From IMG/VR virus record IMGVR_UViG_3300009161_000023, positions 133,542 to 197,541 of that record: a DNA stretch of 64,000 bases; one strand, 5' to 3'. Source of the DNA: a virus. Below are positions 1-64,000 of the stretch, piece by piece (positions within the stretch are counted from its first letter, which is position 1; the number at the start of each line of letters is the position of its first letter). The position numbers and the translations under genes are program-made. Under the pieces are notes generated by a model that worked only from the letters and a program-made list of their open reading frames with translations, ran no database searches and was not told where the DNA came from.

Positions 1-6192
<6,192 letters not shown>

Positions 6193-6216
6193 TAATTAGC
6201 CTTAAACATTATTATT

Positions 6217-6702
6217 TTATAATCTAGTTATTTGATCAGCGTTTATATTTGTATTGTTATTTATTTGATTACTAACATCATTTCTAATAATACTTGCTTC
6301 TTTTGGTGTTAAAACTCTTGCAATTCCAATAATGTTTAAAAAAGCATCACAATCAAATATTTTAACGCTTCGCATTCCAACTTTTTTATATTTCCTATAA
6401 GCTTTTATTATATATCCACTTCCTTTTACTAAATTGTATCCAAAGTTAGGATTTCCACAGGCATTGAATTTTTTGCCAAGAAGTTCTTTTATTGTATAAA
6501 ATGTTAATGCGTGTATGTTTAAGCCAGAAATATATTTAGTAGTAAGCTTAGTTACTATTATGGTAGGATATGGGTCATGTTTAAAGAAGTCATATTTGAA
6601 TGCAATTATAGAACCTTTTCCTAATGTTTTAGGCCCTAGTCTTTTAGTTGATTTACCAAAATCTTTTGGTAAATCTTTTGAATAGAAAGGATCTTCAGCC
6701 AT
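6217..6702 (-). CDS. T4 gp2-like DNA end protector
   Basis: Likely start MAEDPF at 6702, just after the upstream stop at 6704. GSIIAFKYDFFKHDPYPTIIV...ISGLNIHAL...YRKYKK resembles the gp2 pattern (F.Y...D.FP.....GLNLHYL...F..Y). Confidence 0.55.
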   Translation of the reverse strand: MAEDPFYSKDLPKDFGKSTKRLGPKTLGKGSIIAFKYDFFKHDPYPTIIVTKLTTKYISGLNIHALTFYTIKELLGKKFNACGNPNFGYNLVKGSGYIIKAYRKYKKVGMRSVKIFDCDAFLNIIGIARVLTPKEASIIRNDVSNQINNNTNINADQITRL

Positions 6703-6703
6703 A

Positions 6704-7213
6704 TTAAAGACCAAATCCATTTTTGGAGTAAACTTGGTTTGAATAATCAGTACCAGTATTTCTAACAACGATTGAGCCAGCTTTATCACCAGCAGATTGA
6801 CCATCAATAATTTTTCCCATTAATTCATCTTCTGCAAATTTAGAGTGTTTGAAAAACTTTCTAATTTCCAATGCAACTTCTTTAACTAATGTTTCAGTAG
6901 CTTCTTTTTTTTCAGCTTCGACATTACATATTTGATTGAATAAATCATTAATATCTAAAGCTCTAGCTAATCCATATGGTAAAGTTTCTTTTGTTTTGCA
7001 AACTTGAAATGACATAGTTTGACCATTTTCAAATATTCTAATTCCTTCAAAATCTAAATTATTCAAAGGATTAAAACAAAATATATATGGCTTTGATTCA
7101 CCTAGAAAAGAATCTACTCTTAATCCATCTTTTTCAAGAATCTTTTTTACTAGATTAAGTCTTTCTTCTGTTTCTTTATGTTGTGCAAAGGCAAATTCTA
7201 AAAAAGTTTTCAT
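6704..7213 (-). CDS. Hypothetical protein with CTS-like N-terminus (MKTFLEFAFAQ)
   Basis: ORF track; tight packing in the virion module. Confidence 0.75.
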   Translation of the reverse strand: MKTFLEFAFAQHKETEERLNLVKKILEKDGLRVDSFLGESKPYIFCFNPLNNLDFEGIRIFENGQTMSFQVCKTKETLPYGLARALDINDLFNQICNVEAEKKEATETLVKEVALEIRKFFKHSKFAEDELMGKIIDGQSAGDKAGSIVVRNTGTDYSNQVYSKNGFGL

Positions 7214-7216
7214 AGT

Positions 7217-8545
7217 TTAGCAATTTCTAAGCAACATTTCAGGTGCAGAAGGAATGCATCTTTGCAAAACTTTCAAATCACTTGGGTTGCCATTATAAGG
7301 TATAGATTTAATGTTAATACCAGTAAAAGAATAAGCAGCTTCTTTTACAATTTCTTCACTGGCAATTAAAAATAGAACGCCATCTCTTCTTGCCATAAAT
7401 TCTATATTTTGCTTAATAGGTTTTCCTGATTCATCAAGTTCACCAGTATCTTTTTGATATAATATTTTAACATCAGAAGCAGTAATAATATTATTATCTT
7501 TATCAATAATCGCTTCTGAGTTTTCATTTTCATAAAACTGAACAATTATCTTGCCTTTGTTATATGCAGATTTCAATGCTGTAGAAAGATCTAATCCCAG
7601 CATGAATATAGTTCCATCTTCATTAACAACATTTACTAAAAAAGACCTTTTTTTAAAGAAGCTAGAAATGCTATCAATTATAATTCTTTTTCTTAGAATA
7701 TCTTTTTCTTCAGGTGCTCCATTTTCTAATCTTTCTATTTCTGAATCAGATAGATATTTTTCTGGTTCATCAGCAGTCATGAACCATCTTCCTAGATCAA
7801 CAGATCCAAATTTAGAATTCATTCTAGTTGAAATCTTAATTGAATAATCTTTTTGATTAAATACTAAATCTTCATTTAAGCCACCAGATCCAACTTGAAC
7901 TGATAACAGCAAGGAGGCTATGAATTTTCTATGTAGATCGCCTTTTAGTCCATGAAGTCCAATTAGCTTAATGAATACATTTGCAACATCAGGAGAGCTT
8001 TGTAAGCTATTGATTATGTGGTTAGTCAAAGAAACAGAAGGATTGTTTTGATCTAATTCTTCTTTTATTAATTTTCTAATTTCGTTAGATACTTTTTCAA
8101 TATTAGCTTGTTGTCTTAAAAAGCAAATTTGAAGATTATCTTCAACAAACTTTCTACGATGTGGATCAAGATCATAATCTCTTACTTTTTGAATCATATT
8201 AATAAGTTTGTTTGTATCGCCTTTAATAGTTTCTTTAAAGTAATCACTTTCCCAAGTATCATAATCAAAGTCTTTTGCTTCTTCTGGCATATCAGGAGAA
8301 GCTGGATCATTTGATGGATCTGGTTTATCTGCTGGTTTTGGTTCAAGTTGTTCAGGGGCACTACCAGAGATTTTATCATTTAAGTTTGCAACATTATTAT
8401 CTTCTGATGGTGGCATTTTAGCTCCAGCACCTGGTAAAAATGCTTGTTGGGAATCTGATGGAACACCAGCAAGTGATTCAGGGCCACCGCCAACGACAGG
8501 ATCTTGTTCATTAATTAGCCATGCTTCAAGAATCGATATATTCAT
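7217..8545 (-). CDS. Hypothetical (probably virion) protein, acidic Pro-rich N-terminal region
   Basis: 442-aa ORF starting MNISILEAWLINE; overlaps the upstream gene end. Confidence 0.75.
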   Translation of the reverse strand: MNISILEAWLINEQDPVVGGGPESLAGVPSDSQQAFLPGAGAKMPPSEDNNVANLNDKISGSAPEQLEPKPADKPDPSNDPASPDMPEEAKDFDYDTWESDYFKETIKGDTNKLINMIQKVRDYDLDPHRRKFVEDNLQICFLRQQANIEKVSNEIRKLIKEELDQNNPSVSLTNHIINSLQSSPDVANVFIKLIGLHGLKGDLHRKFIASLLLSVQVGSGGLNEDLVFNQKDYSIKISTRMNSKFGSVDLGRWFMTADEPEKYLSDSEIERLENGAPEEKDILRKRIIIDSISSFFKKRSFLVNVVNEDGTIFMLGLDLSTALKSAYNKGKIIVQFYENENSEAIIDKDNNIITASDVKILYQKDTGELDESGKPIKQNIEFMARRDGVLFLIASEEIVKEAAYSFTGINIKSIPYNGNPSDLKVLQRCIPSAPEMLLRNC

Positions 8546-8975
8546 TTTTTTCTTTATCCTTTACATTATTAAGAGCTTCTATTATGGAGCGTCTATCTGT
8601 AATATGTATGTGATTCGTTTGATTTGTTAAAGCTTTAGAGTTATTTTTTTCTTTAATTTTAAGAGAAGTTAACAAATCTGCCATTTTAGTTTTTTTATCT
8701 AATATATCACTTTTAATTTTTGTTAAATTTACTACAGCTTCTTTAGAAGAGCTACTTACATCTCCTCCGTTAAAAACCATATCTGTAAAATTTGATAAAA
8801 GGCCATCTACTTCAATTCTATCAACTCTAATATCTTCTAATATTTCTCTATACAAACCTAGTAAATATTCATCTCCAATTAATCCTGTGTATTCTTCAAC
8901 GACAGGCTGTTTGTTTTCTATATTTACAATTTCTGGTACGATATTATCTACTTCGTCACTTTTAATTTCATCCAT
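8526..8975 (-). CDS. Hypothetical helical protein, possibly terminase small subunit-like
   Basis: SD (agaggtg) upstream. Size, acidic N-terminus, helical core and C-terminal NQTNHIHITDRRSIIEAL are loosely gp16-like; function is weak inference. Confidence 0.4.
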   Translation of the reverse strand: MDEIKSDEVDNIVPEIVNIENKQPVVEEYTGLIGDEYLLGLYREILEDIRVDRIEVDGLLSNFTDMVFNGGDVSSSSKEAVVNLTKIKSDILDKKTKMADLLTSLKIKEKNNSKALTNQTNHIHITDRRSIIEALNNVKDKEKNEYIDS

Positions 8976-9043
8976 AATAATTCACCTCTAATATTATTTA
9001 CTTTAAATTAATATAAAATTAACAAATTTGCCATAAATATAAT

Positions 9044-9529
9044 ATGGTTTTAAAAAATAATAATAATAATGATGCATTTCAAGCAAATTATAATTTCTTG
9101 CAACTTAGCGATTCTATTAAAGAAATTGCAGTTATGATTTCAAAAACTGATATTCATTTGGAAAATATAAAAGCTCAGCAATTTGAGTCTATAAAAAAAA
9201 TCGAGAGAATTGAAGAATTTATGAATAATTTTTCAAATTTAGAAAATAAAATTAAAATTATAGAGCAAAAAGATTTGGTTATTATTAATAAAGAAATTGA
9301 TTATCTTAAATCTGAATTTGATAAAGCAAAAGATTGCATTGATGAGTTATTTAAAAAAATTGATAGTCATAAGACTAAGATATGGGAAGTTAAAGGAGAC
9401 ACAAGAGAAATTAAAGTTTTCAATGAAGATTTTAAAAGCAGGTTAAAGTTTATGGCAGATTTATTTTTTAAAATTGCAATTGGATTATTCTTAAGTTTCG
9501 CAGCATATAAAATGGGATGGGAAAAATGA
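9044..9529 (+). CDS. Coiled-coil protein with C-terminal hydrophobic helix (XhlA/holin-like architecture)
   Basis: Heptad-like K/E/I pattern, then FMADLFFKIAIGLFLSFAAYKMGW; CATAAATA 4 nt upstream of ATG. Confidence 0.55.
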   Translation: MVLKNNNNNDAFQANYNFLQLSDSIKEIAVMISKTDIHLENIKAQQFESIKKIERIEEFMNNFSNLENKIKIIEQKDLVIINKEIDYLKSEFDKAKDCIDELFKKIDSHKTKIWEVKGDTREIKVFNEDFKSRLKFMADLFFKIAIGLFLSFAAYKMGWEK

Positions 9530-10803
9530 ATATATTTGAAAATGAAGATTACATGCCAAAAGTAAAATTACAGAAGAAGTCTACTGTTCCTTACTTGAAG
9601 CCATTTTTTGTAAATAGTCAGACTAATTCTGCTTTGCAGCCTATTATTGATAGTTTCAACAATTCTGATTCTGTAAATGTTGGGTATACGACTATAAAAA
9701 AAGATGGAGAGGAAGAATCTCCATCTTTGAAAAAGAAAACTATTTGGCTTACTGGAAGTTCTTTAAGAAATCATTTATCAAATGAAACATTTTACAATTA
9801 CACTTGTGTAACAAATGCTTCTCCAGATGAAATTAAAATGATTTTAAATCAATCAAGTTATGATTTTCAGCAAGTTAAACCTAAAGGAGAAATTGGAAAT
9901 ATAGAAAAATATAAAAATTTACCTGATGAAACTAATGATAAATATTTTTTTTATATAAGTAAAGTAGATGAGCAAAACAACGAAATGGAAGTTACAGCAT
10001 CTGTTTCTGGAAATCTTGTTTACATAAGTACTTTAAACAGCAATATTAAATTTAAAATTGGCAATGATAAACTTAGAAAATTTACTTCATCTATTTCTGA
10101 AGATGCAAAAGGAAGAGATTTTTCTGTTAATGCTATTTATTTAAAGCTTAAAGATTCAAATGGCAACAACAATGATATTTCTGATCCTGTTGGAGGAATG
10201 CATGATATTGCCAACAATAATATTAAATTATTAAATTCAACTTCGTTTACATTTAAAACAAATCCAGCTTTGATTATTACTTTTTGCGAATTAAGTTCAA
10301 AGTTTAATAAAGATAAAAAGATAGAAAGAAGTGATTTAGTTTCAATTAAAAAAAACATTGATAATTTTAAAGATTATCCAAAACTATTTATTAGAACTTT
10401 AAGAAATTCAGTTAATAGTTCATCTACTCCAATATTTAGTTTTTTAAATAATCTTTATATTACTGGGATGTTTGGAAAAATGTTTTCAGGTCTTAAAATA
10501 AGTTTGCCTCACATGGGATTACCTAGATATTTTGATTTTGTAATTGGTTATTTATTACACGAGAATGAAAAAGAAAAAGTATCTATGGTTTTGTCTGAAT
10601 TAGATTTTAATAAATTTGATATTAAAGAAGTTGAATTTACTATGGATTTAACAAAATGGATTAAAACAGAAGACGATTCAATACTTAAATCTTTGCTTGA
10701 TAATCAAAACAATCAATCTATAAATAAAATATACAATTATTTAAAATCTTTTGGAAAAGATGTTATTTTTAAGAATGCAGCTAAAAAATATTTAGAAATG
10801 TAA
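9526..10803 (+). CDS. CCA-adding enzyme/poly(A) polymerase-like protein with degenerate active site
   Basis: IWLTGSSLRNHLSNETFYNYTCVTNASPDEI aligns gap-free to class II NTase motif A; also EDAKGRDFSVNAIY and ISDPVGGMHDIANNNIKLL. ATGA overlap at 9526. Confidence 0.75.
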   Translation: MNIFENEDYMPKVKLQKKSTVPYLKPFFVNSQTNSALQPIIDSFNNSDSVNVGYTTIKKDGEEESPSLKKKTIWLTGSSLRNHLSNETFYNYTCVTNASPDEIKMILNQSSYDFQQVKPKGEIGNIEKYKNLPDETNDKYFFYISKVDEQNNEMEVTASVSGNLVYISTLNSNIKFKIGNDKLRKFTSSISEDAKGRDFSVNAIYLKLKDSNGNNNDISDPVGGMHDIANNNIKLLNSTSFTFKTNPALIITFCELSSKFNKDKKIERSDLVSIKKNIDNFKDYPKLFIRTLRNSVNSSSTPIFSFLNNLYITGMFGKMFSGLKISLPHMGLPRYFDFVIGYLLHENEKEKVSMVLSELDFNKFDIKEVEFTMDLTKWIKTEDDSILKSLLDNQNNQSINKIYNYLKSFGKDVIFKNAAKKYLEM

Positions 10804-10815
10804 TTATTTTAAAGT

Positions 10816-11664
10816 ATGCACTTTTTAACAATAGCAGAAGATACTCCTTATTATCAATGGCAAATTGAATTATTAATTGAATCGTTCAAGATGAAAAAAC
10901 TTGAAGACAAATTATTCATATATCTTATAAAGACTGAAAATTCAGTTGATGGTATAAAAAACAACATTAATAGTCATCCTAATTTATTTTATTACAATTC
11001 AGATAGGATAAAAACTTGTAGTTTAAATTTTGATTTTCATCAATGTATTTTAAATTATAGAAATAATTTTCCACTAGAAAATTTTATGATTTTAGATACT
11101 GATAACTTATTAAAAAACATTGATGAATCTGATTTTAATTTACAAAATTTAGTTTATCAGATTGATCAAAAGGAAAACGATGAGTTGTCTTTAATATTAA
11201 AACTATCAAGAAGTAAATATAATTATAGTTTTTATCCTATGACATCGATTATTTACTTTAGTGCATTTTATTCATATGATTTTTTCAAATCTGCATTTTT
11301 AATACTAGAAGACTTAATTAAAATTTCTTTTTTTTGTAATATTGATAATGAAAAACATGAACCAGATTTAGATTTATATAAATATTCTTATTTGATTCTT
11401 TCATTAATGTATAACATTAAAGTTAATCCTTCATATAAGCTTTTAAATTATGCATATGAAGGCACTGACATGGATGTAAATTTTATTTCTTACAAGCATG
11501 ATGTTAAACCTTACTTTTATAAAAAAAATTACTTTCAAAAGGATTTTAAAAATCTATCTTTGAGTTATACTGACCCATTTGAAAACATGTTAGATTTACC
11601 AGATTTTGTTGGTTGTTCTTTTATAAAAAGCATTGTTTTAAGTTATCAAAATTTTTCTGATTGA
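10816..11664 (+). CDS. Putative glycosyltransferase-like protein (Ser/Hyp O-glycosyltransferase-like N-terminus)
   Basis: YYQWQIELLIESF and FMILDTDNLL (DxD) motifs. Confidence 0.4.
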   Translation: MHFLTIAEDTPYYQWQIELLIESFKMKKLEDKLFIYLIKTENSVDGIKNNINSHPNLFYYNSDRIKTCSLNFDFHQCILNYRNNFPLENFMILDTDNLLKNIDESDFNLQNLVYQIDQKENDELSLILKLSRSKYNYSFYPMTSIIYFSAFYSYDFFKSAFLILEDLIKISFFCNIDNEKHEPDLDLYKYSYLILSLMYNIKVNPSYKLLNYAYEGTDMDVNFISYKHDVKPYFYKKNYFQKDFKNLSLSYTDPFENMLDLPDFVGCSFIKSIVLSYQNFSD

Positions 11665-12740
11665 GTTAAAGCACTAGCTACTACTTGATCCATATTATAA
11701 TATTGATATTTTCCTAATCTTCCGCCAAATATAATTTGATCATCATTCATTAGGCTAACATATTTTTCATAGATTTCTTTATTTTTACTTGTTGGTACTG
11801 GATAATATGGTTCATTGCCTTCTTGAACATTATAATCCTGTGGATATTCTTTTGTTATCCATGATCCAGTTACTGTTTCATCGTGAAAGAACTTAGATTC
11901 AAATATTCTAGTATAAGGTATTTTTTCATCTGTATAATTAATAATAGAATTTCCTTGATAATCATTTTTATGAAATGTTTCTTCAAATCTCAATGATCTA
12001 TACTCAAGCAACCCATAAGAATAATTGAAATATTGATCTACCTTACCAGAGTAAATTATTTTCTTATAATTTTTTAAATAAAAGTTTTTGTTTTCAAAGA
12101 AATCTGTATTTAAAATAACTTTGATTTTTGGATTATCTAAAAGTTTTTCAAATATTTCAGTATATCCATTTGTTGGTATACCTTCAAATTTGTCATCAAA
12201 ATATCTATCATTGTAATTTAATCTAATTGGTATTCTTTTAATTATAGAAACTGGTAATTCTTTTGGATCTTTATTCCATTGTTTTTTCGTATATCCTTTT
12301 ATAAAAATTTCATAAAGCTCTCTGCCGATATTTGCCAAACAAAATTCTTCTAAGTTTTTAGGATCAGCTATACTTAACTTTTTATCTTCAAGGATACTCT
12401 TGGCATGGTCAGGAGTAATACAACCATAGACTTGATTTAAAGTAAAAAGATTTATTGGAAATGAATATAGTTTGTCTTCATAAATAACTTTAGTATGTTG
12501 TTTTTTATTGTTAAATTTTACAATTCCATTCATGTATGACCAAATTCTTTGATTGTTTGTATGGAATATATGAGGGCCATACTTGTGTACTGGTATATTA
12601 TTTTTAATTTCAGTATAACAGTTGCCACCAAAATGATTTCTTTTGTCTAAGACATCTACAAAATATCCTTTTTTAGCTAATTCGCTAGCTAATACTGAGC
12701 CATAAAGACCAGAACCTACAACAAGAATTTTATGCTTCAT
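11646..12740 (-). CDS. glf: UDP-galactopyranose mutase
   Basis: VVGSGLYG FAD motif, GGNCY, HKYGPHIFHTN, GYTKKQW, PYYP, GRLGKYQYYNMDQVV. Confidence 0.95.
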   Translation of the reverse strand: MKHKILVVGSGLYGSVLASELAKKGYFVDVLDKRNHFGGNCYTEIKNNIPVHKYGPHIFHTNNQRIWSYMNGIVKFNNKKQHTKVIYEDKLYSFPINLFTLNQVYGCITPDHAKSILEDKKLSIADPKNLEEFCLANIGRELYEIFIKGYTKKQWNKDPKELPVSIIKRIPIRLNYNDRYFDDKFEGIPTNGYTEIFEKLLDNPKIKVILNTDFFENKNFYLKNYKKIIYSGKVDQYFNYSYGLLEYRSLRFEETFHKNDYQGNSIINYTDEKIPYTRIFESKFFHDETVTGSWITKEYPQDYNVQEGNEPYYPVPTSKNKEIYEKYVSLMNDDQIIFGGRLGKYQYYNMDQVVASALTQSEKF

Positions 12741-13590
12741 ATAATTTAATCTCTTCTGTTATTTCTTTATTATCGTTCATTACGAAATCATCAATTGGTT
12801 TTCTATAATTATTTTTAATAAGGTTTTTGTTCATAATTGGTCTTGAAACGCCTATTAAGATTTCAGGGCCTTTATTATTGTAAATTTTATCAAAGTATTC
12901 TAAATTAAAATAAACATTTGATGAAATATTTTCCATATAAATATTTAATTTTTTATTATATTTAGGATTTTTATCACTTATAGAAAGAAGAGTTTTAAAA
13001 CCTTTTAAATCAATATTAATATTTATTTTTCTTGACACATCTCTACAGATATATTTATTATTAGATTGATGACAAAAAAACGAAAGAAATATTTCTAGTC
13101 CTTTACCAAAATTTTCAGTTGATATATTAAAATCAATAAAATTACTTAATATATCTTTTCTTACAGCAAAACATCTAGGGTCAGGACATTTAATAATATT
13201 AAGTCCATAAAATTTATTAATATTATAATTTAAAGGATCATTGAAGTAAAAATATTTAGAATAATTTAAATTAAAATCTAGAATACCAGCATCAAAATAA
13301 TATTTATCAAAAAACCATTTTGTTTTTTTTATTAAGTATGGTATTTCTTTATATGCATCAAATGAACCATGCAAGAAAAAACATACTTCTTCTTTTTGAC
13401 TTAACATTCTTATGAATAATTTTTTTAAATTTTTACTTTTGTAATTTATTATTTTAATTTTTTTACTTTTAAGCTTTTTGCTAAAATTAAATAAAGAAAA
13501 TTTAATTTTGTGTTTTCTTAAAAAATTAATAAGATCATAATTTATTTTTTCATGTTTAAAACGAAATATAATAAATCTTAATTTTATCAT
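12730..13590 (-). CDS. Hypothetical protein in glycan cluster
   Basis: 286-aa ORF coupled to glf; very K/N/F-rich. Confidence 0.6.
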   Translation of the reverse strand: MIKLRFIIFRFKHEKINYDLINFLRKHKIKFSLFNFSKKLKSKKIKIINYKSKNLKKLFIRMLSQKEEVCFFLHGSFDAYKEIPYLIKKTKWFFDKYYFDAGILDFNLNYSKYFYFNDPLNYNINKFYGLNIIKCPDPRCFAVRKDILSNFIDFNISTENFGKGLEIFLSFFCHQSNNKYICRDVSRKININIDLKGFKTLLSISDKNPKYNKKLNIYMENISSNVYFNLEYFDKIYNNKGPEILIGVSRPIMNKNLIKNNYRKPIDDFVMNDNKEITEEIKLYEA

Positions 13591-14372
13591 TATTTTCTAC
13601 TCAGTTCATATAGTATTTCATTCAAAGAGTCTTCAGTTTTGACTGGGTGAACAATAGAGAGTTGTTTATTAATTTCACTTGCTTCTATAGGGGGCCTAAA
13701 TCTCATCATGTATTTCTTATTCATTCCTTGCCAAGAAAAATCTTCTTCTTTGAATCTGGTATAACTAAAAACATTTAACTTGTTGTACATGCAAATAGTT
13801 GGAAGTAAGACTTCAATAACATCATATTGATGAAAATTTGGATAAAATCCTTGAGGCATAAGACTTGTGAAATTTAAAAATTTTTCAAATATTTGATTAC
13901 AAAGAATTTCCATTAAATTTCTTTTAATGAAATAACAACATCCTAAGATACAATAATAATCTTCAAAGCTTACATCTAAACATTTTTTGAACATATCATC
14001 TTCGCAAAAAACATGTCTAAAATCATTTGCTATTAAGCTGTAATTTTCATTAATATATTGAAAATCATTTTTGAATTTTTCATTTAAAATAAAGTTATCA
14101 AACTCACTAAATAAATACCAATCTGCATTAGGAAAAAGTTCGTATGTTTTTTTCAAATTTAACATTACATTTTTAAATGGATTCCTTGCAGCAGTATGTT
14201 TGAATCCTTCTATTACATTAACATCAGAAAAGTAATCTAAAGGCCATTCTTCATAAGAAGTTCCTTCTATTAAAACTGAAATATCATGAGTAACATTCTT
14301 CTTTAGAAGATCAATATTTCTTCTTGCTAAAGATGGATCGTTATGAACATTTAAACTTGCAGCGAATATCAA
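13590..14372 (-). CDS. Hypothetical, possible glycosyltransferase
   Basis: ADWYLFSEFDNFI and LGCCYFI resemble GT-A features; context. Confidence 0.45.
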   Translation of the reverse strand: MIFAASLNVHNDPSLARRNIDLLKKNVTHDISVLIEGTSYEEWPLDYFSDVNVIEGFKHTAARNPFKNVMLNLKKTYELFPNADWYLFSEFDNFILNEKFKNDFQYINENYSLIANDFRHVFCEDDMFKKCLDVSFEDYYCILGCCYFIKRNLMEILCNQIFEKFLNFTSLMPQGFYPNFHQYDVIEVLLPTICMYNKLNVFSYTRFKEEDFSWQGMNKKYMMRFRPPIEASEINKQLSIVHPVKTEDSLNEILYELSRK

Positions 14373-14381
14373 TTTTTACCT

Positions 14382-14963
14382 CTATTTTATTATATTGCTT
14401 TTTAATACAATAAAATCAAATTTTTTCTTATTTAAATAATAAATTTTCCATTCATTAATATTTAAAAGGTAATCTATTTTCTTAAAGAAATAATCATCTA
14501 TTCCTTCTATAATAATAAATTTTTCTGGTTTAATATTATTAAATATAATATCATAAAAACTATCGCTATTATTTTTTTTAATATAATTATTTATAAAAAG
14601 AAGATCTACGCTAATATTACATTTAAACAATATATTTTTTGAATTTTCATATAATAATAATTCAATGTCATCTATGTAATTAATTAATTCATAATAGCTT
14701 AAGTTAATTTCATCATCTATTTTTGCTAATAATTTTGGTTTTCCTGCAAGTAGTGCTATGCTTGGTAAATTAAAAAATGAATTTACTTGAAATACACTAT
14801 CGCAATCTTCTGCTATGAGTTTTAATATTTTTAAATTTTCTTCATAGTCTTCTATTATGTCTTTTTCAATGCAATCACTATGAATGAATTTATAAATTGG
14901 GTCTTTGTATTTTTTAAATAAATTTAAATAAATATCAGTAATGTTTTTTATTTCTTGCACCAT
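14382..14963 (-). CDS. Hypothetical protein (possibly degenerate methyltransferase fold)
   Basis: 193-aa ORF coupled to the DegT gene. Confidence 0.45.
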   Translation of the reverse strand: MVQEIKNITDIYLNLFKKYKDPIYKFIHSDCIEKDIIEDYEENLKILKLIAEDCDSVFQVNSFFNLPSIALLAGKPKLLAKIDDEINLSYYELINYIDDIELLLYENSKNILFKCNISVDLLFINNYIKKNNSDSFYDIIFNNIKPEKFIIIEGIDDYFFKKIDYLLNINEWKIYYLNKKKFDFIVLKSNIIK

Positions 14964-16042
14964 TTTTTTACTAAGTCTATGATTTTATCAACATCATTGT
15001 ATTTTAAGTTATTGTGAACAGGTAAATTTATACCATTATCATAAAAGTTTTGACTCTGATCAAATGTTCCTACACAATATTTTTTAAACTTTTTTATTGT
15101 ATGTAATGGAGGAAACCTTAGCACTGTATAAACTTCATTTTTCAACATATATTTTGCAAATTCATTTCTGTTTTTAATAGTAACTAAATAAGAAAAATAA
15201 GATTCTTGTTTTGATTTATCATATTTTTGACATATTTTAATATTTGGTAATTTTTCAAATTCTTTTTGATAAATTTCCCAAATTCTTTTTCTCTTGTTTT
15301 GATTTCTTGTAAGATTTTTTAATTGTTCTAAAGCAAAAATACAAGCAATATCATTTGGCATGTATTTTACATTATTATTAATATAATCGAAATCCCACCA
15401 CATTTTTTCTTGTGAATTTTTATTTCTTATTATGCCATAATTTCTAAATGCTAATGCTTCATTAAGTAAATCATCATTAAAGCATACTCCTCCTAAATCT
15501 GGTGTAGCTATATTTTTTATAGAATCAAAGCTAAAACATCCTACATCTCCTATTGCACCAGCATAACTATTATTAATTTTAGAATTAACTACTTGAGCAG
15601 CATCTTCTAAGATTTTAACCTTATAGTTCTTAAATGAAATTAAATCTTCGGTTATTTTACCACCATAATGAACTACCATTATGCATTTAATTTTTTTATC
15701 AAATACCTTGTTTACAGTAGATAAGCTTAAATTTGCATCATGATCTACATCACAAATAACTGGCGTAAGATTCGCAGATAATATTGCTTGTATGCAGCCA
15801 AAAAATGTAAATGAAGGCAATAATACCTTATCCCCTTTTTTTAATTTCAATAAATGTAATCCTAAATGCAAAGCATTAGTACCATTATTAACAGAAATGA
15901 ATTTTTTATTAATTCTTTCTGAGAATTTTTTTTCAAATTCCTCGGTGTACTTTCCAATTCCAATCCATCCATTTTTTATACAATTTTTAACATCAGTTAC
16001 TATATTTTTATAGTTGTGTTTTGAGCTAGAAACATTGATCAT
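14948..16042 (-). CDS. DegT/DnrJ/EryC1/StrS PLP-dependent sugar aminotransferase
   Basis: NNGTNALHLGL, ILEDAAQ, GDVGCFSFDSIKNIATPDLGG (PLP Lys), NGINLPVHNNL. Confidence 0.92.
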   Translation of the reverse strand: MINVSSSKHNYKNIVTDVKNCIKNGWIGIGKYTEEFEKKFSERINKKFISVNNGTNALHLGLHLLKLKKGDKVLLPSFTFFGCIQAILSANLTPVICDVDHDANLSLSTVNKVFDKKIKCIMVVHYGGKITEDLISFKNYKVKILEDAAQVVNSKINNSYAGAIGDVGCFSFDSIKNIATPDLGGVCFNDDLLNEALAFRNYGIIRNKNSQEKMWWDFDYINNNVKYMPNDIACIFALEQLKNLTRNQNKRKRIWEIYQKEFEKLPNIKICQKYDKSKQESYFSYLVTIKNRNEFAKYMLKNEVYTVLRFPPLHTIKKFKKYCVGTFDQSQNFYDNGINLPVHNNLKYNDVDKIIDLVKKWCKK

Positions 16043-16055
16043 GTATTAATATAAT

Positions 16056-16844
16056 ATGTTTAAAATTAAATTTAATGATATAAAGTTCCATATAAGAATA
16101 ATTACTTATCCAAGAAATGGCAAAACAAAAAATATTTTGCCAAAGACATTAGATTCTATATTAAAGCAAACTTATAAAAACTGGGAAATTTATCTTTTTG
16201 GTGACGATTACAGTCCAAAAGAAGAGTTGCTAGAAATAGCGAGTGTAATACCAGATAAAAAAATAAAAATAAGAAACTTAGATGTTAATTCTGAAAGATA
16301 CCATTACAGTGGTATGGATTTATGGTATTGTGCAGGTGTAAATGCATGTAATTATGTGTTAGATTGGATGCATAATGATGGAGTTAAAATAGTAGCTCTT
16401 TGTAACGATGATGATATTTGGTTGCCGAATCACTTAGAAACATTAGCTTCTGGGTATAATAAATTCCCAGAAGCTAGTTTTGTTTACACAAGAGGAAATC
16501 ATTTGCAGCTTGGCAAATTGCCTTTTCAAGAAGTGCATAATTTGTATTACAATAACATGCCAATTGAAGAATATAATGCTATTTTCTCGGCAACAAGCTG
16601 GAGATTAGATAAAATAAATTTAAGATTTAAAAATTGTTCAAGCCAAAAAATTCCATCAGATGCAGATTTATGGATAAGAATTAAAAAGCATTGTTTTGCT
16701 ACTAATTTAAAATTTCTTTATATACCAAAGATTACTGTTGATCATGAATCTCATAAACCAGAAGGAACTGAAAAAACAAAACAATTACCAAAAAATTTAG
16801 ATGAAATAAAATCAATTAAATCTAAAAGAAACTTGTTATTTTAA
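16056..16844 (+). CDS. Glycosyltransferase family 2
   Basis: TLDSILKQTYKNWEIYLFGDD, VALCNDDDIWLPNHLE, ADLWIR. Confidence 0.85.
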   Translation: MFKIKFNDIKFHIRIITYPRNGKTKNILPKTLDSILKQTYKNWEIYLFGDDYSPKEELLEIASVIPDKKIKIRNLDVNSERYHYSGMDLWYCAGVNACNYVLDWMHNDGVKIVALCNDDDIWLPNHLETLASGYNKFPEASFVYTRGNHLQLGKLPFQEVHNLYYNNMPIEEYNAIFSATSWRLDKINLRFKNCSSQKIPSDADLWIRIKKHCFATNLKFLYIPKITVDHESHKPEGTEKTKQLPKNLDEIKSIKSKRNLLF

Positions 16845-16848
16845 ATAT

Positions 16849-18117
16849 ATGAAAAAAAACATACTTGTTTTTCCAAGTGCTTCTAATTTAGCAATTGAAA
16901 TATTCTATTCTTTATCTAAAGATAAAAATATTAATTTAATTGGATGTTCTTCTTGTATCGATAATGAAATTACAAAAATATTTAAAAATAATGTGATTAT
17001 TAAAAAATTCATACATGATATAAATTTTTTGAATGAATTAAATAAAATAATAAAAACGCAAAAAATAGATTTGATTTATCCACTAAGTGATGATGTTAGT
17101 TTGTTTTTATGCAAGAACAAAAAAAGAATTAAATGTGATGTCTTATCTTCATCATCATTAAACACTCAACAATTACTAAGATCTAAACTTAAAACATATG
17201 AATTTCTAAAAAATTCAATAAGTACCCCAGTTGTTTATTACGACTTTAAAAAAATAAAAAAATACCCAGTTTTTATTAAGCCCCAAGAAGGAAATTCCTC
17301 TAAAGATTGTTATTTAGTAAAAGATAAAAAAGAATTAAATTTTTATTATAAAAAAATTAAAAATCCAATTGTAATGGAGAATTTACCATATCAAGAATTT
17401 ACAGTAGATTGTTTTACAAATTATAAAAAAGAACTTATTTTTTCTCAGCCAAGGTTAAGAATAAACAAAAGTTTAGGTGCTTCTTCATATACTAAAATAA
17501 TCGACAATAAAATTTTAATCGATATGGCAAATGATATAAATTCTATTTTAGATTTTAACGGTTCTTGGTTTTTTCAAGCAAAAATTGATTATGTTGGATG
17601 TCCCAAAATTCTTGAAATATCTCCAAGAATAGGTGCTTCTTGTGGCGTAAATAGAATAAATGATATAAATCTCCCTCTTCTAAACATTTACAATCATTAC
17701 AAAGAAGATGTTCAAATATGTTCAAATATGCTTCAGGTAATTGGATTTAGATATTTAAATTACAATTTTGATTTTTCATTTTCTAGTTTTAAAAATGTTT
17801 ACATAGATTTCGATGATACATTAATTATTAATAAAAAAATTAATTCAAATCTTATGAAATTCTTGTTTGATTTTAAAAATGAAAAAATAAAAGTATTCTT
17901 GATTTCAAAACATAAAGGAAATTTAAATGAACATCTTAACAAGCTCGGCATTTATAATCTTTTTGATGGAATAATACATTTAAAAAACAATGAAAACAAA
18001 TCTGATTATATGATGAAAGATTCTTTTCTTATAGATGATAGTTTTTTTGAAAGAAATCAAGCTAGAGAAAAAGGATTTATAGCCTTCCCTGTAGAATTCT
18101 TTTATTCTGAATGCTAA
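16849..18117 (+). CDS. ATP-grasp protein with C-terminal HAD-like domain
   Basis: PVFIKPQEGNSSK, EFTVDCF, LEISPRIG; C-terminal YIDFDDTLI...LIDDSFFER. Confidence 0.8.
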   Translation: MKKNILVFPSASNLAIEIFYSLSKDKNINLIGCSSCIDNEITKIFKNNVIIKKFIHDINFLNELNKIIKTQKIDLIYPLSDDVSLFLCKNKKRIKCDVLSSSSLNTQQLLRSKLKTYEFLKNSISTPVVYYDFKKIKKYPVFIKPQEGNSSKDCYLVKDKKELNFYYKKIKNPIVMENLPYQEFTVDCFTNYKKELIFSQPRLRINKSLGASSYTKIIDNKILIDMANDINSILDFNGSWFFQAKIDYVGCPKILEISPRIGASCGVNRINDINLPLLNIYNHYKEDVQICSNMLQVIGFRYLNYNFDFSFSSFKNVYIDFDDTLIINKKINSNLMKFLFDFKNEKIKVFLISKHKGNLNEHLNKLGIYNLFDGIIHLKNNENKSDYMMKDSFLIDDSFFERNQAREKGFIAFPVEFFYSEC

Positions 18118-18842
18118 ATGATTTTAGTGTTTTTATTAAAAAAATTGATTTCTTCTTGTCTGGTTTTAAAATAATTTGAATTTGAAAAATCAGAATTTAA
18201 TTTTACAACATTGTATTTTTTATTTGCAAAATAAGATATAGTTAATCTTTCATAAAAATAAGCACAGTTTACATGCATTTTATGATTTTGAAAATTGTAA
18301 CTATCGTAATCGTAATTTATTCCATATTTTTCAAAGAAATAATTAAATTCTTTTATCCACCATCTCAAAAAATCAATCATTATTGATTTTGTACAAATAA
18401 AATTATTACTGTAAAAACTCATTCCTGTTTTTTTAAATTTATTTCTTTCAAGCAATTCATCCATATAAACATTTATCCCAATATGGTTTTCGCAGCTTTC
18501 ATTATACCAATTTGAAATTGGGGCAGCTACATACACACTACTTTTTTTAAATTTATCATGTAATGAAGGTACTTTTTCTATTGGAATTACTTTTTTTTCT
18601 GTATCAACTTTGTATTTTTCATTCCATCTTGCAGACGCTATCCCAATATATTCATATTTTCCAACTATTGATAAATTGTTTGCAAGATACCAAATAAATC
18701 TATTTTCTGCTAATGCATTTATTCTATAAATTTTATTACCAGATAATTTATTTAAATTGATTATTTCTATATGTTTATTTACTTTGATTTTTTTCAAGTA
18801 ATTTTCATCATTATGTAATACAAATATTTTTAAATTATTCAT
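18114..18842 (-). CDS. Hypothetical, DUF4422-like/GT-associated
   Basis: YIGIASARW, FYSNNFIC, AYFYERLTISYF. Confidence 0.45.
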   Translation of the reverse strand: MNNLKIFVLHNDENYLKKIKVNKHIEIINLNKLSGNKIYRINALAENRFIWYLANNLSIVGKYEYIGIASARWNEKYKVDTEKKVIPIEKVPSLHDKFKKSSVYVAAPISNWYNESCENHIGINVYMDELLERNKFKKTGMSFYSNNFICTKSIMIDFLRWWIKEFNYFFEKYGINYDYDSYNFQNHKMHVNCAYFYERLTISYFANKKYNVVKLNSDFSNSNYFKTRQEEINFFNKNTKII

Positions 18843-18843
18843 G

Positions 18844-19641
18844 TTAAATAAACTGTTTTGTTACAAAAGGGTTATTAAGCCACAATCCATTTGGCAGTTT
18901 AAATCCTTGGTTTTTTTGGTTTAATTCTCCATATTCTTTTCCATAAGTTGCATTTTTTTGATCACTGTATTTATTCGTATGATATTGAATATATATTTTT
19001 TTTAATTGTGCTAATTTGTCTTTTAAACATCCAACGAATATTGCATGATGAATAATTGCTTGTGGTGTCACAGGAGCGTGTGGCCCATTTACAAAATATT
19101 CTTCTGGCATAAAATCGTGTCTTACATTAGCATGATGGATTAAATCATTCAGTATGTCTTGGTCTGCAAATTCAGGCTTGTTTACCTTTAGCTCATCTTT
19201 TATTTTTTTAATTAAAGTGTTAATTTCCAAAGTATTTCTTAATAAGTAATACCCACCATTATATCTTTCATAATAGTGTGCTGAATTATGTTCCATAATA
19301 CCAAAAAAATCTAATTTTCTACTATCCATAATATTTGTTGCTTGGAAAAGATTCATTGGGTTTAGATATTGAATATCAACATCATTGAAAACTATAATTT
19401 CTCGTTTTTCTACTTGGCTTAAGTTTTCTAAAATCCAATCTAATTTTAATATACCTGCTTCGTACCACGATGGAGTGCCGAATCCAAATGAATTAAATGA
19501 AGTTAAATTTATTTTTTTAAAATTAAGAGTAAATGCTTTTTCGTACTTTTTTAAAGATTTAAGATACAGATAATATAATGGTTTTATATTATCTGACCAA
19601 ACTCCAATTAAACGCATCTTTTTAGAAATACAATTCATCAT
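18844..19641 (-). CDS. Nucleotide-diphospho-sugar transferase-like glycosyltransferase
   Basis: IVFNDVDIQYL (DxD), YNGGYYLLR, DQDILN. Confidence 0.7.
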   Translation of the reverse strand: MMNCISKKMRLIGVWSDNIKPLYYLYLKSLKKYEKAFTLNFKKINLTSFNSFGFGTPSWYEAGILKLDWILENLSQVEKREIIVFNDVDIQYLNPMNLFQATNIMDSRKLDFFGIMEHNSAHYYERYNGGYYLLRNTLEINTLIKKIKDELKVNKPEFADQDILNDLIHHANVRHDFMPEEYFVNGPHAPVTPQAIIHHAIFVGCLKDKLAQLKKIYIQYHTNKYSDQKNATYGKEYGELNQKNQGFKLPNGLWLNNPFVTKQFI

Positions 19642-19733
19642 ATGTTTATATAATATATATAAATAAAAATAATAATATGCTATTAATTGAAATTATTTAT
19701 GGTAAATTTATTAATGATTTATTATTTTATATT

Positions 19734-20486
19734 ATGGAAAACATTCTTTATTTTTTGCATATACCAAAGACAGCTGGTACATCCTTAAACAAATTAATTA
19801 AATCTAAATATAAAAGTGAAAAAGTTTATCCTTTTTCAACTTATCATCAAATTTATACAAATAAAAAGTTGAATATTGATGATTATGATATTATTTCTGG
19901 TCATTTTACACATTCCTATATTCTAAATATTACAAAGCCAGTAAATGTTATAACAGTTTTAAGAAATCCAGTAAGCAGAGTAGTTTCTGCTTACAATCAT
20001 CTTATGAGAGAACCAATTGCTAATTTTGAATTTAATAAATTTAAAAAATGTCAAATTAAAGACGCTTTAAATTTGTATCCTTGGTTGTTTTCAAATCAAC
20101 AAACCAAGCATCTAGGATGGACTAGTAATGTTTTAAAGATGCCAAGATCTAAAATACCAATACCATTTAGTATTGAAAACTGGCTAGAATTTCGTCAAAA
20201 CATAAACATGGATGATATTTATCAAAATGCTTGTAATGCGATTGATAATATGTTTCTATTTGGATTTACAGATAGACTGGATGAATTTGTAAAAATATTA
20301 TTTGAAAAAATGAAATGGACGATGCCAGTAGAAATACCGAAATCAAATCCTTCTAAGGAAAATCAATTACTTGAAGATGAAGTAAATAATGTTAATTTAA
20401 AGAAAATTGAATCTCTTAATTATTATGATATAAAATTATATGAATATGCTAGAAAAAAATATAAAGATTTACATAGACAAGATTAA
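19734..20486 (+). CDS. Sulfotransferase (Sulfotransfer_2-type)
   Basis: FLHIPKTAGTSL 5'-PSB and LRNPVSRVVSAY 3'-PB motifs; track start at 19677 probably too long. Confidence 0.88.
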   Translation: MENILYFLHIPKTAGTSLNKLIKSKYKSEKVYPFSTYHQIYTNKKLNIDDYDIISGHFTHSYILNITKPVNVITVLRNPVSRVVSAYNHLMREPIANFEFNKFKKCQIKDALNLYPWLFSNQQTKHLGWTSNVLKMPRSKIPIPFSIENWLEFRQNINMDDIYQNACNAIDNMFLFGFTDRLDEFVKILFEKMKWTMPVEIPKSNPSKENQLLEDEVNNVNLKKIESLNYYDIKLYEYARKKYKDLHRQD

Positions 20487-20992
20487 ATTTTATTATAAAT
20501 AGACCATAAGTATTCATCGTCAATTTTAGCATTGTCAATCTTTTCAAAGTAATCAATTAAATCATCTAAGCTGCCAAACATGTTCTTGTGTGATAGCATT
20601 CCATAATACCAAACTGGAACTAATTCTTTTCCTTCTGGGCAAACTATGTATGTTGGTTTGTTTGCTTTTATACTTTGAAATATCTCACATGGAACTCCAT
20701 GGGTTGCAACTCCATAAGGTAAGTAAGCAATTAATCCATCAGATTTATCAACCATCAAACAATCTTTAAGGTAAAATTTTCTAGCTATACTTGCTATTTT
20801 GTCATAATCTTTTTCTTTTCTTGCTTCTGTTATCTGCTCTTTCCATTGTTGTTTTGGATCTAAAAATGGATCATAAATATTTAAATCAAATTTCTTAATA
20901 ATATTATCTTTAAACTCATATCTCCAATTATCTGTCCCAAATTCAATTGGGGAAGATAAATAAAATGTTTTTTTCGAAAGAAGTTTATTCAT
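20483..20992 (-). CDS. Nucleoside 2-deoxyribosyltransferase-like protein
   Basis: FYLSSPIE...WR...IYDPF...DCLMVDKSDGLIAYL...THGVPCEI. Confidence 0.65.
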   Translation of the reverse strand: MNKLLSKKTFYLSSPIEFGTDNWRYEFKDNIIKKFDLNIYDPFLDPKQQWKEQITEARKEKDYDKIASIARKFYLKDCLMVDKSDGLIAYLPYGVATHGVPCEIFQSIKANKPTYIVCPEGKELVPVWYYGMLSHKNMFGSLDDLIDYFEKIDNAKIDDEYLWSIYNKI

Positions 20993-21057
20993 GTATCCTT
21001 TTTAATTTATTTTTGCAAAAATGCAACAATATTTATTGTTTTTTAATATATTATTGT

Positions 21058-21621
21058 ATGAAAACATTACTTAATCAAAATCGTAAAGAAAAATTAGATA
21101 TTTATATTAAATTGGCAAATTCACTAAATGGAGACTTTGCGGAAGTTGGAGTTTACAAAGGTGGCAGTGCTGAAATAATAGCTAAAAATAAAAATGAAAA
21201 TAAGAATTTATATCTATTTGACACTTTTGAAGGAATGCCAGAAGCTAATTTAGATTTTGATAACTTTCATAAAAAAAATGATTTCAATGATACATCTTAT
21301 TCAGATGTTTGCTTGGGTCTAAAATGTTATAAAAATGTTTTTATTTACAAGGGACTATTTCCAAATGACCATGGTCATAAAATACAAGATATAAAATTCT
21401 CTTTGGTTCATATAGATGTTGATATTTATAAAAGTTATATTGATTGCTTAAATTTCTTCTATCCAAAAATGGTAGATGGTGGAATTATTATTTTAGATGA
21501 TTATTTTGCTCCAACTTGCAAAGGTGCAAGATTAGCAACTGATGAATTCTTCGCAGATAAACCCGAAAAACCAATATGGGAAGTAAAGCCTCAAGTTTGC
21601 ATTGTCAAACAACCAAAATGA
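21058..21621 (+). CDS. TylF/MycF-family O-methyltransferase
   Basis: GDFAEVGVYKGGSA, LFDTFEGMP, FSLVHIDVDIYKSY, GGIIILDDY. Confidence 0.9.
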   Translation: MKTLLNQNRKEKLDIYIKLANSLNGDFAEVGVYKGGSAEIIAKNKNENKNLYLFDTFEGMPEANLDFDNFHKKNDFNDTSYSDVCLGLKCYKNVFIYKGLFPNDHGHKIQDIKFSLVHIDVDIYKSYIDCLNFFYPKMVDGGIIILDDYFAPTCKGARLATDEFFADKPEKPIWEVKPQVCIVKQPK

Positions 21622-22280
21622 TAATAAAAACAAAATTTAAAATTTATCCCTCTATATTTATTCACATTCCTAAATGTGGAGGCAGTTCTATAAAACAAAT
21701 ATTAAACGATATTAACGAAAAAGAAGTTATTCATTCAAAAATAAAAGATGATTTTGAATTACTTCTCAATAAACAAATTGATTTCGAAAAATATTTTATA
21801 TTTGCAGTAATTAGAAATCCTTGGGATAGAATGATTTCTTATTATTTCTTTTATAAAAATATAATAAAAAAAGAAGAAAGCATATCAGTAAATGCTAAGA
21901 AATATAAATTTAAAGATTGGTTGAAAATAATCTTTGAAAATAAAAAAGAATACTTTTTTATTCATGAAAACTACCTTGATTATTTGACATATGAAGAAAA
22001 GGTTTACATTGATTACGCAATGAATTTTAACTTATTTAACGAAGAATGTAATTTATTAAAAAGTATATTGAAAATAAACTCTGAAGATTTTCATTTAAAC
22101 AAAACAATACATGCGAATTATAAAAAATATTATTCAGATAAAGAAATTAAATTTGTTGAAGAAATTTATAAAAAAGATATAGAATTTTTTAATTTTGATT
22201 TTTATAATACAATTCAAATGAAAGAAATAAAAAATCATGATAAAATAAAACTTGTTTCAAGTAAAAAACTTTTTATGTAA
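21618..22280 (+). CDS. Sulfotransferase (Sulfotransfer_2-type)
   Basis: FIHIPKCGGSSI, IRNPWDRMISYY; ATGA-coupled start at 21618. Confidence 0.88.
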   Translation: MIIKTKFKIYPSIFIHIPKCGGSSIKQILNDINEKEVIHSKIKDDFELLLNKQIDFEKYFIFAVIRNPWDRMISYYFFYKNIIKKEESISVNAKKYKFKDWLKIIFENKKEYFFIHENYLDYLTYEEKVYIDYAMNFNLFNEECNLLKSILKINSEDFHLNKTIHANYKKYYSDKEIKFVEEIYKKDIEFFNFDFYNTIQMKEIKNHDKIKLVSSKKLFM

Positions 22281-22289
22281 AGGGCTAAA

Positions 22290-22472
22290 ATGATTTTAAT
22301 ACCGTTGGAAATTAAAATTTCTGTCACCTTTGGATCAATTGATTTAAATTCAAATTCTGTTGTAAAAAAAGACAGTTTTACAATTGATTTGCAAAAACTT
22401 GATAGGGATTTGTTCCTAGAAGCATTTGATTCTTTAGTTAAAATAAAAGAAGAATTAATCAATCAAAAATAA
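22290..22472 (+). CDS. Small hypothetical protein
   Basis: ORF track; fills the gap on the coding strand. Confidence 0.5.
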   Translation: MILIPLEIKISVTFGSIDLNSNSVVKKDSFTIDLQKLDRDLFLEAFDSLVKIKEELINQK

Positions 22473-22510
22473 ATATTTTAATAAAATTAATTCTAAGTGA
22501 TAAATAAAAC

Positions 22511-23143
22511 ATGAAAGACATGTTAAAATTTAAAGTATGGTTGGAATCTGAAGATAAAGAATTCTATGACCAACTAGTTGAAGAAGGATTGATTCCACCT
22601 TGGCTTAGAAATGTATTTCTTGCTGGCACTATAGCTATGGGATCATACTTAGTAAGCCCAACTGAAGCTCAGGGTGCTGAAGTTACATCTCAGTCAATAA
22701 TTGATGTAAAAAAAGAAAAAATAGAAATTAATGTTAAATTACCAATAAAGATAACAAGATTGGATTTAGCATCAGAAACCATAAAAGCATCAATTAAAAA
22801 AGAACTTTTAAAATTTCTACAAAATCAAGAACGAGAACGCTTAGATTCTAAAGAGAAGTATATAATTAACTTAAAAACTTCTGTATTTGTAGATGTAGAA
22901 GAAAGAGACATTAATCCTTTGTTGACTAAGTTTGATTTAAGAGAACTTCTTCCAAGTTGGAAATTTGGCGATCAAGATAAACTTTCAAGGTTATTGAATG
23001 TTTTTATTAAATCAACTGAATCTGAGAAAAAAATTGGATTTCAAAATGTAAAATTTACTATTTATTATGAAAAAATTAAAATACCAAATTCTCCTAGTGC
23101 AAATCCTAAAAATAATCCAACTCAGTCAAATATTTTAAAATAA
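22511..23143 (+). CDS. Hypothetical protein with CTS-like leader (LKFKVWLESE) and one hydrophobic segment
   Basis: GATAAATA box 4 nt before ATG. Confidence 0.75.
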   Translation: MKDMLKFKVWLESEDKEFYDQLVEEGLIPPWLRNVFLAGTIAMGSYLVSPTEAQGAEVTSQSIIDVKKEKIEINVKLPIKITRLDLASETIKASIKKELLKFLQNQERERLDSKEKYIINLKTSVFVDVEERDINPLLTKFDLRELLPSWKFGDQDKLSRLLNVFIKSTESEKKIGFQNVKFTIYYEKIKIPNSPSANPKNNPTQSNILK

Positions 23144-23172
23144 AAATTTAACTTGGAACATAAATATTTATT

Positions 23173-24330
23173 ATGGAAACAATATTAGATTTAATTTACA
23201 AAGGTTTGAATGTAAAGAAAGAAAATGTCGGAGCTTTAAATAAATTTGATAGATTTTTAAATTCTTTTACTAATAAAACATCGAAAATAAAAAAATTAAA
23301 TATTAAGATAAATTTAATAAAAAACGAAAACAAACATAGTTTGGCAGCTTTAATTCATAATAAAATAATATTAACCGAAAGAATAAAGACACTTCAGCGT
23401 ACTTTTGGCATGTCTGAAGATATAGATGTAGATAAGATAAAAAGATTTAAACTAAAAATCCAATATTTAAATATGATATTGGAAAAAATTAGCACTGAAA
23501 AATATGATCTTATTTCAAATATTAGTACTTTACCAAAGCAAAACATTGTAGAAAATTTCTTAAAAAAAGAAGTTGATTATTTAAAAGAAATTGTTTTTGA
23601 TAATGTTTTTTCAAGCTTTAAATTACACAAACAAGAATGTTTAGATTTTTTCGAAAAAGTAAAAAAAGAAAATGATTCAAATTCTATTGAAGTAATTCCA
23701 CAATTAACCTTTGCTACAGTTGATGTTACTACTACGCCTAATGCTATAGTTGATGTTACTACTACGCCTAATGCTATAGTCGATGTTACTACTACGCCTA
23801 ATGCTATAGTCGATGTTACTATATCTAATGATACATTTGATCCTAGTTTAAGTGAATGCATAGAAGAATATAAATTTTATTTAAATAGCATCGAATCTAA
23901 ATATGAAGAAGTTGGAATTTCTCTTAATAATTTAATTATAACATTTAATGAAGAATGTGAAAAATATAAAGAGTTTTATAGTGAAGCAAATACATTTTTA
24001 GATAAAATAGAAAATTATAATAATACTATTAAAGTTTCTATAGACCATCAAAGTCTATTAACTAATTTGAATGTATTAAATTTTAAAAATAATTATAATT
24101 TATTGTATGATTTTAAAAAAAATCTGTCAGATATTATTGATACAGAAACAGAATATGATATTGAAATAAATAAACTTTCTTTAATTATTAAAGAATTAAA
24201 ATTTCTTATTAATAAGCATACTATAAAAAATTTACACGATCAGTTAATTTGGATAGATGATTATTTGATTATTTTAAATGATAAAGCAAGAGAGATAAGA
24301 AATTTAATCATTGTAAACGATAAACAATAA
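23173..24330 (+). CDS. Hypothetical coiled-coil protein with internal 10-aa repeats
   Basis: 385-aa ORF; CATAAATA upstream. Confidence 0.7.
   Translation: METILDLIYKGLNVKKENVGALNKFDRFLNSFTNKTSKIKKLNIKINLIKNENKHSLAALIHNKIILTERIKTLQRTFGMSEDIDVDKIKRFKLKIQYLNMILEKISTEKYDLISNISTLPKQNIVENFLKKEVDYLKEIVFDNVFSSFKLHKQECLDFFEKVKKENDSNSIEVIPQLTFATVDVTTTPNAIVDVTTTPNAIVDVTTTPNAIVDVTISNDTFDPSLSECIEEYKFYLNSIESKYEEVGISLNNLIITFNEECEKYKEFYSEANTFLDKIENYNNTIKVSIDHQSLLTNLNVLNFKNNYNLLYDFKKNLSDIIDTETEYDIEINKLSLIIKELKFLINKHTIKNLHDQLIWIDDYLIILNDKAREIRNLIIVNDKQ
23719..23820 (+). repeat. 30-bp tandem repeat x3.4 (VDVTTTPNAI)
   Basis: gt(t/c)gatgttactactacgcctaatgctata at 23719, 23749, 23779, partial at 23809. Confidence 0.95.
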
Positions 24331-24346
24331 GATAATAAATTTAATT

Positions 24347-25012
24347 TTATCTAATTCTTTCTTCTTTTATTATTTTATCTAATTTTTTTCTGTATTCTTC
24401 TTTTAATGGATTTTCTAATTTTAAAATATTATTTTCTGGTTTCCACTCTACTGGCAATTTCATATCTAAATATCCAAATATTCTATTCATTGTTCTTAAA
24501 GGATCTTCTGTAAAATTTTCATAAGAAATGCAAATATAATCTTCACCTTCTAAAAAATCATCCCAATTATTCCAAAACAACAAAGTTTCTTTATAAATAC
24601 TTATTAATTCTTGTTTGTTAAATGGAATACTAGCATTTTCATATTTTTCCATTTTTCTTTTTTGGTTTTTCTTAATAAAAGAAACTCTTAAGCCTTTATG
24701 AAAATATTGAGAAATTGTATGTGCTACTGGGTCTTTTCTTCTTAATAAAATAAACTTAATATTTGGATGATAAGTTTTAATTACATTTTTTTTAATCTGG
24801 CTAGAAACATTTTTATAGTGGGTTTTTAATATTTTAGCATTACATGGTAGCCACTCTTTGTAGTTTCCCATTCCAATTTGGTGCTCATGAAAATGTTCAT
24901 TAAATGTAGAAGAAAATTGATTTGTTGAGTTTAATAAACTACTTAAAAAAGTTGATCCTGATCTTTGGTTGGTTAAAATCCACGCTGGTACAGTACATTT
25001 GTTCATTTTCAT
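24347..25012 (-). CDS. Stf0-type sulfotransferase
   Basis: ILTNQRSGSTFLSSLL, LRRKDPVAHTISQY, ISYENF; start MKMNK at 25012 overlaps the upstream TGA. Confidence 0.8.
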   Translation of the reverse strand: MKMNKCTVPAWILTNQRSGSTFLSSLLNSTNQFSSTFNEHFHEHQIGMGNYKEWLPCNAKILKTHYKNVSSQIKKNVIKTYHPNIKFILLRRKDPVAHTISQYFHKGLRVSFIKKNQKRKMEKYENASIPFNKQELISIYKETLLFWNNWDDFLEGEDYICISYENFTEDPLRTMNRIFGYLDMKLPVEWKPENNILKLENPLKEEYRKKLDKIIKEERIR

Positions 25013-25179
25013 TTTTTTCCCTCTATCCATTCTTTAAATGATTTAATTTTTTTCTTTATTACTTTTTCTGGTAAAGAAGAAAAATCTGTTTCTTTAGCCC
25101 ACTCATCACAATCAACTTTTCCACCAAAACCATCAGTGGCAAAACATTTTTTCATTTGAGCTTTACTTAAAAACGGCAT
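25009..25179 (-). CDS. 56-aa mini-protein not in ORF track, C-terminal KSFKEWIE
   Basis: Hand translation MPFLSKAQMKKCFATDGFGGKVDCDEWAKETDFSSLPEKVIKKKIKSFKEWIEGKK*; gaaagg upstream; ATGA coupling to the Stf0 gene. Confidence 0.7.
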   Translation of the reverse strand: MPFLSKAQMKKCFATDGFGGKVDCDEWAKETDFSSLPEKVIKKKIKSFKEWIEGKK

Positions 25180-25451
25180 AAATACCTTTCTTCAATGTAT
25201 TTATATTTTTTATTATAATTTTTTTGTTATTTTATTATTTTTTCATATGATAATAAGACAGCAAAAATATAACAAGGATAATTGATTGTGAAAATAAATA
25301 GCAAAACTTCATTAATTTTTCTTTTAATAATTATTTTTTGTTTTTTTTCGTACTTAAATGATTATTTTGATAATTGTCGTTTAATAAAACAAATCGAAGT
25401 TATTCTCGTTGAGAATTAATATTTTTTAATAAAAACATAATATATAATTAC

Positions 25452-25742
25452 ATGAAAAACAATTATTTATTATATTTATCTGGTGTAATTTCAGAAGAAA
25501 AACTTATAGAGAATTCAAAAGAACATGAGCTTGACAACTATATGTTTTTTCAAAATTTACAAACTGTGAAAGAATGCATAGATGAAATTTTAAAAATGAA
25601 TTCATCTGAAGTAGACAGTTTACTTTCTGATGGACATGATTGGGCTAATGATCATGTATCTGGTGCTAAAACTTCATTAGAACAAGTTTGCGATTGGTTG
25701 AAAAATTCTTTAAATAAAGAACAGAATTTAGAAGGTTTATAA
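25452..25742 (+). CDS. Hypothetical phage protein (YMFFQNL...GHDWANDH)
   Basis: 96-aa ORF; N-terminus LYLSGVISEE. Confidence 0.75.
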   Translation: MKNNYLLYLSGVISEEKLIENSKEHELDNYMFFQNLQTVKECIDEILKMNSSEVDSLLSDGHDWANDHVSGAKTSLEQVCDWLKNSLNKEQNLEGL

Positions 25743-25900
25743 TGGGTGGTGGAAGCGAATCAATTGTAACTTGTAAAGATAAGAATAATCCAAATTTTCA
25801 AATTTGGGGTGCTATGTCAGATCTTGGATGTAATAAAAAGAAAAAAAGAAATTTTAAATCTTTTAAAGAATGGTTGATTTTAAAAAATAATAAAAAATAA
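25742..25900 (+). CDS. 52-aa mini-protein not in ORF track, C-terminal KSFKEWL
   Basis: Hand translation MGGGSESIVTCKDKNNPNFQIWGAMSDLGCNKKKKRNFKSFKEWLILKNNKK*; TAATG coupling with the upstream gene. Confidence 0.7.
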   Translation: MGGGSESIVTCKDKNNPNFQIWGAMSDLGCNKKKKRNFKSFKEWLILKNNKK

Positions 25901-26227
25901 CTCCATGCTATCTTCATCCCATTTATTATTGTCCCATTTTTCTCTACTCCATAAATTTAAATTTTCAAATAAAGGAACTTTCCAAAATATTCTTTTAAAT
26001 AAATACTTATCTTTTTTGGAGTATTGTATTTCTATTATCGTTGCATTTGAATGTTCTTTAATTACTTCTAAAAGAACTTTTTCTATTTTTACTGCATCTT
26101 TATAAAAGATTTTTCTTCCATTATCGCTATGAACTTCAATTATCATATTCTTTTTAAAATTTATATTTAAAAAAAACGGTATTGATAATAAAAATCTTCT
26201 TCTGTTAATGTCAATTTCGTAATCCAT
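25880..26227 (-). CDS. Hypothetical protein
   Basis: 115-aa ORF; short convergent overlap. Confidence 0.5.
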   Translation of the reverse strand: MDYEIDINRRRFLLSIPFFLNINFKKNMIIEVHSDNGRKIFYKDAVKIEKVLLEVIKEHSNATIIEIQYSKKDKYLFKRIFWKVPLFENLNLWSREKWDNNKWDEDSMELFFIIF

Positions 26228-26283
26228 GTAATATTATAATTAAAAATTATTATAAATAAAAAACTTATCATTATAAATAAATA

Positions 26284-26931
26284 ATGAAGTTAAATTTTAA
26301 ATTATGGTTTGAAGCTATTACTCTTGGCACTGAAGAAGTAGATGAGAGACAAATTGATTCTGCTTATAAAAATGCAAAGTATGCTGTTAAACTTGTTCAA
26401 ATGTATGACAAATCTTTGCCTTTAAATGATAAATTGCTTTTAAATGTAAGTACTATAGCCACTTTAAATCAAGGAGTTTATGGACTGTATAATTCTAAAG
26501 AAGCTAAAGAAGTAATAACAAATCAAATACCTCCTCAGATTTTAAACAAAATTAAAATGATTTTTGGTAATGATATAATTGGAAAAGAATCAATTGATAA
26601 TCTTTCAAGAGATACCATAAAAGGCATACCTTTGGCTGTAATTAAGCAAAAAATACCAGAAATAAATGTGTCTATGCTAAAATCATCTGATGTTATTCAT
26701 GTTAATGTACAAAAACATGTCTCTGAACATGGTGATACCGCAGAAGGAATATTTGAATTAGCTAGTACTATTGTTCATGAATCTCAACATGCTTTAGATA
26801 TGTCAAAAAATAATAAAACTGATGAAGGATCTGCTAAAGGAGCAGAAAAAAGATTTTCTGATTGGTTTAAAAGAAATATAAATCAAATAAAAAGTCAAAT
26901 TCCTTTATTTGCAAGCATAAATATATCTTAA
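26284..26931 (+). CDS. HExxH metallopeptidase-like protein with CTS-like leader
   Basis: MKLNFKLWFEA; STIVHESQHA...DEGSA; TATAAATA 3 nt upstream. Confidence 0.7.
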   Translation: MKLNFKLWFEAITLGTEEVDERQIDSAYKNAKYAVKLVQMYDKSLPLNDKLLLNVSTIATLNQGVYGLYNSKEAKEVITNQIPPQILNKIKMIFGNDIIGKESIDNLSRDTIKGIPLAVIKQKIPEINVSMLKSSDVIHVNVQKHVSEHGDTAEGIFELASTIVHESQHALDMSKNNKTDEGSAKGAEKRFSDWFKRNINQIKSQIPLFASINIS

Positions 26932-26943
26932 CGAAAGGTAAAC

Positions 26944-27183
26944 ATGAAAACATTTAATGTGTGGCTTGAAGAAATGAGTAAAAAAGATTTAAATGAAGCA
27001 AGAAAACATAATACTTTAAATAAGAAAAGCAAAAAGAAAAGCAAAAAGAAAGTAGCTGGCGATATTACTGGCGATGGAAAAGCTGACTTTGCCGATGTTA
27101 TGACAAGCAGAATGATTGCTAGTGGAATACCAAAAAATATTGCAATTTTTAAATCTAAAAAATATAAAACTAAATCTAAATAA
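26944..27183 (+). CDS. Small basic protein with CTS-like leader and DxDxDG-like motif
   Basis: MKTFNVWLEE; GDITGDGKADFAD; SD gaaagg. Confidence 0.7.
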   Translation: MKTFNVWLEEMSKKDLNEARKHNTLNKKSKKKSKKKVAGDITGDGKADFADVMTSRMIASGIPKNIAIFKSKKYKTKSK

Positions 27184-27186
27184 ATC

Positions 27187-27390
27187 ATGAAAACATTTAA
27201 AGAATATTTAAAAGACTTTTATGGTGAAGAAATAGTTGGAATTTATCCACCGTTATATAATGGAGTTGGACAATATCCTCCTCTTGCTAATCAAACTGGA
27301 TCAGATATGGTTTATGTTAAAGCAAGTAGAGAGAGCTTAAATAAGAAAAAAAAGAAAAAAAGAAAAAAGAAACATTTAAAAAATAATTAA
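27187..27390 (+). CDS. Small basic protein with CTS-like leader
   Basis: [10 protein letters not shown]; YPPLY/YPPLA; poly-Lys tail. Confidence 0.7.
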
Positions 27391-27404
27391 TTCATATTCA
27401 TAAT

Positions 27405-28064
27405 ATGAAACCATTTGAGTATTATTTAATAAAAGACATTAAAGATTTACCAACCGAAATTTGGAAGTCTTTGCCCGAATACGAAGAATGGTTTGCAATT
27501 TCAAATTTAGGAAGAATAAAAAGATTAAACAATACTTCTATTTTTAGAAGAAAAGGTTCAAGCAAAATTACTCAGAGAATAATTAATGAAAACATAGTAA
27601 AGCCATATGTTACTAATACAGGTTATATTAAATTTAGATCTTCACATCAAAAATACCCATTCGCAGAAATAAATAAATTTTCTTTTAGAGTTCATAGAAA
27701 AGTTGCAGAAGCTTTTATAGAAAATACCAATAAATATACTCAAGTAAATCATATCAATGGAATTAAATGGGATAATAGAGTAGAAAACTTAGAATGGTGT
27801 ACTCCTTCGCAAAACTGTAGTCATAATTTTAATTTTCTTAAATTGCAAGATAACAAAAGCAAGCTTCTTTTGCAGTCTTTAAATAAAGTAAAAGTAGTAA
27901 AATTTTCTTCAAATAATGAATTTTTAGAAATTTATGATTGTGTTGAAACGGCTGCAATTAAAAATAATTGTAATTCCATTGGTATTTGTAAAAACTTATT
28001 AGAAAAAAATACTTTTTATGCTGGCTATAAATGGGAATATTATAATAGAAATAAGTTATTTTAA
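27405..28064 (+). CDS. NUMOD4-HNH homing endonuclease
   Basis: [22 protein letters not shown] (NUMOD4); [10 protein letters not shown]...[24 protein letters not shown] (HNH_3). Confidence 0.92.
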
Positions 28065-28075
28065 ATATATACAAC

Positions 28076-29059
28076 ATGAGATTTAAACAATGGTTTAATG
28101 AGGCTACAATTGAAATGAATCCTTGGGAAGCTATGAAAATTATGGAACTGCAAAGTTTACAAGGTAAACTTATAGATGCAAAAGATTTAAGAAAGAAATT
28201 TTTTGAACTTTCCAGAAAATATCACCCCGATCTAAATATTGGTAATGAAAATGCTTTAGAAATGATGGTTAAACTCAATAATGCAAATACCATATTAAGT
28301 AAATTTGTAGAACAAGGCAAGCCTTTACCGTTAGAAGAAAAAACATCAAGTAATTATTCAAAAGAACCATCTGGTTCTTATGGTGGTTTTAAAAAAGGCA
28401 GACCAAAAGATTCTAAGACTGTAACCGAAGAAGATGTTATGGATTGGTGTAAAGAAACATTACAAAAAAAAAGAATGGTATTGTTTACTCATTACCCATA
28501 CACAGGATTTGATCGTGGTGTAAAAATTGGGTTTGGCCCTTATGGTGTAAAGAAATCACAATTTGCTCTTCCTGAAGATACTACACCAGAAAAATTATTT
28601 GATATAATTAAAAAAAATATTCCTAATTTTCCAAATAACTTAATTGATATTGGCCATTCAAAATATTTTGAATCATATTTAACATTTTTAAATAAAAATA
28701 ACAACTATAGATCTATAAGCTTAGAATTTAAAAGATCACCAATTAAAAAAGAAACTGGCGTTGGAATGTTAAGAGAAGAAATATTGAAATATTTTGAAAA
28801 AAAAGGTCTAACTGTCTTAAGACAAACAAAGCAAGCTGATTTTTTTGGTTTTGACAATCAACCAATTCAAGAATCTGCTTTTATTAGGGTTAAACAAAGA
28901 AAAGCAGATGTTGTTTCTGTGCAAACAGTTGATTATGGATATAAAAAAGTAAACAATGATGTTGTGGTAACTAAAGAATTTTACTTTAATACAGTTACTG
29001 AAAATACATTAGATTCTTTAATTTTAGTATTAAATAGAAGATTGAAAAAAGAAGAATGA
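28076..29059 (+). CDS. J-domain (DnaJ-like) protein with CTS-like leader
   Basis: MRFKQWFNE; LRKKFFELSRKYHPDLN...MVKLNNANTIL (HPD intact). Confidence 0.8.
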   Translation: MRFKQWFNEATIEMNPWEAMKIMELQSLQGKLIDAKDLRKKFFELSRKYHPDLNIGNENALEMMVKLNNANTILSKFVEQGKPLPLEEKTSSNYSKEPSGSYGGFKKGRPKDSKTVTEEDVMDWCKETLQKKRMVLFTHYPYTGFDRGVKIGFGPYGVKKSQFALPEDTTPEKLFDIIKKNIPNFPNNLIDIGHSKYFESYLTFLNKNNNYRSISLEFKRSPIKKETGVGMLREEILKYFEKKGLTVLRQTKQADFFGFDNQPIQESAFIRVKQRKADVVSVQTVDYGYKKVNNDVVVTKEFYFNTVTENTLDSLILVLNRRLKKEE

Positions 29060-29508
29060 AATTCAAACAATGGATAATGACAGAAGAATTAATTTCATCT
29101 TTACCAAGAGATGATTCTGGATCTCCAATTGCATGGGAAGAAGACAACTATAGAATAACAATTTATAATACTAGTAATTATTTCAACACTTATTTAATGC
29201 ACGATGAAAAACCTTGGAAACAAATTGGTTCACTTAAAACAAAAATATCTACAAAAAAAATAAATGGCGATAAAATTAAATACGCTGAAGTTTCTAGCAT
29301 ATCTCTTCATAAAGAACACCAAAATAAAGGCTTTGGAACTAAACTTTATAAAACATTATTGAAATATTTACCAGATGATATTGTTGGCATTGGATCAAAT
29401 TTACAATATAGAATAAATAAAAAAGAAATACCTAAAATATATGAAAAACTAGGATATGAATCTTATAATGACGGTGATTTTCAATTGATAAAAAAAAATA
29501 TTGCATAA
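29056..29508 (+). CDS. GNAT acetyltransferase with CTS-like leader
   Basis: MKFKQWIMTEE; ISLHKEHQNKGFGTKLY (AcCoA motif). Confidence 0.75.
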   Translation: MKFKQWIMTEELISSLPRDDSGSPIAWEEDNYRITIYNTSNYFNTYLMHDEKPWKQIGSLKTKISTKKINGDKIKYAEVSSISLHKEHQNKGFGTKLYKTLLKYLPDDIVGIGSNLQYRINKKEIPKIYEKLGYESYNDGDFQLIKKNIA

Positions 29509-29520
29509 GACTTTGAATTT

Positions 29521-29760
29521 TTATTTACCAAGCATTTTTCTAACTCTGAGTAATGATTGTAGATCATTAAACTCATTTTCTGTTAATGGATCTAAACTTG
29601 GGCTTGTTGAAATATTATCTATCATTTTTTCTATAGTTTTAACTATTTCTACTTTTATACTATATGCTTTGCTGCTGTAAAAACCTGATAAATATGACAT
29701 TACTGAGAAAAATAAAATTATAAAGAAAATCATTAAAACATCTTTGTCATCTTTTTCCAT
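29521..29760 (-). CDS. Small membrane-anchored hypothetical protein
   Basis: N-terminal hydrophobic helix; SD gaagga. Confidence 0.6.
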   Translation of the reverse strand: MEKDDKDVLMIFFIILFFSVMSYLSGFYSSKAYSIKVEIVKTIEKMIDNISTSPSLDPLTENEFNDLQSLLRVRKMLGK

Positions 29761-29776
29761 TGTAATATTCCTTCGC

Positions 29777-30361
29777 TTAAATTTTTTGTTTCTCCCTTGT
29801 TAATACAACCTTGTATCTTTCTATATTCTTCATTGAATCTTCACACCATTCTTTATGTATTACTAATTTTTTATTTATTAAATCATTTATCTGATTTTTG
29901 TAAATTCTTACCGCTATGTCATTCGGAGAAAATCCAGAATATATCTTGTGAGGTAGATTTTCTAGCATCCATTCTAATGATATTTTACCAAATATAAAAT
30001 ATTCCTTGCATTTGGTTAAAGCTACTTTTGCATTTTGTTCACATGCCTTCTTTATAGAAAACACTTTGAATGAATAAAAATTATTTAAAAACTCTGGTGC
30101 AGTTTTTATTTCTATTAATTCTTCTTTTCCATTTATTATGTATTTTTTGTCAACATTGTGATTCTTTAAATTATTTTCTATTAAGTTACCTGAATTATCA
30201 ATTCCATTTTCACTTAATACTATTTTAGTTTTCATTCTGTTTTCAAATTCAATTCTTAAGCACTCGCCATAAATTGACTCTCTCTCAGTATAATCATAAA
30301 TATTACTCGCAAACACTTCTTCAGATCTGTTGTCTTTTCTAAAACATAATGAATTATTCAT
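29777..30361 (-). CDS. Hypothetical, possible PD-(D/E)xK nuclease
   Basis: E...VDKKY...ELIEIKT pattern. Confidence 0.4.
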   Translation of the reverse strand: MNNSLCFRKDNRSEEVFASNIYDYTERESIYGECLRIEFENRMKTKIVLSENGIDNSGNLIENNLKNHNVDKKYIINGKEELIEIKTAPEFLNNFYSFKVFSIKKACEQNAKVALTKCKEYFIFGKISLEWMLENLPHKIYSGFSPNDIAVRIYKNQINDLINKKLVIHKEWCEDSMKNIERYKVVLTREKQKI

Positions 30362-30485
30362 AATAATATTCTAGCATTTATTGGTTTAAATAACAAATAT
30401 AGCTTACTAACATTAATTTCGTAAACTTATAAATAATTTATATGGTTATTGCATAAATAACTTATTAATTTAAACAAGGAATATC

Positions 30486-30956
30486 ATGAAATCATTTAAA
30501 GAATTCTTAAAACAAAAAATGCATAACGAACAGATGGATATGCCACCACCAGCTATAGTTAAAAGTTCAGAAGGTGATGGTAGCATGAAATCTTATATGC
30601 CAACAAAATTTCCTCACCCTTACAAATCTGTTTTTGATCAACCTTCAATGGCTACTACAAAAACTTCAATGGCTGTTGAAAAAACATTAACAAACGCAAC
30701 TGATTTAAAAGAAAACGATCCTAGAATTCAAGATGTAGTAAATGTAATTAAAAATATTTCGCAAAGAAAATTAGATAGATATCACCTTGCAAACATTGCT
30801 GCACTAAAAGAACTATATTTAGGACACGATGATACTCTTACTGGTAATTCTGGTGCAATTCGTGACGATGAATATCGTAACAAAAAAGAAAATTGGAAAA
30901 GTTTAGAATTAAGTATTTTGACAAAAGATGCACTCAATCACATAAAAGGAAAATAA
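30486..30956 (+). CDS. Hypothetical protein with CTS-like leader (MKSFKEFL...NEQMDMPPP)
   Basis: SD aagga; GCATAAATA at about 30450. Confidence 0.75.
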   Translation: MKSFKEFLKQKMHNEQMDMPPPAIVKSSEGDGSMKSYMPTKFPHPYKSVFDQPSMATTKTSMAVEKTLTNATDLKENDPRIQDVVNVIKNISQRKLDRYHLANIAALKELYLGHDDTLTGNSGAIRDDEYRNKKENWKSLELSILTKDALNHIKGK

Positions 30957-32470
30957 TTAAATTTAAAGAATGGTTATTACTAATTGAATCTGTATCAATT
31001 TCTCAATCTTTGAAGAAATTTAAAAATAATAAAGATTTTGAAAAAACATATAATATTGCTTTTAAGAAAATCAGCAGTTTGCCTCCTAATGTATCAGAAA
31101 AACTAAAAAGAATTTATGTAAATTATTTTGCATTTCATGCTTTTAATGCAAAAGAAAAAACTGTTTCACCTGACATAAAGAATTTTATTGATAGCAATAT
31201 GTCTACTAAAATAAATACTTTTAAAGATTATTTGGTTGCAAACAAAGATAATAATACTTTGACATCTAAATTAAACAATCCTGAGTTTTCGTTTGAAAAA
31301 TTAGAAGTAGAAAGTATATTGTGGCATGAAGAATTAAAAGTTAAAAAAATAAAACCAGCTAGAGAAGCTGACACATTTATTGATTTATCTCACTTGGGAT
31401 CTCAATGGAAAGCATGGAGATGGGTTTCTTTAAATAAAGCTTCTTGTGAACAAGAAGCAAACTCTATGGGTCACTGTGGTAATGCTGGATCTAAAACAGG
31501 AGATAATATACTATCTTTGAGAGATCCACAAAATATACCACACCTTACATTTATTGAAAATAGAGGCGTTTTAGGCGAAATGAAAGGCAGAGGCAATGAT
31601 AAACCATCACCTAAATATCATTTACCAATTATAGAATTGCTTAAAAACAATAAAATACTATCAGTAAGAGGTGGTGGACATGCTCCAGAAAATAATTTTT
31701 CATTAGATGATTTAAGTAATAAAGAAGCCTTGTTGAAAATAAAACCAAACTTAGATTTTAATGTTTATAAAAAAGAATTTATTAATTCCTTGTTGAAGCT
31801 TCCTGATAATGAAAAAATTAATGAAATAGAATATATCTTAGATGAACAATTTACTTTAGATGAACATGAAGATTTTGTTTATAGTAAATTTGAAAGCACT
31901 GAAGAATTTTTATCTTGGATGAATAAATTTACTAGTTCAAATATAAAAAGAAACCTTAATTTTAGATTTTTAGATGAAATGATGGATCATATAGATATAG
32001 ATATATCAGGCGAAGAAATAAAAGAAGCAATTGAATATATTGATGAATTTAATTTTGAAAAAATTAAAAAACTAGCAAAAAATGAAAATGTTTCTTTAGA
32101 AGAACCAAAAGATATTCTAGAATTAGCAGATTCATATTTTAAAGATGATATCATGCAGCACATTACTGATGCTTTAAGAAATGCATATGAACAAAGTATG
32201 TCAGATGAAATTTGGGATGATTTTAAATCTTCTTTTGAAAGCAATGAAGACAAAAATTATTTGTTAAATAAAATTTATTATTCAGATGATATAAGAATTG
32301 TTTTAAACAAAAAATTACTAAATGATATTTTAACCAAATTTTCCAGCGAATCAAATACTGAAAATTTTCAAAACTTATTAGAAGAAATAAAATATACTTA
32401 TTATCCAGCAGATGTTTATCCTATTTTAAACAAAGAATCTTTTAATCAATATTTAAAAAGTTTAATTTAA
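30956..32470 (+). CDS. PcfJ-like-domain protein with CTS-like leader and probable ATT start
   Basis: (I)KFKEWLLLIE at 30956; EANSMGHCG...SLRDPQNIPHLTF...MKGRGNDKP..KY. Confidence 0.6.
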   Translation: MKFKEWLLLIESVSISQSLKKFKNNKDFEKTYNIAFKKISSLPPNVSEKLKRIYVNYFAFHAFNAKEKTVSPDIKNFIDSNMSTKINTFKDYLVANKDNNTLTSKLNNPEFSFEKLEVESILWHEELKVKKIKPAREADTFIDLSHLGSQWKAWRWVSLNKASCEQEANSMGHCGNAGSKTGDNILSLRDPQNIPHLTFIENRGVLGEMKGRGNDKPSPKYHLPIIELLKNNKILSVRGGGHAPENNFSLDDLSNKEALLKIKPNLDFNVYKKEFINSLLKLPDNEKINEIEYILDEQFTLDEHEDFVYSKFESTEEFLSWMNKFTSSNIKRNLNFRFLDEMMDHIDIDISGEEIKEAIEYIDEFNFEKIKKLAKNENVSLEEPKDILELADSYFKDDIMQHITDALRNAYEQSMSDEIWDDFKSSFESNEDKNYLLNKIYYSDDIRIVLNKKLLNDILTKFSSESNTENFQNLLEEIKYTYYPADVYPILNKESFNQYLKSLI

Positions 32471-32510
32471 ATTAATATATAACATGAATAAAATAAATTA
32501 AAGGAATTAT

Positions 32511-33965
<1,455 letters not shown>

Positions 33966-33972
33966 ATAAATT

Positions 33973-34494
33973 ATGAAATTTAAACTTTGGCTGGAAAATG
34001 AATCTAATGATCTTCTAAATTGGTTGAAAAGTAAACCGCAATCAACCTTAACAAAATCTTGGGAAGATGAATCTTCTACAGATTATTTGATAACAACTAA
34101 ATTAAAAGATGATTCATTTATTCATTTTACTTTAAAAGATAGAGCATTGAAAATACTAGAAACTAAAAAAATATTGGCTAAACCACCACACGAAAGATAT
34201 TTGTATTTCGGTGCTTATGCTATATCAGTAAACTTTGGATATCTTGTAGAAGATGTACAAATTAATCATGTTAAAGAAAATGAAACAAAAGAAAACCCAG
34301 CAGTTGCTGTTAAATTTAAAACTAATACTTTCCCACATAGAAAGATTGGACACCCAGAAGAGATAAATTGGGATCGTGATGTTAATATTATTGGTGCTGA
34401 AATTATTAAAGTGTCAGATGCATTAAATGTGCTTAAAAACAATAAACCAAACCTTAAAGAAAACGATGGCTACTCAATAGAGTACAAAAAGTAA
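33973..34494 (+). CDS. Hypothetical protein with CTS-like leader
   Basis: MKFKLWLENE; AATAAATA 4 nt upstream. Confidence 0.75.
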   Translation: MKFKLWLENESNDLLNWLKSKPQSTLTKSWEDESSTDYLITTKLKDDSFIHFTLKDRALKILETKKILAKPPHERYLYFGAYAISVNFGYLVEDVQINHVKENETKENPAVAVKFKTNTFPHRKIGHPEEINWDRDVNIIGAEIIKVSDALNVLKNNKPNLKENDGYSIEYKK

Positions 34495-34497
34495 ATT

Positions 34498-35277
34498 ATG
34501 AAAATTGAAAATACTATTTTTACATGTACAACATTTTTTGACTTTGAATTACAAGATAAATGGAATTTTTTTTGTAATGCAATTGACAGTATTTTGGAAA
34601 ATCACAAAAAAAATACTTTAGATAAAATAAAAAAATGGATAATTGTCAATGAATATTCAATGTACCCAAAAAGAGATTGGGCAGCTGCTGTTCATGAAAA
34701 ATATCCATTTATTGAATTAATTCAAAAGTGTAAAAAAGAGATTGGACAAGCATCCTCACTTAATATCATTCTTGAAGAAATTAAAAAATATACATATTGG
34801 ATTCATTGGGAAGAATCGTGGTATTGCAAAAACCCATGTTTAAATCGCATGTTTGATATTATGCATCATACAAATATCACACAGTTACAATGTACAGAGG
34901 AGAATGGAATACCAAGTTGGATCGATTCAAATGCTCACCCTCGCTACCTAAAAAAAACTGCAAAAGGAACTATGTTTTATGAAATTTATCCTTCTGCTGG
35001 AACCTATGAATACCTTCATGAACAAACTTCTAAATTCGACAATTCTTATACTAATACTGCTATTAGTAAATGGCCTTTGTATTCATTGATGCCTTCTATA
35101 AACCGTGTAAGTCACTATAATATTGGAGATTTTTCTACATCACCAAAACACTGGCCATTTAGGTTTGAATGGGATTTTGGTAAACGATGGCTCTTGGCAG
35201 GAAATACAAAGGCTGTACTTCCAGATGGCCCAGTTATGCGAGATAAAAAAAAACATAAAAGTACATGGTCTAAATGA
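34498..35277 (+). CDS. Putative glycosyltransferase-like protein
   Basis: TCTTF...NAIDSIL...IVNE...GQASSLNII...YWIHWEESW, GT-A-like layout. Confidence 0.5.
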   Translation: MKIENTIFTCTTFFDFELQDKWNFFCNAIDSILENHKKNTLDKIKKWIIVNEYSMYPKRDWAAAVHEKYPFIELIQKCKKEIGQASSLNIILEEIKKYTYWIHWEESWYCKNPCLNRMFDIMHHTNITQLQCTEENGIPSWIDSNAHPRYLKKTAKGTMFYEIYPSAGTYEYLHEQTSKFDNSYTNTAISKWPLYSLMPSINRVSHYNIGDFSTSPKHWPFRFEWDFGKRWLLAGNTKAVLPDGPVMRDKKKHKSTWSK

Positions 35278-35313
35278 TTTAAGATTTTTTAAAAATAGAA
35301 ATTGATTTATTAC

Positions 35314-35382
35314 ACAAATACATTATTTCCATTTGTTTTTAATGTCTCGTAATGCTCGCCATCTATGTCCGTTCCTTCTTCA
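35314..35382 (-). pseudogene. Duplicated 3' fragment of the 36651-37010 gene
   Basis: 64/69 nt identical to 36661-36729; encodes EGTDIDGEHYETLKTNGNNVFV* with an in-frame stop and no start upstream. Confidence 0.85.
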
Positions 35383-35417
35383 TTATTCTTTTATTATTTA
35401 TTAATTTCTAATATTTA

Positions 35418-36593
35418 TTAAACAACGGTTATTGCCATAGTAACCTCATAACCTGCATCTACACTTATAAATCCTTTTTTTGTTCCAAATGCTCTTATTG
35501 GATTTAGGTTTCCCTTTTTTTGGAAATCATTACCGAATTTATTATTTCCAAATTGTCCAAAGGTATTAGTACCCCAACAAAACAATTGACCAGCTTTTAT
35601 CGCTGCTGTGTGACTCCATCCACAAGAGACTTGTTTCCAATTTGTTCCATATGTTGTTGTTTGTACTGGTGATGATTTTGTTTGAAGTCCAGGTTTGCCA
35701 GTACCAAGCTGACCATGATCATTATTACCCCAACACCATAATGTTCCGTCTGTCTTTATTGCTGCTGTGTGCCTATGACCACAAGAAACTTGTTTCCAAT
35801 TTGTTCCAAATGCAATTGTTTGAACTGGCGAGCTTCTATTTGTTCTTGTGTTATCGCCCAATTGCCCATAAGGATTTTCTCCCCAACACCATAATGTTCC
35901 GTCTGTTTTTATCGCAGCTGTGTGAAGACCACCACAAGATACTTGATTCCAATTTGTTCCAAGTGCTGTTGTTTGAACTGGTGAGTTTTTGTAACCATTT
36001 GTATTGTCGCCAAGTTGACCATCGAAGTTTATTCCCCAACACCATAATGTTCCGTCTGTCTTTATTGCTGCTGTGTGTGCCCCACCACTAGCAGAAACTT
36101 GCTTCCAATTTGTTCCAAAGGTAACTGTTTGAACTGGTGAACTTCTAGAAGAGGTCAAGGTGTTGACAACGCCTAATTGACCATAGCCGTTATCACCCCA
36201 CAACCATAATGTTCCATCTGTTTTTATACCTGCTGTATGTGCACCTCCACAAGAAACCTGTTCCCAGTTATTACCTCTAGTAATTGTTTGTACTGGTGAT
36301 GATTTACCAACTACTGTATTATCACCAAGCTTTCCAGTCGTTGTTCTTTTTATTAGTGGTTCATAACCCCACAACCATAATGTTCCGTCACTTTTTATAC
36401 CTGCTGTATGTCCAAATCCACAAGAAACCTGTTTCCAGTTATTACCTCTAGCAATTGTTTGTACTGGTGAGCTTCTATGTACTATTGTGTTATCTCCAAG
36501 TTTTCCATTGTGGTTTGCTTGATCTCCTTTTGGTGGGAAACCACCATCATTTAAACCAGAACCAAATAAAAAACCGCTAGTATTCAATGTCAT
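35418..36593 (-). CDS. RCC1-repeat beta-propeller protein
   Basis: About 7 copies of WKQVSCG..HTAAIKTDGTLWCWG.N..GQLGD....SSPVQT. Confidence 0.95.
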   Translation of the reverse strand: MTLNTSGFLFGSGLNDGGFPPKGDQANHNGKLGDNTIVHRSSPVQTIARGNNWKQVSCGFGHTAGIKSDGTLWLWGYEPLIKRTTTGKLGDNTVVGKSSPVQTITRGNNWEQVSCGGAHTAGIKTDGTLWLWGDNGYGQLGVVNTLTSSRSSPVQTVTFGTNWKQVSASGGAHTAAIKTDGTLWCWGINFDGQLGDNTNGYKNSPVQTTALGTNWNQVSCGGLHTAAIKTDGTLWCWGENPYGQLGDNTRTNRSSPVQTIAFGTNWKQVSCGHRHTAAIKTDGTLWCWGNNDHGQLGTGKPGLQTKSSPVQTTTYGTNWKQVSCGWSHTAAIKAGQLFCWGTNTFGQFGNNKFGNDFQKKGNLNPIRAFGTKKGFISVDAGYEVTMAITVV

Positions 36594-36650
36594 AGTTTAC
36601 TCTTTTCTTTGTTGATATTTTTTAAAAACAACATAATATATATTAATTAT

Positions 36651-37010
36651 TTAATAATTCACAAATACATTTTTACCATTTGTTTTTAATGTATCGTAAT
36701 GCTCGCCATCTATATCCGTTCCTTTTTCATCATACCAATATGGATTTACTCTTGGATTGTAAAATATACACTTGCCACTAATATCTGTTGCAGACTCTAT
36801 CTTTACCCACTCACATTTAATCCAAGAACATACAGTTTTACTACCACCCTTATAAATCTTATTAGCTGTTTTTTTACTATTGCACAAAACACAATTATAT
36901 AAAGTTAACTTTACGGCCATAGGATCAAAATAACTTTTAATACCATCGTCATCTGTTATTTGCCATTTCTTGAAATTCTTACCCTTGCCTAAATGAAATC
37001 TAACTTTCAT
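36651..37010 (-). CDS. Conserved hypothetical protein (MKVRFHLGKGKNFKKWQI)
   Basis: 119-aa ORF, coupled. Confidence 0.75.
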   Translation of the reverse strand: MKVRFHLGKGKNFKKWQITDDDGIKSYFDPMAVKLTLYNCVLCNSKKTANKIYKGGSKTVCSWIKCEWVKIESATDISGKCIFYNPRVNPYWYDEKGTDIDGEHYDTLKTNGKNVFVNY

Positions 37011-37377
37011 TACTGTTCCTTTTATTTCTTATTAATAACTCGCCTACAACTTCTATTTTACCTACTAACTTTTGAAAATCAGATTGATCCATCTCAGAAA
37101 TTTTATTCATGTGTGAATGTAGTTCGGAACATAATTCTTTGTATTCATCTTGAAATTTCTTACGATTAAATTTACCTGCTGATGCTTTTTTGTAATATGC
37201 TAACTTAACATGAAAATGATCATAAGTCAATAATGCAATTCCACCTTTTTCTTTTGCATTGTTTGCAATTTTCTCTGCTCCCTCTTCTCTCTTCTTTGCA
37301 AAATCTTCTATTGATAAGTCTTCTTGCTCTGTAAGCAACCCAGATAATCTTAACATTTCTTCATTTAACTTATTCAT
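37000..37377 (-). CDS. Hypothetical phage protein
   Basis: MNKLNEEMLRLSGLLTEQ N-terminus. Confidence 0.75.
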   Translation of the reverse strand: MNKLNEEMLRLSGLLTEQEDLSIEDFAKKREEGAEKIANNAKEKGGIALLTYDHFHVKLAYYKKASAGKFNRKKFQDEYKELCSELHSHMNKISEMDQSDFQKLVGKIEVVGELLIRNKRNSNES

Positions 37378-37436
37378 TTATTATCTTTCTTTTTAAATAT
37401 AATATATATTTTTAATATATACTGTTATAAAAATAA

Positions 37437-39506
<2,070 letters not shown>

Positions 39507-39544
39507 TTTTAATAATTTATTTTATTAGAATTAAAACAATATAT

Positions 39545-39569
39545 AAGCTACATGTAAAACATGTAGCTT
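39545..39569 (+). terminator. Stem-loop after the collagen-like gene
   Basis: aagctacatgt-aaa-acatgtagctt, perfect 11-bp stem. Confidence 0.55.
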
Positions 39570-39635
39570 GTATATTTTAATTACATTGAATTTTACACAA
39601 GAAAGAAAGTAAATCAATGAAAATAACAAATAAAA

Positions 39636-40394
39636 ATGCAATCAAAGATGCTAATGTCTAAATATGGATTAATGTACGCTAATACTTGTAACCTTGGTGA
39701 CGATATTCAAGCTTTAGCAGCAAAACAATTCTTACCACACATAAACCACTATATAGAACGAGACTCTATTCATGAATTTAAAAAAGAATCTAATATAAAG
39801 ACCATTCTTAATGGTTGGTGGACTCACAATAAAAACGCTTGGCCTCCTCCTAAAAATATTATACCTTTATTAACAAGCATGCATATAAACGAAGAAGCTT
39901 CTAGCACATTCTTATCAAAAAAATCTATAAATTATTGCAAAAATTTAGATTTTGGAGCTAGAGATAATTGGACACTTAAATTTCTTAAAAGTAATGGATT
40001 TAAAAATACCTACCTATCTTACTGCCTTACTTTAACTTTCCCTGCCTATTATGGGCCAAGAAATAACAATATTATATTCGTAGATTCATTAAACTGCGAA
40101 AAAAAACAATTATCACACTATATGGAAAACTTATGTAAATTTACACCACAAGAAAGATTGATTATTGCACAAGAAAGACTAGATCTTTATAAAAAAGCTA
40201 AATTGGTAGTAACTTCTAGATTACACTGTGCATTACCATGCCTAGCATTTGGAACGCCTGTTTTATTTCAAATGCCAAATCTTTGGCCACAACGAATATC
40301 TGGATATAAAAAAATATTATCTTACAAAGAAGACTTTGAAATCATTAAATGTAAACTTGTTGAAAAATGTATAAATTTTATTAAACAATCATAA
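39636..40394 (+). CDS. Polysaccharide pyruvyl transferase family protein
   Basis: NLGDDIQALAAKQFLP, GARD, VVTSRLHCALPCLAFGTPV. Confidence 0.85.
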   Translation: MQSKMLMSKYGLMYANTCNLGDDIQALAAKQFLPHINHYIERDSIHEFKKESNIKTILNGWWTHNKNAWPPPKNIIPLLTSMHINEEASSTFLSKKSINYCKNLDFGARDNWTLKFLKSNGFKNTYLSYCLTLTFPAYYGPRNNNIIFVDSLNCEKKQLSHYMENLCKFTPQERLIIAQERLDLYKKAKLVVTSRLHCALPCLAFGTPVLFQMPNLWPQRISGYKKILSYKEDFEIIKCKLVEKCINFIKQS

Positions 40395-40433
40395 ATACTA
40401 CGATATAAAAAATTCTCTTGAAAGGTATTTAAA

Positions 40434-41051
40434 ATGCTTCTTGATTTAATTGGTTTAATTAAAAAATATAACATGAAAATAAAAGGCGTTATCCATATTG
40501 GATCACATCATGGACAAGAAAACAATCTTTATAATTCAATTGATATTAAAAATAGAATTTTTTTTGAACCTTTAAATTCTAATTTTTCAGTTTTAGAAAA
40601 AAATATAGAACCAAAACATACCTTAGTTAAAAAAGCATTGGGTAATGAAAATAAAAAAATAAGCATGTATGTTGAAAAAAAAAACTCAGGACAATCAAGT
40701 TCAATATTAAAACCAAAACTTCACTTGATTCAATATCCAAATATAGTTTTTGAAAACACTGAAATTGTTGACATGATGAGATTGGATTCTTTTGAAGAAG
40801 AATTGACTGACTATAACTTTATAGTTATTGATGTTCAAGGATATGAATTAGAAGTTTTTAAAGGTGCAGAAAAAACTCTTGAAAATATTGATTATATAAT
40901 ATCTGAGATTAACAGAGATGAATTGTATGAGAACTGCACAAGAATAGAACAGCTGATTGAATTCTTGAGTCCTTATGGATTTGAATTCGTTGAACATAAT
41001 TGGGCGGGAGGAACATGGGGAGATGGCCTTTTTATAAAAAAAGGTAAATGA
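40434..41051 (+). CDS. FkbM-family methyltransferase
   Basis: IHIGSHHGQE, FFEP, VIDVQGYELEVFKGA. Confidence 0.9.
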   Translation: MLLDLIGLIKKYNMKIKGVIHIGSHHGQENNLYNSIDIKNRIFFEPLNSNFSVLEKNIEPKHTLVKKALGNENKKISMYVEKKNSGQSSSILKPKLHLIQYPNIVFENTEIVDMMRLDSFEEELTDYNFIVIDVQGYELEVFKGAEKTLENIDYIISEINRDELYENCTRIEQLIEFLSPYGFEFVEHNWAGGTWGDGLFIKKGK

Positions 41052-41054
41052 TTT

Positions 41055-41834
41055 ATGATAACAATAAGTCTTTTTGGGACATCAGGTAGACTAGGAAATC
41101 AAATATTTCAATTTGCACTTTTATTTAGCTTACATAAATCAAAAGGCTATGAAATAAGTTTGCCATTAAATAACAATTGTCAATTTTGGAATTGTTTTGA
41201 TATTAAGAATGTTAAAATATTTGATTTTGTAGAAAACAAAAAGTTAAATTTTTATGAAGAACTAAGTGGTTGTTATAACTTTGATAATAATATCTTAAAG
41301 CAACCAGACGATACAAAATTCCATGGATGGTTTCAATCATATCTTTATTTCGATAACTATAAAAAAGAATTAATAGATTGTTTAAATTTTAAAAATAATA
41401 TTGTTGAAGAAGCAAATAATAAATTATCAAAATATAAAAATCCACTTACTAGCATTCATGTTAGAAGAACAGATTATTTACGCAGTCCTTATCTGGGAGA
41501 TTTAATAAAAGAAGGATATTATGAAAAATCTATAGAAGGTGACGAAGAAGTATTGGTTTTTTCAGATGATGTTAATTTTGTAAAAGATTATTTTAAAAAT
41601 AAAAAAAACTTTAATATTGTTGAAGAAAATGAATACATCTCTTTGTATATGATGACAAAATGCGAAAAACATATAATTGCTAATAGTAGCTTTTCATGGA
41701 TGGGTGCATATTTAAGCCGAAAAGAAAATATTACTTGTCCAGATCCTTGGTTCCCTTCTATTTTTCCAAAACCAAATCACATTCAAAAAGATGTAACTAA
41801 ACCAAATTGGAGAAAAATAAATGTCTTTTGTTAA
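41055..41834 (+). CDS. GT11 alpha-1,2-fucosyltransferase-like
   Basis: GRLGNQIFQFA, IHVRRTDY, VFSDD, IIANSSFSWMGAYL. Confidence 0.92.
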   Translation: MITISLFGTSGRLGNQIFQFALLFSLHKSKGYEISLPLNNNCQFWNCFDIKNVKIFDFVENKKLNFYEELSGCYNFDNNILKQPDDTKFHGWFQSYLYFDNYKKELIDCLNFKNNIVEEANNKLSKYKNPLTSIHVRRTDYLRSPYLGDLIKEGYYEKSIEGDEEVLVFSDDVNFVKDYFKNKKNFNIVEENEYISLYMMTKCEKHIIANSSFSWMGAYLSRKENITCPDPWFPSIFPKPNHIQKDVTKPNWRKINVFC

Positions 41835-42795
41835 GAAAATATTAGTTTTAGGAGCAGGAGGCTTCATTGGATCTCATTTGGTAAAAAAACTAAAAATGAA
41901 AGACTGTTATATTACAGGTGTTGATATAAAATATCCTGAATATTCAAATACCTTAGCAGATAACTTTATAATCGGGGATTTAAAACAGCAACTTTTTTGC
42001 GATGAAATATTTAACAGTAAATTTGATGAAGTATACCAACTCGCAGCTGATATGGGAGGTGCTGGTTATATTTTTACTGGCGACAATGATGCTAATATTA
42101 TGACTAACTCAGCATTAATTAATTTAAATGTTTTAGAAAGGTGTGTTAAGACACAAGTTGGAAAAGTTTTCTACTCTTCTTCTGCGTGTATTTACCCTGC
42201 TTATAATCAATTAGATCCAAAAAATCCAAATTGCTCAGAATATTCAGCTTATCCAGCTTCTCCAGATAGTGAATATGGATGGGAAAAGCTTTTTAGCGAA
42301 AGACTTTATCTTTCTTATCATAAAAATTATAAATTAAATATTAGAATTGCTAGATTTCATAATATTTTTGGCCCTGAAGGAAGTTGGAATAACGGAAAAG
42401 AAAAAGCTCCAGCAGCATTGTGCAGAAAAGTAGCAGAATCAAATTCTGTTATTGATGTTTGGGGAGATGGAAAACAAACTCGTTCTTTTCTTTATATTGA
42501 TGAGTGTTTAGAAGGTATAGAAAAGCTAATCGAATCAAACTTTATTGGGCCTGTTAATATTGGATCAGATGAAATTATTTCAATAAATGAATTAACTAAT
42601 ATGATCATTGCAATATCAGGGAAAAAATTAACTATAAACAACATAAAAGGGCCAACTGGAGTAAGAGGAAGGAATTCTGATAATAAAATGTTATTTGATA
42701 ATATTGGATGGAAGCCAAGCTGTAAGTTAAAAGATGGAATAGAAAAAACATTTTATTGGATTAATGAGCAATTTAAAAAATTACTTTATATATAG
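41821..42795 (+). CDS. GDP-mannose 3,5-epimerase-like NAD-dependent epimerase
   Basis: GAGGFIG, QLAADMGGAGYI, YSSSACIYP, YGWEKLFSE, KEKAPAALCRK, GVRGRNSDN. Confidence 0.9.
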   Translation: MSFVKKILVLGAGGFIGSHLVKKLKMKDCYITGVDIKYPEYSNTLADNFIIGDLKQQLFCDEIFNSKFDEVYQLAADMGGAGYIFTGDNDANIMTNSALINLNVLERCVKTQVGKVFYSSSACIYPAYNQLDPKNPNCSEYSAYPASPDSEYGWEKLFSERLYLSYHKNYKLNIRIARFHNIFGPEGSWNNGKEKAPAALCRKVAESNSVIDVWGDGKQTRSFLYIDECLEGIEKLIESNFIGPVNIGSDEIISINELTNMIIAISGKKLTINNIKGPTGVRGRNSDNKMLFDNIGWKPSCKLKDGIEKTFYWINEQFKKLLYI

Positions 42796-42820
42796 ATTAT
42801 ATTAAGAAAAGGAACATGTT

Positions 42821-43498
42821 ATGAAAAGTTTTGAAATTTATTTAATTGAAGAAGATCTAATTAAAACTATTGATATTTCAAGAAAACAATTGTATTGTGA
42901 AAGTTTGTTAAAAGAAAATTTTCAAGTAAATGAATTTTTAAGTTTATTACCATCTATGCTTGGCTTACTTGGATCAAGCAAACCTAAAGATGTTGAAAGT
43001 GAAGTAAAAGAAAAAGATAAAAAATTATTTATTATAGAATTTTTAAAAAGTTCTGTTAAAAAATTAGGTTTGTTAGTTGTTATTGGTGCATTGCTCTACT
43101 TAGGTATAAAAACTGGGATAATAGCACAGTTGCTAAGCTGGGCTGGTACTATAATTAAAACTATAGTTATGTGGATAGTTTCTTTAGCTGGAGATAAAAT
43201 TAAAGCAATTCTAGAAAAAGCTTATGAAGCATTCAATGGTTTTGTAGTTGATACTGCATCACAAATTAATGATAAAACTGGAGAAGCTGGAGAATATCTA
43301 AAAGATCTATTCAAAAAAGGTACTGGAACTTTTGGCAATCCAGATATTGGTAATTCTTGGGATAATCCACAAGAAACAGATTTTCTAGGAAGAGGAAGAA
43401 CTATTTTAACTCCAAAAGAAGATAAACCAATAGATTGGAATGGAATAAATGATTTTTTTAAAGATAGAACATTAATTGATCCAAGTTTATTAAGATAA
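42821..43498 (+). CDS. Membrane protein with CTS-like leader
   Basis: MKSFEIYLIEE; hydrophobic helices LGLLVVIGALLYLG... Confidence 0.7.
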   Translation: MKSFEIYLIEEDLIKTIDISRKQLYCESLLKENFQVNEFLSLLPSMLGLLGSSKPKDVESEVKEKDKKLFIIEFLKSSVKKLGLLVVIGALLYLGIKTGIIAQLLSWAGTIIKTIVMWIVSLAGDKIKAILEKAYEAFNGFVVDTASQINDKTGEAGEYLKDLFKKGTGTFGNPDIGNSWDNPQETDFLGRGRTILTPKEDKPIDWNGINDFFKDRTLIDPSLLR

Positions 43499-43635
43499 TA
43501 CAAGAAAGATTTAAATTAGTGAAGATATTTAAAACATTAATGTTCTTTATAATCTCATTTTTTGTAATGTACTTTACTTTGAAATTTTTATTGGCAGATC
43601 TAATAAATAATTGCAATTGCTTGGAACACTAAACT

Positions 43636-45045
43636 ATGAACTTTAAAAATTGGATTATAAACGAGGAAATTTACCAAAATAATACAGCAACAATATTTCA
43701 CAGAACTCCAACTATTTCAGCAATTTTTTCACTTTTGACTACTAAATTCAATATTGGAAAAAGAATTAATTACGGTAGTGGTTTGTATACCACTACTACC
43801 ATTGATGGTCAATTCGTTGAAGACATGAAGGAATTTGGAGCTTTCGTAACCAAATGGAAAGTACAAGATCTTGATAAATATATTGTTTTAGGAAAACAAC
43901 ATGCCATTAAAATACATGGAGATCAATATATTATAAGTTCTCAATTAGAAAAGTTAAACGCTTTAGAAGAATTCAAAGAAAAAAATAAAGAAGAGTGGGA
44001 AATTAAACTAAAACAATGGGATAAATATCAAGAAGTCAACAGTCCACAGATAATAGATTTTTTAAATGACAATGAAAAATGGCTAGATAAAAGTAAATCT
44101 TTTAAAGGTTGTATTTATCGTGACAATAGATATGGATATTGTTTGTTAAAATTTAATCCTATCGAAGACGGAACAATAACATTTTTAGCATATGCAGAAG
44201 CTGAAGCTGACGATATACAAAAAATGGAAAAATTAAAAGATAAAAATAGTGAACATTGGATAAAGTCAACCGAAAAAGCAAGCATCAAAAGTATTTATAG
44301 AAGTCCACAAGATCAAAAAACTAAATATGGTATTGAAATTCCAGAACTAAAAATCACACCTACAGGTGGCGAAACTCTAACTGTTAAAGAATCACCTTTC
44401 GTTTATCACCTTTTGATGACACCCCTAAAAACGGGTGTAAAATGGGATTTCAATACCCAAAAAGCCATAGGTTCTAAGGATTCAGACAAATCAGTCATAG
44501 ATCCAGTCTTTATATTTTCTTATGAAAATAAAACTTGGAACTTAAAATTTAAAAAAGAAAATTTTAATAGTGGTGGTTACCTTGGAAATTCAATGTATGA
44601 AATCCCAAATATTGACGGAACACCTGTAAAAGAAATTAACAAAATAAAAAATAATAGTAAACTTTGTTTTAACGGTAAAAAAGTAAGCAATGTTTGTTTT
44701 CAATTTAATTTTGAAGAAAAAAATAAAATTGTTAAAGGTGAATCAGATAAATTGAAACTAATATCATCAGAAAATAACAAAAAATATATTGTTGACAAAA
44801 GAGATGAGTTTGGACAAAGAAATTTAACTGATCTACTTCCAATGTCAGTAAAGTTTTACGCCAGTAGTCAATTTAGATTAGAAAAAATTCAAACAAATTG
44901 GATCATAACACAAATTGTTGGAGCAAAAAACACAACAAACTTAAATGGAATTCCATTGGAACCATCGGAGATAAAACCTTTAAAAGATGGAGATATAATT
45001 TCTATCGGAAAAACACAGCAAGGAAAATTGCAAGTTAAACTTTAA
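43636..45045 (+). CDS. PARP/ART-like N-terminal domain plus C-terminal FHA domain, CTS-like leader
   Basis: MNFKNWIINEE; IFHRT...KFNIGKRINYGSGLYTT; C-terminal FGQR...NTTNLNG..L...LKDGDIISIG. Confidence 0.6.
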   Translation: MNFKNWIINEEIYQNNTATIFHRTPTISAIFSLLTTKFNIGKRINYGSGLYTTTTIDGQFVEDMKEFGAFVTKWKVQDLDKYIVLGKQHAIKIHGDQYIISSQLEKLNALEEFKEKNKEEWEIKLKQWDKYQEVNSPQIIDFLNDNEKWLDKSKSFKGCIYRDNRYGYCLLKFNPIEDGTITFLAYAEAEADDIQKMEKLKDKNSEHWIKSTEKASIKSIYRSPQDQKTKYGIEIPELKITPTGGETLTVKESPFVYHLLMTPLKTGVKWDFNTQKAIGSKDSDKSVIDPVFIFSYENKTWNLKFKKENFNSGGYLGNSMYEIPNIDGTPVKEINKIKNNSKLCFNGKKVSNVCFQFNFEEKNKIVKGESDKLKLISSENNKKYIVDKRDEFGQRNLTDLLPMSVKFYASSQFRLEKIQTNWIITQIVGAKNTTNLNGIPLEPSEIKPLKDGDIISIGKTQQGKLQVKL

Positions 45046-45063
45046 AAAACAAAGAATCGAATT

Positions 45064-45876
45064 ATGAACTTTAAAAACTGGCTACTAAATGAATCTAAAG
45101 CTATAACTCTACCACCAGAAGTGTTGAGCTTTATCGATCAAATAACACCAGAAATTACAAAGATAATGATCGATAGTAAAAAAAATCCTGACGGGCTGTT
45201 GTACCAATGTTCCGAAATTAAAAAATTAAATAAAAAATGGCATATTAAAGTTCCGATTAAATCAAAAAGTTATGATAGATTTGATTACGAAATAACTGGT
45301 GTTAAAGATAGAAAGACTGAAAAATATTTTCCTATAACTGTAGTTCTTGATTGCAATTATAAAACAAATTTTGGTCAATTTTCCGACAACGAAGTTAAAG
45401 TAAATACATTCTGGTGGGGAAAACTACAAGATGGATCTACTAAACTTGAAATATCTATAGAATCTGTAAAAGGTTTGCTTATACATGAGTTCATTCATGC
45501 TGTTGATATAAAAAATCACGATGAAAAAGTTATAAAAGCAATATCGAAAAAACATTCCGATGGCGATTACAGCGACCCTAATGAAATAGATGCATATAGT
45601 GGAACTATTACACAAAGAATTATAAGTTACGCAAATGAAAGTAACGATCACCAAAAAACACATAAAGATTTAGAAAAAATACTAGATTTCATTAAAAGCA
45701 CCGAAAAATATAGAAATACAAACATAGTTTTATACCCTCTAATTCCTAAAGATGTTGTAAAAATATATAAATATATGGATATAGGAGATGAAACAATAAA
45801 AAGAAGAATGCTTTCTAGAATTTATGACGCAGTAATGCAAGCAAAAACTATCATACAACAAAAACAAAGAATCTAA
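45064..45876 (+). CDS. HExxH metallopeptidase-like protein with CTS-like leader
   Basis: MNFKNWLLNE; LLIHEFIHAVD...PNEIDAY. Confidence 0.75.
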   Translation: MNFKNWLLNESKAITLPPEVLSFIDQITPEITKIMIDSKKNPDGLLYQCSEIKKLNKKWHIKVPIKSKSYDRFDYEITGVKDRKTEKYFPITVVLDCNYKTNFGQFSDNEVKVNTFWWGKLQDGSTKLEISIESVKGLLIHEFIHAVDIKNHDEKVIKAISKKHSDGDYSDPNEIDAYSGTITQRIISYANESNDHQKTHKDLEKILDFIKSTEKYRNTNIVLYPLIPKDVVKIYKYMDIGDETIKRRMLSRIYDAVMQAKTIIQQKQRI

Positions 45877-45927
45877 TAAATAATTAATTATGGATTTTAA
45901 AAAGCGTAACTATCGCATAAATAAACT

Positions 45928-46488
45928 ATGAAAACATTTAAACAATTCTTAAAAGAAAAACCTTATAACGAACAATTAGATATGCCACCACCACAAAAAA
46001 TTATATTAGGTGTACCTGCCATGAGGCTTGATATAACTGATCTTAATAAGTTTAAAGGCATAGACGATATTATAGCAAATTCAAAAGATGCAGAAGATAT
46101 ATTAATATCTTTAAAATTTCGAACAAGTAAAGATAAATTATCCGAAATAAACCCAGAAACTTTAGCAAATGCGTTAGTCAAAACAAAAGCTGTTCCTGAT
46201 AAGGTTAAAGAAATACTTGAATACTTTGGCGAACACCATAATGTTATGTCAAAGTATGAAATTAAAAATATGTTGAATATTACATTTGGAAATTTAGATA
46301 TTCCACAAGATGTTAAAAGTTATTTAACTACTAAACTAGAAGACTTTAGACAAAAACATCAACAGACAAGAGATATATTTTATAAGAAAAATTATCCTGA
46401 TTTGTTGAAAGGAACAAATATTGATACAAGTTATTATGACTCTGAAACAGGCAAAGGTAAATTTGGTGGGCCTGATTATCTAAGATAA
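45928..46488 (+). CDS. Hypothetical protein with CTS-like leader (MKTFKQFLKE..NEQLDMPPP)
   Basis: CATAAATA-aact-ATG. Confidence 0.75.
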   Translation: MKTFKQFLKEKPYNEQLDMPPPQKIILGVPAMRLDITDLNKFKGIDDIIANSKDAEDILISLKFRTSKDKLSEINPETLANALVKTKAVPDKVKEILEYFGEHHNVMSKYEIKNMLNITFGNLDIPQDVKSYLTTKLEDFRQKHQQTRDIFYKKNYPDLLKGTNIDTSYYDSETGKGKFGGPDYLR

Positions 46489-46542
46489 AAATTAAATTGT
46501 AATAAGCATAAATAATTCATACTATTATTGCATAAATAAACT

Positions 46543-47076
46543 ATGAAAACATTTATTGAATATATTAACGAAATAGAAAATAATAAAAGCGTAACTAATT
46601 CGTCATATGATTACAATCATGAATTTAAAAAATGGACTGTATTCCTCGAAAAAAAAGATGCTTGCTATTATAAAGTCAAAAGAAGATACCATGTGTGGCC
46701 TTCGGCCTACGGTTCTGGGGCCCTGGTTAAATGTAGAAAAAAAGGTGCAAAAAATTGGGGCAATTCTAAAAAAAACGAAACTACTGAATTAAATGAAGAT
46801 ATATTTAAAGCAGAAAAAGAAAAAGGATTACGAGGCTGGTTTGATAGAAATAAAGGAAAAGGATGGATAGACTGCAAAGCTAGCAAAAAAGGAAAACTCG
46901 TTTCTTGTGGCCGTAAAAAAGCTGGCAAAGGTGCTAAAAGAAAATATCCAGCCTGTAGACCAACTTTATCAGCATGTAATAAAACTGGGGTTAAAAGGAA
47001 AATAAGCAAAAAAGCTATTTCTTGGAAAAAGAAAATACTTGAAATGATAACATCTAAGATAGAAACAATAGAATAA
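46543..47076 (+). CDS. Basic Cys/Trp-containing two-module protein with CTS-like leader
   Basis: MKTFIEYINE; KDACYYKVKRRYHVWPSAYGSGALVKCRK; GLRGWF...WIDC...CGR...YPACRP. Confidence 0.75.
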   Translation: MKTFIEYINEIENNKSVTNSSYDYNHEFKKWTVFLEKKDACYYKVKRRYHVWPSAYGSGALVKCRKKGAKNWGNSKKNETTELNEDIFKAEKEKGLRGWFDRNKGKGWIDCKASKKGKLVSCGRKKAGKGAKRKYPACRPTLSACNKTGVKRKISKKAISWKKKILEMITSKIETIE

Positions 47077-47114
47077 AACAGAACTAATTCATCCTACTAT
47101 TGCATAAATACATT
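47075..47114 (+). promoter_or_regulatory. Copy of the about 41-bp intergenic element ending in a late-promoter-like CATAAATA box
   Basis: aaaacagaactaattcatcctactattgcataaatacatt-ATG. Confidence 0.7.
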
Positions 47115-49355
47115 ATGAAATTTAAAAATTGGCTACTAATAAACGAAGGCATGATAAAAGTATCAGCAAAAATTTATACACAAGTAATAACTGACTACTT
47201 TGAAAAATTAAAAGAATATAAAGCTTTTGGAGAAATTAGAGCTTCAACAAAAAGTTATCCACTTATAAATGAAAAAGAAAATCTTTTCAACGATACATCA
47301 TTTTCTTTTTTAATTGGTTATTTTAAAAAAGTAACATTAAATGTAAAATATAGAAAATTTGAAAAAGCCGAACAAAAGTCTTACCCAGCATATTACGAAG
47401 CTCAAGACTTTCCCAGTATGAAAATTTTTAAAGGAATGGAATTTAAAGGAACAATTGTTTTGGATTTAAAGATACTTGATGTAAAACATAAATATGATTA
47501 TATTACATTAATTCAACACGAAATAACCCATTTTATTCAAGACTTAGAAAAAATTCACGCTTACTTGAAAAGCTTAGAAAGACAATTAATTTACTTATAC
47601 AAAAAACAAAAAGAAGAAAAAGTGAGCTATAGATACGGAAACGAAATAGAAAGAATTCACAAAGCTTTGAATTTTGGGAATTTTCCAGCAGAAGATCCAT
47701 TAGAAGAAAAAGATATGCCTCTTGCTGGAATTTCTCCATTACAAATCACAAAAAACACCATGAAAGATAAAAAAATTAATTTTAATGGAGTTTTCAAAGT
47801 AAAAGATGATTTAGAAACTCAAAAATTAAAAACAATAGATCACGAAAAAAGACCAATTGAATTTCAAACTAATCTTATTTCAGTTGTTGGAGATTTTCAA
47901 AGAGATTATTTTGAAAAAATTCTAGATGGAAAATTAAAAAAAGAAAATGGATACGAAATTCCAGATGATTTATATTCTTTTGATTCATATGGTTCTAATC
48001 TAGGTTGGAAAAATAAAATAATGAATTACAATAAAATACTTGAATTTTTTAACAATAGAAATAATAAAAAATTATTCTTGAAATCAATCTTAAGCATTTT
48101 TGAAAAGACTGATTTTAAAATTTTCCATATGGATGTATGGAAAAGATATCATATTTTAACTTCGATTAAAGCACACACTGATAATACTGATACTAATGAG
48201 TTGTACAAATGGTACTTAAGTAATATTTATAAAGAATTTGTAAATAAAGACATTGATATGGATTACTTGAAATTGTTACATAAACAAGACAGATTATCTG
48301 AAGTCCCACTCGAACAAAAAAAAGACCTTTTAATAGATACACTTGAAAGTCTAAAAGGAAAAAAAGAACAAAAATATTATGCTCGTGATATAAAGTTTTT
48401 TAATAATCACGATCCTGATTTGCGTAATTTTAAAATTGATAACAAAGCTGGTGATCAATATTGGCATGCATGGAACATCTTAAAAGCATTTTATGGTAAT
48501 CAAAAAAAATACGATAAAGAAATAAAAAATGGTAGAATAATGGATTATGAAAAACTTAACGAGATATTCAAAATTATAAAAAGAGATAAAGTAGCTTTTA
48601 GAAAAGAATATGCTGGACAAAAAATTGTTTTGAATGAAATATATGAAAATTATGAAAAATTTATCAATGCTTTCTTAGATCGAATTGTTAAGTCTTATGA
48701 AATACATTACCAAAATCATAAAAATGATTATTACGAAAATGATAAAATGGAAGACATTTTACCTAAACCACCAACAAAAAACGATTTCATAGAAGACTTT
48801 AATATAGAAATTAAAAAAGAAGATGTTAAACCACCAGTAAAAGTAGATAAAATCGTAAATACTAAAAGTAAAGATCTTTTGGAAACTATGGATGTTTATA
48901 CATTTATTTCACTTGAATATAAAGGTGAAAAAGATGAAGAAGATGATAATAAATGGAATATAATCCATGATATAGATGATCGTAAAGAAAAAATTTCTAA
49001 TGTTTCTTATAGTTATGCAAACAAGGTTGGAAGCTTATTGGAAACTTTTCTTGATCACAAAGATTCTGACCATAATATAGATAGATATAAATTAAAGCAA
49101 AAACCTGTCAAAAGAAACATTGGTATATATGAAATCTATCACCTTTTTCAATTTTTGGAACGAATACTTAATATAGACGCAAATCAAAAAGAACCATATG
49201 ATGTAGTAATTGCAAATAAAAAAATAATTGCTAGATTCTTAGCAGAAGATATCGCATGGTCATATAAAAAACATTATGAAGAAAATAATATAGATGAAAA
49301 ACCACCTACAGCAGAAAAAATATTTTTCGATAATTATGTTACATCTAGTTCCTAA
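47115..49355 (+). CDS. HExxH metallopeptidase-like protein (long paralog of 50975) with CTS-like leader
   Basis: True start MKFKNWLLINE at 47115; IQHEITHFIQ...DHEKRPIEFQTNLISV. Confidence 0.75.
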   Translation: MKFKNWLLINEGMIKVSAKIYTQVITDYFEKLKEYKAFGEIRASTKSYPLINEKENLFNDTSFSFLIGYFKKVTLNVKYRKFEKAEQKSYPAYYEAQDFPSMKIFKGMEFKGTIVLDLKILDVKHKYDYITLIQHEITHFIQDLEKIHAYLKSLERQLIYLYKKQKEEKVSYRYGNEIERIHKALNFGNFPAEDPLEEKDMPLAGISPLQITKNTMKDKKINFNGVFKVKDDLETQKLKTIDHEKRPIEFQTNLISVVGDFQRDYFEKILDGKLKKENGYEIPDDLYSFDSYGSNLGWKNKIMNYNKILEFFNNRNNKKLFLKSILSIFEKTDFKIFHMDVWKRYHILTSIKAHTDNTDTNELYKWYLSNIYKEFVNKDIDMDYLKLLHKQDRLSEVPLEQKKDLLIDTLESLKGKKEQKYYARDIKFFNNHDPDLRNFKIDNKAGDQYWHAWNILKAFYGNQKKYDKEIKNGRIMDYEKLNEIFKIIKRDKVAFRKEYAGQKIVLNEIYENYEKFINAFLDRIVKSYEIHYQNHKNDYYENDKMEDILPKPPTKNDFIEDFNIEIKKEDVKPPVKVDKIVNTKSKDLLETMDVYTFISLEYKGEKDEEDDNKWNIIHDIDDRKEKISNVSYSYANKVGSLLETFLDHKDSDHNIDRYKLKQKPVKRNIGIYEIYHLFQFLERILNIDANQKEPYDVVIANKKIIARFLAEDIAWSYKKHYEENNIDEKPPTAEKIFFDNYVTSSS

Positions 49356-49395
49356 AAAACTAAACTAATTCGTACTACCATTGCATAAATACACT
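49355..49395 (+). promoter_or_regulatory. Copy of the 41-bp intergenic element/late-promoter-like box
   Basis: aaaaactaaactaattcgtactaccattgcataaatacact-ATG. Confidence 0.7.
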
Positions 49396-50934
49396 ATGAA
49401 TTTTAAAAATTGGTTAATATCTGAAGAACAACTTTTTAATGAGGACTTCAAAACTCAAAGAGAAAAATTCATCCAACAAGGCATAGGAAAAGACATCGTT
49501 GACGGTTACCTCAAGGATTTTAAAACCATCAAAGAAAAAAAATATAAACAAATCAATGATCCAATACACGGATTAGAACATATCAAAGACAGAATCAATA
49601 TAGACGCTTATAAAACATTCCATGAACTAGCATCGCTAGTAGATTATGTCAAAGGACAAACTGATGTTTCTGGTAAAACCAATTATAAAAATATCGAAGT
49701 AGATGCAACACCAATTCATGAAGATAACGACTTGATAATTTATTACGCAGATACTCCTCAAGCATGCGTTACTTACAAAGGTGATGTTCCATATTCTTGG
49801 TGCATTGCCCGACCCGATGCAAGTAATTTATTTTATTTTTATAGATTAGGTAAACTAGAACCATCATTCTATTTTGTAAAAAACAAGGAAAGAACTAACA
49901 AAGAACTTGAAACATTTAAAGGAAAAACATTCACTGATAAATATCACTTCTTTGTAATTCAAGTAATAAAAAATGCTAACCCTGAAGATGAAGATAATCA
50001 ACAATATATTGTAACTTCCGCAGAAAATGATGGTGATGAAAAAATGTCATGGACTGATATATTAAAATTAGAACCAAAATTAATTAATAAACAAAACATA
50101 TTTGCTAGTAAACTTTTAGCACCTAAAGAAAAAGAATTATACAAAAGATTTAGCAATGGTATTTCTGATAAAGAATTTGAAAATTTACCTTTTGATGAAA
50201 AAGATATGTATTTGAGTGTTTATGTTAGAGAAAACCGACCACTTACCGACAACCAATTTAAATTTTTACCATCTGATTTAAAAAATAAGTATATTGGATT
50301 TGGAACAGGATTAAGTTATGAACAATTTAAAATGATTGATTCTGATTCTAAATTATATAAAAGATATGAAGATGTTACAAGAATTAAAATAAAAAAAACA
50401 ATTGGAACTGATAAATTTAATCTTATGCCAACTGAAATTATTGTTATGAAAAAAATAGCAAGTGAAATTGATTTTGATAAACTTTCTGGATTTAGCCTTG
50501 CCCCGTTATTAGGCAGAGAAAGTAAAAACCAAAAAGACGAAATGGCAGAATTGATTATAAAATATAAATCAGAACTTTCTAATAAGGAAATTGATGATTT
50601 GATTCGTTATGCAAAATACAAAGACAAAATAACAGAACTATTAAAAGATAAAATAAAAGATAAAATAAACAACTTTTCTAATAATGATGTTGCTAATTTG
50701 CTTCTTAGAGCAGACTACAACTACAGATTTTATATAGTAAAACTATTGGGAACAGCTAATATAAGTAAGCTTGATGGTCTTAATTTATATAGTATATTTT
50801 TAAATTCTAATAAAGATGATGATGATCTAATTCAAATTGCAATTATCATAGACAGATATCACACAAATAAAAACCTTGTAAAAAGATTTACAAGCAAATT
50901 CGAACATTTTCTCGACAAAAAACCTCCTGAATAA
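49396..50934 (+). CDS. Hypothetical protein with CTS-like leader and C-terminal helical repeats (paralog of 56047)
   Basis: MNFKNWLISEEQLFNE; YYADTPQACVTYKG..PYSWC.AR.DASN shared with 56047. Confidence 0.8.
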   Translation: MNFKNWLISEEQLFNEDFKTQREKFIQQGIGKDIVDGYLKDFKTIKEKKYKQINDPIHGLEHIKDRINIDAYKTFHELASLVDYVKGQTDVSGKTNYKNIEVDATPIHEDNDLIIYYADTPQACVTYKGDVPYSWCIARPDASNLFYFYRLGKLEPSFYFVKNKERTNKELETFKGKTFTDKYHFFVIQVIKNANPEDEDNQQYIVTSAENDGDEKMSWTDILKLEPKLINKQNIFASKLLAPKEKELYKRFSNGISDKEFENLPFDEKDMYLSVYVRENRPLTDNQFKFLPSDLKNKYIGFGTGLSYEQFKMIDSDSKLYKRYEDVTRIKIKKTIGTDKFNLMPTEIIVMKKIASEIDFDKLSGFSLAPLLGRESKNQKDEMAELIIKYKSELSNKEIDDLIRYAKYKDKITELLKDKIKDKINNFSNNDVANLLLRADYNYRFYIVKLLGTANISKLDGLNLYSIFLNSNKDDDDLIQIAIIIDRYHTNKNLVKRFTSKFEHFLDKKPPE

Positions 50935-50974
50935 AAAACGGAACTAATTCGTACTACCATTGCATAAATACACT
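50934..50974 (+). promoter_or_regulatory. Copy of the 41-bp intergenic element/late-promoter-like box
   Basis: aaaaacggaactaattcgtactaccattgcataaatacact-ATG. Confidence 0.7.
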
Positions 50975-51961
50975 ATGAATTTTAAAAATTGGCTAATAAA
51001 AGAAGGTGCAATTCAAGTACCATTTAAAGTTTTTGAACCAATTGTTACTGATTATTTCAATTACTTGAAAAATAATATTGAAAAACCACAAAGAAAAACC
51101 AAAACATATAGCTTGGATTTCTCAAATACAAAATATGAATTTTTAAAACATCTTAACCCAAAATTAAAAGTAAATTATAAAGGCTTTAAAGATAATACCG
51201 TTGGACATTATTTTGGAGAAAAAGCAGATGTTGCAATACACGATGACCAAACATATGAAGTAACAGGAGTTATAGAACTAAAATATGATTTGTTTAAAAA
51301 TTTTTATTATTCTGCAATTGTTAATCCTGCAATTTATGGACTTGTAGAACATGAATTTACTCATTTCTTACAACATTTACTTGATATTAATGAATACCTT
51401 AAAAACAATGAAAGCATACCAGATGACATGGATCTTATTCCAATTAAAGCACATGGTGGCAGTGTGCCAAAAAGATTAACAAAATATCTGATGAAAAAAC
51501 AAGATGTTGATTTTTATGGTTATAATTTAAAAACAAACAAACCGATAGATCACGAAAAAAGACCAATAGAATTTCAAACTAATCTTATTTCTGTTTTAGA
51601 CAAAATACAATCAAGCTTTGTAAATGCATTTTTAAGTGGAAATTTAAACCCAAGTTATTTTTCTTATCCTTATGACATTGTAAAAACTATCAAAACTAAA
51701 GAAGATTTTGAAAAAAATAAAAATTTAATAATTGGATTTTTAAACAACCCAATAGAAAAAAAGAAATTCATTCTTTCATCTAAAAAAGGACAGTTTAGAA
51801 TTGATAGCGATGACTTAACAAATGTTAAAAAATATAACACAGAATTGTATAATTGGTACTTAAATGAAATTTATAAAAACTTTGTAACAAAAGATATCGA
51901 AGAAAATAAACTAAATTACTTAGCGGATGTGTATTTCTTTTCCAAAAAATCTTATAAATAA
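50975..51961 (+). CDS. HExxH metallopeptidase-like protein (short paralog of 47115) with CTS-like leader
   Basis: MNFKNWLIKE; VEHEFTHFLQ...DHEKRPIEFQTNLISV. Confidence 0.75.
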   Translation: MNFKNWLIKEGAIQVPFKVFEPIVTDYFNYLKNNIEKPQRKTKTYSLDFSNTKYEFLKHLNPKLKVNYKGFKDNTVGHYFGEKADVAIHDDQTYEVTGVIELKYDLFKNFYYSAIVNPAIYGLVEHEFTHFLQHLLDINEYLKNNESIPDDMDLIPIKAHGGSVPKRLTKYLMKKQDVDFYGYNLKTNKPIDHEKRPIEFQTNLISVLDKIQSSFVNAFLSGNLNPSYFSYPYDIVKTIKTKEDFEKNKNLIIGFLNNPIEKKKFILSSKKGQFRIDSDDLTNVKKYNTELYNWYLNEIYKNFVTKDIEENKLNYLADVYFFSKKSYK

Positions 51962-52027
51962 AAAACGGAACTAATTCGCACTACTATTGCATAAATACAA
52001 AGAAAGCGGAACTAATTCGCACTACTA
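51961..52027 (+). promoter_or_regulatory. One full plus one partial copy of the 41-bp intergenic element
   Basis: aaaaacggaactaattcgcactactattgcataaataca, then cggaactaattcgcactacta at 52007. Confidence 0.7.
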
Positions 52028-52044
52028 CCAAAAAATAGGAAATT

Positions 52045-52758
52045 ATGAATTTTAAAATATGGTTGGAAAATTATAAAGATATTAATAATAAAGAAGAATA
52101 TGAAAAAATAAACAAACTCAACATGACAGCTAGTTTACCATTTGAACCTAAAAGTATTCCACAAGCGATAAGCGATATTGGCAAACTAACTAGAGGATTT
52201 CATTTAAATACCATCGTTGGTCGTATGATGACTCCATGGATTAATTCACTAAACAGAGCACCTATAGATTATGAATTATTAGAAACCGACCCAGAAAAAG
52301 CAACAAAATGGTCAGTTAGTAGCACCGATAGAAAAGCAAATAATAATTATAAAGCTGCATATGACTTGTTTAAACAGGAAATAGCCAACGCAGTAGATGC
52401 TTTACCAGTTAAACTTGGAATTAATATTATGACAGGCAAACCAGAAGATGTTCTTTTGAAAACTAAAGAATTTTTATCAAATTATACTCCCGAAGAAAAA
52501 GACCTTGTAAAATCACTCGACAACGCTTGGAATTTATATACAAAAGTATTTGGAAACGATAAAAAAAGTAATTTTTCTCAAATTCAAAACTTTGCAAACT
52601 TCTTTCAACTCGTCAAAGAAGAATTTATGAAAATTGGCGAACTACTCAATAACATGCAAGATGACGATGGATTAAATGTAATACAAAATGATTTTTTAAA
52701 AGCTCTTAATAAAGAACAAAGAAAATATGAAAAAATGATGGGCGTTTCATTTGAATAA
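52045..52758 (+). CDS. Hypothetical helical protein with CTS-like leader
   Basis: MNFKIWLEN; SD tagga. Confidence 0.75.
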   Translation: MNFKIWLENYKDINNKEEYEKINKLNMTASLPFEPKSIPQAISDIGKLTRGFHLNTIVGRMMTPWINSLNRAPIDYELLETDPEKATKWSVSSTDRKANNNYKAAYDLFKQEIANAVDALPVKLGINIMTGKPEDVLLKTKEFLSNYTPEEKDLVKSLDNAWNLYTKVFGNDKKSNFSQIQNFANFFQLVKEEFMKIGELLNNMQDDDGLNVIQNDFLKALNKEQRKYEKMMGVSFE

Positions 52759-52767
52759 TAGATTTTA

Positions 52768-52808
52768 AAAAACGGAACTAATTCGCCCTACCATTGCATA
52801 AATACACT
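52768..52808 (+). promoter_or_regulatory. Copy of the 41-bp intergenic element/late-promoter-like box
   Basis: aaaaacggaactaattcgccctaccattgcataaatacact-ATG (39/41 identical to the 50934 copy). Confidence 0.7.
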
Positions 52809-52958
52809 ATGGATACTTTTGAAAATACATCTCCTCCAGAAGAACAAATTCAAAAAGTTTTAGCCAAATGCTGGAACTGCGAAAATTATGTTTATTGCAC
52901 TGGAACAATTCTTAATTATTGCGATATGTGCCTAAATGAAATGACAAAGACACAATGA
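52809..52958 (+). CDS. 49-aa Cys-rich (CxxC...CxxC) mini-protein not in ORF track
   Basis: MDTFENTSPPEEQIQKVLAKCWNCENYVYCTGTILNYCDMCLNEMTKTQ*; behind the promoter element, ATGA-coupled to 52955. Confidence 0.65.
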   Translation: MDTFENTSPPEEQIQKVLAKCWNCENYVYCTGTILNYCDMCLNEMTKTQ

Positions 52959-53422
52959 ACTTTAAAAATTGGCTATTAAACGAAGCAAGACAAGGTTTTC
53001 TACGATACCTTAAAGAAAAATTACCGCTTGTTCCTGAATATGTCTTGTTTGATTTATTTTATAAAAATATAAAAAATTCTAAACCTGAAGAAATAGAAGA
53101 ACTTATACAAATTTATAAAGATTTTAAATGGGAATTTAAAACAAATTTTCACATAAGCTACGAAATATTTGATGATACAACTATTCAAAAACTTAAAATT
53201 AGAAAAGGTGGAACAGTAAATCCATACGGTGTTCCTAACGATAAACAAAGACATGATAAACAAAAAGAACTAATTACAAAAGCAATTCCTAAAGAACCAA
53301 TCATATTAATTAAAAATGGTAATAAATATGAATTGCTGGAAGGATGGCATAGAACCATTCAATTATTTGAAAAATATCCAAAGGGATTTGTTTACCCACA
53401 AGTTTATATAGGTATACCATGA
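52955..53422 (+). CDS. ParB/Sulfiredoxin-like domain protein with CTS-like leader
   Basis: MNFKNWLLNE; EPIILIKNGNKYELLEGWHRT. Confidence 0.6.
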   Translation: MNFKNWLLNEARQGFLRYLKEKLPLVPEYVLFDLFYKNIKNSKPEEIEELIQIYKDFKWEFKTNFHISYEIFDDTTIQKLKIRKGGTVNPYGVPNDKQRHDKQKELITKAIPKEPIILIKNGNKYELLEGWHRTIQLFEKYPKGFVYPQVYIGIP

Positions 53423-53961
53423 ACTTTAAAAACTGGCTACTACTCTCTGAAGAACAAATTTTAAATGAAAGATTTAGAGAAATAGCTGCTGGTAATGAAA
53501 ATTTCAAATTTTTATTTGATCAGGAACATAAATTTTTAGCCTATGATCGTAGAACAAACTTAAATGTAGGTTGGCTCATAGTAGGTTATAAAAATGAAGA
53601 TGGATCAAGATCTGTTCACAATGTAGCTGTAGATCCAGTCTTTAGAAGACAAGGAATAGCCACATCTCTATATAAAGCAGCAGAACAAGAATTCGGCAAA
53701 CTTACACCCAGCACCGCCCAATCAGATAACGCATTTGACTTCTGGAAAACTTATCGACCAGAAGCTGTTAAAAACAAAACAGACCTAAGACCATTTAAAG
53801 ATCAGTTAATAGGCAAGAAATTCGACCATCCAAGATTAGGACCAATGGAAATAATAGAAGTAAATATACATACAGCTACAGGACTTATTAAAAATAGAGA
53901 ACGGCATACCGAAATTTTTCTAAATAAAAATGACTTAATAAAGTTTAATCTATTACCATAA
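53419..53961 (+). CDS. GNAT acetyltransferase with CTS-like leader
   Basis: MNFKNWLLLSEEQILNE; VHNVAVDPVFRRQGIATSLY...QSDNAFDFW. Confidence 0.85.
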   Translation: MNFKNWLLLSEEQILNERFREIAAGNENFKFLFDQEHKFLAYDRRTNLNVGWLIVGYKNEDGSRSVHNVAVDPVFRRQGIATSLYKAAEQEFGKLTPSTAQSDNAFDFWKTYRPEAVKNKTDLRPFKDQLIGKKFDHPRLGPMEIIEVNIHTATGLIKNRERHTEIFLNKNDLIKFNLLP

Positions 53962-53968
53962 ATACACT

Positions 53969-54919
53969 ATGAACTTTAAAAACTGGCTATTACTAAATGA
54001 GGTTTCTGATTTTGAAAAAAATCAGATGGGAACAAAAAAACTAACTTATAATTATGTTTCCCAAAAAGAATGGCCAAAATTGCGTGAATACTTGGTTCAA
54101 CAATCTTTGACACGAAATCCTAATTTAGACACAGAGTTAACAGCTTATACACCAGGCGAAACCTTGGAACTGCTTGATCATCCTAAAATTAAAGCATGGT
54201 TTAAAAAAATGAAAAATTTTAAAATACCAGATAAATATGGTCTTGTTATACTAGTAGCTTGTGCAGCTTCTAAACCTTGGGGTCAAGGTTGTAAAGGTGA
54301 ATTTTATCCATCTTACAACAAAATTAGAACAGAAGAAGAACTTAAAACAAGAAAAAATTCTAAACCTAGTTACTTCGTTACTATATCAGAACCTCTTGGA
54401 GTTGTTCCTCAAGATTTCTGGGATAACTTCCCACAATATGATAATCCAGGTCTATTTAAGGACAACACACAACAAAGTATGACAACTAAAGATTGGATAC
54501 AAAAATCACCTTTTAACCAAAAAAGAGAAATGCCTTTTGACGATGAAGCATTTAATAAATGTATTGAAATATTAGGTAATGTTATTGGTACCTTTATCAA
54601 AAATAACCCAAATCATGAATATATATCTATTGTTGAACAAGCAGATAAAACAAAGATTTCAACACATAGCAAAATGTTAGATATTGCACAGGCTTATGCT
54701 AAAAAATCAATATTAAGAAATGAAAAAAAACCAAGTAAAGGTAGAGATAAATATGACGGTGTTGCTCATGTTAAAAAAATAATTCAACAAAGTCCAACAA
54801 AGTATACTAAAGAAGATGAAGAATATCTAAGAAAAAATTTAACAGGCAATGTATCATTAGATAAAGATGTCATAAAAAATTTAAAAGAAATACAAAAAGA
54901 TAGAAATTTTAAACTATGA
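53969..54919 (+). CDS. ArcS/TgtA2-related DUF5591-like domain protein with CTS-like leader
   Basis: VILVACAASKPW...FVTISEPLGVVPQDFW..FPQYD. Confidence 0.55.
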   Translation: MNFKNWLLLNEVSDFEKNQMGTKKLTYNYVSQKEWPKLREYLVQQSLTRNPNLDTELTAYTPGETLELLDHPKIKAWFKKMKNFKIPDKYGLVILVACAASKPWGQGCKGEFYPSYNKIRTEEELKTRKNSKPSYFVTISEPLGVVPQDFWDNFPQYDNPGLFKDNTQQSMTTKDWIQKSPFNQKREMPFDDEAFNKCIEILGNVIGTFIKNNPNHEYISIVEQADKTKISTHSKMLDIAQAYAKKSILRNEKKPSKGRDKYDGVAHVKKIIQQSPTKYTKEDEEYLRKNLTGNVSLDKDVIKNLKEIQKDRNFKL

Positions 54920-55503
54920 ACTTTAAAAACTGGCTACTATTAACTGAAAACATAATCGTAAAAAAAGATGATATTATGTTTGTGAATTTTGTGGAAGATC
55001 AACAATTAAGACTTGAATTAGAAAATCAAGATTATGATGTTTATGTCCGTGGAAGTTTTTCAGACGGGCCATTACTTGAAATAGACAAAGTAGGTTCAAT
55101 TAGATTGTTAATGGCTGGTCCGATTAGCAGACCAACATATTATACTGTACATTCAATTAATGGAAAATCAAAAGGTGCAGGAACAATATTGTACTTTGCT
55201 GCACTTGAATTCGTGGTTAAATATGGAATTAGATCTGCAAATGGATTGCTTGCATCAGATACAACAATATCATCAGATGCAGTTAGAGCAAGAAAAAGAC
55301 TTCAAGATAATTATGGCGAATATATCTCTATACATGAACATCCAGATATAAAAAATGCCAAAACTCACAACTGGACTGATGAAAGATTAAAAGCTACTCC
55401 AGAGGAAGCGTCAATGTGGAAATTAAAAACTCTTGCACATCCATTTAATTTTAATTTTATATCTGCAAATCCACAAATAAAAACACCAAAATTCAATCCC
55501 TAA
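54916..55503 (+). CDS. GNAT-like protein with CTS-like leader
   Basis: SKGAGTILYFAALEF...LASDTTISSDA. Confidence 0.55.
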   Translation: MNFKNWLLLTENIIVKKDDIMFVNFVEDQQLRLELENQDYDVYVRGSFSDGPLLEIDKVGSIRLLMAGPISRPTYYTVHSINGKSKGAGTILYFAALEFVVKYGIRSANGLLASDTTISSDAVRARKRLQDNYGEYISIHEHPDIKNAKTHNWTDERLKATPEEASMWKLKTLAHPFNFNFISANPQIKTPKFNP

Positions 55504-55518
55504 TCAATAAATACCTTT

Positions 55519-56043
55519 ATGAACTTTAAACTATGGCTGTTATCTGAAATGCCCGTTATTTCTCTGCAAGGTAAAACCGTACTCGCAGATGATAAACCTC
55601 TCAAAGAAGTCGATGTTGATAATGTCAAAAACAATATCGTCAGTTTCCAACAAGCAACTAAGAGTATTTTTCATGAAGCAGGAGCAATTTGGGTCTATTT
55701 TCTTGACTCAGAAGAATCTGCTAAAAAAATGATAGCACAACAGATACCTTTCCTAACGGTTCCCACAATTGCTGATGGCGATGATCCAATAACTGAGGTG
55801 TGGAAAAAACGATATGCCAAAAAAGGAACCGAACACATTTTGGGACTATTAGAAGGCAATGCCAATGAAAAAGACATTTATATAAACATGATGACTGTTA
55901 GACCTAAATATAAAAGAAACACCATCAATACAAAAATGATACAATTTTTGCAATCAGAATTTCCAAATGCAAAAATATCTTTTAGTTCACCTACACCAGA
56001 AGGCAAAAAATTTATAAATAAATACACAAAAATTGATAAATAA
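55519..56043 (+). CDS. GNAT-like protein with CTS-like leader
   Basis: MNFKLWLLSE; IYINMMTVRPKYKRNTINTKMI...FSSPTPEGKKF. Confidence 0.6.
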   Translation: MNFKLWLLSEMPVISLQGKTVLADDKPLKEVDVDNVKNNIVSFQQATKSIFHEAGAIWVYFLDSEESAKKMIAQQIPFLTVPTIADGDDPITEVWKKRYAKKGTEHILGLLEGNANEKDIYINMMTVRPKYKRNTINTKMIQFLQSEFPNAKISFSSPTPEGKKFINKYTKIDK

Positions 56044-56046
56044 ATC

Positions 56047-57843
56047 ATGAACTTTAAAAACTGGCTACTACTCTCTGAAGAACAACTTTTTAATGAAGAT
56101 TTTAAAACTCAAAGAGAAAAATTCATCCAACAAGGCATAGAACCAGATGCCGTTGACTATTACCTCAATACCTTTAAAACTATTAAAGATAAAAAATACA
56201 AACAAATTAATGACCCAATACAAGGTCTTGAACATATCAAAGATAAAACCAATATAGATGCTTTTAAAATATGGAAAGAACTAGAAGACTTCGTTGATTA
56301 TGTTAAAAGCCAAGTAGATGTTTCTGGTAAAACTAGTTACAAGAATATCAAAGTAGACGCAAAACCAATCTATGAAGATAACGACCTGATAATTTATTAC
56401 GCAGATACTCCTCAAGCATGTGTTACTTACAAAGGCAATGTTCCATATTCTTGGTGTGTTGCCAGAACCGATGCAAGTAATATGTTTTACCACTATAGAT
56501 TTGGAACACATAAACCATCATTCTATTTTGTAAAAAATAAGGAACGAACCAATACAGAACTTGAAACATTTAAAGGAGGAACATTTACTGATAAATATCA
56601 CTTCTTCGTAATCCAAGTAATAAAATATGCTAAACCTGAAAATAAAGATGATCAACAATACATTGTAACTTCTGCACAAAATATTGGTGATCAACAAATG
56701 TCATGGAATGATATATTAAAACTAGAACCTAAATTAACTAATAAAGAAAATATATTTATCAGCAAGCCTCTTGGAATTAAAGAAGAAGAACTATACGAAA
56801 AATTCAAAAATGGTATTTCTGATAAAGAATTTGAAAACTTACCTTTTGATGAAAAAGATATGTACTTGAATATTTATGTAAGACAAGACCGACCACTAAC
56901 CGACAACCAATTTAAATTTTTACCAACTGATTTAAAAAATAAGTATATTGGCTTTGGAGTTGGTTTGTCTGATGAACAAGTTGAAATGATTGATTCTAAA
57001 TTATACAAAAGATATGAAGATGTCACAAAAACTAAAATAGAAAAAACTATTGGAACTGAAGAATTTAAACTTACACCAAGCGAAGTTAATATATTATTAA
57101 AATATATAAATGAATTTGATTTCAACAAACTTTCTTATGATAATGTTGAGTATTTGCTTAAATACGCAACTGATGACAACATGGCAAAATTAATTATACA
57201 AAAGAAACAAAACCTTTATACTTTTGATGTTTTTAATTTGCTTGATTATGCAACCAATAAAGAAGAAATAGCAGAACTATTACAAAAAGATAACATTAGT
57301 GAACTTAGACACAATGATATTGTTACATTGCTTAATAATGCAACCGATAAAGACAAAATGGCAGAACTACTTATAAAATATAAAACAAATTTTCGTGATA
57401 ATATTTATTATTTGCTTTTTTTTGCAACCGATGATAACAAAGACAAAATAGCAGAACTAATTATCGAAAAAGAAAAAGAACTTTCTAGCTTGCATCTTCT
57501 TCCTGATATTGGTATCGAAGCGTTACTTTATTATTCAAATGACACAGAAAAAATAGCAAACTTGCTAGGAACAGATAACATAAATAGAATTGAAAATAGA
57601 AATATTTTCAAGTTGATTACAAAATTAGAAGGCAGACCTTTAAAACTAGAAATAATTGCTAAAATATTAGGAGAAACAAATATAAGTAAACTTACTTATG
57701 ATTCTATTAAGTTAATGCTTAGCAAATCACATCCTAAAAAAGAAAATACCGCAAAAATACTAAATCAATATTATGCAAATAAAACACCACAAATAAAAAG
57801 ATTAATTAATAAACATTTAAAAACAAAAACCCTTCCTGAATAA
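56047..57843 (+). CDS. Hypothetical protein with CTS-like leader and C-terminal helical repeats (paralog of 49396)
   Basis: MNFKNWLLLSEEQLFNEDFKTQREKFIQQGI; repeats of the type DK(M/I)AEL(L/I)I. Confidence 0.8.
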   Translation: MNFKNWLLLSEEQLFNEDFKTQREKFIQQGIEPDAVDYYLNTFKTIKDKKYKQINDPIQGLEHIKDKTNIDAFKIWKELEDFVDYVKSQVDVSGKTSYKNIKVDAKPIYEDNDLIIYYADTPQACVTYKGNVPYSWCVARTDASNMFYHYRFGTHKPSFYFVKNKERTNTELETFKGGTFTDKYHFFVIQVIKYAKPENKDDQQYIVTSAQNIGDQQMSWNDILKLEPKLTNKENIFISKPLGIKEEELYEKFKNGISDKEFENLPFDEKDMYLNIYVRQDRPLTDNQFKFLPTDLKNKYIGFGVGLSDEQVEMIDSKLYKRYEDVTKTKIEKTIGTEEFKLTPSEVNILLKYINEFDFNKLSYDNVEYLLKYATDDNMAKLIIQKKQNLYTFDVFNLLDYATNKEEIAELLQKDNISELRHNDIVTLLNNATDKDKMAELLIKYKTNFRDNIYYLLFFATDDNKDKIAELIIEKEKELSSLHLLPDIGIEALLYYSNDTEKIANLLGTDNINRIENRNIFKLITKLEGRPLKLEIIAKILGETNISKLTYDSIKLMLSKSHPKKENTAKILNQYYANKTPQIKRLINKHLKTKTLPE

Positions 57844-57890
57844 AAAAAATTATTACCGCCCTTTTTTTTACCAAACCTCTTTTTATAAAC

Positions 57891-57926
57891 ACTAAGTTTT
57901 TGTACACTAGTGTACATTTACTTAGT
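57891..57926. other. 36-bp imperfect palindrome
   Basis: actaagt-ttt-tgtacactagtgtaca-ttt-acttagt; perfect 16-bp core at 57901-57916. Confidence 0.85.
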
Positions 57927-58138
57927 ATCCAATTTTGCAACAACACAGTATACGCCAAAAATATACCTCGTCAAACAAACAAAGGGAGTGATAATGGTGT
58001 AGAGCATATAAGGAGTACCCAACTCTCTAATGTTTTTTATTTTTAATTTATTAATTTTTAATTTTGCAACAAAGTTATTTTTAAAATATTAATATATTAA
58101 TACCATCTTTGTATTTGATAGTACCAAGTCTAAGGTTG

Positions 58139-58236
58139 CCTAGCCTAGCCTAGCCTGACCTGACCTGACCTGACCTGACCTGACCTGACCTGACCTAGCC
58201 TAGCCTAGTCTGGCCTGACCTAGTCTGGCCTGACCT
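58139..58236. repeat. Pentamer tandem repeat (CCTAG/CCTGA)n
   Basis: cctagcctagcctagcctgacctgacctgacc...; non-triplet unit, no ORF. Confidence 0.95.
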
Positions 58237-58239
58237 TAC

Positions 58240-58378
58240 TAATCTTTTAAAGTAGATTAAGAATTAATTAATACCTGTCTGATTATTTAAAGTAGATTAA
58301 GAATTAATAATTAATCTTTTAAAGTAGATTAAGTAATTAATTAATACCTGCCTGATTATTTAAAGTAGATTAAGAATT
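58240..58378. repeat. Four TTTAAAGTAGATTAAG motifs in AT-rich spacers
   Basis: At about 58245, 58286, 58317, 58359. Confidence 0.9.
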
Positions 58379-58408
58379 AATTAATACTGCTCCTGCTCCT
58401 GCTCCTGT

Positions 58409-58446
58409 AAACAAAGCAAGGCCAAGGTTATTAGCCTTGGCCTTGC
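58409..58446 (-). terminator. Rho-independent terminator of the 58476-58814 gene
   Basis: 12-bp stem gcaaggccaagg/ccttggccttgc followed on the minus strand by tttgttt. Confidence 0.75.
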
Positions 58447-58475
58447 ATGATTGATTGATTGAACCTTACTGAACC

Positions 58476-58814
58476 TTACCTAAGCTTATGTTCGTTGTTA
58501 GACCTCTCCCATTCAAGGCGTTCCATTACTCTATCCTTCAACGCCTGACCTATTAGAGCAACTGCATCATGCAACTCCATGATCTCTTCCGTAGAAGGGT
58601 CTTCGGACACTTCACTCCACATGGCAACCTTAACCATGTCTATGATGCCACCATTGATAGGATCTACCGAGTATCCATCGATAGATTCAATTGATTCAAT
58701 ATTCCAGTCATGGATTACACCTACAGGTTCGCTATGGAAGTTACCTGTTCGCAGGTTGCTGTTTAATATTGTTTCGCACTCACGATTAATCATGGCCACT
58801 AATTTCCTAAGCAT
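58476..58814 (-). CDS. Hypothetical acidic protein
   Basis: SD ggggag; own terminator. Confidence 0.75.
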   Translation of the reverse strand: MLRKLVAMINRECETILNSNLRTGNFHSEPVGVIHDWNIESIESIDGYSVDPINGGIIDMVKVAMWSEVSEDPSTEEIMELHDAVALIGQALKDRVMERLEWERSNNEHKLR

Positions 58815-58914
58815 TTCTAAACTCCCTGAAAAAATAGAACCAACTTGGCAAACAAAATATCTGCCTAATTAATATATCGGTTTATCATCCTTAGAAATTT
58901 AATTAATGTATGAC

Positions 58915-59050
58915 TAATCTTTTTAAAGTAGATTAAGTAATTATTTGGTTACTTGTTTTTTAAAGTAGAATGAGAATTATTTTGGTTAACTAATCTTTTA
59001 AAGTAGATTAGTAATTAATAATTAATGACTAATCTTTTAAAGTAGAATGA
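58915..59050. repeat. Four TTTAAAGTAGA[TA]T motifs
   Basis: At about 58921, 58956, 58996, 59035. Confidence 0.9.
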
Positions 59051-59243
59051 ATATTAATGTTTAAATAATTGTTTAAATAATTATTTTGCTTAGATTGTTT
59101 ACTTAAAAGGTAATGATTAAAACGCATAATAACTTTGACAACTGAACATAATAACATCATTGGTTTAGATTGCATTAGATCGCATTAGAAGCTATTTGTT
59201 TGCAAGTAAGGCAAAGGTATTACTGGCAACAAGATCACGCAAT

Positions 59244-59283
59244 TTAAAAGAAAATACCTTGCATGGATTTCATGCAAGGTATT
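59244..59283 (-). terminator. Rho-independent terminator of the vWA gene
   Basis: 13-bp stem aataccttgcatg/catgcaaggtatt, T-rich tail on the minus strand. Confidence 0.75.
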
Positions 59284-59299
59284 GTTGTTTGAAGTGATG

Positions 59300-61390
59300 C
59301 TATTTAGTGAATAGCTTTTTAATCTGCCTAGCTAGGATTGATAAGCTGGATTTCACATCATTGATAATTACAAATCCATCTTTGCCATATAAACTTTCAC
59401 CAGCTTCTTTAGGGAAAGCATTGTCGATACCGATTGCAAAGAGATCGATACCAGCTTTGCGAATTTCCTTAACACATCTTGTGGTGTGCGGTAAACCTTC
59501 TTCACGATAATCATACCCACAAGGCATACCATCAGTAAGCATGAATAGCTTATGGACATGGTTCTTGCTTACTGGATTATTTGCAATCATGCGTTGCTGC
59601 ATGAACCTAATAGCAAAGCCATCATGGTTTTGGTATAGGCCACAAGCTTGCTCTAGCATTGCTGAGTTATCAATGCCAGCTTGCTTGTCGATGTATGGAA
59701 GCATATCAAGCGTATGCCCACTACTACGATCAGCAGTATGTCCATAAACTACTAAGTTAATCCCTTTAATAGTTTTTAACGCTTCTACCAAGGTTATAAC
59801 TACTTCTCTAGCTAATACATCTCTTCGGTTTGTTTGCATGGACTGGGATTGGTCGAGCAAGATTCCGATAGTCACATCTTTAGATTTAGGACATTCTTTG
59901 GTAGCAAACAAGTTAATGTTTTTCATACCAAATTTGTGCAAACCATTCTGGTCAATGTCACCAGTTGTTTTGCCGAAATCGTATCGATCCATTTTGTTAT
60001 TGCGGAAAGCAAAGCTATTGCGAATGATCGCAACTTGTGATCTTAATGATAAGGCAATTGCTTTATAGCTTGCTTTGTTTTTCAAAGCAGCTTTAAGTGA
60101 ATGAATCTGTAATTTTGAGACAAAAGGATCGCCAACTTTTTTTGTCTCTGGTTTAACTTCCAACCATTCGACAGGAGTTGGTTCTTCCATCACTTTCTGC
60201 CATAGGCTTTGCTCTAATGTTTCTTCCATCACTTTAGGTTTCTTATTAGCTGATTCATCATCTGAATCGCTATCTGAATCTGATTCTTTGCCATCATCTG
60301 ATTCTTTGCCATCATCTGATTCTGATTCTGATTCTGATTCATCATCTGAATCGCTACCATCTTCTGATTCATCTTCTGAATCGTTACCATCTTCTGATTC
60401 ACCATCTGAATCTGATTCATCTTCTGAATCGCTACCATCTTCTGATTCATCTTCTGAATCGTTACCATCTTCTGATTCACCATCTGAATCTGATTCATCT
60501 TCTGAATCGCTACCATCTTCTGATTTAGATTTCTTGATTCTAATTCCATCATCACTACCATCATCTGATTCATCTTCTGAATCGTTACCATCTTCTGATT
60601 CTGATTCTGATTCTGATTCTGATTCTGATTCTGATTCTGATTCTGATTCTGATTCTGATTCTGAATCGTTACCATCTTCTGATTCATCATCACCAGTTTC
60701 ATTGCTTGGATTTTCGCCATCATGCGGGTTTTCGTTTTCCTCATTACCATCACCATCATCGTCACCAGTTTCACCAACTGGGGGCAATTCTGGTTCATCT
60801 GATTCAAGGATTTCCTTTAGATTGCTAAATGCTTTTTTGGTAATCTCAATTGGTTTTTTAGAAGTCTTTAATTCTTCTGCTAATTCATCAAGAATTTCTT
60901 TAGCCTTAACTGGAATTGATTCATTGTGAAGCCAATTCTCAGTAAGTTTTTCTAAGCTTAGTTCTGGGTGCTTTGCTTCTGGTAATGAAGTTAAGAAGTT
61001 ATCAACATCACTTGAAAAGCCTGACCAATTTTCTTTAACTTTATCCAATGAGTTTTTAAGAACAACATTAGAGAAAAGGTTTTTAATTCCTTTAGGTGAA
61101 CACATTAATTCTGATTCATTCCGTTTGCTTAAATTGCCCATTGCTTTGGACAATTCTGCTTTAGCAAGCAATCGGCCAGTCTCTTCTGATATCGCATTAG
61201 GGTTATCAATAGGCTTGCCAAACGCATCGAAGAATTTACCAGCATTTATTCTGATTGCGTTCTTGTCATTACCGAATGTAACTTCCAATGTTTTCTCAGC
61301 TTTGCCAATTCCAGCATTACCAAGGATGTTTGCAGCTTTGGTTAGTTCTGCTTTGATTGTTTCAACTTTTTTTTGTGTTTCAGAGTTCAT
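59300..61390 (-). CDS. vWA (MIDAS) domain protein with long acidic linker, CobT/NorD-like partner
   Basis: ILLDQSQSM (DxSxS), LTDGMP, LFAIGI; likely start MNSETQ at 61390 behind aaagga. Confidence 0.85.
60255..60720 (-). repeat. D/E/S/G low-complexity repeats (ES run, EDG[NS]DSEDES units)
   Basis: (tctgat)n at about 60593-60663 and duplicated units. Confidence 0.9.
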
Positions 61391-61425
61391 TCTTATAATC
61401 CTTTTTCTAATAAAACTTGAGAAGT

Positions 61426-61452
61426 TTGTTCCTACCACAATGGTAGGAACAA
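61426..61452. other. 12-bp perfect hairpin between the AAA and vWA genes
   Basis: ttgttcctacca-caa-tggtaggaacaa. Confidence 0.7.
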
Positions 61453-61464
61453 TTAAGACTAACT

Positions 61465-62727
61465 TTATATCTTGAAGCCTTTACCCTTGACTAAACTAAT
61501 CACATGATTCCTTTCTGAATCGGGTGTTCCATCACAAGGAAATCTGTAAACAATGCTATTTCTTAAGGTAACATCACTACCCGAAATCTTCCAAAGCTTT
61601 GCAGCTTTTTCCAAGATTCTGGTACTGATAGTTTTTGTGTAAATGCTACCAGCTTTGTATTTATCTCGAACAACTTTTGCGATATCGCAAAGATCGTTTG
61701 CAATCTTAGCAGGGATTGCATACTTTTTCTGCAAGAGATTAGATTCTGAAACAGGGTCGATATAATCGACAGGGATTACATATTCAAACCGATCATCAAG
61801 AGCAAGATCATGCCCTTCTGTACCAGTAAATTCAGCCCCTTGGTTCATTGTTGTGAAAAAGGTTACACCATCAGCAACTTTGATTTCTTGCCCTGCTTCA
61901 TCAAACCAAAGACTTCTACGATCATCAAGCAATGGCAAGCTAGTGTTCATAGACATTGGTGCAACTCGATTAAGTTCATCAAGAATCACAACTGCTTTAG
62001 GTGTTCTTACTGCTTCAACGAATCTGGAAAAGATCCATTTAATACCATCCTTGTCTACAGTTTTATTCCCAAACAAAGATAAACCTTCTCTTAGTGTTTG
62101 ACAATCAACAATAAAACAAGGTCGTTTGAATTTTGCAGCGTATTGGATACCGAATGTGGTTTTGCCACAACCAGCAGGGCCGACCAATTGATTTCTGGAT
62201 GATGGTAATTTCTTTATGAAATCTTCCTTGGCCAATTTTTCAATTGATTCAATGAAGATTAGTTGTTCAGAAGTGAAGTGATAAAGTGGATTAACTTCTG
62301 GAATTTTTGTTGCCATTCTTAATTCATCTTCAACGATTTCTTCATGGTATTCAGTAGCAGGGATATCATCATCCTCATCGTAAGATGACATTGATTCAAT
62401 GCTTTCCATGATCGGGGTTTCTTCTGGTGTTGTGATCATAGCTACACCTAATTCTGGTTTTGCAATTGCTGCGATTGTTGGGGCTATTGAAACTGGAAAT
62501 GTTGGAATTGGAATTGCTGGCATTGTTGCCCCGATAGCACTTGCAGCGTGTGCCATTCTCTTGTATTGGTTTCTTGCTGATGCGATCATTGAACGATCAG
62601 CAATTAATCCATGTTTTGCACATTCTTCGATTGCATTGCTGATGCTGATTGTTCCATGACTTGCTACCATGATAGATCGCAAAACATTGTAAACTGGACT
62701 TCTTGCTTCTCTTGAAAAGATAGCCAT
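61465..62727 (-). CDS. MoxR-type AAA+ ATPase (CbbQ/NirQ/NorQ/CobS-like)
   Basis: Walker A GPAGCGKT, Walker B VILDELNR, TMNQG.EFTGT...DLALDDRF, ISTRIL; SD agagga. Confidence 0.9.
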   Translation of the reverse strand: MAIFSREARSPVYNVLRSIMVASHGTISISNAIEECAKHGLIADRSMIASARNQYKRMAHAASAIGATMPAIPIPTFPVSIAPTIAAIAKPELGVAMITTPEETPIMESIESMSSYDEDDDIPATEYHEEIVEDELRMATKIPEVNPLYHFTSEQLIFIESIEKLAKEDFIKKLPSSRNQLVGPAGCGKTTFGIQYAAKFKRPCFIVDCQTLREGLSLFGNKTVDKDGIKWIFSRFVEAVRTPKAVVILDELNRVAPMSMNTSLPLLDDRRSLWFDEAGQEIKVADGVTFFTTMNQGAEFTGTEGHDLALDDRFEYVIPVDYIDPVSESNLLQKKYAIPAKIANDLCDIAKVVRDKYKAGSIYTKTISTRILEKAAKLWKISGSDVTLRNSIVYRFPCDGTPDSERNHVISLVKGKGFKI

Positions 62728-62860
62728 GATTAATTCCTCTTAGCTTTATTCGGTAAGCTTTCCGTTTGATGGTTTATAATCCATCGAAGTAATATCGAAT
62801 TAATTGATTCTTAAATTTAATAAATATTAATCATTACTAATCTTGTAATCATTTAATTTG

Positions 62861-63092
62861 TAATCTACTTTAAAAAAAACAAGAGATTAATTAATTTGCT
62901 AATCTACTTTAAAAATTGTACAGGGATTAATTTTGTAATCTACTTTAAAAAAAATTCAAAATTTAAAAATTTAAATTAAAGTAGATTACAAAATTGCTAA
63001 TTAATTAGTTAATAAGTAGATTACATAATTAATTAATAAGTAGATTACATAATTATTAATTAATTAATTAATTAATTTCTTAATCTACTTTA
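62861..63092. repeat. Seven AAGTAGATTA motifs in mixed orientation
   Basis: Minus at 62861, 62900, 62936, 63080; plus at 62978, 63014, 63038. Confidence 0.85.
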
Positions 63093-63093
63093 A

Positions 63094-63345
63094 CCTGCCT
63101 GCTCCGCCTGACCCTGCCTGCTCCGCCTGATTCTGCTCCTGCTCCTGATCCTGCCTGCTCCGCCTGACCCTGCCTGCTCCGCCTGATTCTGCTCCTGCTC
63201 CTGATCCTGCCTGCTCCGCCTGATCCTGCCTGCTCCGCCTGATCCTGCCTGATCCTGCCTGATCCTGCCTGCTCCTGTACGCCTGAATCCTGCCTGATCC
63301 TGCCTGCTCCTGTACGCCTGAATCCTGCCTGATCCTGCCTGCTCG
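63094..63345. repeat. Composite CCTG-rich tandem repeats (19-bp cctgcctgctccgcctga[c/t] units and higher-order duplications)
   Basis: Direct reading; C/T-rich + strand; mixed non-triplet units. Confidence 0.95.
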
Positions 63346-63351
63346 TGTTTA

Positions 63352-63640
63352 TTTTTAAAGTAGATTAAGTAATTATTTGGTTATTTGCTTTTTTAAGTAG
63401 ATTAAGTTATTATTTGGTAAATTAATTAGTTTAAGTAGATTAAGTAATTATTTGGTTATTTGCTTTTTAAAGTAGAATAAGAATTATTTAGTTAGTTAAT
63501 TAGTTTAAGTAGATTAAGTAATTATTTGGTTAATTATAATTTTAAAGTAGAATAAGAATTATTTTGGTTAATTAATTAGTTTAAGTAGATTAAGTAATTA
63601 TTTTGATTAATTAATTAGTTAAAGTAGAATAAGTAATTAT
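63352..63640. repeat. Eight AAGTAGA[TA]TAAG(T/A)AATTATTT motifs about every 38 bp
   Basis: At about 63352, 63393, 63431, 63465, 63505, 63540, 63581, 63620. Confidence 0.9.
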
Positions 63641-63791
63641 TTGGTAAATTATTTTAAATATTCATTGTTTACCTAATTAGTAAACAATAATAAATCCTTT
63701 TAAATAAATCGTTTTAAAATAGCCTAAATTCCATTAATTTTAAATCAATGGTATTCGGTTCATATTAGGTTCATATCGTTGAATTTAAGCT

Positions 63792-64000
63792 ATGCCTGTG
63801 ATGCCTGTGCCTGTGATGCCTGTGCCTGTGCCTGTGCTTGTTCCTGTGTCTGTTCTTGTTCCTTCTGTTTTTGTTGTTCCTTGTTCTGTGCGTGCTCCTG
63901 TTCTGCCCGCTCTTCCTATACCTCTCCCTGTTGCTCTTCCTTATCGTGTGCTTGAGCCTGTGCCTGTTAAGCCTGTGCCTGTTAAGCCTGTGCCTGTGCC
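63792..64000. repeat. CCTGTG-type low-complexity repeat running off the window
   Basis: cctgtg/cctgtt hexamers; open Pro/Val-rich frame on + from ATG 63792. Confidence 0.85.

Follow-up and report, generated by a model that had tools for sequence, protein, structure and literature searches.

Genes of a large T4-related phage with a shared T4-type leader: a probable expanded set of head-packaged proteins

We analysed a 64-kb stretch of DNA (the window) from a very large uncultured T4-related phage and propose that the number of proteins this phage packs and injects probably far exceeds that of any phage studied so far. In the window, some two dozen genes that are unrelated to one another begin with a peptide of the T4 head-loading type, which makes a much larger packed set probable. 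[quoted passage not shown] At the sequence level, the leader matches the T4 leader, mapped determinants included, and in related genomes it is found together with an S77 protease and gp23; late expression, docking, cleavage, head retention, injection and a role in host takeover or anti-defence are steps that we infer. If this holds, the array would constitute fast-turning-over, virion-delivered proteins able to act before any phage gene expression, and the delivered set would include repeat proteins and HExxH proteins as well as acetyltransferases and possibly an ADP-ribosyltransferase. A literature search found no paper describing such a leader-gene array.

Extent and cargo of the leader array

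In the ORF list, all 14 non-overlapping plus-strand ORFs at 43636–57843 start with a shared leader, as expected from the array proposed in the initial annotation. The consensus is MNFKNWLL..E or MKTF..[FY][LI].E, with two ORFs of the latter type (45928 and 46543) and the other 12 of the type M[NK]FK.W[LI]. For 47115, 49396 and 50975, the true start is the ATG and not the TTG further 5′ reported by the ORF program. Outside the array, nine further window ORFs (42821 and eight others, given below) start with the same leader, leading to a total of 22–23 leader genes in the window, in keeping with the roughly 24 leader proteins first claimed. A six-frame translation of the window contains the strict motif 18 times, each time on the plus strand where an ORF begins, and a looser pattern fits 21 of 66 predicted genes compared to 2 of 273 internal Met positions. 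As controls, the leader pattern matched IPII, IPIII and three others among 245 predicted genes of T4, and 4 of 561 in the cultured, S77-bearing jumbo phage XacN1, which equals background. The leader observation is real and far above chance.

All leader genes described here lie on the plus strand. The first array gene, 43636..45045 (469 aa, MNFKNWIINE), had been assigned an ART-like domain joined to FHA. H22, Y51 and E177 are invariant in its N-domain, where ART remains a lead only, while the C-terminal FHA domain is marginal at 20.9 bits against a cut-off of 20.7, with weak FHA fold matches. HExxH stands as a motif in all three genes for which it was claimed, 45064..45876 (270 aa, MNFKNWLLNE; HEFIH at residue 141), 47115..49355 (746 aa, MKFKNWLLINE; HEITH at residue 135) and 50975..51961 (328 aa, MNFKNWLIKE; HEFTH at residue 126), but no family match was found for any of them; 47115 is likely a long paralog of 50975, judging from the common HExxH region and stretches such as HEKRPIEFQTNLISV. 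Two of three proposed GNAT domains hold, those of 53419..53961 (180 aa, MNFKNWLLLSE; GNAT acetyltransferase) and 55519..56043 (174 aa, MNFKLWLLSE; ESCO-type acetyltransferase domain), whereas 54916..55503 (195 aa, MNFKNWLLLTE), whose start overlaps the stop of the preceding gene, gave no family match. A ParB-like assignment of 52955..53422 (155 aa, MNFKNWLLNE) found no support, this protein being assigned to no family, and the DUF5591 match of 53969..54919 (316 aa, MNFKNWLLLNE) falls below threshold (22 bits vs 26). The helical-repeat protein was confirmed by fold: 49396..50934 (512 aa, MNFKNWLISEEQLFNE followed directly by DFKTQ) contains a conserved N-domain of ~340 aa of unknown fold and then C-terminal helical repeats, and 56047..57843 (598 aa, MNFKNWLLLSEEQLFNE followed directly by DFKTQ) is its paralog with longer repeats. 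The basic Cys protein was likewise recovered as 46543..47076 (177 aa, MKTFIEYINE), with 6 Cys and 26% Lys+Arg, matching PHROG 727, 3477 and 38880, all function-unknown families. The N-terminal stretch NEQ.DMPPP of 45928..46488 (186 aa, MKTFKQFLKE, a T4 IP-type leader) is also found in 30486, and the two are likely paralogs on the basis of this short common stretch. The remaining gene, 52045..52758 (237 aa, MNFKIWLEN), alone in the array lacks an [LIVFM]-x-E site at residue 10 or 11. By these comparisons, the supported cargo functions are only the two GNATs and the marginal FHA. The description of the set as enzyme-rich, like that of effectors and anti-defence, is largely interpretive, since the majority of cargos belong to no recognisable family and several of the initial domain calls found no confirmation.

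On its 5′ side the array is adjoined by the leader-like gene 42821..43498 (225 aa, MKSFEIYLIEE). An isolated leader gene lies at 22520..23143 (207 aa, MLKFKVWLESE), and a second cluster at 26284..34494 comprises 26284 (MKLNFKLWFE leader, HESQH motif), 26944, 27187, 28076 (DnaJ domain), 29056 (GNAT), 30486 and 33973. Other genes, among them one for an HNH endonuclease, break up this cluster; in a close relative (G001) it is contiguous with the 43–58 kb array.

The leader peptide and its upstream region

Across codons 1–8, the 12 MxFKxW genes have a mean pairwise DNA identity of 0.85, which drops to background from codon 9 onward (0.31–0.36) and is 0.34–0.41 upstream; the cargo proteins behind common leaders are unrelated to one another. 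The leader is modular relative to its cargo. Synonymous variation is present at leader codons 2, 5, 7 and 8 (AAC/AAT; CTA/TTA/TTG/CTG), and the peptide, not the DNA, is kept across relatives of 29% and 42% GC, with LR756511 (42% GC) displaying the same peptide pattern on ~40 genes, e.g. MKTFNQWLE, MLTFTEWLE and MEFREWF. Judged from these codons, selection acts on the leader peptide. An aromatic pair at 3/6 or 4/7 was observed in 21 of the 21 window leaders scored. The claim that most leaders end in [ILF]-x-E was also substantiated, since 13 of 14 array genes, all but 52045, have an [LIVFM]-x-E whose Glu is residue 10 or 11. In the second cluster, 33973 also lacks the site, and 27187 carries Asp at residue 10, where in T4 Asp blocks processing. 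L-x-E is a common tripeptide, and the cleavage site by itself is therefore weak evidence.

Directly upstream, four array genes have a promoter-like 40-nt block in common (78–95% identical, plus strand). The copy at 46503..46542 ends in TTGCATAAATAAACT directly 5′ of the ATG, with a TAAATA box and a 4-nt spacer; the copy at 47075..47114 is 80–88% identical to those before 46543, 49396 and 50975, the one at 49356..49395 is 95% identical to that before 50975, and the fourth lies at 50935..50974. TAAATA-N4-5-ATG is enriched 5′ of leader genes in all three genomes examined, with 13 of 21 leader genes compared to 8 of 45 others in the window and 15 of 40 compared to 44 of 965 in LR756511, whose capsid gene has a TAAATA box ~35 nt upstream. 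T4 late promoters feature an 8-bp TATA box at about −10 (PMC2988020). The gp55 late sigma factor was found weakly, in one relative, so that TAAATA as a late promoter is an analogy. Upstream of 52045, a TTGCATAAATAC box lies at ~45 nt and an AGGA ribosome-binding-like site precedes the ATG, while the start of 53419 overlaps the stop of 52955, which consequently leaves it no promoter box of its own.

Relatives, head machinery and alternative explanations

The cargo family of 49396 and 56047 comprises at least 222 clusters, and its conserved domain begins DFKTQ. This domain is preceded by a lineage-specific leader of 12–20 aa that always ends in [LIVF]-x-E, with E16 invariant, and unrelated genes neighbouring homologs of the family carry the same lineage's leader. 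In L064, most of 29 ORFs start with MKIIINESQLRQIIESE or MKKIVRLTESDL.., and 16 of 28 resemble the leader of the family homolog by score; in G002, M[KR][NYH][LI]K.[FY]..[FY] is found at 12 gene starts compared to 0 of 1673 internal Met positions. The position of [LIVF]-x-E directly before the cargo domain suggests removal by a Glu-specific protease. Cargos of LR756511 include NADAR and phosphoribosyltransferase, and cargo content differs between close relatives.

Regarding the gp21 and gp23 homologs that the initial annotation proposed to look for elsewhere in the genome, Peptidase_S77 (gp21-type) and Gp23 are both present in six of six large or complete related genomes tested, namely LR756511 and five IMG/VR genomes of 288–362 kb that carry the 49396/56047 cargo family. 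The window, in contrast, contains no protease, scaffold or capsid gene, and among the best 120 of 1289 matches to a relative's protease none lay on a contig of 197,541 bp, the length given for the window's own proteins. In LR756511 and G002, leader genes are located directly 3′ of the capsid gene, and the first ten residues of the LR756511 protease (MREGVMLLNE) and capsid protein (MSANAKFLNE) end in L-N-E, as leaders do.

In our model, leader genes would be transcribed late, many from the TAAATA box 4–5 nt 5′ of the ATG, and the aromatic pair (F3/W6 or F4/[FY]7) would dock each newly made protein onto the scaffolding core while the prohead assembles. Once the shell is closed, a gp21-type serine protease (MEROPS/Pfam S77) would cleave [LIF]-x-E on the C-terminal side of its Glu, at residue 10 or 11; the leader peptide would exit the head, and the mature protein would remain with the DNA and enter the host at the next infection. 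The initial proposal of a T4-type CTS on many unrelated cargos is upheld by every computational test applied, namely the match to the T4 leader and its determinants, the peptide conservation and S77 with gp23 in relatives, but not in its largely interpretive enzyme and effector labels. Two considerations count against packaging: about one third of the genes in the 64-kb stretch would be packaged, a large head load, and some cargos, such as the DnaJ-domain protein, are not obvious virion proteins.

The leader could instead be a docking or sorting tag for a target other than the core (candidates being a different part of the virion, an intracellular structure built by the phage, a membrane site or a chaperone), with a T4 likeness that is only that of a generic short amphipathic helix, which we regard as unlikely. 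The AlphaFold model, displaying the leader as a low-confidence N-terminal helix, would suit such a tag. However, the T4 match is specific, with identical MKTFKEF, the aromatic spacing and Glu10 after Leu/Ile at 8, and both the constant [LIVF]-x-E directly before the cargo domain and the co-occurrence of S77 and gp23 with leader genes adjoining the capsid gene argue against a target outside the core. It seems quite improbable that the proteins are packaged via the leader without being effectors, as expendable core, inner-body or DNA-condensing proteins that are degraded or inert. The many cargos outside recognisable enzymatic families and a tendency of leader proteins to be basic (median pI 9.0 vs 7.7, p = 0.07) would agree with this, but the cargos include several folded enzymes and binding modules, namely two GNATs, the HExxH proteins, FHA and helical repeats, with NADAR and a phosphoribosyltransferase in LR756511. 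In T4 itself, the CTS proteins number among them an ADP-ribosyltransferase and a protein acting against restriction (PMC3012670, PMC9391042), and the differences in cargo between close relatives are as expected of conflict genes, not of structural parts.

Very unlikely, in our judgement, is a conservation that resides in the nucleic acid, as a mobile promoter and translation-initiation cassette with a functionless peptide, for example a leaderless-mRNA start region or a recombination site that duplication and gene conversion would have spread. Such a cassette would account for the first 24 nt being 85% identical within the window, for the upstream block of four genes and for the A/U-rich start region, and with the TAAATA box only 4–5 nt from the ATG transcription may begin at the start codon or right beside it. 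Nevertheless, amino acids are fixed while synonymous positions vary, and the peptide is kept in 45064, 53419 and 54916 without TAAATA within 60 nt as well as in 52045 with its distant box. In relatives of 42% GC and in other lineages, the aromatic/hydrophobic/Glu pattern persists in different codons and residues, and the motif does not lie at a constant distance from the ATG (F3/W6 vs F4/F7), unlike a fixed RNA signal. The cassette may explain array growth and is compatible with the CTS reading rather than a full alternative to it.

Comparison with known systems

The T4 capsid-targeting sequence of internal proteins was reportedly described by Mullaney and Black in 1996. T4 IPI, IPII, IPIII and Alt likewise carry a 10–19 aa N-terminal leader on otherwise unrelated proteins (PMC3012670, PMC9026906), and it is of the same sequence type as the window leaders, MKT[YF].E[FY][IL].E: in the T4 record, IPII and IPIII start with MKTYQEFIAE, IPI with MKTFKEF... 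and gp61.1 with MKTFKEFIKE, and MKSFKEFLKQ is among the window leaders. Mutagenesis assigned targeting to residues 4 and 7 and processing to residues 8 and 10 (PMC9026906), so that the window aromatics correspond to the targeting residues and [IL]-x-E to the gp21 cleavage requirement. Polymorphic cargo behind a conserved leader is likewise found in T-even phages, and the T4 gene order of gp21, a scaffold-like gene and gp23 recurs in relatives of this phage. T4 differs in having three IPs and Alt (possibly also gp61.1), compared to 22–23 leader genes within 64 kb in tandem arrays here, where many cargos are not small basic proteins but large multi-domain ones (up to 746 aa). Moreover, the dominant window variant MNFKNWLL.E moves the aromatic pair to 3/6, each phage lineage here has its own leader consensus, and head packaging is here a prediction.

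The phiKZ-like giants (phiKZ gp175, SPN3US gp245) are also large phages with head-internal proteins, dozens of which are cut after Glu by a gp21-related protease and ejected (PMC5694885, PMC7411985). Their protease is of the S80 type and recognises [S/A/G]-x-E, whereas relatives here have S77 and Leu/Ile/Phe at P3, and their propeptides, for the most part longer than 100 residues, have no common leader, in contrast to the short common peptide here. Polyvalent proteins of phages and conjugative elements (Iyer et al. 2017), as outlined in PMC7824862, are a DNA-delivered toolkit of ART, GNAT, metallopeptidase and comparable domains thought to act in the first moments. The domain toolkit is comparable, and the ART-PolyVal family is among the weak look-alikes of 43636, a resemblance distinct from sequence membership. 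Their domains are, however, fused in one giant polypeptide, whereas each module here is a separate gene with its own leader, and single modules can therefore be gained and lost. The Dar anti-restriction system of phage P1 is said to load proteins into the head via an N-terminal targeting region and to inject them; it differs in its unrelated head type and targeting sequence and in its ordered, co-dependent incorporation.

The leader peptide and its likeness to the T4 capsid-targeting sequence

The ORF listing places 14 closely packed ORFs on the plus strand at positions 43636–57843, and all 14 carry the leader that the initial annotation had assigned to them, a shared N-terminus of 10 to 11 residues followed by the protein part referred to here as the cargo. 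Named by start coordinate, twelve are of the M[NK]FK.W[LI] type (43636, 45064, 47115, 49396, 50975, 52045, 52955, 53419, 53969, 54916, 55519 and 56047) and two, 45928 and 46543 on the same strand, of the MKTF..[FY][LI].E type; the starts of 47115, 49396 and 50975 are the conserved ATG, although the ORF finder proposes an upstream TTG. Directly upstream of this array, gene 42821 begins with MKSFEIYLIEE, which fits the leader pattern, and eight further leader genes are found in the window (22520, 26284, 26944, 27187, 28076, 29056, 30486 and 33973). In total, 22–23 of 66 predicted genes in the window bear a leader, in good agreement with the expectation of about 24. A search of the window in six-frame translation gave 18 matches to the strict motif, all of them at the beginning of a plus-strand ORF and none internal or on the minus strand. 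With a looser pattern (Met, at most four residues, aromatic-x-x-aromatic-hydrophobic, then Glu within six), 21 of 66 window genes were hit versus two of 273 internal Met positions. Chance or low-complexity bias was rejected, since the background measured at internal Met positions and in the XacN1 genome is 0.6–0.8%. Inspection of the sequences also ruled out a Sec-type signal peptide, as the leaders carry charges and lack a hydrophobic core. At the DNA level, the twelve MxFKxW genes show a mean pairwise identity of 0.85 over nucleotides 1–24, of at most 0.36 from nucleotide 25 onwards and of 0.34–0.41 upstream, with random 24-mers of the same region giving a baseline of 0.31. The similarity is restricted to codons 1–8 and the cargos are unrelated apart from a few paralog pairs; a megablast search of the array against INPHARED returned no match, and IMG/VR and JGI metagenome contigs contained no exact copy of a 37-mer taken from the window.

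Among 245 predicted T4 genes (AF158101), the looser pattern retrieved the internal proteins IPII and IPIII, which both begin with MKTYQEFIAE, together with three other matches; in the same record, IPI begins with MKTFKEF and the small gp61.1 with MKTFKEFIKE. Judged by sequence, window leaders such as MKTFIEYINE plainly look like the same kind of peptide as these T4 leaders. A review of Black's work (PMC9026906) describes residues 4 and 7 of the IPIII leader as the main determinants of targeting and residues 8 and 10 as those of processing, which, unlike targeting, is blocked by Asp at position 10. The targeting determinants of T4, Y4 and F7, lie three residues apart, and the window leaders have the matching spacing, with an aromatic pair [FYW]-x-x-[FYW] at 4/7, or at 3/6 in the MNFKNW type, in 21 of 21 leaders scored. 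The T4 prohead protease gp21 cleaves after Glu in [L/I]-x-E, and Alt is cleaved at ITE-6 and LTE-619 (PMC5694885). The P3 Ile/Leu and P1 Glu on which processing in T4 depends (residues 8 and 10) have their counterpart in 13 of the 14 array genes, where [LIVFM]-x-E ends at residue 10 or 11; the leader of 27187, outside the array, has Asp at position 10. Ejection proteins of phiKZ-like phages, which are S80 protease substrates, differ in carrying an [S/A/G]-x-E site and propeptides of more than 100 aa (PMC5694885), and the window proteins, with Leu, Ile or Phe at P3 and a leader of only 10–11 aa, do not belong to this class. A 2022 review suggested the capsid-targeting sequence (CTS) as a possible route by which T4-like phages incorporate various proteins.

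Head genes and lineage-specific leaders in related genomes

Pfam searches with about 40 window proteins found no head genes in the window and returned sugar-nucleotide enzymes, glycosyltransferases, RCC1 repeats, a collagen-like protein, a CobS/CobT-like pair and an HNH endonuclease. In LR756511.1, a 595-kb uncultured phage and the sole INPHARED record with a homologous cargo, a homolog of 49396 lies just downstream of a T4-ordered module of Peptidase_S77 (E = 2.5e-27), a 310-aa ORF and Gp23 (E = 2.5e-86). The 310-aa ORF, which has no Pfam match, is Glu/Lys-rich and scaffold-like and occupies the gp22 position between protease and capsid gene. The protease begins with MREGVMLLNE and the capsid protein with MSANAKFLNE, which places L-N-E at residue 10 as in the leaders. 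Directly after the capsid gene, a NADAR protein (MLTWTEFLEA) and a phosphoribosyltransferase (..DFKEWYFINE) are encoded at 17675–19632 of this locus (L001), both leader-bearing. NADAR enzymes reverse DNA ADP-ribosylation; packaged into the head, such an enzyme could act against DarT-type defence. LR756511.1 has another Peptidase_S77 match at 242621–242989, well away from the head genes; diverged in sequence (E = 3.5e-9, 304-aa ORF), it recalls the diverged protease paralog reported for SPN3US.

Peptidase_S77 and Gp23 were present in each of five IMG/VR genomes (288–362 kb, four rated complete) that carry the 49396 cargo family, and S77 also in two of five further fragments; by record, S77 is found in LR756511 and the relatives G002–G006, G008 and G011, and Gp23 in LR756511, G002–G006 and G008. 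Compared with cultured phages, the capsid protein of this clade reaches at most 33% identity, with matches to Microcystis phage Mel-JY01 and to Xanthomonas and Stenotrophomonas jumbo phages, followed by T4-like cyanophages. The cultured jumbo phage XacN1 possesses S77, but the leader pattern occurs in only 4 of its 561 genes, which equals background. The leader expansion is therefore lineage-specific and not a general property of large gp23 phages.

Gene 49396 and its paralog 56047 are members of a widespread phage protein family that is uncharacterised and comprises more than 222 metagenomic sequence clusters; its conserved domain begins DFK[TS]Q and is preceded by a leader that varies with lineage. 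Close relatives of the window carry MNFK.WLLSEE..FNE, and other variants are MKFKNWFLVE, MKLSHIFKDLLNE, MKILPILNQILSE, MKYIKIFEAFILGGVNE and MKIIITESQLRKLINGVINE, all of which terminate in [LIVF]-x-E immediately ahead of the domain, with the Glu invariant in a 31-sequence alignment. Neighbouring genes of the same lineage, though unrelated, carry that lineage's leader. In a 21-kb locus of a different lineage (L064, IMG/VR UViG_3300044678_002325), most of 29 ORFs begin with MKIIINESQLRQIIESE or MKKIVRLTESDL.KLVKRIIKE, and the leader is similar to that of the cargo homolog in 16 of 28 cases versus 0.2% of genes from other loci. Neither a protease nor a capsid gene lies on this fragment, whose array, with two leader types of 17–20 aa, is denser than any other seen. 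The complete genome G002 (348 kb) has a cluster of 12 genes at 97–134 kb that begin with M[KR][NYH][LI]K.[FY]..[FY], a pattern found at none of 1673 internal Met positions, and three leader genes lie directly behind the capsid gene. A targeting signal that evolves together with its receptor and protease would be expected to change from lineage to lineage in this way, and the lineage-specific leaders are hard to reconcile with a translational-efficiency artefact, which the initial annotation had named as a possible refutation. In a further locus (L041, IMG/VR UViG_3300022752_000151), a 49396-type cargo domain is found at about position 10001 within a 3747-aa ORF, preceded by ...FLDE|DFKSQ; this ORF may encode a polyprotein with internal protease sites instead of a separate leader gene.

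Cargo domains, promoter-like element and possible function

The domain content proposed for the array held only in part. GNAT domains were found in 53419 and 55519 and could not be confirmed in 54916; a further one is present in 29056 outside the array, where 28076 has a DnaJ domain. HExxH motifs are present as described in 45064, 47115 and 50975, and additionally in 26284 outside the array, in each case with no family match; the FHA domain of 43636 is a marginal match, DUF5591 in 53969 stayed below threshold and the ParB-like assignment of 52955 could not be confirmed. Searches of Pfam (E up to 1) and of PHROGs assigned no family to 9 of the 14 cargos in the array, and PDB sequence searches with cargos came back empty. 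Leader proteins have a median pI of 9.0 compared with 7.7, a basic tendency that is not significant (p = 0.07). The close relative G001 (IMG/VR 3300023184_000046) has a longer protein (74518, 267 aa) with a different start, MDTFENATSW, and the 141-aa cargo of 52955 (52955–53422) aligns with its C-terminal half at 82% identity; the difference reflects either a domain fusion or a different start call.

In the N-domain of 43636, H22, Y51 and E177 are invariant among 18 homologs, to be compared with the H-Y-E or R-S-E catalytic triad of an ADP-ribosyltransferase (ART) fold. Weak Atlas look-alikes of the N-domain include several ART families (scores 0.83–0.85, TM 0.38–0.55); the N-domain has no Pfam or PDB sequence match, and the AlphaFold model of 43636 is too poor for use (pLDDT 50). 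An Alt-like ADP-ribosyltransferase fold may be treated as a lead only. The homologs of 43636 keep the leader, with M1, F3, K4, W6, E10 and E11 invariant, and some of them join the same C-terminal part to a different N-domain. Proteins of the 49396 family consist of an N-domain of about 340 aa with invariant C124, C136, H184, N211 and D214 in the alignment of the 49396/56047 family, followed by interchangeable C-terminal repeats. In 49396 these are predicted to be helical repeats of the PPR/PUF/armadillo type (pLDDT 81, Z 8–9.5), in accordance with the helical-repeat protein initially described, and in homologs ankyrin, HEAT or pentapeptide repeats take their place. A fold search with the 49396 model matched the C-terminal helical repeats only and barely covered the N-domain.

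Upstream of the leader genes, a TAAATA element lies within 30 nt in 13 of 21 cases, versus 8 of 45 other genes of the window. The spacer to the ATG is nearly always exactly 4 nt, rarely 5, in the arrangement (G)CATAAATA[AC]ACT-ATG, with no ribosome-binding site in between. The same geometry is enriched in G001 and in LR756511 (here 15 of 40 leader genes versus 44 of 965 others, many of the latter bearing leader-like N-termini missed by the pattern). For 52045, the TTGCATAAATAC box lies 45 nt ahead of the gene with an AGGA site after it, and the capsid gene of LR756511 has a TAAATA box about 35 nt upstream; given boxes at such a distance, we regard the element as promoter-like and not as part of a ribosome-binding site. 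The T4 late promoter consensus is TATAAATA at −13 to −6. Late promoters of T4 are described as an 8-bp TATA box at about −10 with no −35 element (PMC2988020). By this comparison, transcription across a 4-nt spacer would begin at the A of the ATG or immediately beside it, yielding leaderless late mRNAs. A search with T4 gp55 gave one weak match, in G002. The 40-nt blocks before 46543, 47115, 49396 and 50975 (46503–46542, 47075–47114, 49356–49395 and 50935–50974) are 78–95% identical, which suggests that promoter and leader spread as a unit.

From these features, we consider it probable that the leaders constitute an expanded, lineage-specific capsid-targeting system of the T4 type, by which many proteins would be loaded into the prohead and delivered with the DNA. 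With aromatic spacing and processing residues both as in T4, and protease and capsid genes in the relatives, we hold another docking function of the leader unlikely. The proteins might also be packaged and yet be structural or inert, for which we see a slim chance; most array cargos have no family, and GNAT domains are found in others. That the array is purely a nucleic-acid cassette, as the shared upstream blocks and first 24 nucleotides might indicate, appears highly unlikely. Codons vary synonymously inside the leader (Asn2 AAC/AAT, Asn5 AAT/AAC, Leu7 CTA/TTA/TTG/CTG) with the residues constant; 45064, 53419 and 54916 begin inside an operon with no conserved upstream block, yet retain the leader; and LR756511.1, with a GC content of 42% versus 29% in the window, has about 40 genes with the peptide pattern in other residues and codons (MKTFNQWLE, MLTFTEWLE, MKTFAEWMEE, MEFREWF). 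These observations point to conservation at the peptide level, and a spreading cassette is better seen as the route by which the array grew than as an alternative to capsid targeting.

A more far-reaching and, in all its parts together, rather doubtful extension of capsid targeting is that the TAAATA-N4-ATG promoter and the eight-codon leader form a portable packaging cassette. Recombination in the conserved 24 nt would then switch captured genes into or out of the injected set, somewhat similar to cassette capture by integrons; each lineage's private leader would act as a zip code fitting its own scaffold, so that co-infecting relatives could not package the cargo; and the geometry would also mean leaderless late mRNAs. 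If so, virion-delivered proteins of uncultured T4-superfamily giant phages would be identifiable in metagenomes by a short tag. Proteins injected with phage DNA act before phage gene expression, as the earliest response of the phage to restriction enzymes and to other defences that take effect at once, and to our knowledge only a handful are known, from T4, P1, N4 and phiKZ-like phages. Capsid targeting as proposed here would add dozens of injected proteins, enzymes included, in uncultured half-megabase phages; a 10-residue tag recognising them by sequence would open a large catalogue of anti-defence and host-takeover candidates; the leader variants would represent a natural experiment on a targeting signal co-evolving with scaffold and protease; and the leaders could carry T4 protein-packaging technology over to other capsids. 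The CTS concept is known; for arrays, scale and lineage-specific leaders in huge uncultured phages we found no report in the literature searched, where "capsid targeting" was not linked in any paper to phages called huge, jumbo or mega, and where MNFKNW, FKNWL and LTESDL were all absent.

Cargo turnover and further loci of the window

The survey of related phages for cargo turnover, recommended by the initial annotation, was carried out on G001, a 120-kb fragment estimated at 24% of its genome, in which proteins common with the window are 70–97% identical. Counterparts of only about 10 of the 23 window cargos were found in it. The leader clusters at 26–34 kb and 43–58 kb of the window are contiguous in G001; in the window, they are separated or interrupted by a block at about 34.5–43.6 kb and by several additional leader genes. 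This block encodes, at 34498–43498, an RCC1-repeat protein, a collagen-repeat protein, a polysaccharide pyruvyl transferase, an FkbM methyltransferase, a family-11 glycosyltransferase and an NAD-dependent epimerase, and the collagen-repeat gene (37461–39506) has a GC content of 0.43 compared with 0.29 for the genome. An HNH/NUMOD4 homing-endonuclease gene (27405–28064) sits within the first leader cluster. A sugar-nucleotide and glycan set at 9517–19641 comprises a UDP-galactopyranose mutase, a DegT-type aminotransferase, an ATP-grasp enzyme and a nucleotide-diphospho-sugar transferase, and is adjoined by a nucleotidyltransferase of the poly(A) polymerase/CCA-adding type. On the minus strand at 59300–62727, a CobS-like AAA_5 ATPase has as its neighbour a CobT-like protein, which combines a VWA domain with a long, acidic repeat region of Ser, Asp and Glu; the pair is typical of T4-like cyanophages and pelagiphages.

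Follow-up and report, generated by a model that had tools for sequence, protein, structure and literature searches.

Unrelated genes that share a promoter-like box and a T4-like leader in a probable cassette-exchange region of an uncultured giant freshwater phage

The window, the 64,000-nt stretch of viral DNA analysed here, contains an array of 15 co-oriented genes, each named below by its start position. All array proteins except 52809 begin MNFKNWL..E or MKTF..F..E. The bodies that follow are unrelated (FHA, GNAT, DUF5591-like, ESCO-type acetyltransferase and HExxH-motif proteins, and many with no match), and the Pfam domains of leader proteins differ or are absent. Some array genes have no intergenic part and overlap the preceding gene at an ATGA.

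43636–57843, + strand: array of 15 co-oriented genes (A1–A15), with starts at 43636, 45064, 45928, 46543, 47115, 49396, 50975, 52045, 52809, 52955, 53419, 53969, 54916, 55519 and 56047
26284–35277, + strand: upstream leader gene set (26284, 26944, 27187, 28076, 29056, 30486, 30956 and 33973)
37399–46529, + strand: 9.1-kb block with a collagen-like gene, glycosyltransferase-type genes and A1–A3

We compared the window with a 120-kb relative (G001) and 12 lake or sediment metagenome contigs (L numbers), 13 related contigs in all. The upstream leader set, which is interrupted by an HNH/NUMOD4 endonuclease gene (27405–28064), is also mosaic relative to G001, and a 33%-identical copy of the endonuclease lies directly downstream of the 56047 homolog in G001. 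The 9.1-kb block is missing between the same flanks in G001, L037, L054 and L075. We consider the array likely to be a hyperplastic cassette region of an uncultured, AT-rich, freshwater giant myovirus, in which each cassette would consist of a shared short head and an unrelated protein body. The genome size is put at ~0.5 Mb because the 120-kb contig of the close relative is rated 24% complete.

A leader of 10–11 residues of the type MNFKNWL[LI]x(x)E or MKTFxxFxxE begins at least 20 genes of the window, every one of them on the + strand; the MKTF forms include 26944, 27187, 45928 and 46543. The preliminary description had counted seven genes with a common start, which undercounts the total: the exact 18-mer ATGAACTTTAAAAAYTGG does begin seven genes (43636, 45064, 52955, 53419, 53969, 54916 and 56047; 0.02 expected by chance), and with one mismatch it begins 47115, 49396 and 50975 as well, ten genes in all. 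Exact head tracts of near-identical DNA between cassettes span 21–51 nt. It had also noted a common start in two unrelated genes, and we found 40 identical bases there, while the two proteins align over residues 1–20 only.

53418–53457, + strand: 40-nt identical leader, left copy, at the GNAT gene 53419
56046–56085, + strand: 40-nt identical leader, right copy, at gene 56047

The [LIMF]-x-E motif ends at residue 9–11 in 40 of 63 distinct leader ORFs. The reported preference for CTA holds, Leu codon 7 being CTA in 8 of 11 leaders versus 10–14% in gene bodies, and Asn codon 2 is AAC in 8 of 11 versus 23–24%. Such codon bias and the identity at synonymous sites could also come from selection at translation starts without a ribosome-binding site.

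The 41-bp junction element described earlier likewise recurs where it had been placed. The copies at 49355, 50934, 51961 and 52768 show 0–2 mismatches to the pattern, for which shuffled sequences predict 0 occurrences; the copy at 47075 is genuine and more diverged (78% over 74 nt), and a partial copy begins at 52002.

47075–47114, + strand: junction copy 1 (diverged), made up of a stop codon, the AGAACTAATTCA box, the ATTGCATAAATA box, 4 nt and the ATG of 47115
49355–49395, + strand: junction copy 2, preceding gene 49396
50934–50974, + strand: junction copy 3, a perfect match to the pattern, preceding gene 50975
51961–52044, + strand: junction copy 4 with a partial tandem copy, upstream of gene 52045
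52768–52808, + strand: junction copy 5, preceding the 49-aa Cys-rich gene 52809
30445–30485, + strand: second junction class, with the ATTGCATAAATA box and then a ~25-nt 5' UTR with AAGGA, preceding gene 30486 (MKSFKEFLKQ)

Copies 2 and 3 are identical over 51 nt, the first 18 coding nt included, and this is the longest exact repeat (49363–49413 = 50942–50992). The partial tandem copy (52002–52044) has an AGGA ribosome site in place of the promoter box; together with copy 4 it would make the 5' UTR of gene 52045, and the same arrangement is present in L040, L027 and L062. Copy 5 and the first 18 coding nt behind it (MDTFEN) also occur in an unrelated gene family in G001, L027, L068, L076 and L032, and the second junction class, box and 5' UTR with ribosome site, in G001, L037, L062 and L069.

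Across contigs, 28 distinct junction copies conserve the ATTGCATAAATA box, which is enriched at gene starts, and an upstream GGAAC box. ATAAATA-N4-ATG occurs 12 times versus 1.2 expected, always on the + strand and at a gene start; genes without the ATAAATA box mostly carry a Shine-Dalgarno match. The box is unlike a sigma-70 promoter and resembles a T4-type late promoter, which by analogy suggests late timing. Because it lies 4 nt from the ATG and a ribosome-binding site is absent, the predicted mRNAs probably either are leaderless or depend on translational coupling. Folds of six junction copies revealed no stem-loop (z = -0.25 to +0.31), no junction has a terminator-like site, and a weak CGGAA/TTCG pairing shows no compensatory variants among the 28 distinct copies.

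The preliminary description held that cassettes are shuffled at these junctions, a view that an invariant order and breakpoints unrelated to the repeat would contradict. Our synteny comparison revealed the opposite on both counts. Array content and order vary among the 13 related contigs: entire bodies are gained or lost, replaced, reordered or fused, and the change in homology falls inside the head. Leaving contig ends aside, the array has 22 homology ends, and 20 of them are situated between -54 and +55 nt of a leader ATG, a position that by itself fits leader breakpoints and gene-boundary breakpoints equally, as every array gene boundary has a leader; the remaining two lie on either side of a gap that L081 shows within gene 49396.

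Gene 46543 is followed by 47115 in the window, by a carrier–52955 fusion in G001, by a 243-aa gene in L037 and L076 (different samples), and by a 299-aa MNFKHW gene in L062 and L075. The left neighbour of 56047 is 55519 in the window, 52955 in G001, the GNAT gene in L037 and a carrier fusion in L027, and that of the GNAT gene is 52955 in the window, 55519 in L037 and a 316-aa gene in L068. To the right of 52809 lies 52955 in the window and a paralog of 43636 in L040 and L070, whose identity to the window is 97.6–98.2% as far as leader position +30. Gene 49396 is followed by 50975 in the window and by a 482-aa gene in L081 (96% identical up to +23). The four-gene block 53419–56046, bracketed by the 40-nt repeat, is missing in G001, where the repeat is single-copy; the block 47115–52768 has junction copies on both sides, and at that place G001 has just one. 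Shared cassettes are 81–99% identical to G001 in protein sequence, versus ~50–92% (mostly 55–77%) for the collinear left flank, a difference to which fast evolution of the left-flank glycan and tail genes could contribute.

The earlier claim that the similarity arose by copying of DNA is borne out by evidence other than synonymous identity, which selection could also explain: incongruence between leaders and bodies, a junction fossil within gene 46543, and a scar.

46582–46635, + strand: fossil junction and old leader, translated inside gene 46543 (…NKSVTNSSYDYNHEFKKW…)
35309–35328, + strand: decayed promoter-box scar, ATTACACAAATACATTATT

Orthologous bodies bear different leader variants. The leader of 52955 reads MNFKNWLLNE in the window and INFKNWLLLSE, the type of 53419 and 56047, in G001; three variants of codons 14–16 are each common to the 49396, 53419 and 56047 families; and the 56047 leader equals that of the unrelated GNAT gene, differing from its own paralog 49396 at ~7 positions plus an indel. 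The G001 copy of the 46543 fossil shares 25 of 26 nt with the junction, and distant homologs (L004, L015) start MKF[NS]EWLELREEKDAC exactly at the window's HEFKKWTVFLEKKDAC. At the site of the scar, G001, L054 and L037 have a 277-aa MNFKHW cassette that the window lacks. Relatives also contain in-frame fusions in which an internal leader connects a carrier module to three different cargoes, so that the leader peptide is found inside proteins and not just at their N-termini.

These observations are best explained, and in our view probably so, by homologous recombination at a module of promoter, start and leader, the leader acting as a putative capsid tag. A full head would comprise the stop codon of the previous gene, the GGAACTAATTCG box, the ATTGCATAAATA promoter-like box, 4 nt, the ATG and 10–11 leader codons. 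Within one genome, general homologous recombination would act by unequal crossover and gene conversion, and between co-infecting relatives by a double crossover in two heads. The heads would serve as portable linkers, so that each body would always arrive with promoter, start codon and leader. In T4-type recombination, less than 50 bp of homology suffices (Arbiol 2010, PMC2839356).

The shuffling principle itself is not new and has been described in T4-type phages (Arbiol 2010, PMC2839356, citing Repoila 1994). In T-even phages, at the internal-protein (IP) loci (Repoila et al. 1994, EMBO J 13:4181, following the account in Arbiol 2010, PMC2839356; for capsid-targeting sequences, PMC9026906, PMC3012670 and PMC12373910), as here, unrelated proteins have in common only a leader of ~10 residues with aromatics at 4 and 7 and [LI]-x-E at 8–10. 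Leader and upstream expression signals are DNA-identical between genes, as we checked in the T4 record, where ipII and ipIII have an identical ribosome site and 32 nt encoding MKTYQEFIAE. Relatives differ greatly at these loci, and conserved flanks have been proposed to mediate exchange. The window differs in having 20 or more leader genes over 32 kb rather than the 3–4 of T4, a MNFKNWLLxE consensus beside MKTFxxFxxE, a promoter box that abuts the ATG with neither ribosome-binding site nor stem-loop, and, in relatives, carrier fusions with an internal leader. It also belongs to an uncultured AT-rich ~0.5-Mb freshwater phage lineage, in which packaging and cleavage are predicted from sequence.

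The promoter-early stem-loop (PeSL) cassettes of T4-type phages (Arbiol, Comeau & Krisch 2010, PMC2839356; Comeau et al. 2014, PMC4122927) provide a second parallel. Here too a conserved, putatively regulatory module of ~100 bp lies beside ORFans in hyperplastic regions and bounds indels and replacements between close relatives. Homologous recombination without a dedicated recombinase was proposed for PeSLs, which have been likened to integrons without integrase and for which excised mini-circles were demonstrated. A PeSL consists of a sigma-70-type early promoter and a G/C-rich stem-loop terminator and ends before the ATG, whereas the junctions here have a T4-late-type box (ATAAATA) and no detectable hairpin or terminator, and the homology extends 30–50 nt into the coding region, so the exchanged unit would also carry the protein tag. 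The array is a variant on the T-even IP and PeSL theme, parallel to both and distinguished by a box 4 nt from the ATG with no hairpin or ribosome-binding site: in a giant freshwater phage, unrelated genes with the same promoter-like box and a putative T4-like tag are swapped, lost and fused at shared DNA.

By analogy, the leader would act like the T4 capsid-targeting sequence: the protein would dock to the scaffold core, a gp21-type prohead protease would cut after [LI]-x-E, and the mature protein would stay in the head and be ejected with the DNA. In T4, targeting depends on residues 4 and 7 of the leader, and cleavage on residues 8 and 10 (PMC9026906). MKTFKQFLKE and MKTFIEYINE match T4 MKTYQEFIAE at M1, K2, T3, aromatic 4, aromatic 7, L/I 8 and E10; leaders of the MNFKNWLLxE class show the motif offset by one residue. 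The shuffling could be real and the leader something else, namely another N-terminal signal (for localisation, regulated proteolysis or other assembly) or a nucleotide-level element for translation initiation. We regard this as unlikely, though it has some points in its favour. A scaffold-like gene and T4-type protease, capsid and portal genes were found only in the distant 595-kb relative LR756511.1 (Peptidase_S77 (gp21) PF03420, 7e-28; gp23 capsid PF07068, 5e-87; T4 portal PF07230, 1e-74), and gp21, gp23 and portal had no match in the fragments G001 and G004–G006. A gp6-like baseplate wedge was found in G001 (phrog_219, 1e-28), and T4 gp55 had no match in any relative in a single-sequence search that is uninformative. 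An initiation element would also suit the absence of a Shine-Dalgarno site from the leader genes, their A-rich 5' coding region, and the preference for rare AAC and CTA codons at fixed positions, which extends to more distant contigs. Against it, the peptide motif is kept despite different DNA and promoter: MEFREWFRSAE and (GTG)DFKEWYFINE have normal ribosome sites and lie beside the gp21/gp23 genes of LR756511.1, where the gp21, gp23 and portal genes are within 1–4 kb of three leader genes, the 56047 homolog included. The motif also occurs inside fusion proteins, where a role in initiation is impossible, and its agreement with the T4 sequence at residues 4, 7, 8 and 10 argues for the capsid tag.

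Integrons move cassettes by a tyrosine-recombinase integrase acting with structured attC sites, and their arrays of unrelated, co-oriented, exchangeable, promoter-supplied cassettes resemble the one described here. A site-specific system at the GGAACTAATTCG box, be it integron-like or based on repair set off by a homing endonuclease, is nevertheless improbable. The box is highly conserved in the 28 distinct junction copies, and the HNH/NUMOD4 gene of the upstream set, with its copy by the 56047 homolog of G001, would be a candidate endonuclease. However, the box lies 17–18 nt upstream of ATAAAT, the spacing of a -35-like promoter element, and each cassette here has its own promoter-like box. 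Homology breaks at many points (within the junction and following codon 6, codons 10–11 and codon 17), and rearrangement also affects cassettes with ATGA overlaps, which have no box. With crossovers at several positions within ~100 bp, a junction lacking attC-like or other stable structure (z ~ 0) and no integrase domain found among the array proteins (part of the genome examined), the earlier term 'integrase-free' fits the homologous recombination that we favour.

It is very improbable that the variable order arises from mis-joins at 40–60-bp repeats in the assembly of arrays that are truly fixed. All relatives are short-read assemblies, in which mis-joins at repeats are possible, and exact repeats reach 51 nt. 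But the variant joins bring in genes absent from the window (299-aa, 243-aa, 277-aa, 316-aa and 482-aa) and so cannot be re-joined window sequence, and independent samples yielded the same variant joins (L037 and L076; L040 and L070; L027, L032 and L065; G001, L054 and L075). Orthologous segments are 2–15% different and therefore come from distinct strains, and the fossil, the scar and the in-frame fusions are not products of assembly.

Finally, a static array in which strong purifying selection on the peptide and start region maintains a common N-terminus of ancient origin, with no DNA copying, is barely credible: the peptide is conserved in distant contigs, but order varies among relatives, the bodies are of different families or unrelated, the 56047 leader is that of the unrelated GNAT gene rather than of its paralog, and the non-coding junction has been copied together with the leader.

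The array consists of 15 co-oriented plus-strand genes (43636..57843, named here by start coordinate), many of which begin with a shared head, comprising the junction (stop of the previous gene, a conserved box, a promoter-like ATAAATA box, and 4 nt), the ATG, and a leader of 10–11 codons; the remainder of each protein is its body, or cargo. The preliminary description reported a recurrent 41-bp element in the junctions. We found it at 49355, 50934, 51961, and 52768 with at most three mismatches (0 expected from 100 shuffles), and the copy at 47075 is present but more diverged (78% over 74 nt). The partial copy claimed near 52007 is a partial tandem junction copy (52002–52044) with an AGGA-containing stretch in place of the promoter box. 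The start ATGAACTTTAAAAAYTGG, ascribed to seven genes, is exact in seven and has one mismatch in three more, against 0.02 expected. The GNAT gene (53419) and gene 56047, said to begin alike, share 40 identical bases (53418–53457 and 56046–56085), and their proteins can be aligned over residues 1–20 only. The longest exact repeat, 51 nt (49363–49413 and 50942–50992), spans the junction and the first 18 coding bases. The reported preference for CTA at Leu codon 7 holds in 8 of 11 leaders (background 0.10–0.14), and the rare codon AAC occupies codon 2 in 8 of 11 (background 0.23–0.24). The leader family is larger than first counted and comprises at least 20 plus-strand genes in the interval 26.3–57.8 kb, in the forms MNFKNWL..E, MKFKxW..E, and MKTFxxFxxE. 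Three genes (54916, 52955, and 53419) have no intergenic junction, and their start overlaps the preceding stop as ATGA. Overall, the reported repeats are confirmed and their interpretation as cassette shuffling is supported, the late expression and packaging being parts that we infer. PHROGs and Pfam searches left most array proteins without a name. The HExxH-motif paralogs 47115 and 50975 have a 57-nt patch (IDHEKRPIEFQTNLISV; 47829–47885 and 51539–51595) of 93% identity, which may reflect local gene conversion. Directly downstream of the array, at 58129–58196, the 5-mers CCTAG and CCTGA are repeated in tandem, and the repeat search returned overlapping copies with 10-nt spacing.

A consensus was built from 28 distinct junction copies in the window and its relatives. 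TAA, the stop of the previous gene, is followed by AAAACGGAACTAATT(C/T)GC, about five variable bases, CTATTGCATA(A/T)ATA, 4 nt, and the ATG. The window has 12 instances of ATAAATA-N4-ATG where 1.2 are expected; every one is on the plus strand at a gene start, and nine of the 12 sites belong to leader or array genes. The genes so started lack a Shine–Dalgarno sequence, which many other window genes have. A second junction class (window 30445–30485 and several relatives) has the same box followed by a ~25-nt untranslated region with AAGGA. Because the box is retained ahead of this untranslated region we read it as a promoter, and the N4-ATG class would therefore yield leaderless or near-leaderless mRNAs. 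RNA folding gave no stable fold at the junctions (z between −0.25 and +0.31) and a scan found no terminator there; the unstructured folds rule out a stem-loop of the PeSL (promoter-early stem-loop) type, a terminator, or an attC-like site. Counts in a sigma-70 promoter and terminator scan were not above those in shuffled sequence. GGAACT lies 17–18 nt upstream of ATAAAT in junction copies (e.g. 50940–50969), which is the spacing of a −35/−10 promoter; GGAAC resembles an ECF-sigma −35 element, and T4 late promoters have no −35. Judged from sequence, this layout may reflect a phage-encoded sigma factor or activator.

The window has a GC content of 23–37% over most of its length. Its closest relative is G001 (also Ga0214919_10000131), a 120-kb IMG/VR contig rated 24% complete that encodes a gp6-like baseplate wedge and is collinear with window 4–22 kb at 73–75% nucleotide identity. 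The leader-array genes and cassettes common to both are 81–99% identical in protein, compared with 50–92%, mostly 55–77%, in the collinear left part (window 1–22459; a giant tail-region protein and a glycan island). The higher identity of the cassettes than of the flank suggests recent lateral exchange, and the two halves of the window (1–22459 and 27163–57845) appear to have different histories. Alternatively, the glycan and tail genes of the left flank may simply evolve faster. Comparing leader with body divergence (dS) between orthologs does not discriminate: for 56047 the leader is 94% and the body 92% identical between the window and G001. An RCC1-repeat gene (35418–36593) is 99% identical in protein to its G001 counterpart.

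Gene order was compared among relatives. A metagenome scan with the junction pattern gave 77 loci, 15 of which matched the window by blastn; two of these belong to G001, and another 12, of mainly lake and sediment origin, were compared. Loci that did not match the window look like chance matches in AT-rich DNA. The preliminary description had proposed a synteny test for gene gain and loss exactly at the junctions, and in the gene-order maps array content and order differ among relatives.

Neighbours of array genes in the window and in related contigs (L-numbers, metagenome contigs; carrier, conserved module fused in frame ahead of an internal leader and cargo)
46543, right neighbour: window, 47115; G001, carrier–52955 fusion; L037 and L076 (different samples), 243-aa gene; L062 and L075, 299-aa MNFKHW gene
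52045, right neighbour: window, L040, and L070, 52809; L027 and L068, two different carrier fusions
52809, right neighbour: window, 52955; L040 and L070, paralog of 43636
49396, right neighbour: window, 50975; L081, 482-aa gene
56047, left neighbour: window, 55519; G001, 52955; L037, GNAT; L027, carrier
GNAT 53419, left neighbour: window, 52955; L037, 55519; L068, 316-aa gene

Homology within the array mostly ends at the heads: 20 of 22 ends (contig ends excluded) fall within −54 to +55 nt of a leader ATG, and both exceptions border a gap within gene 49396 in L081. L040 and L070 follow the window at 97.6–98.2% identity as far as +30 of the 52955 leader, and L081 at 96% as far as +23 of the 50975 leader. 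The 50975 homolog of G001 lies elsewhere, ahead of its 30956 homolog. Three window blocks are extra relative to G001 (37399–46529, 47115–52768, and 53419–56046). The second has a junction copy at each end and the third a 40-nt leader copy at each end, with one copy in G001 in either case. Mis-assembly of metagenomes at the repeats cannot explain this pattern, since the variant joins bring in genes absent from the window and recur in independent samples (L037, L076; L040, L070; L027, L032, L065), and orthologous segments differ by 2–15%. G001, L037, L054, and L075 have the flanks of the 9.1-kb block 37399–46529 but lack the block itself. Its contents are a collagen-repeat protein (37461–39506; GC ~42% in that stretch compared with 23–37% elsewhere in the window), four sugar-modification-type genes (39636–42795), and leader genes 43636, 45064, and 45928.

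Exchange at the DNA level has left footprints in individual heads. The 52955 body carries the leader MNFKNWLLNE in the window and INFKNWLLLSE in G001, the latter with DNA of the 53419/56047 type. Gene 56047 and the unrelated GNAT have identical leaders, yet the 56047 leader differs from the leader of its own paralog 49396 at ~7 positions plus an indel. The codon 14–16 variants ATTTTAAAT, CTTTTTAAT, and CTTTTAAAT each occur in two or three of the families 49396, 53419, and 56047. Gene 52809 (49 aa) has its junction and first 18 bases (MDTFEN) in common with an unrelated family in five contigs and diverges completely beyond. Within 46543, positions 46582–46635 are a translated fossil of a junction and old leader; in the G001 copy, 25 of 26 bases agree with the junction. 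Some distant homologs start with MKF[NS]EWLELREEKDAC exactly where the window has HEFKKWTVFLEKKDAC, so a newer promoter-leader head has been placed in front of an older head. The box ATTACACAAATACATTATT at 35309–35328 is decayed, and an additional 277-aa cassette occupies this site in G001, L054, and L037.

These observations are best explained by general homologous recombination, in which the ~60–100-bp heads would serve as linkers for unequal crossover or gene conversion inside one genome and for double crossovers between co-infecting relatives. G001 and L081 come from the same sample. Crossover points vary, lying within the junction or after codon 6, codons 10–11, or codon 17, which is consistent with homology-driven rather than site-specific exchange. 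In T4-type systems less than 50 bp of homology is enough for recombination (Arbiol 2010, PMC2839356). A free-standing HNH_3 and NUMOD4 homing-endonuclease gene (27405–28064) is situated among the upstream leader genes. G001 lacks it at that place and has a copy of 33% identity directly after its 56047 homolog, on the opposite strand (G001 77175–77687). Repair triggered by the endonuclease could be a further source of local gene conversion.

The array follows the same principle as the T-even internal-protein (IP) loci, as far as Repoila 1994 is described by Arbiol 2010 (PMC2839356), and as the PeSL cassettes (PMC2839356, PMC4122927). Its junctions differ from PeSL in having no stem-loop and in promoter type. 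The array fits the IP pattern in every feature open to testing here; however, it is larger in scale, its heads have no ribosome site or hairpin, its promoter box is 4 nt from the ATG, and relatives of the window have carrier fusions with an internal leader. Given the 4-nt distance, the recombining homology covers promoter, start codon, and tag.

Several lines point to capsid targeting by the leader. T4 ipII and ipIII have in common an identical ribosome site and 32 nt encoding MKTYQEFIAE; published work assigns residues 4 and 7 to targeting and residues 8 and 10 to processing (PMC9026906); and 40 of 63 distinct leaders have [LIMF]-x-E ending at residue 9–11. We infer that leader genes are expressed late from leaderless starts and that their products are packaged and cleaved. 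Among 50,697 phage records Megablast gave no match to the array, and tblastn found one distant record only, the 595-kb uncultured phage LR756511.1. Its 56047 homolog (50% identity, leader MEFREWFRSAE) sits beside two further leader genes (MLTWTEFLEA and (GTG)DFKEWYFINE), and all three are 1–4 kb from a head-gene run of four (T4-type portal, gp21-family protease, coiled-coil scaffold-like gene, and gp23-type capsid gene). Searches for gp21, gp23, and portal had no match in G001 or in G004–G006, which are uninformative negatives because all four are fragments of 10–49% completeness. A single-sequence T4 gp55 query matched no relative and, gp55 being small and divergent, is uninformative. Aquatic 'moraphages' (PMC12619734) were considered as kin of this lineage and no link was seen.

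Giant phages each encode hundreds of genes of unknown function. By analogy, the promoter-plus-leader head would flag those whose products probably enter the capsid and reach the host ahead of gene expression, the likeliest set for host-takeover and anti-defence proteins. In the comparison this set turns over fast through simple homologous recombination, which seems to act even between fairly distantly related phages of the same lakes. The IP-locus/PeSL principle is thereby extended to ~0.5-Mb phages that are uncultured, and to a module spanning the coding start. ATAAATA-N4-ATG with MxFKxWLxxE offers a key for mining metagenomes for candidate injected effectors, and in engineering the head might act as a natural "plug" through which such phages could be given extra cargo.

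The carrier is a module of ~115–125 aa (M..F.NATSWLHPNGTFHP…SSYDFSESNNH; …NATSWLHPNGT…SESNNH) that has no stop codon and reads in frame into an [M/I]NFKNWL leader and contig-specific cargo.

L008:14518–15321 (= G001 74518–75321), carrier fusion with a 52955 homolog as cargo
L027:979–1494, carrier fusion with a 56047-type protein
L068 340–1290 (flipped coordinates, reverse strand), carrier fusion with a novel ~190-aa body

In the G001 fusion the internal leader ATG is now ATC, and in the window the slot of the carrier is taken by the 49-aa gene 52809. By its sequence, the fusion resembles a polyprotein in which exchangeable cargo is joined to an internal site for targeting or cleavage; we know of no polyprotein mode of capsid cargo loading in T4. 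It is possible, though on balance we doubt it, that the head is a universal giant-phage adaptor, acting both as recombination linker and as internal linker and cleavage site for capsid loading of carrier–cargo polyproteins. Cassettes would then travel inside one genome and also from one phage species to another, where flanking proteins are only ~50–90% identical and the shared cassettes 81–99%, and combinatorial arsenals of injected proteins would be built from them.

The 30956 leader has no ATG in the window (region 30893–30970; ATA ATT AAA TTT…, IIKFKEWLLLIE; ATGAACTTTAAACAATGG in G001). Its sole in-frame start there is a TTG at 30893, overlapping the end of gene 30486, and the L037 homolog starts five codons upstream (MQRTIIKFKNW). 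Since 30956 starts upstream of its own leader, a leader need not sit at the extreme N-terminus. A DnaJ (J-domain) protein at 28076–29059, which has no homolog in the G001 contig, carries the leader MRFKQWFNE; should the leader be a packaging tag, this protein may be a co-chaperone that is injected.
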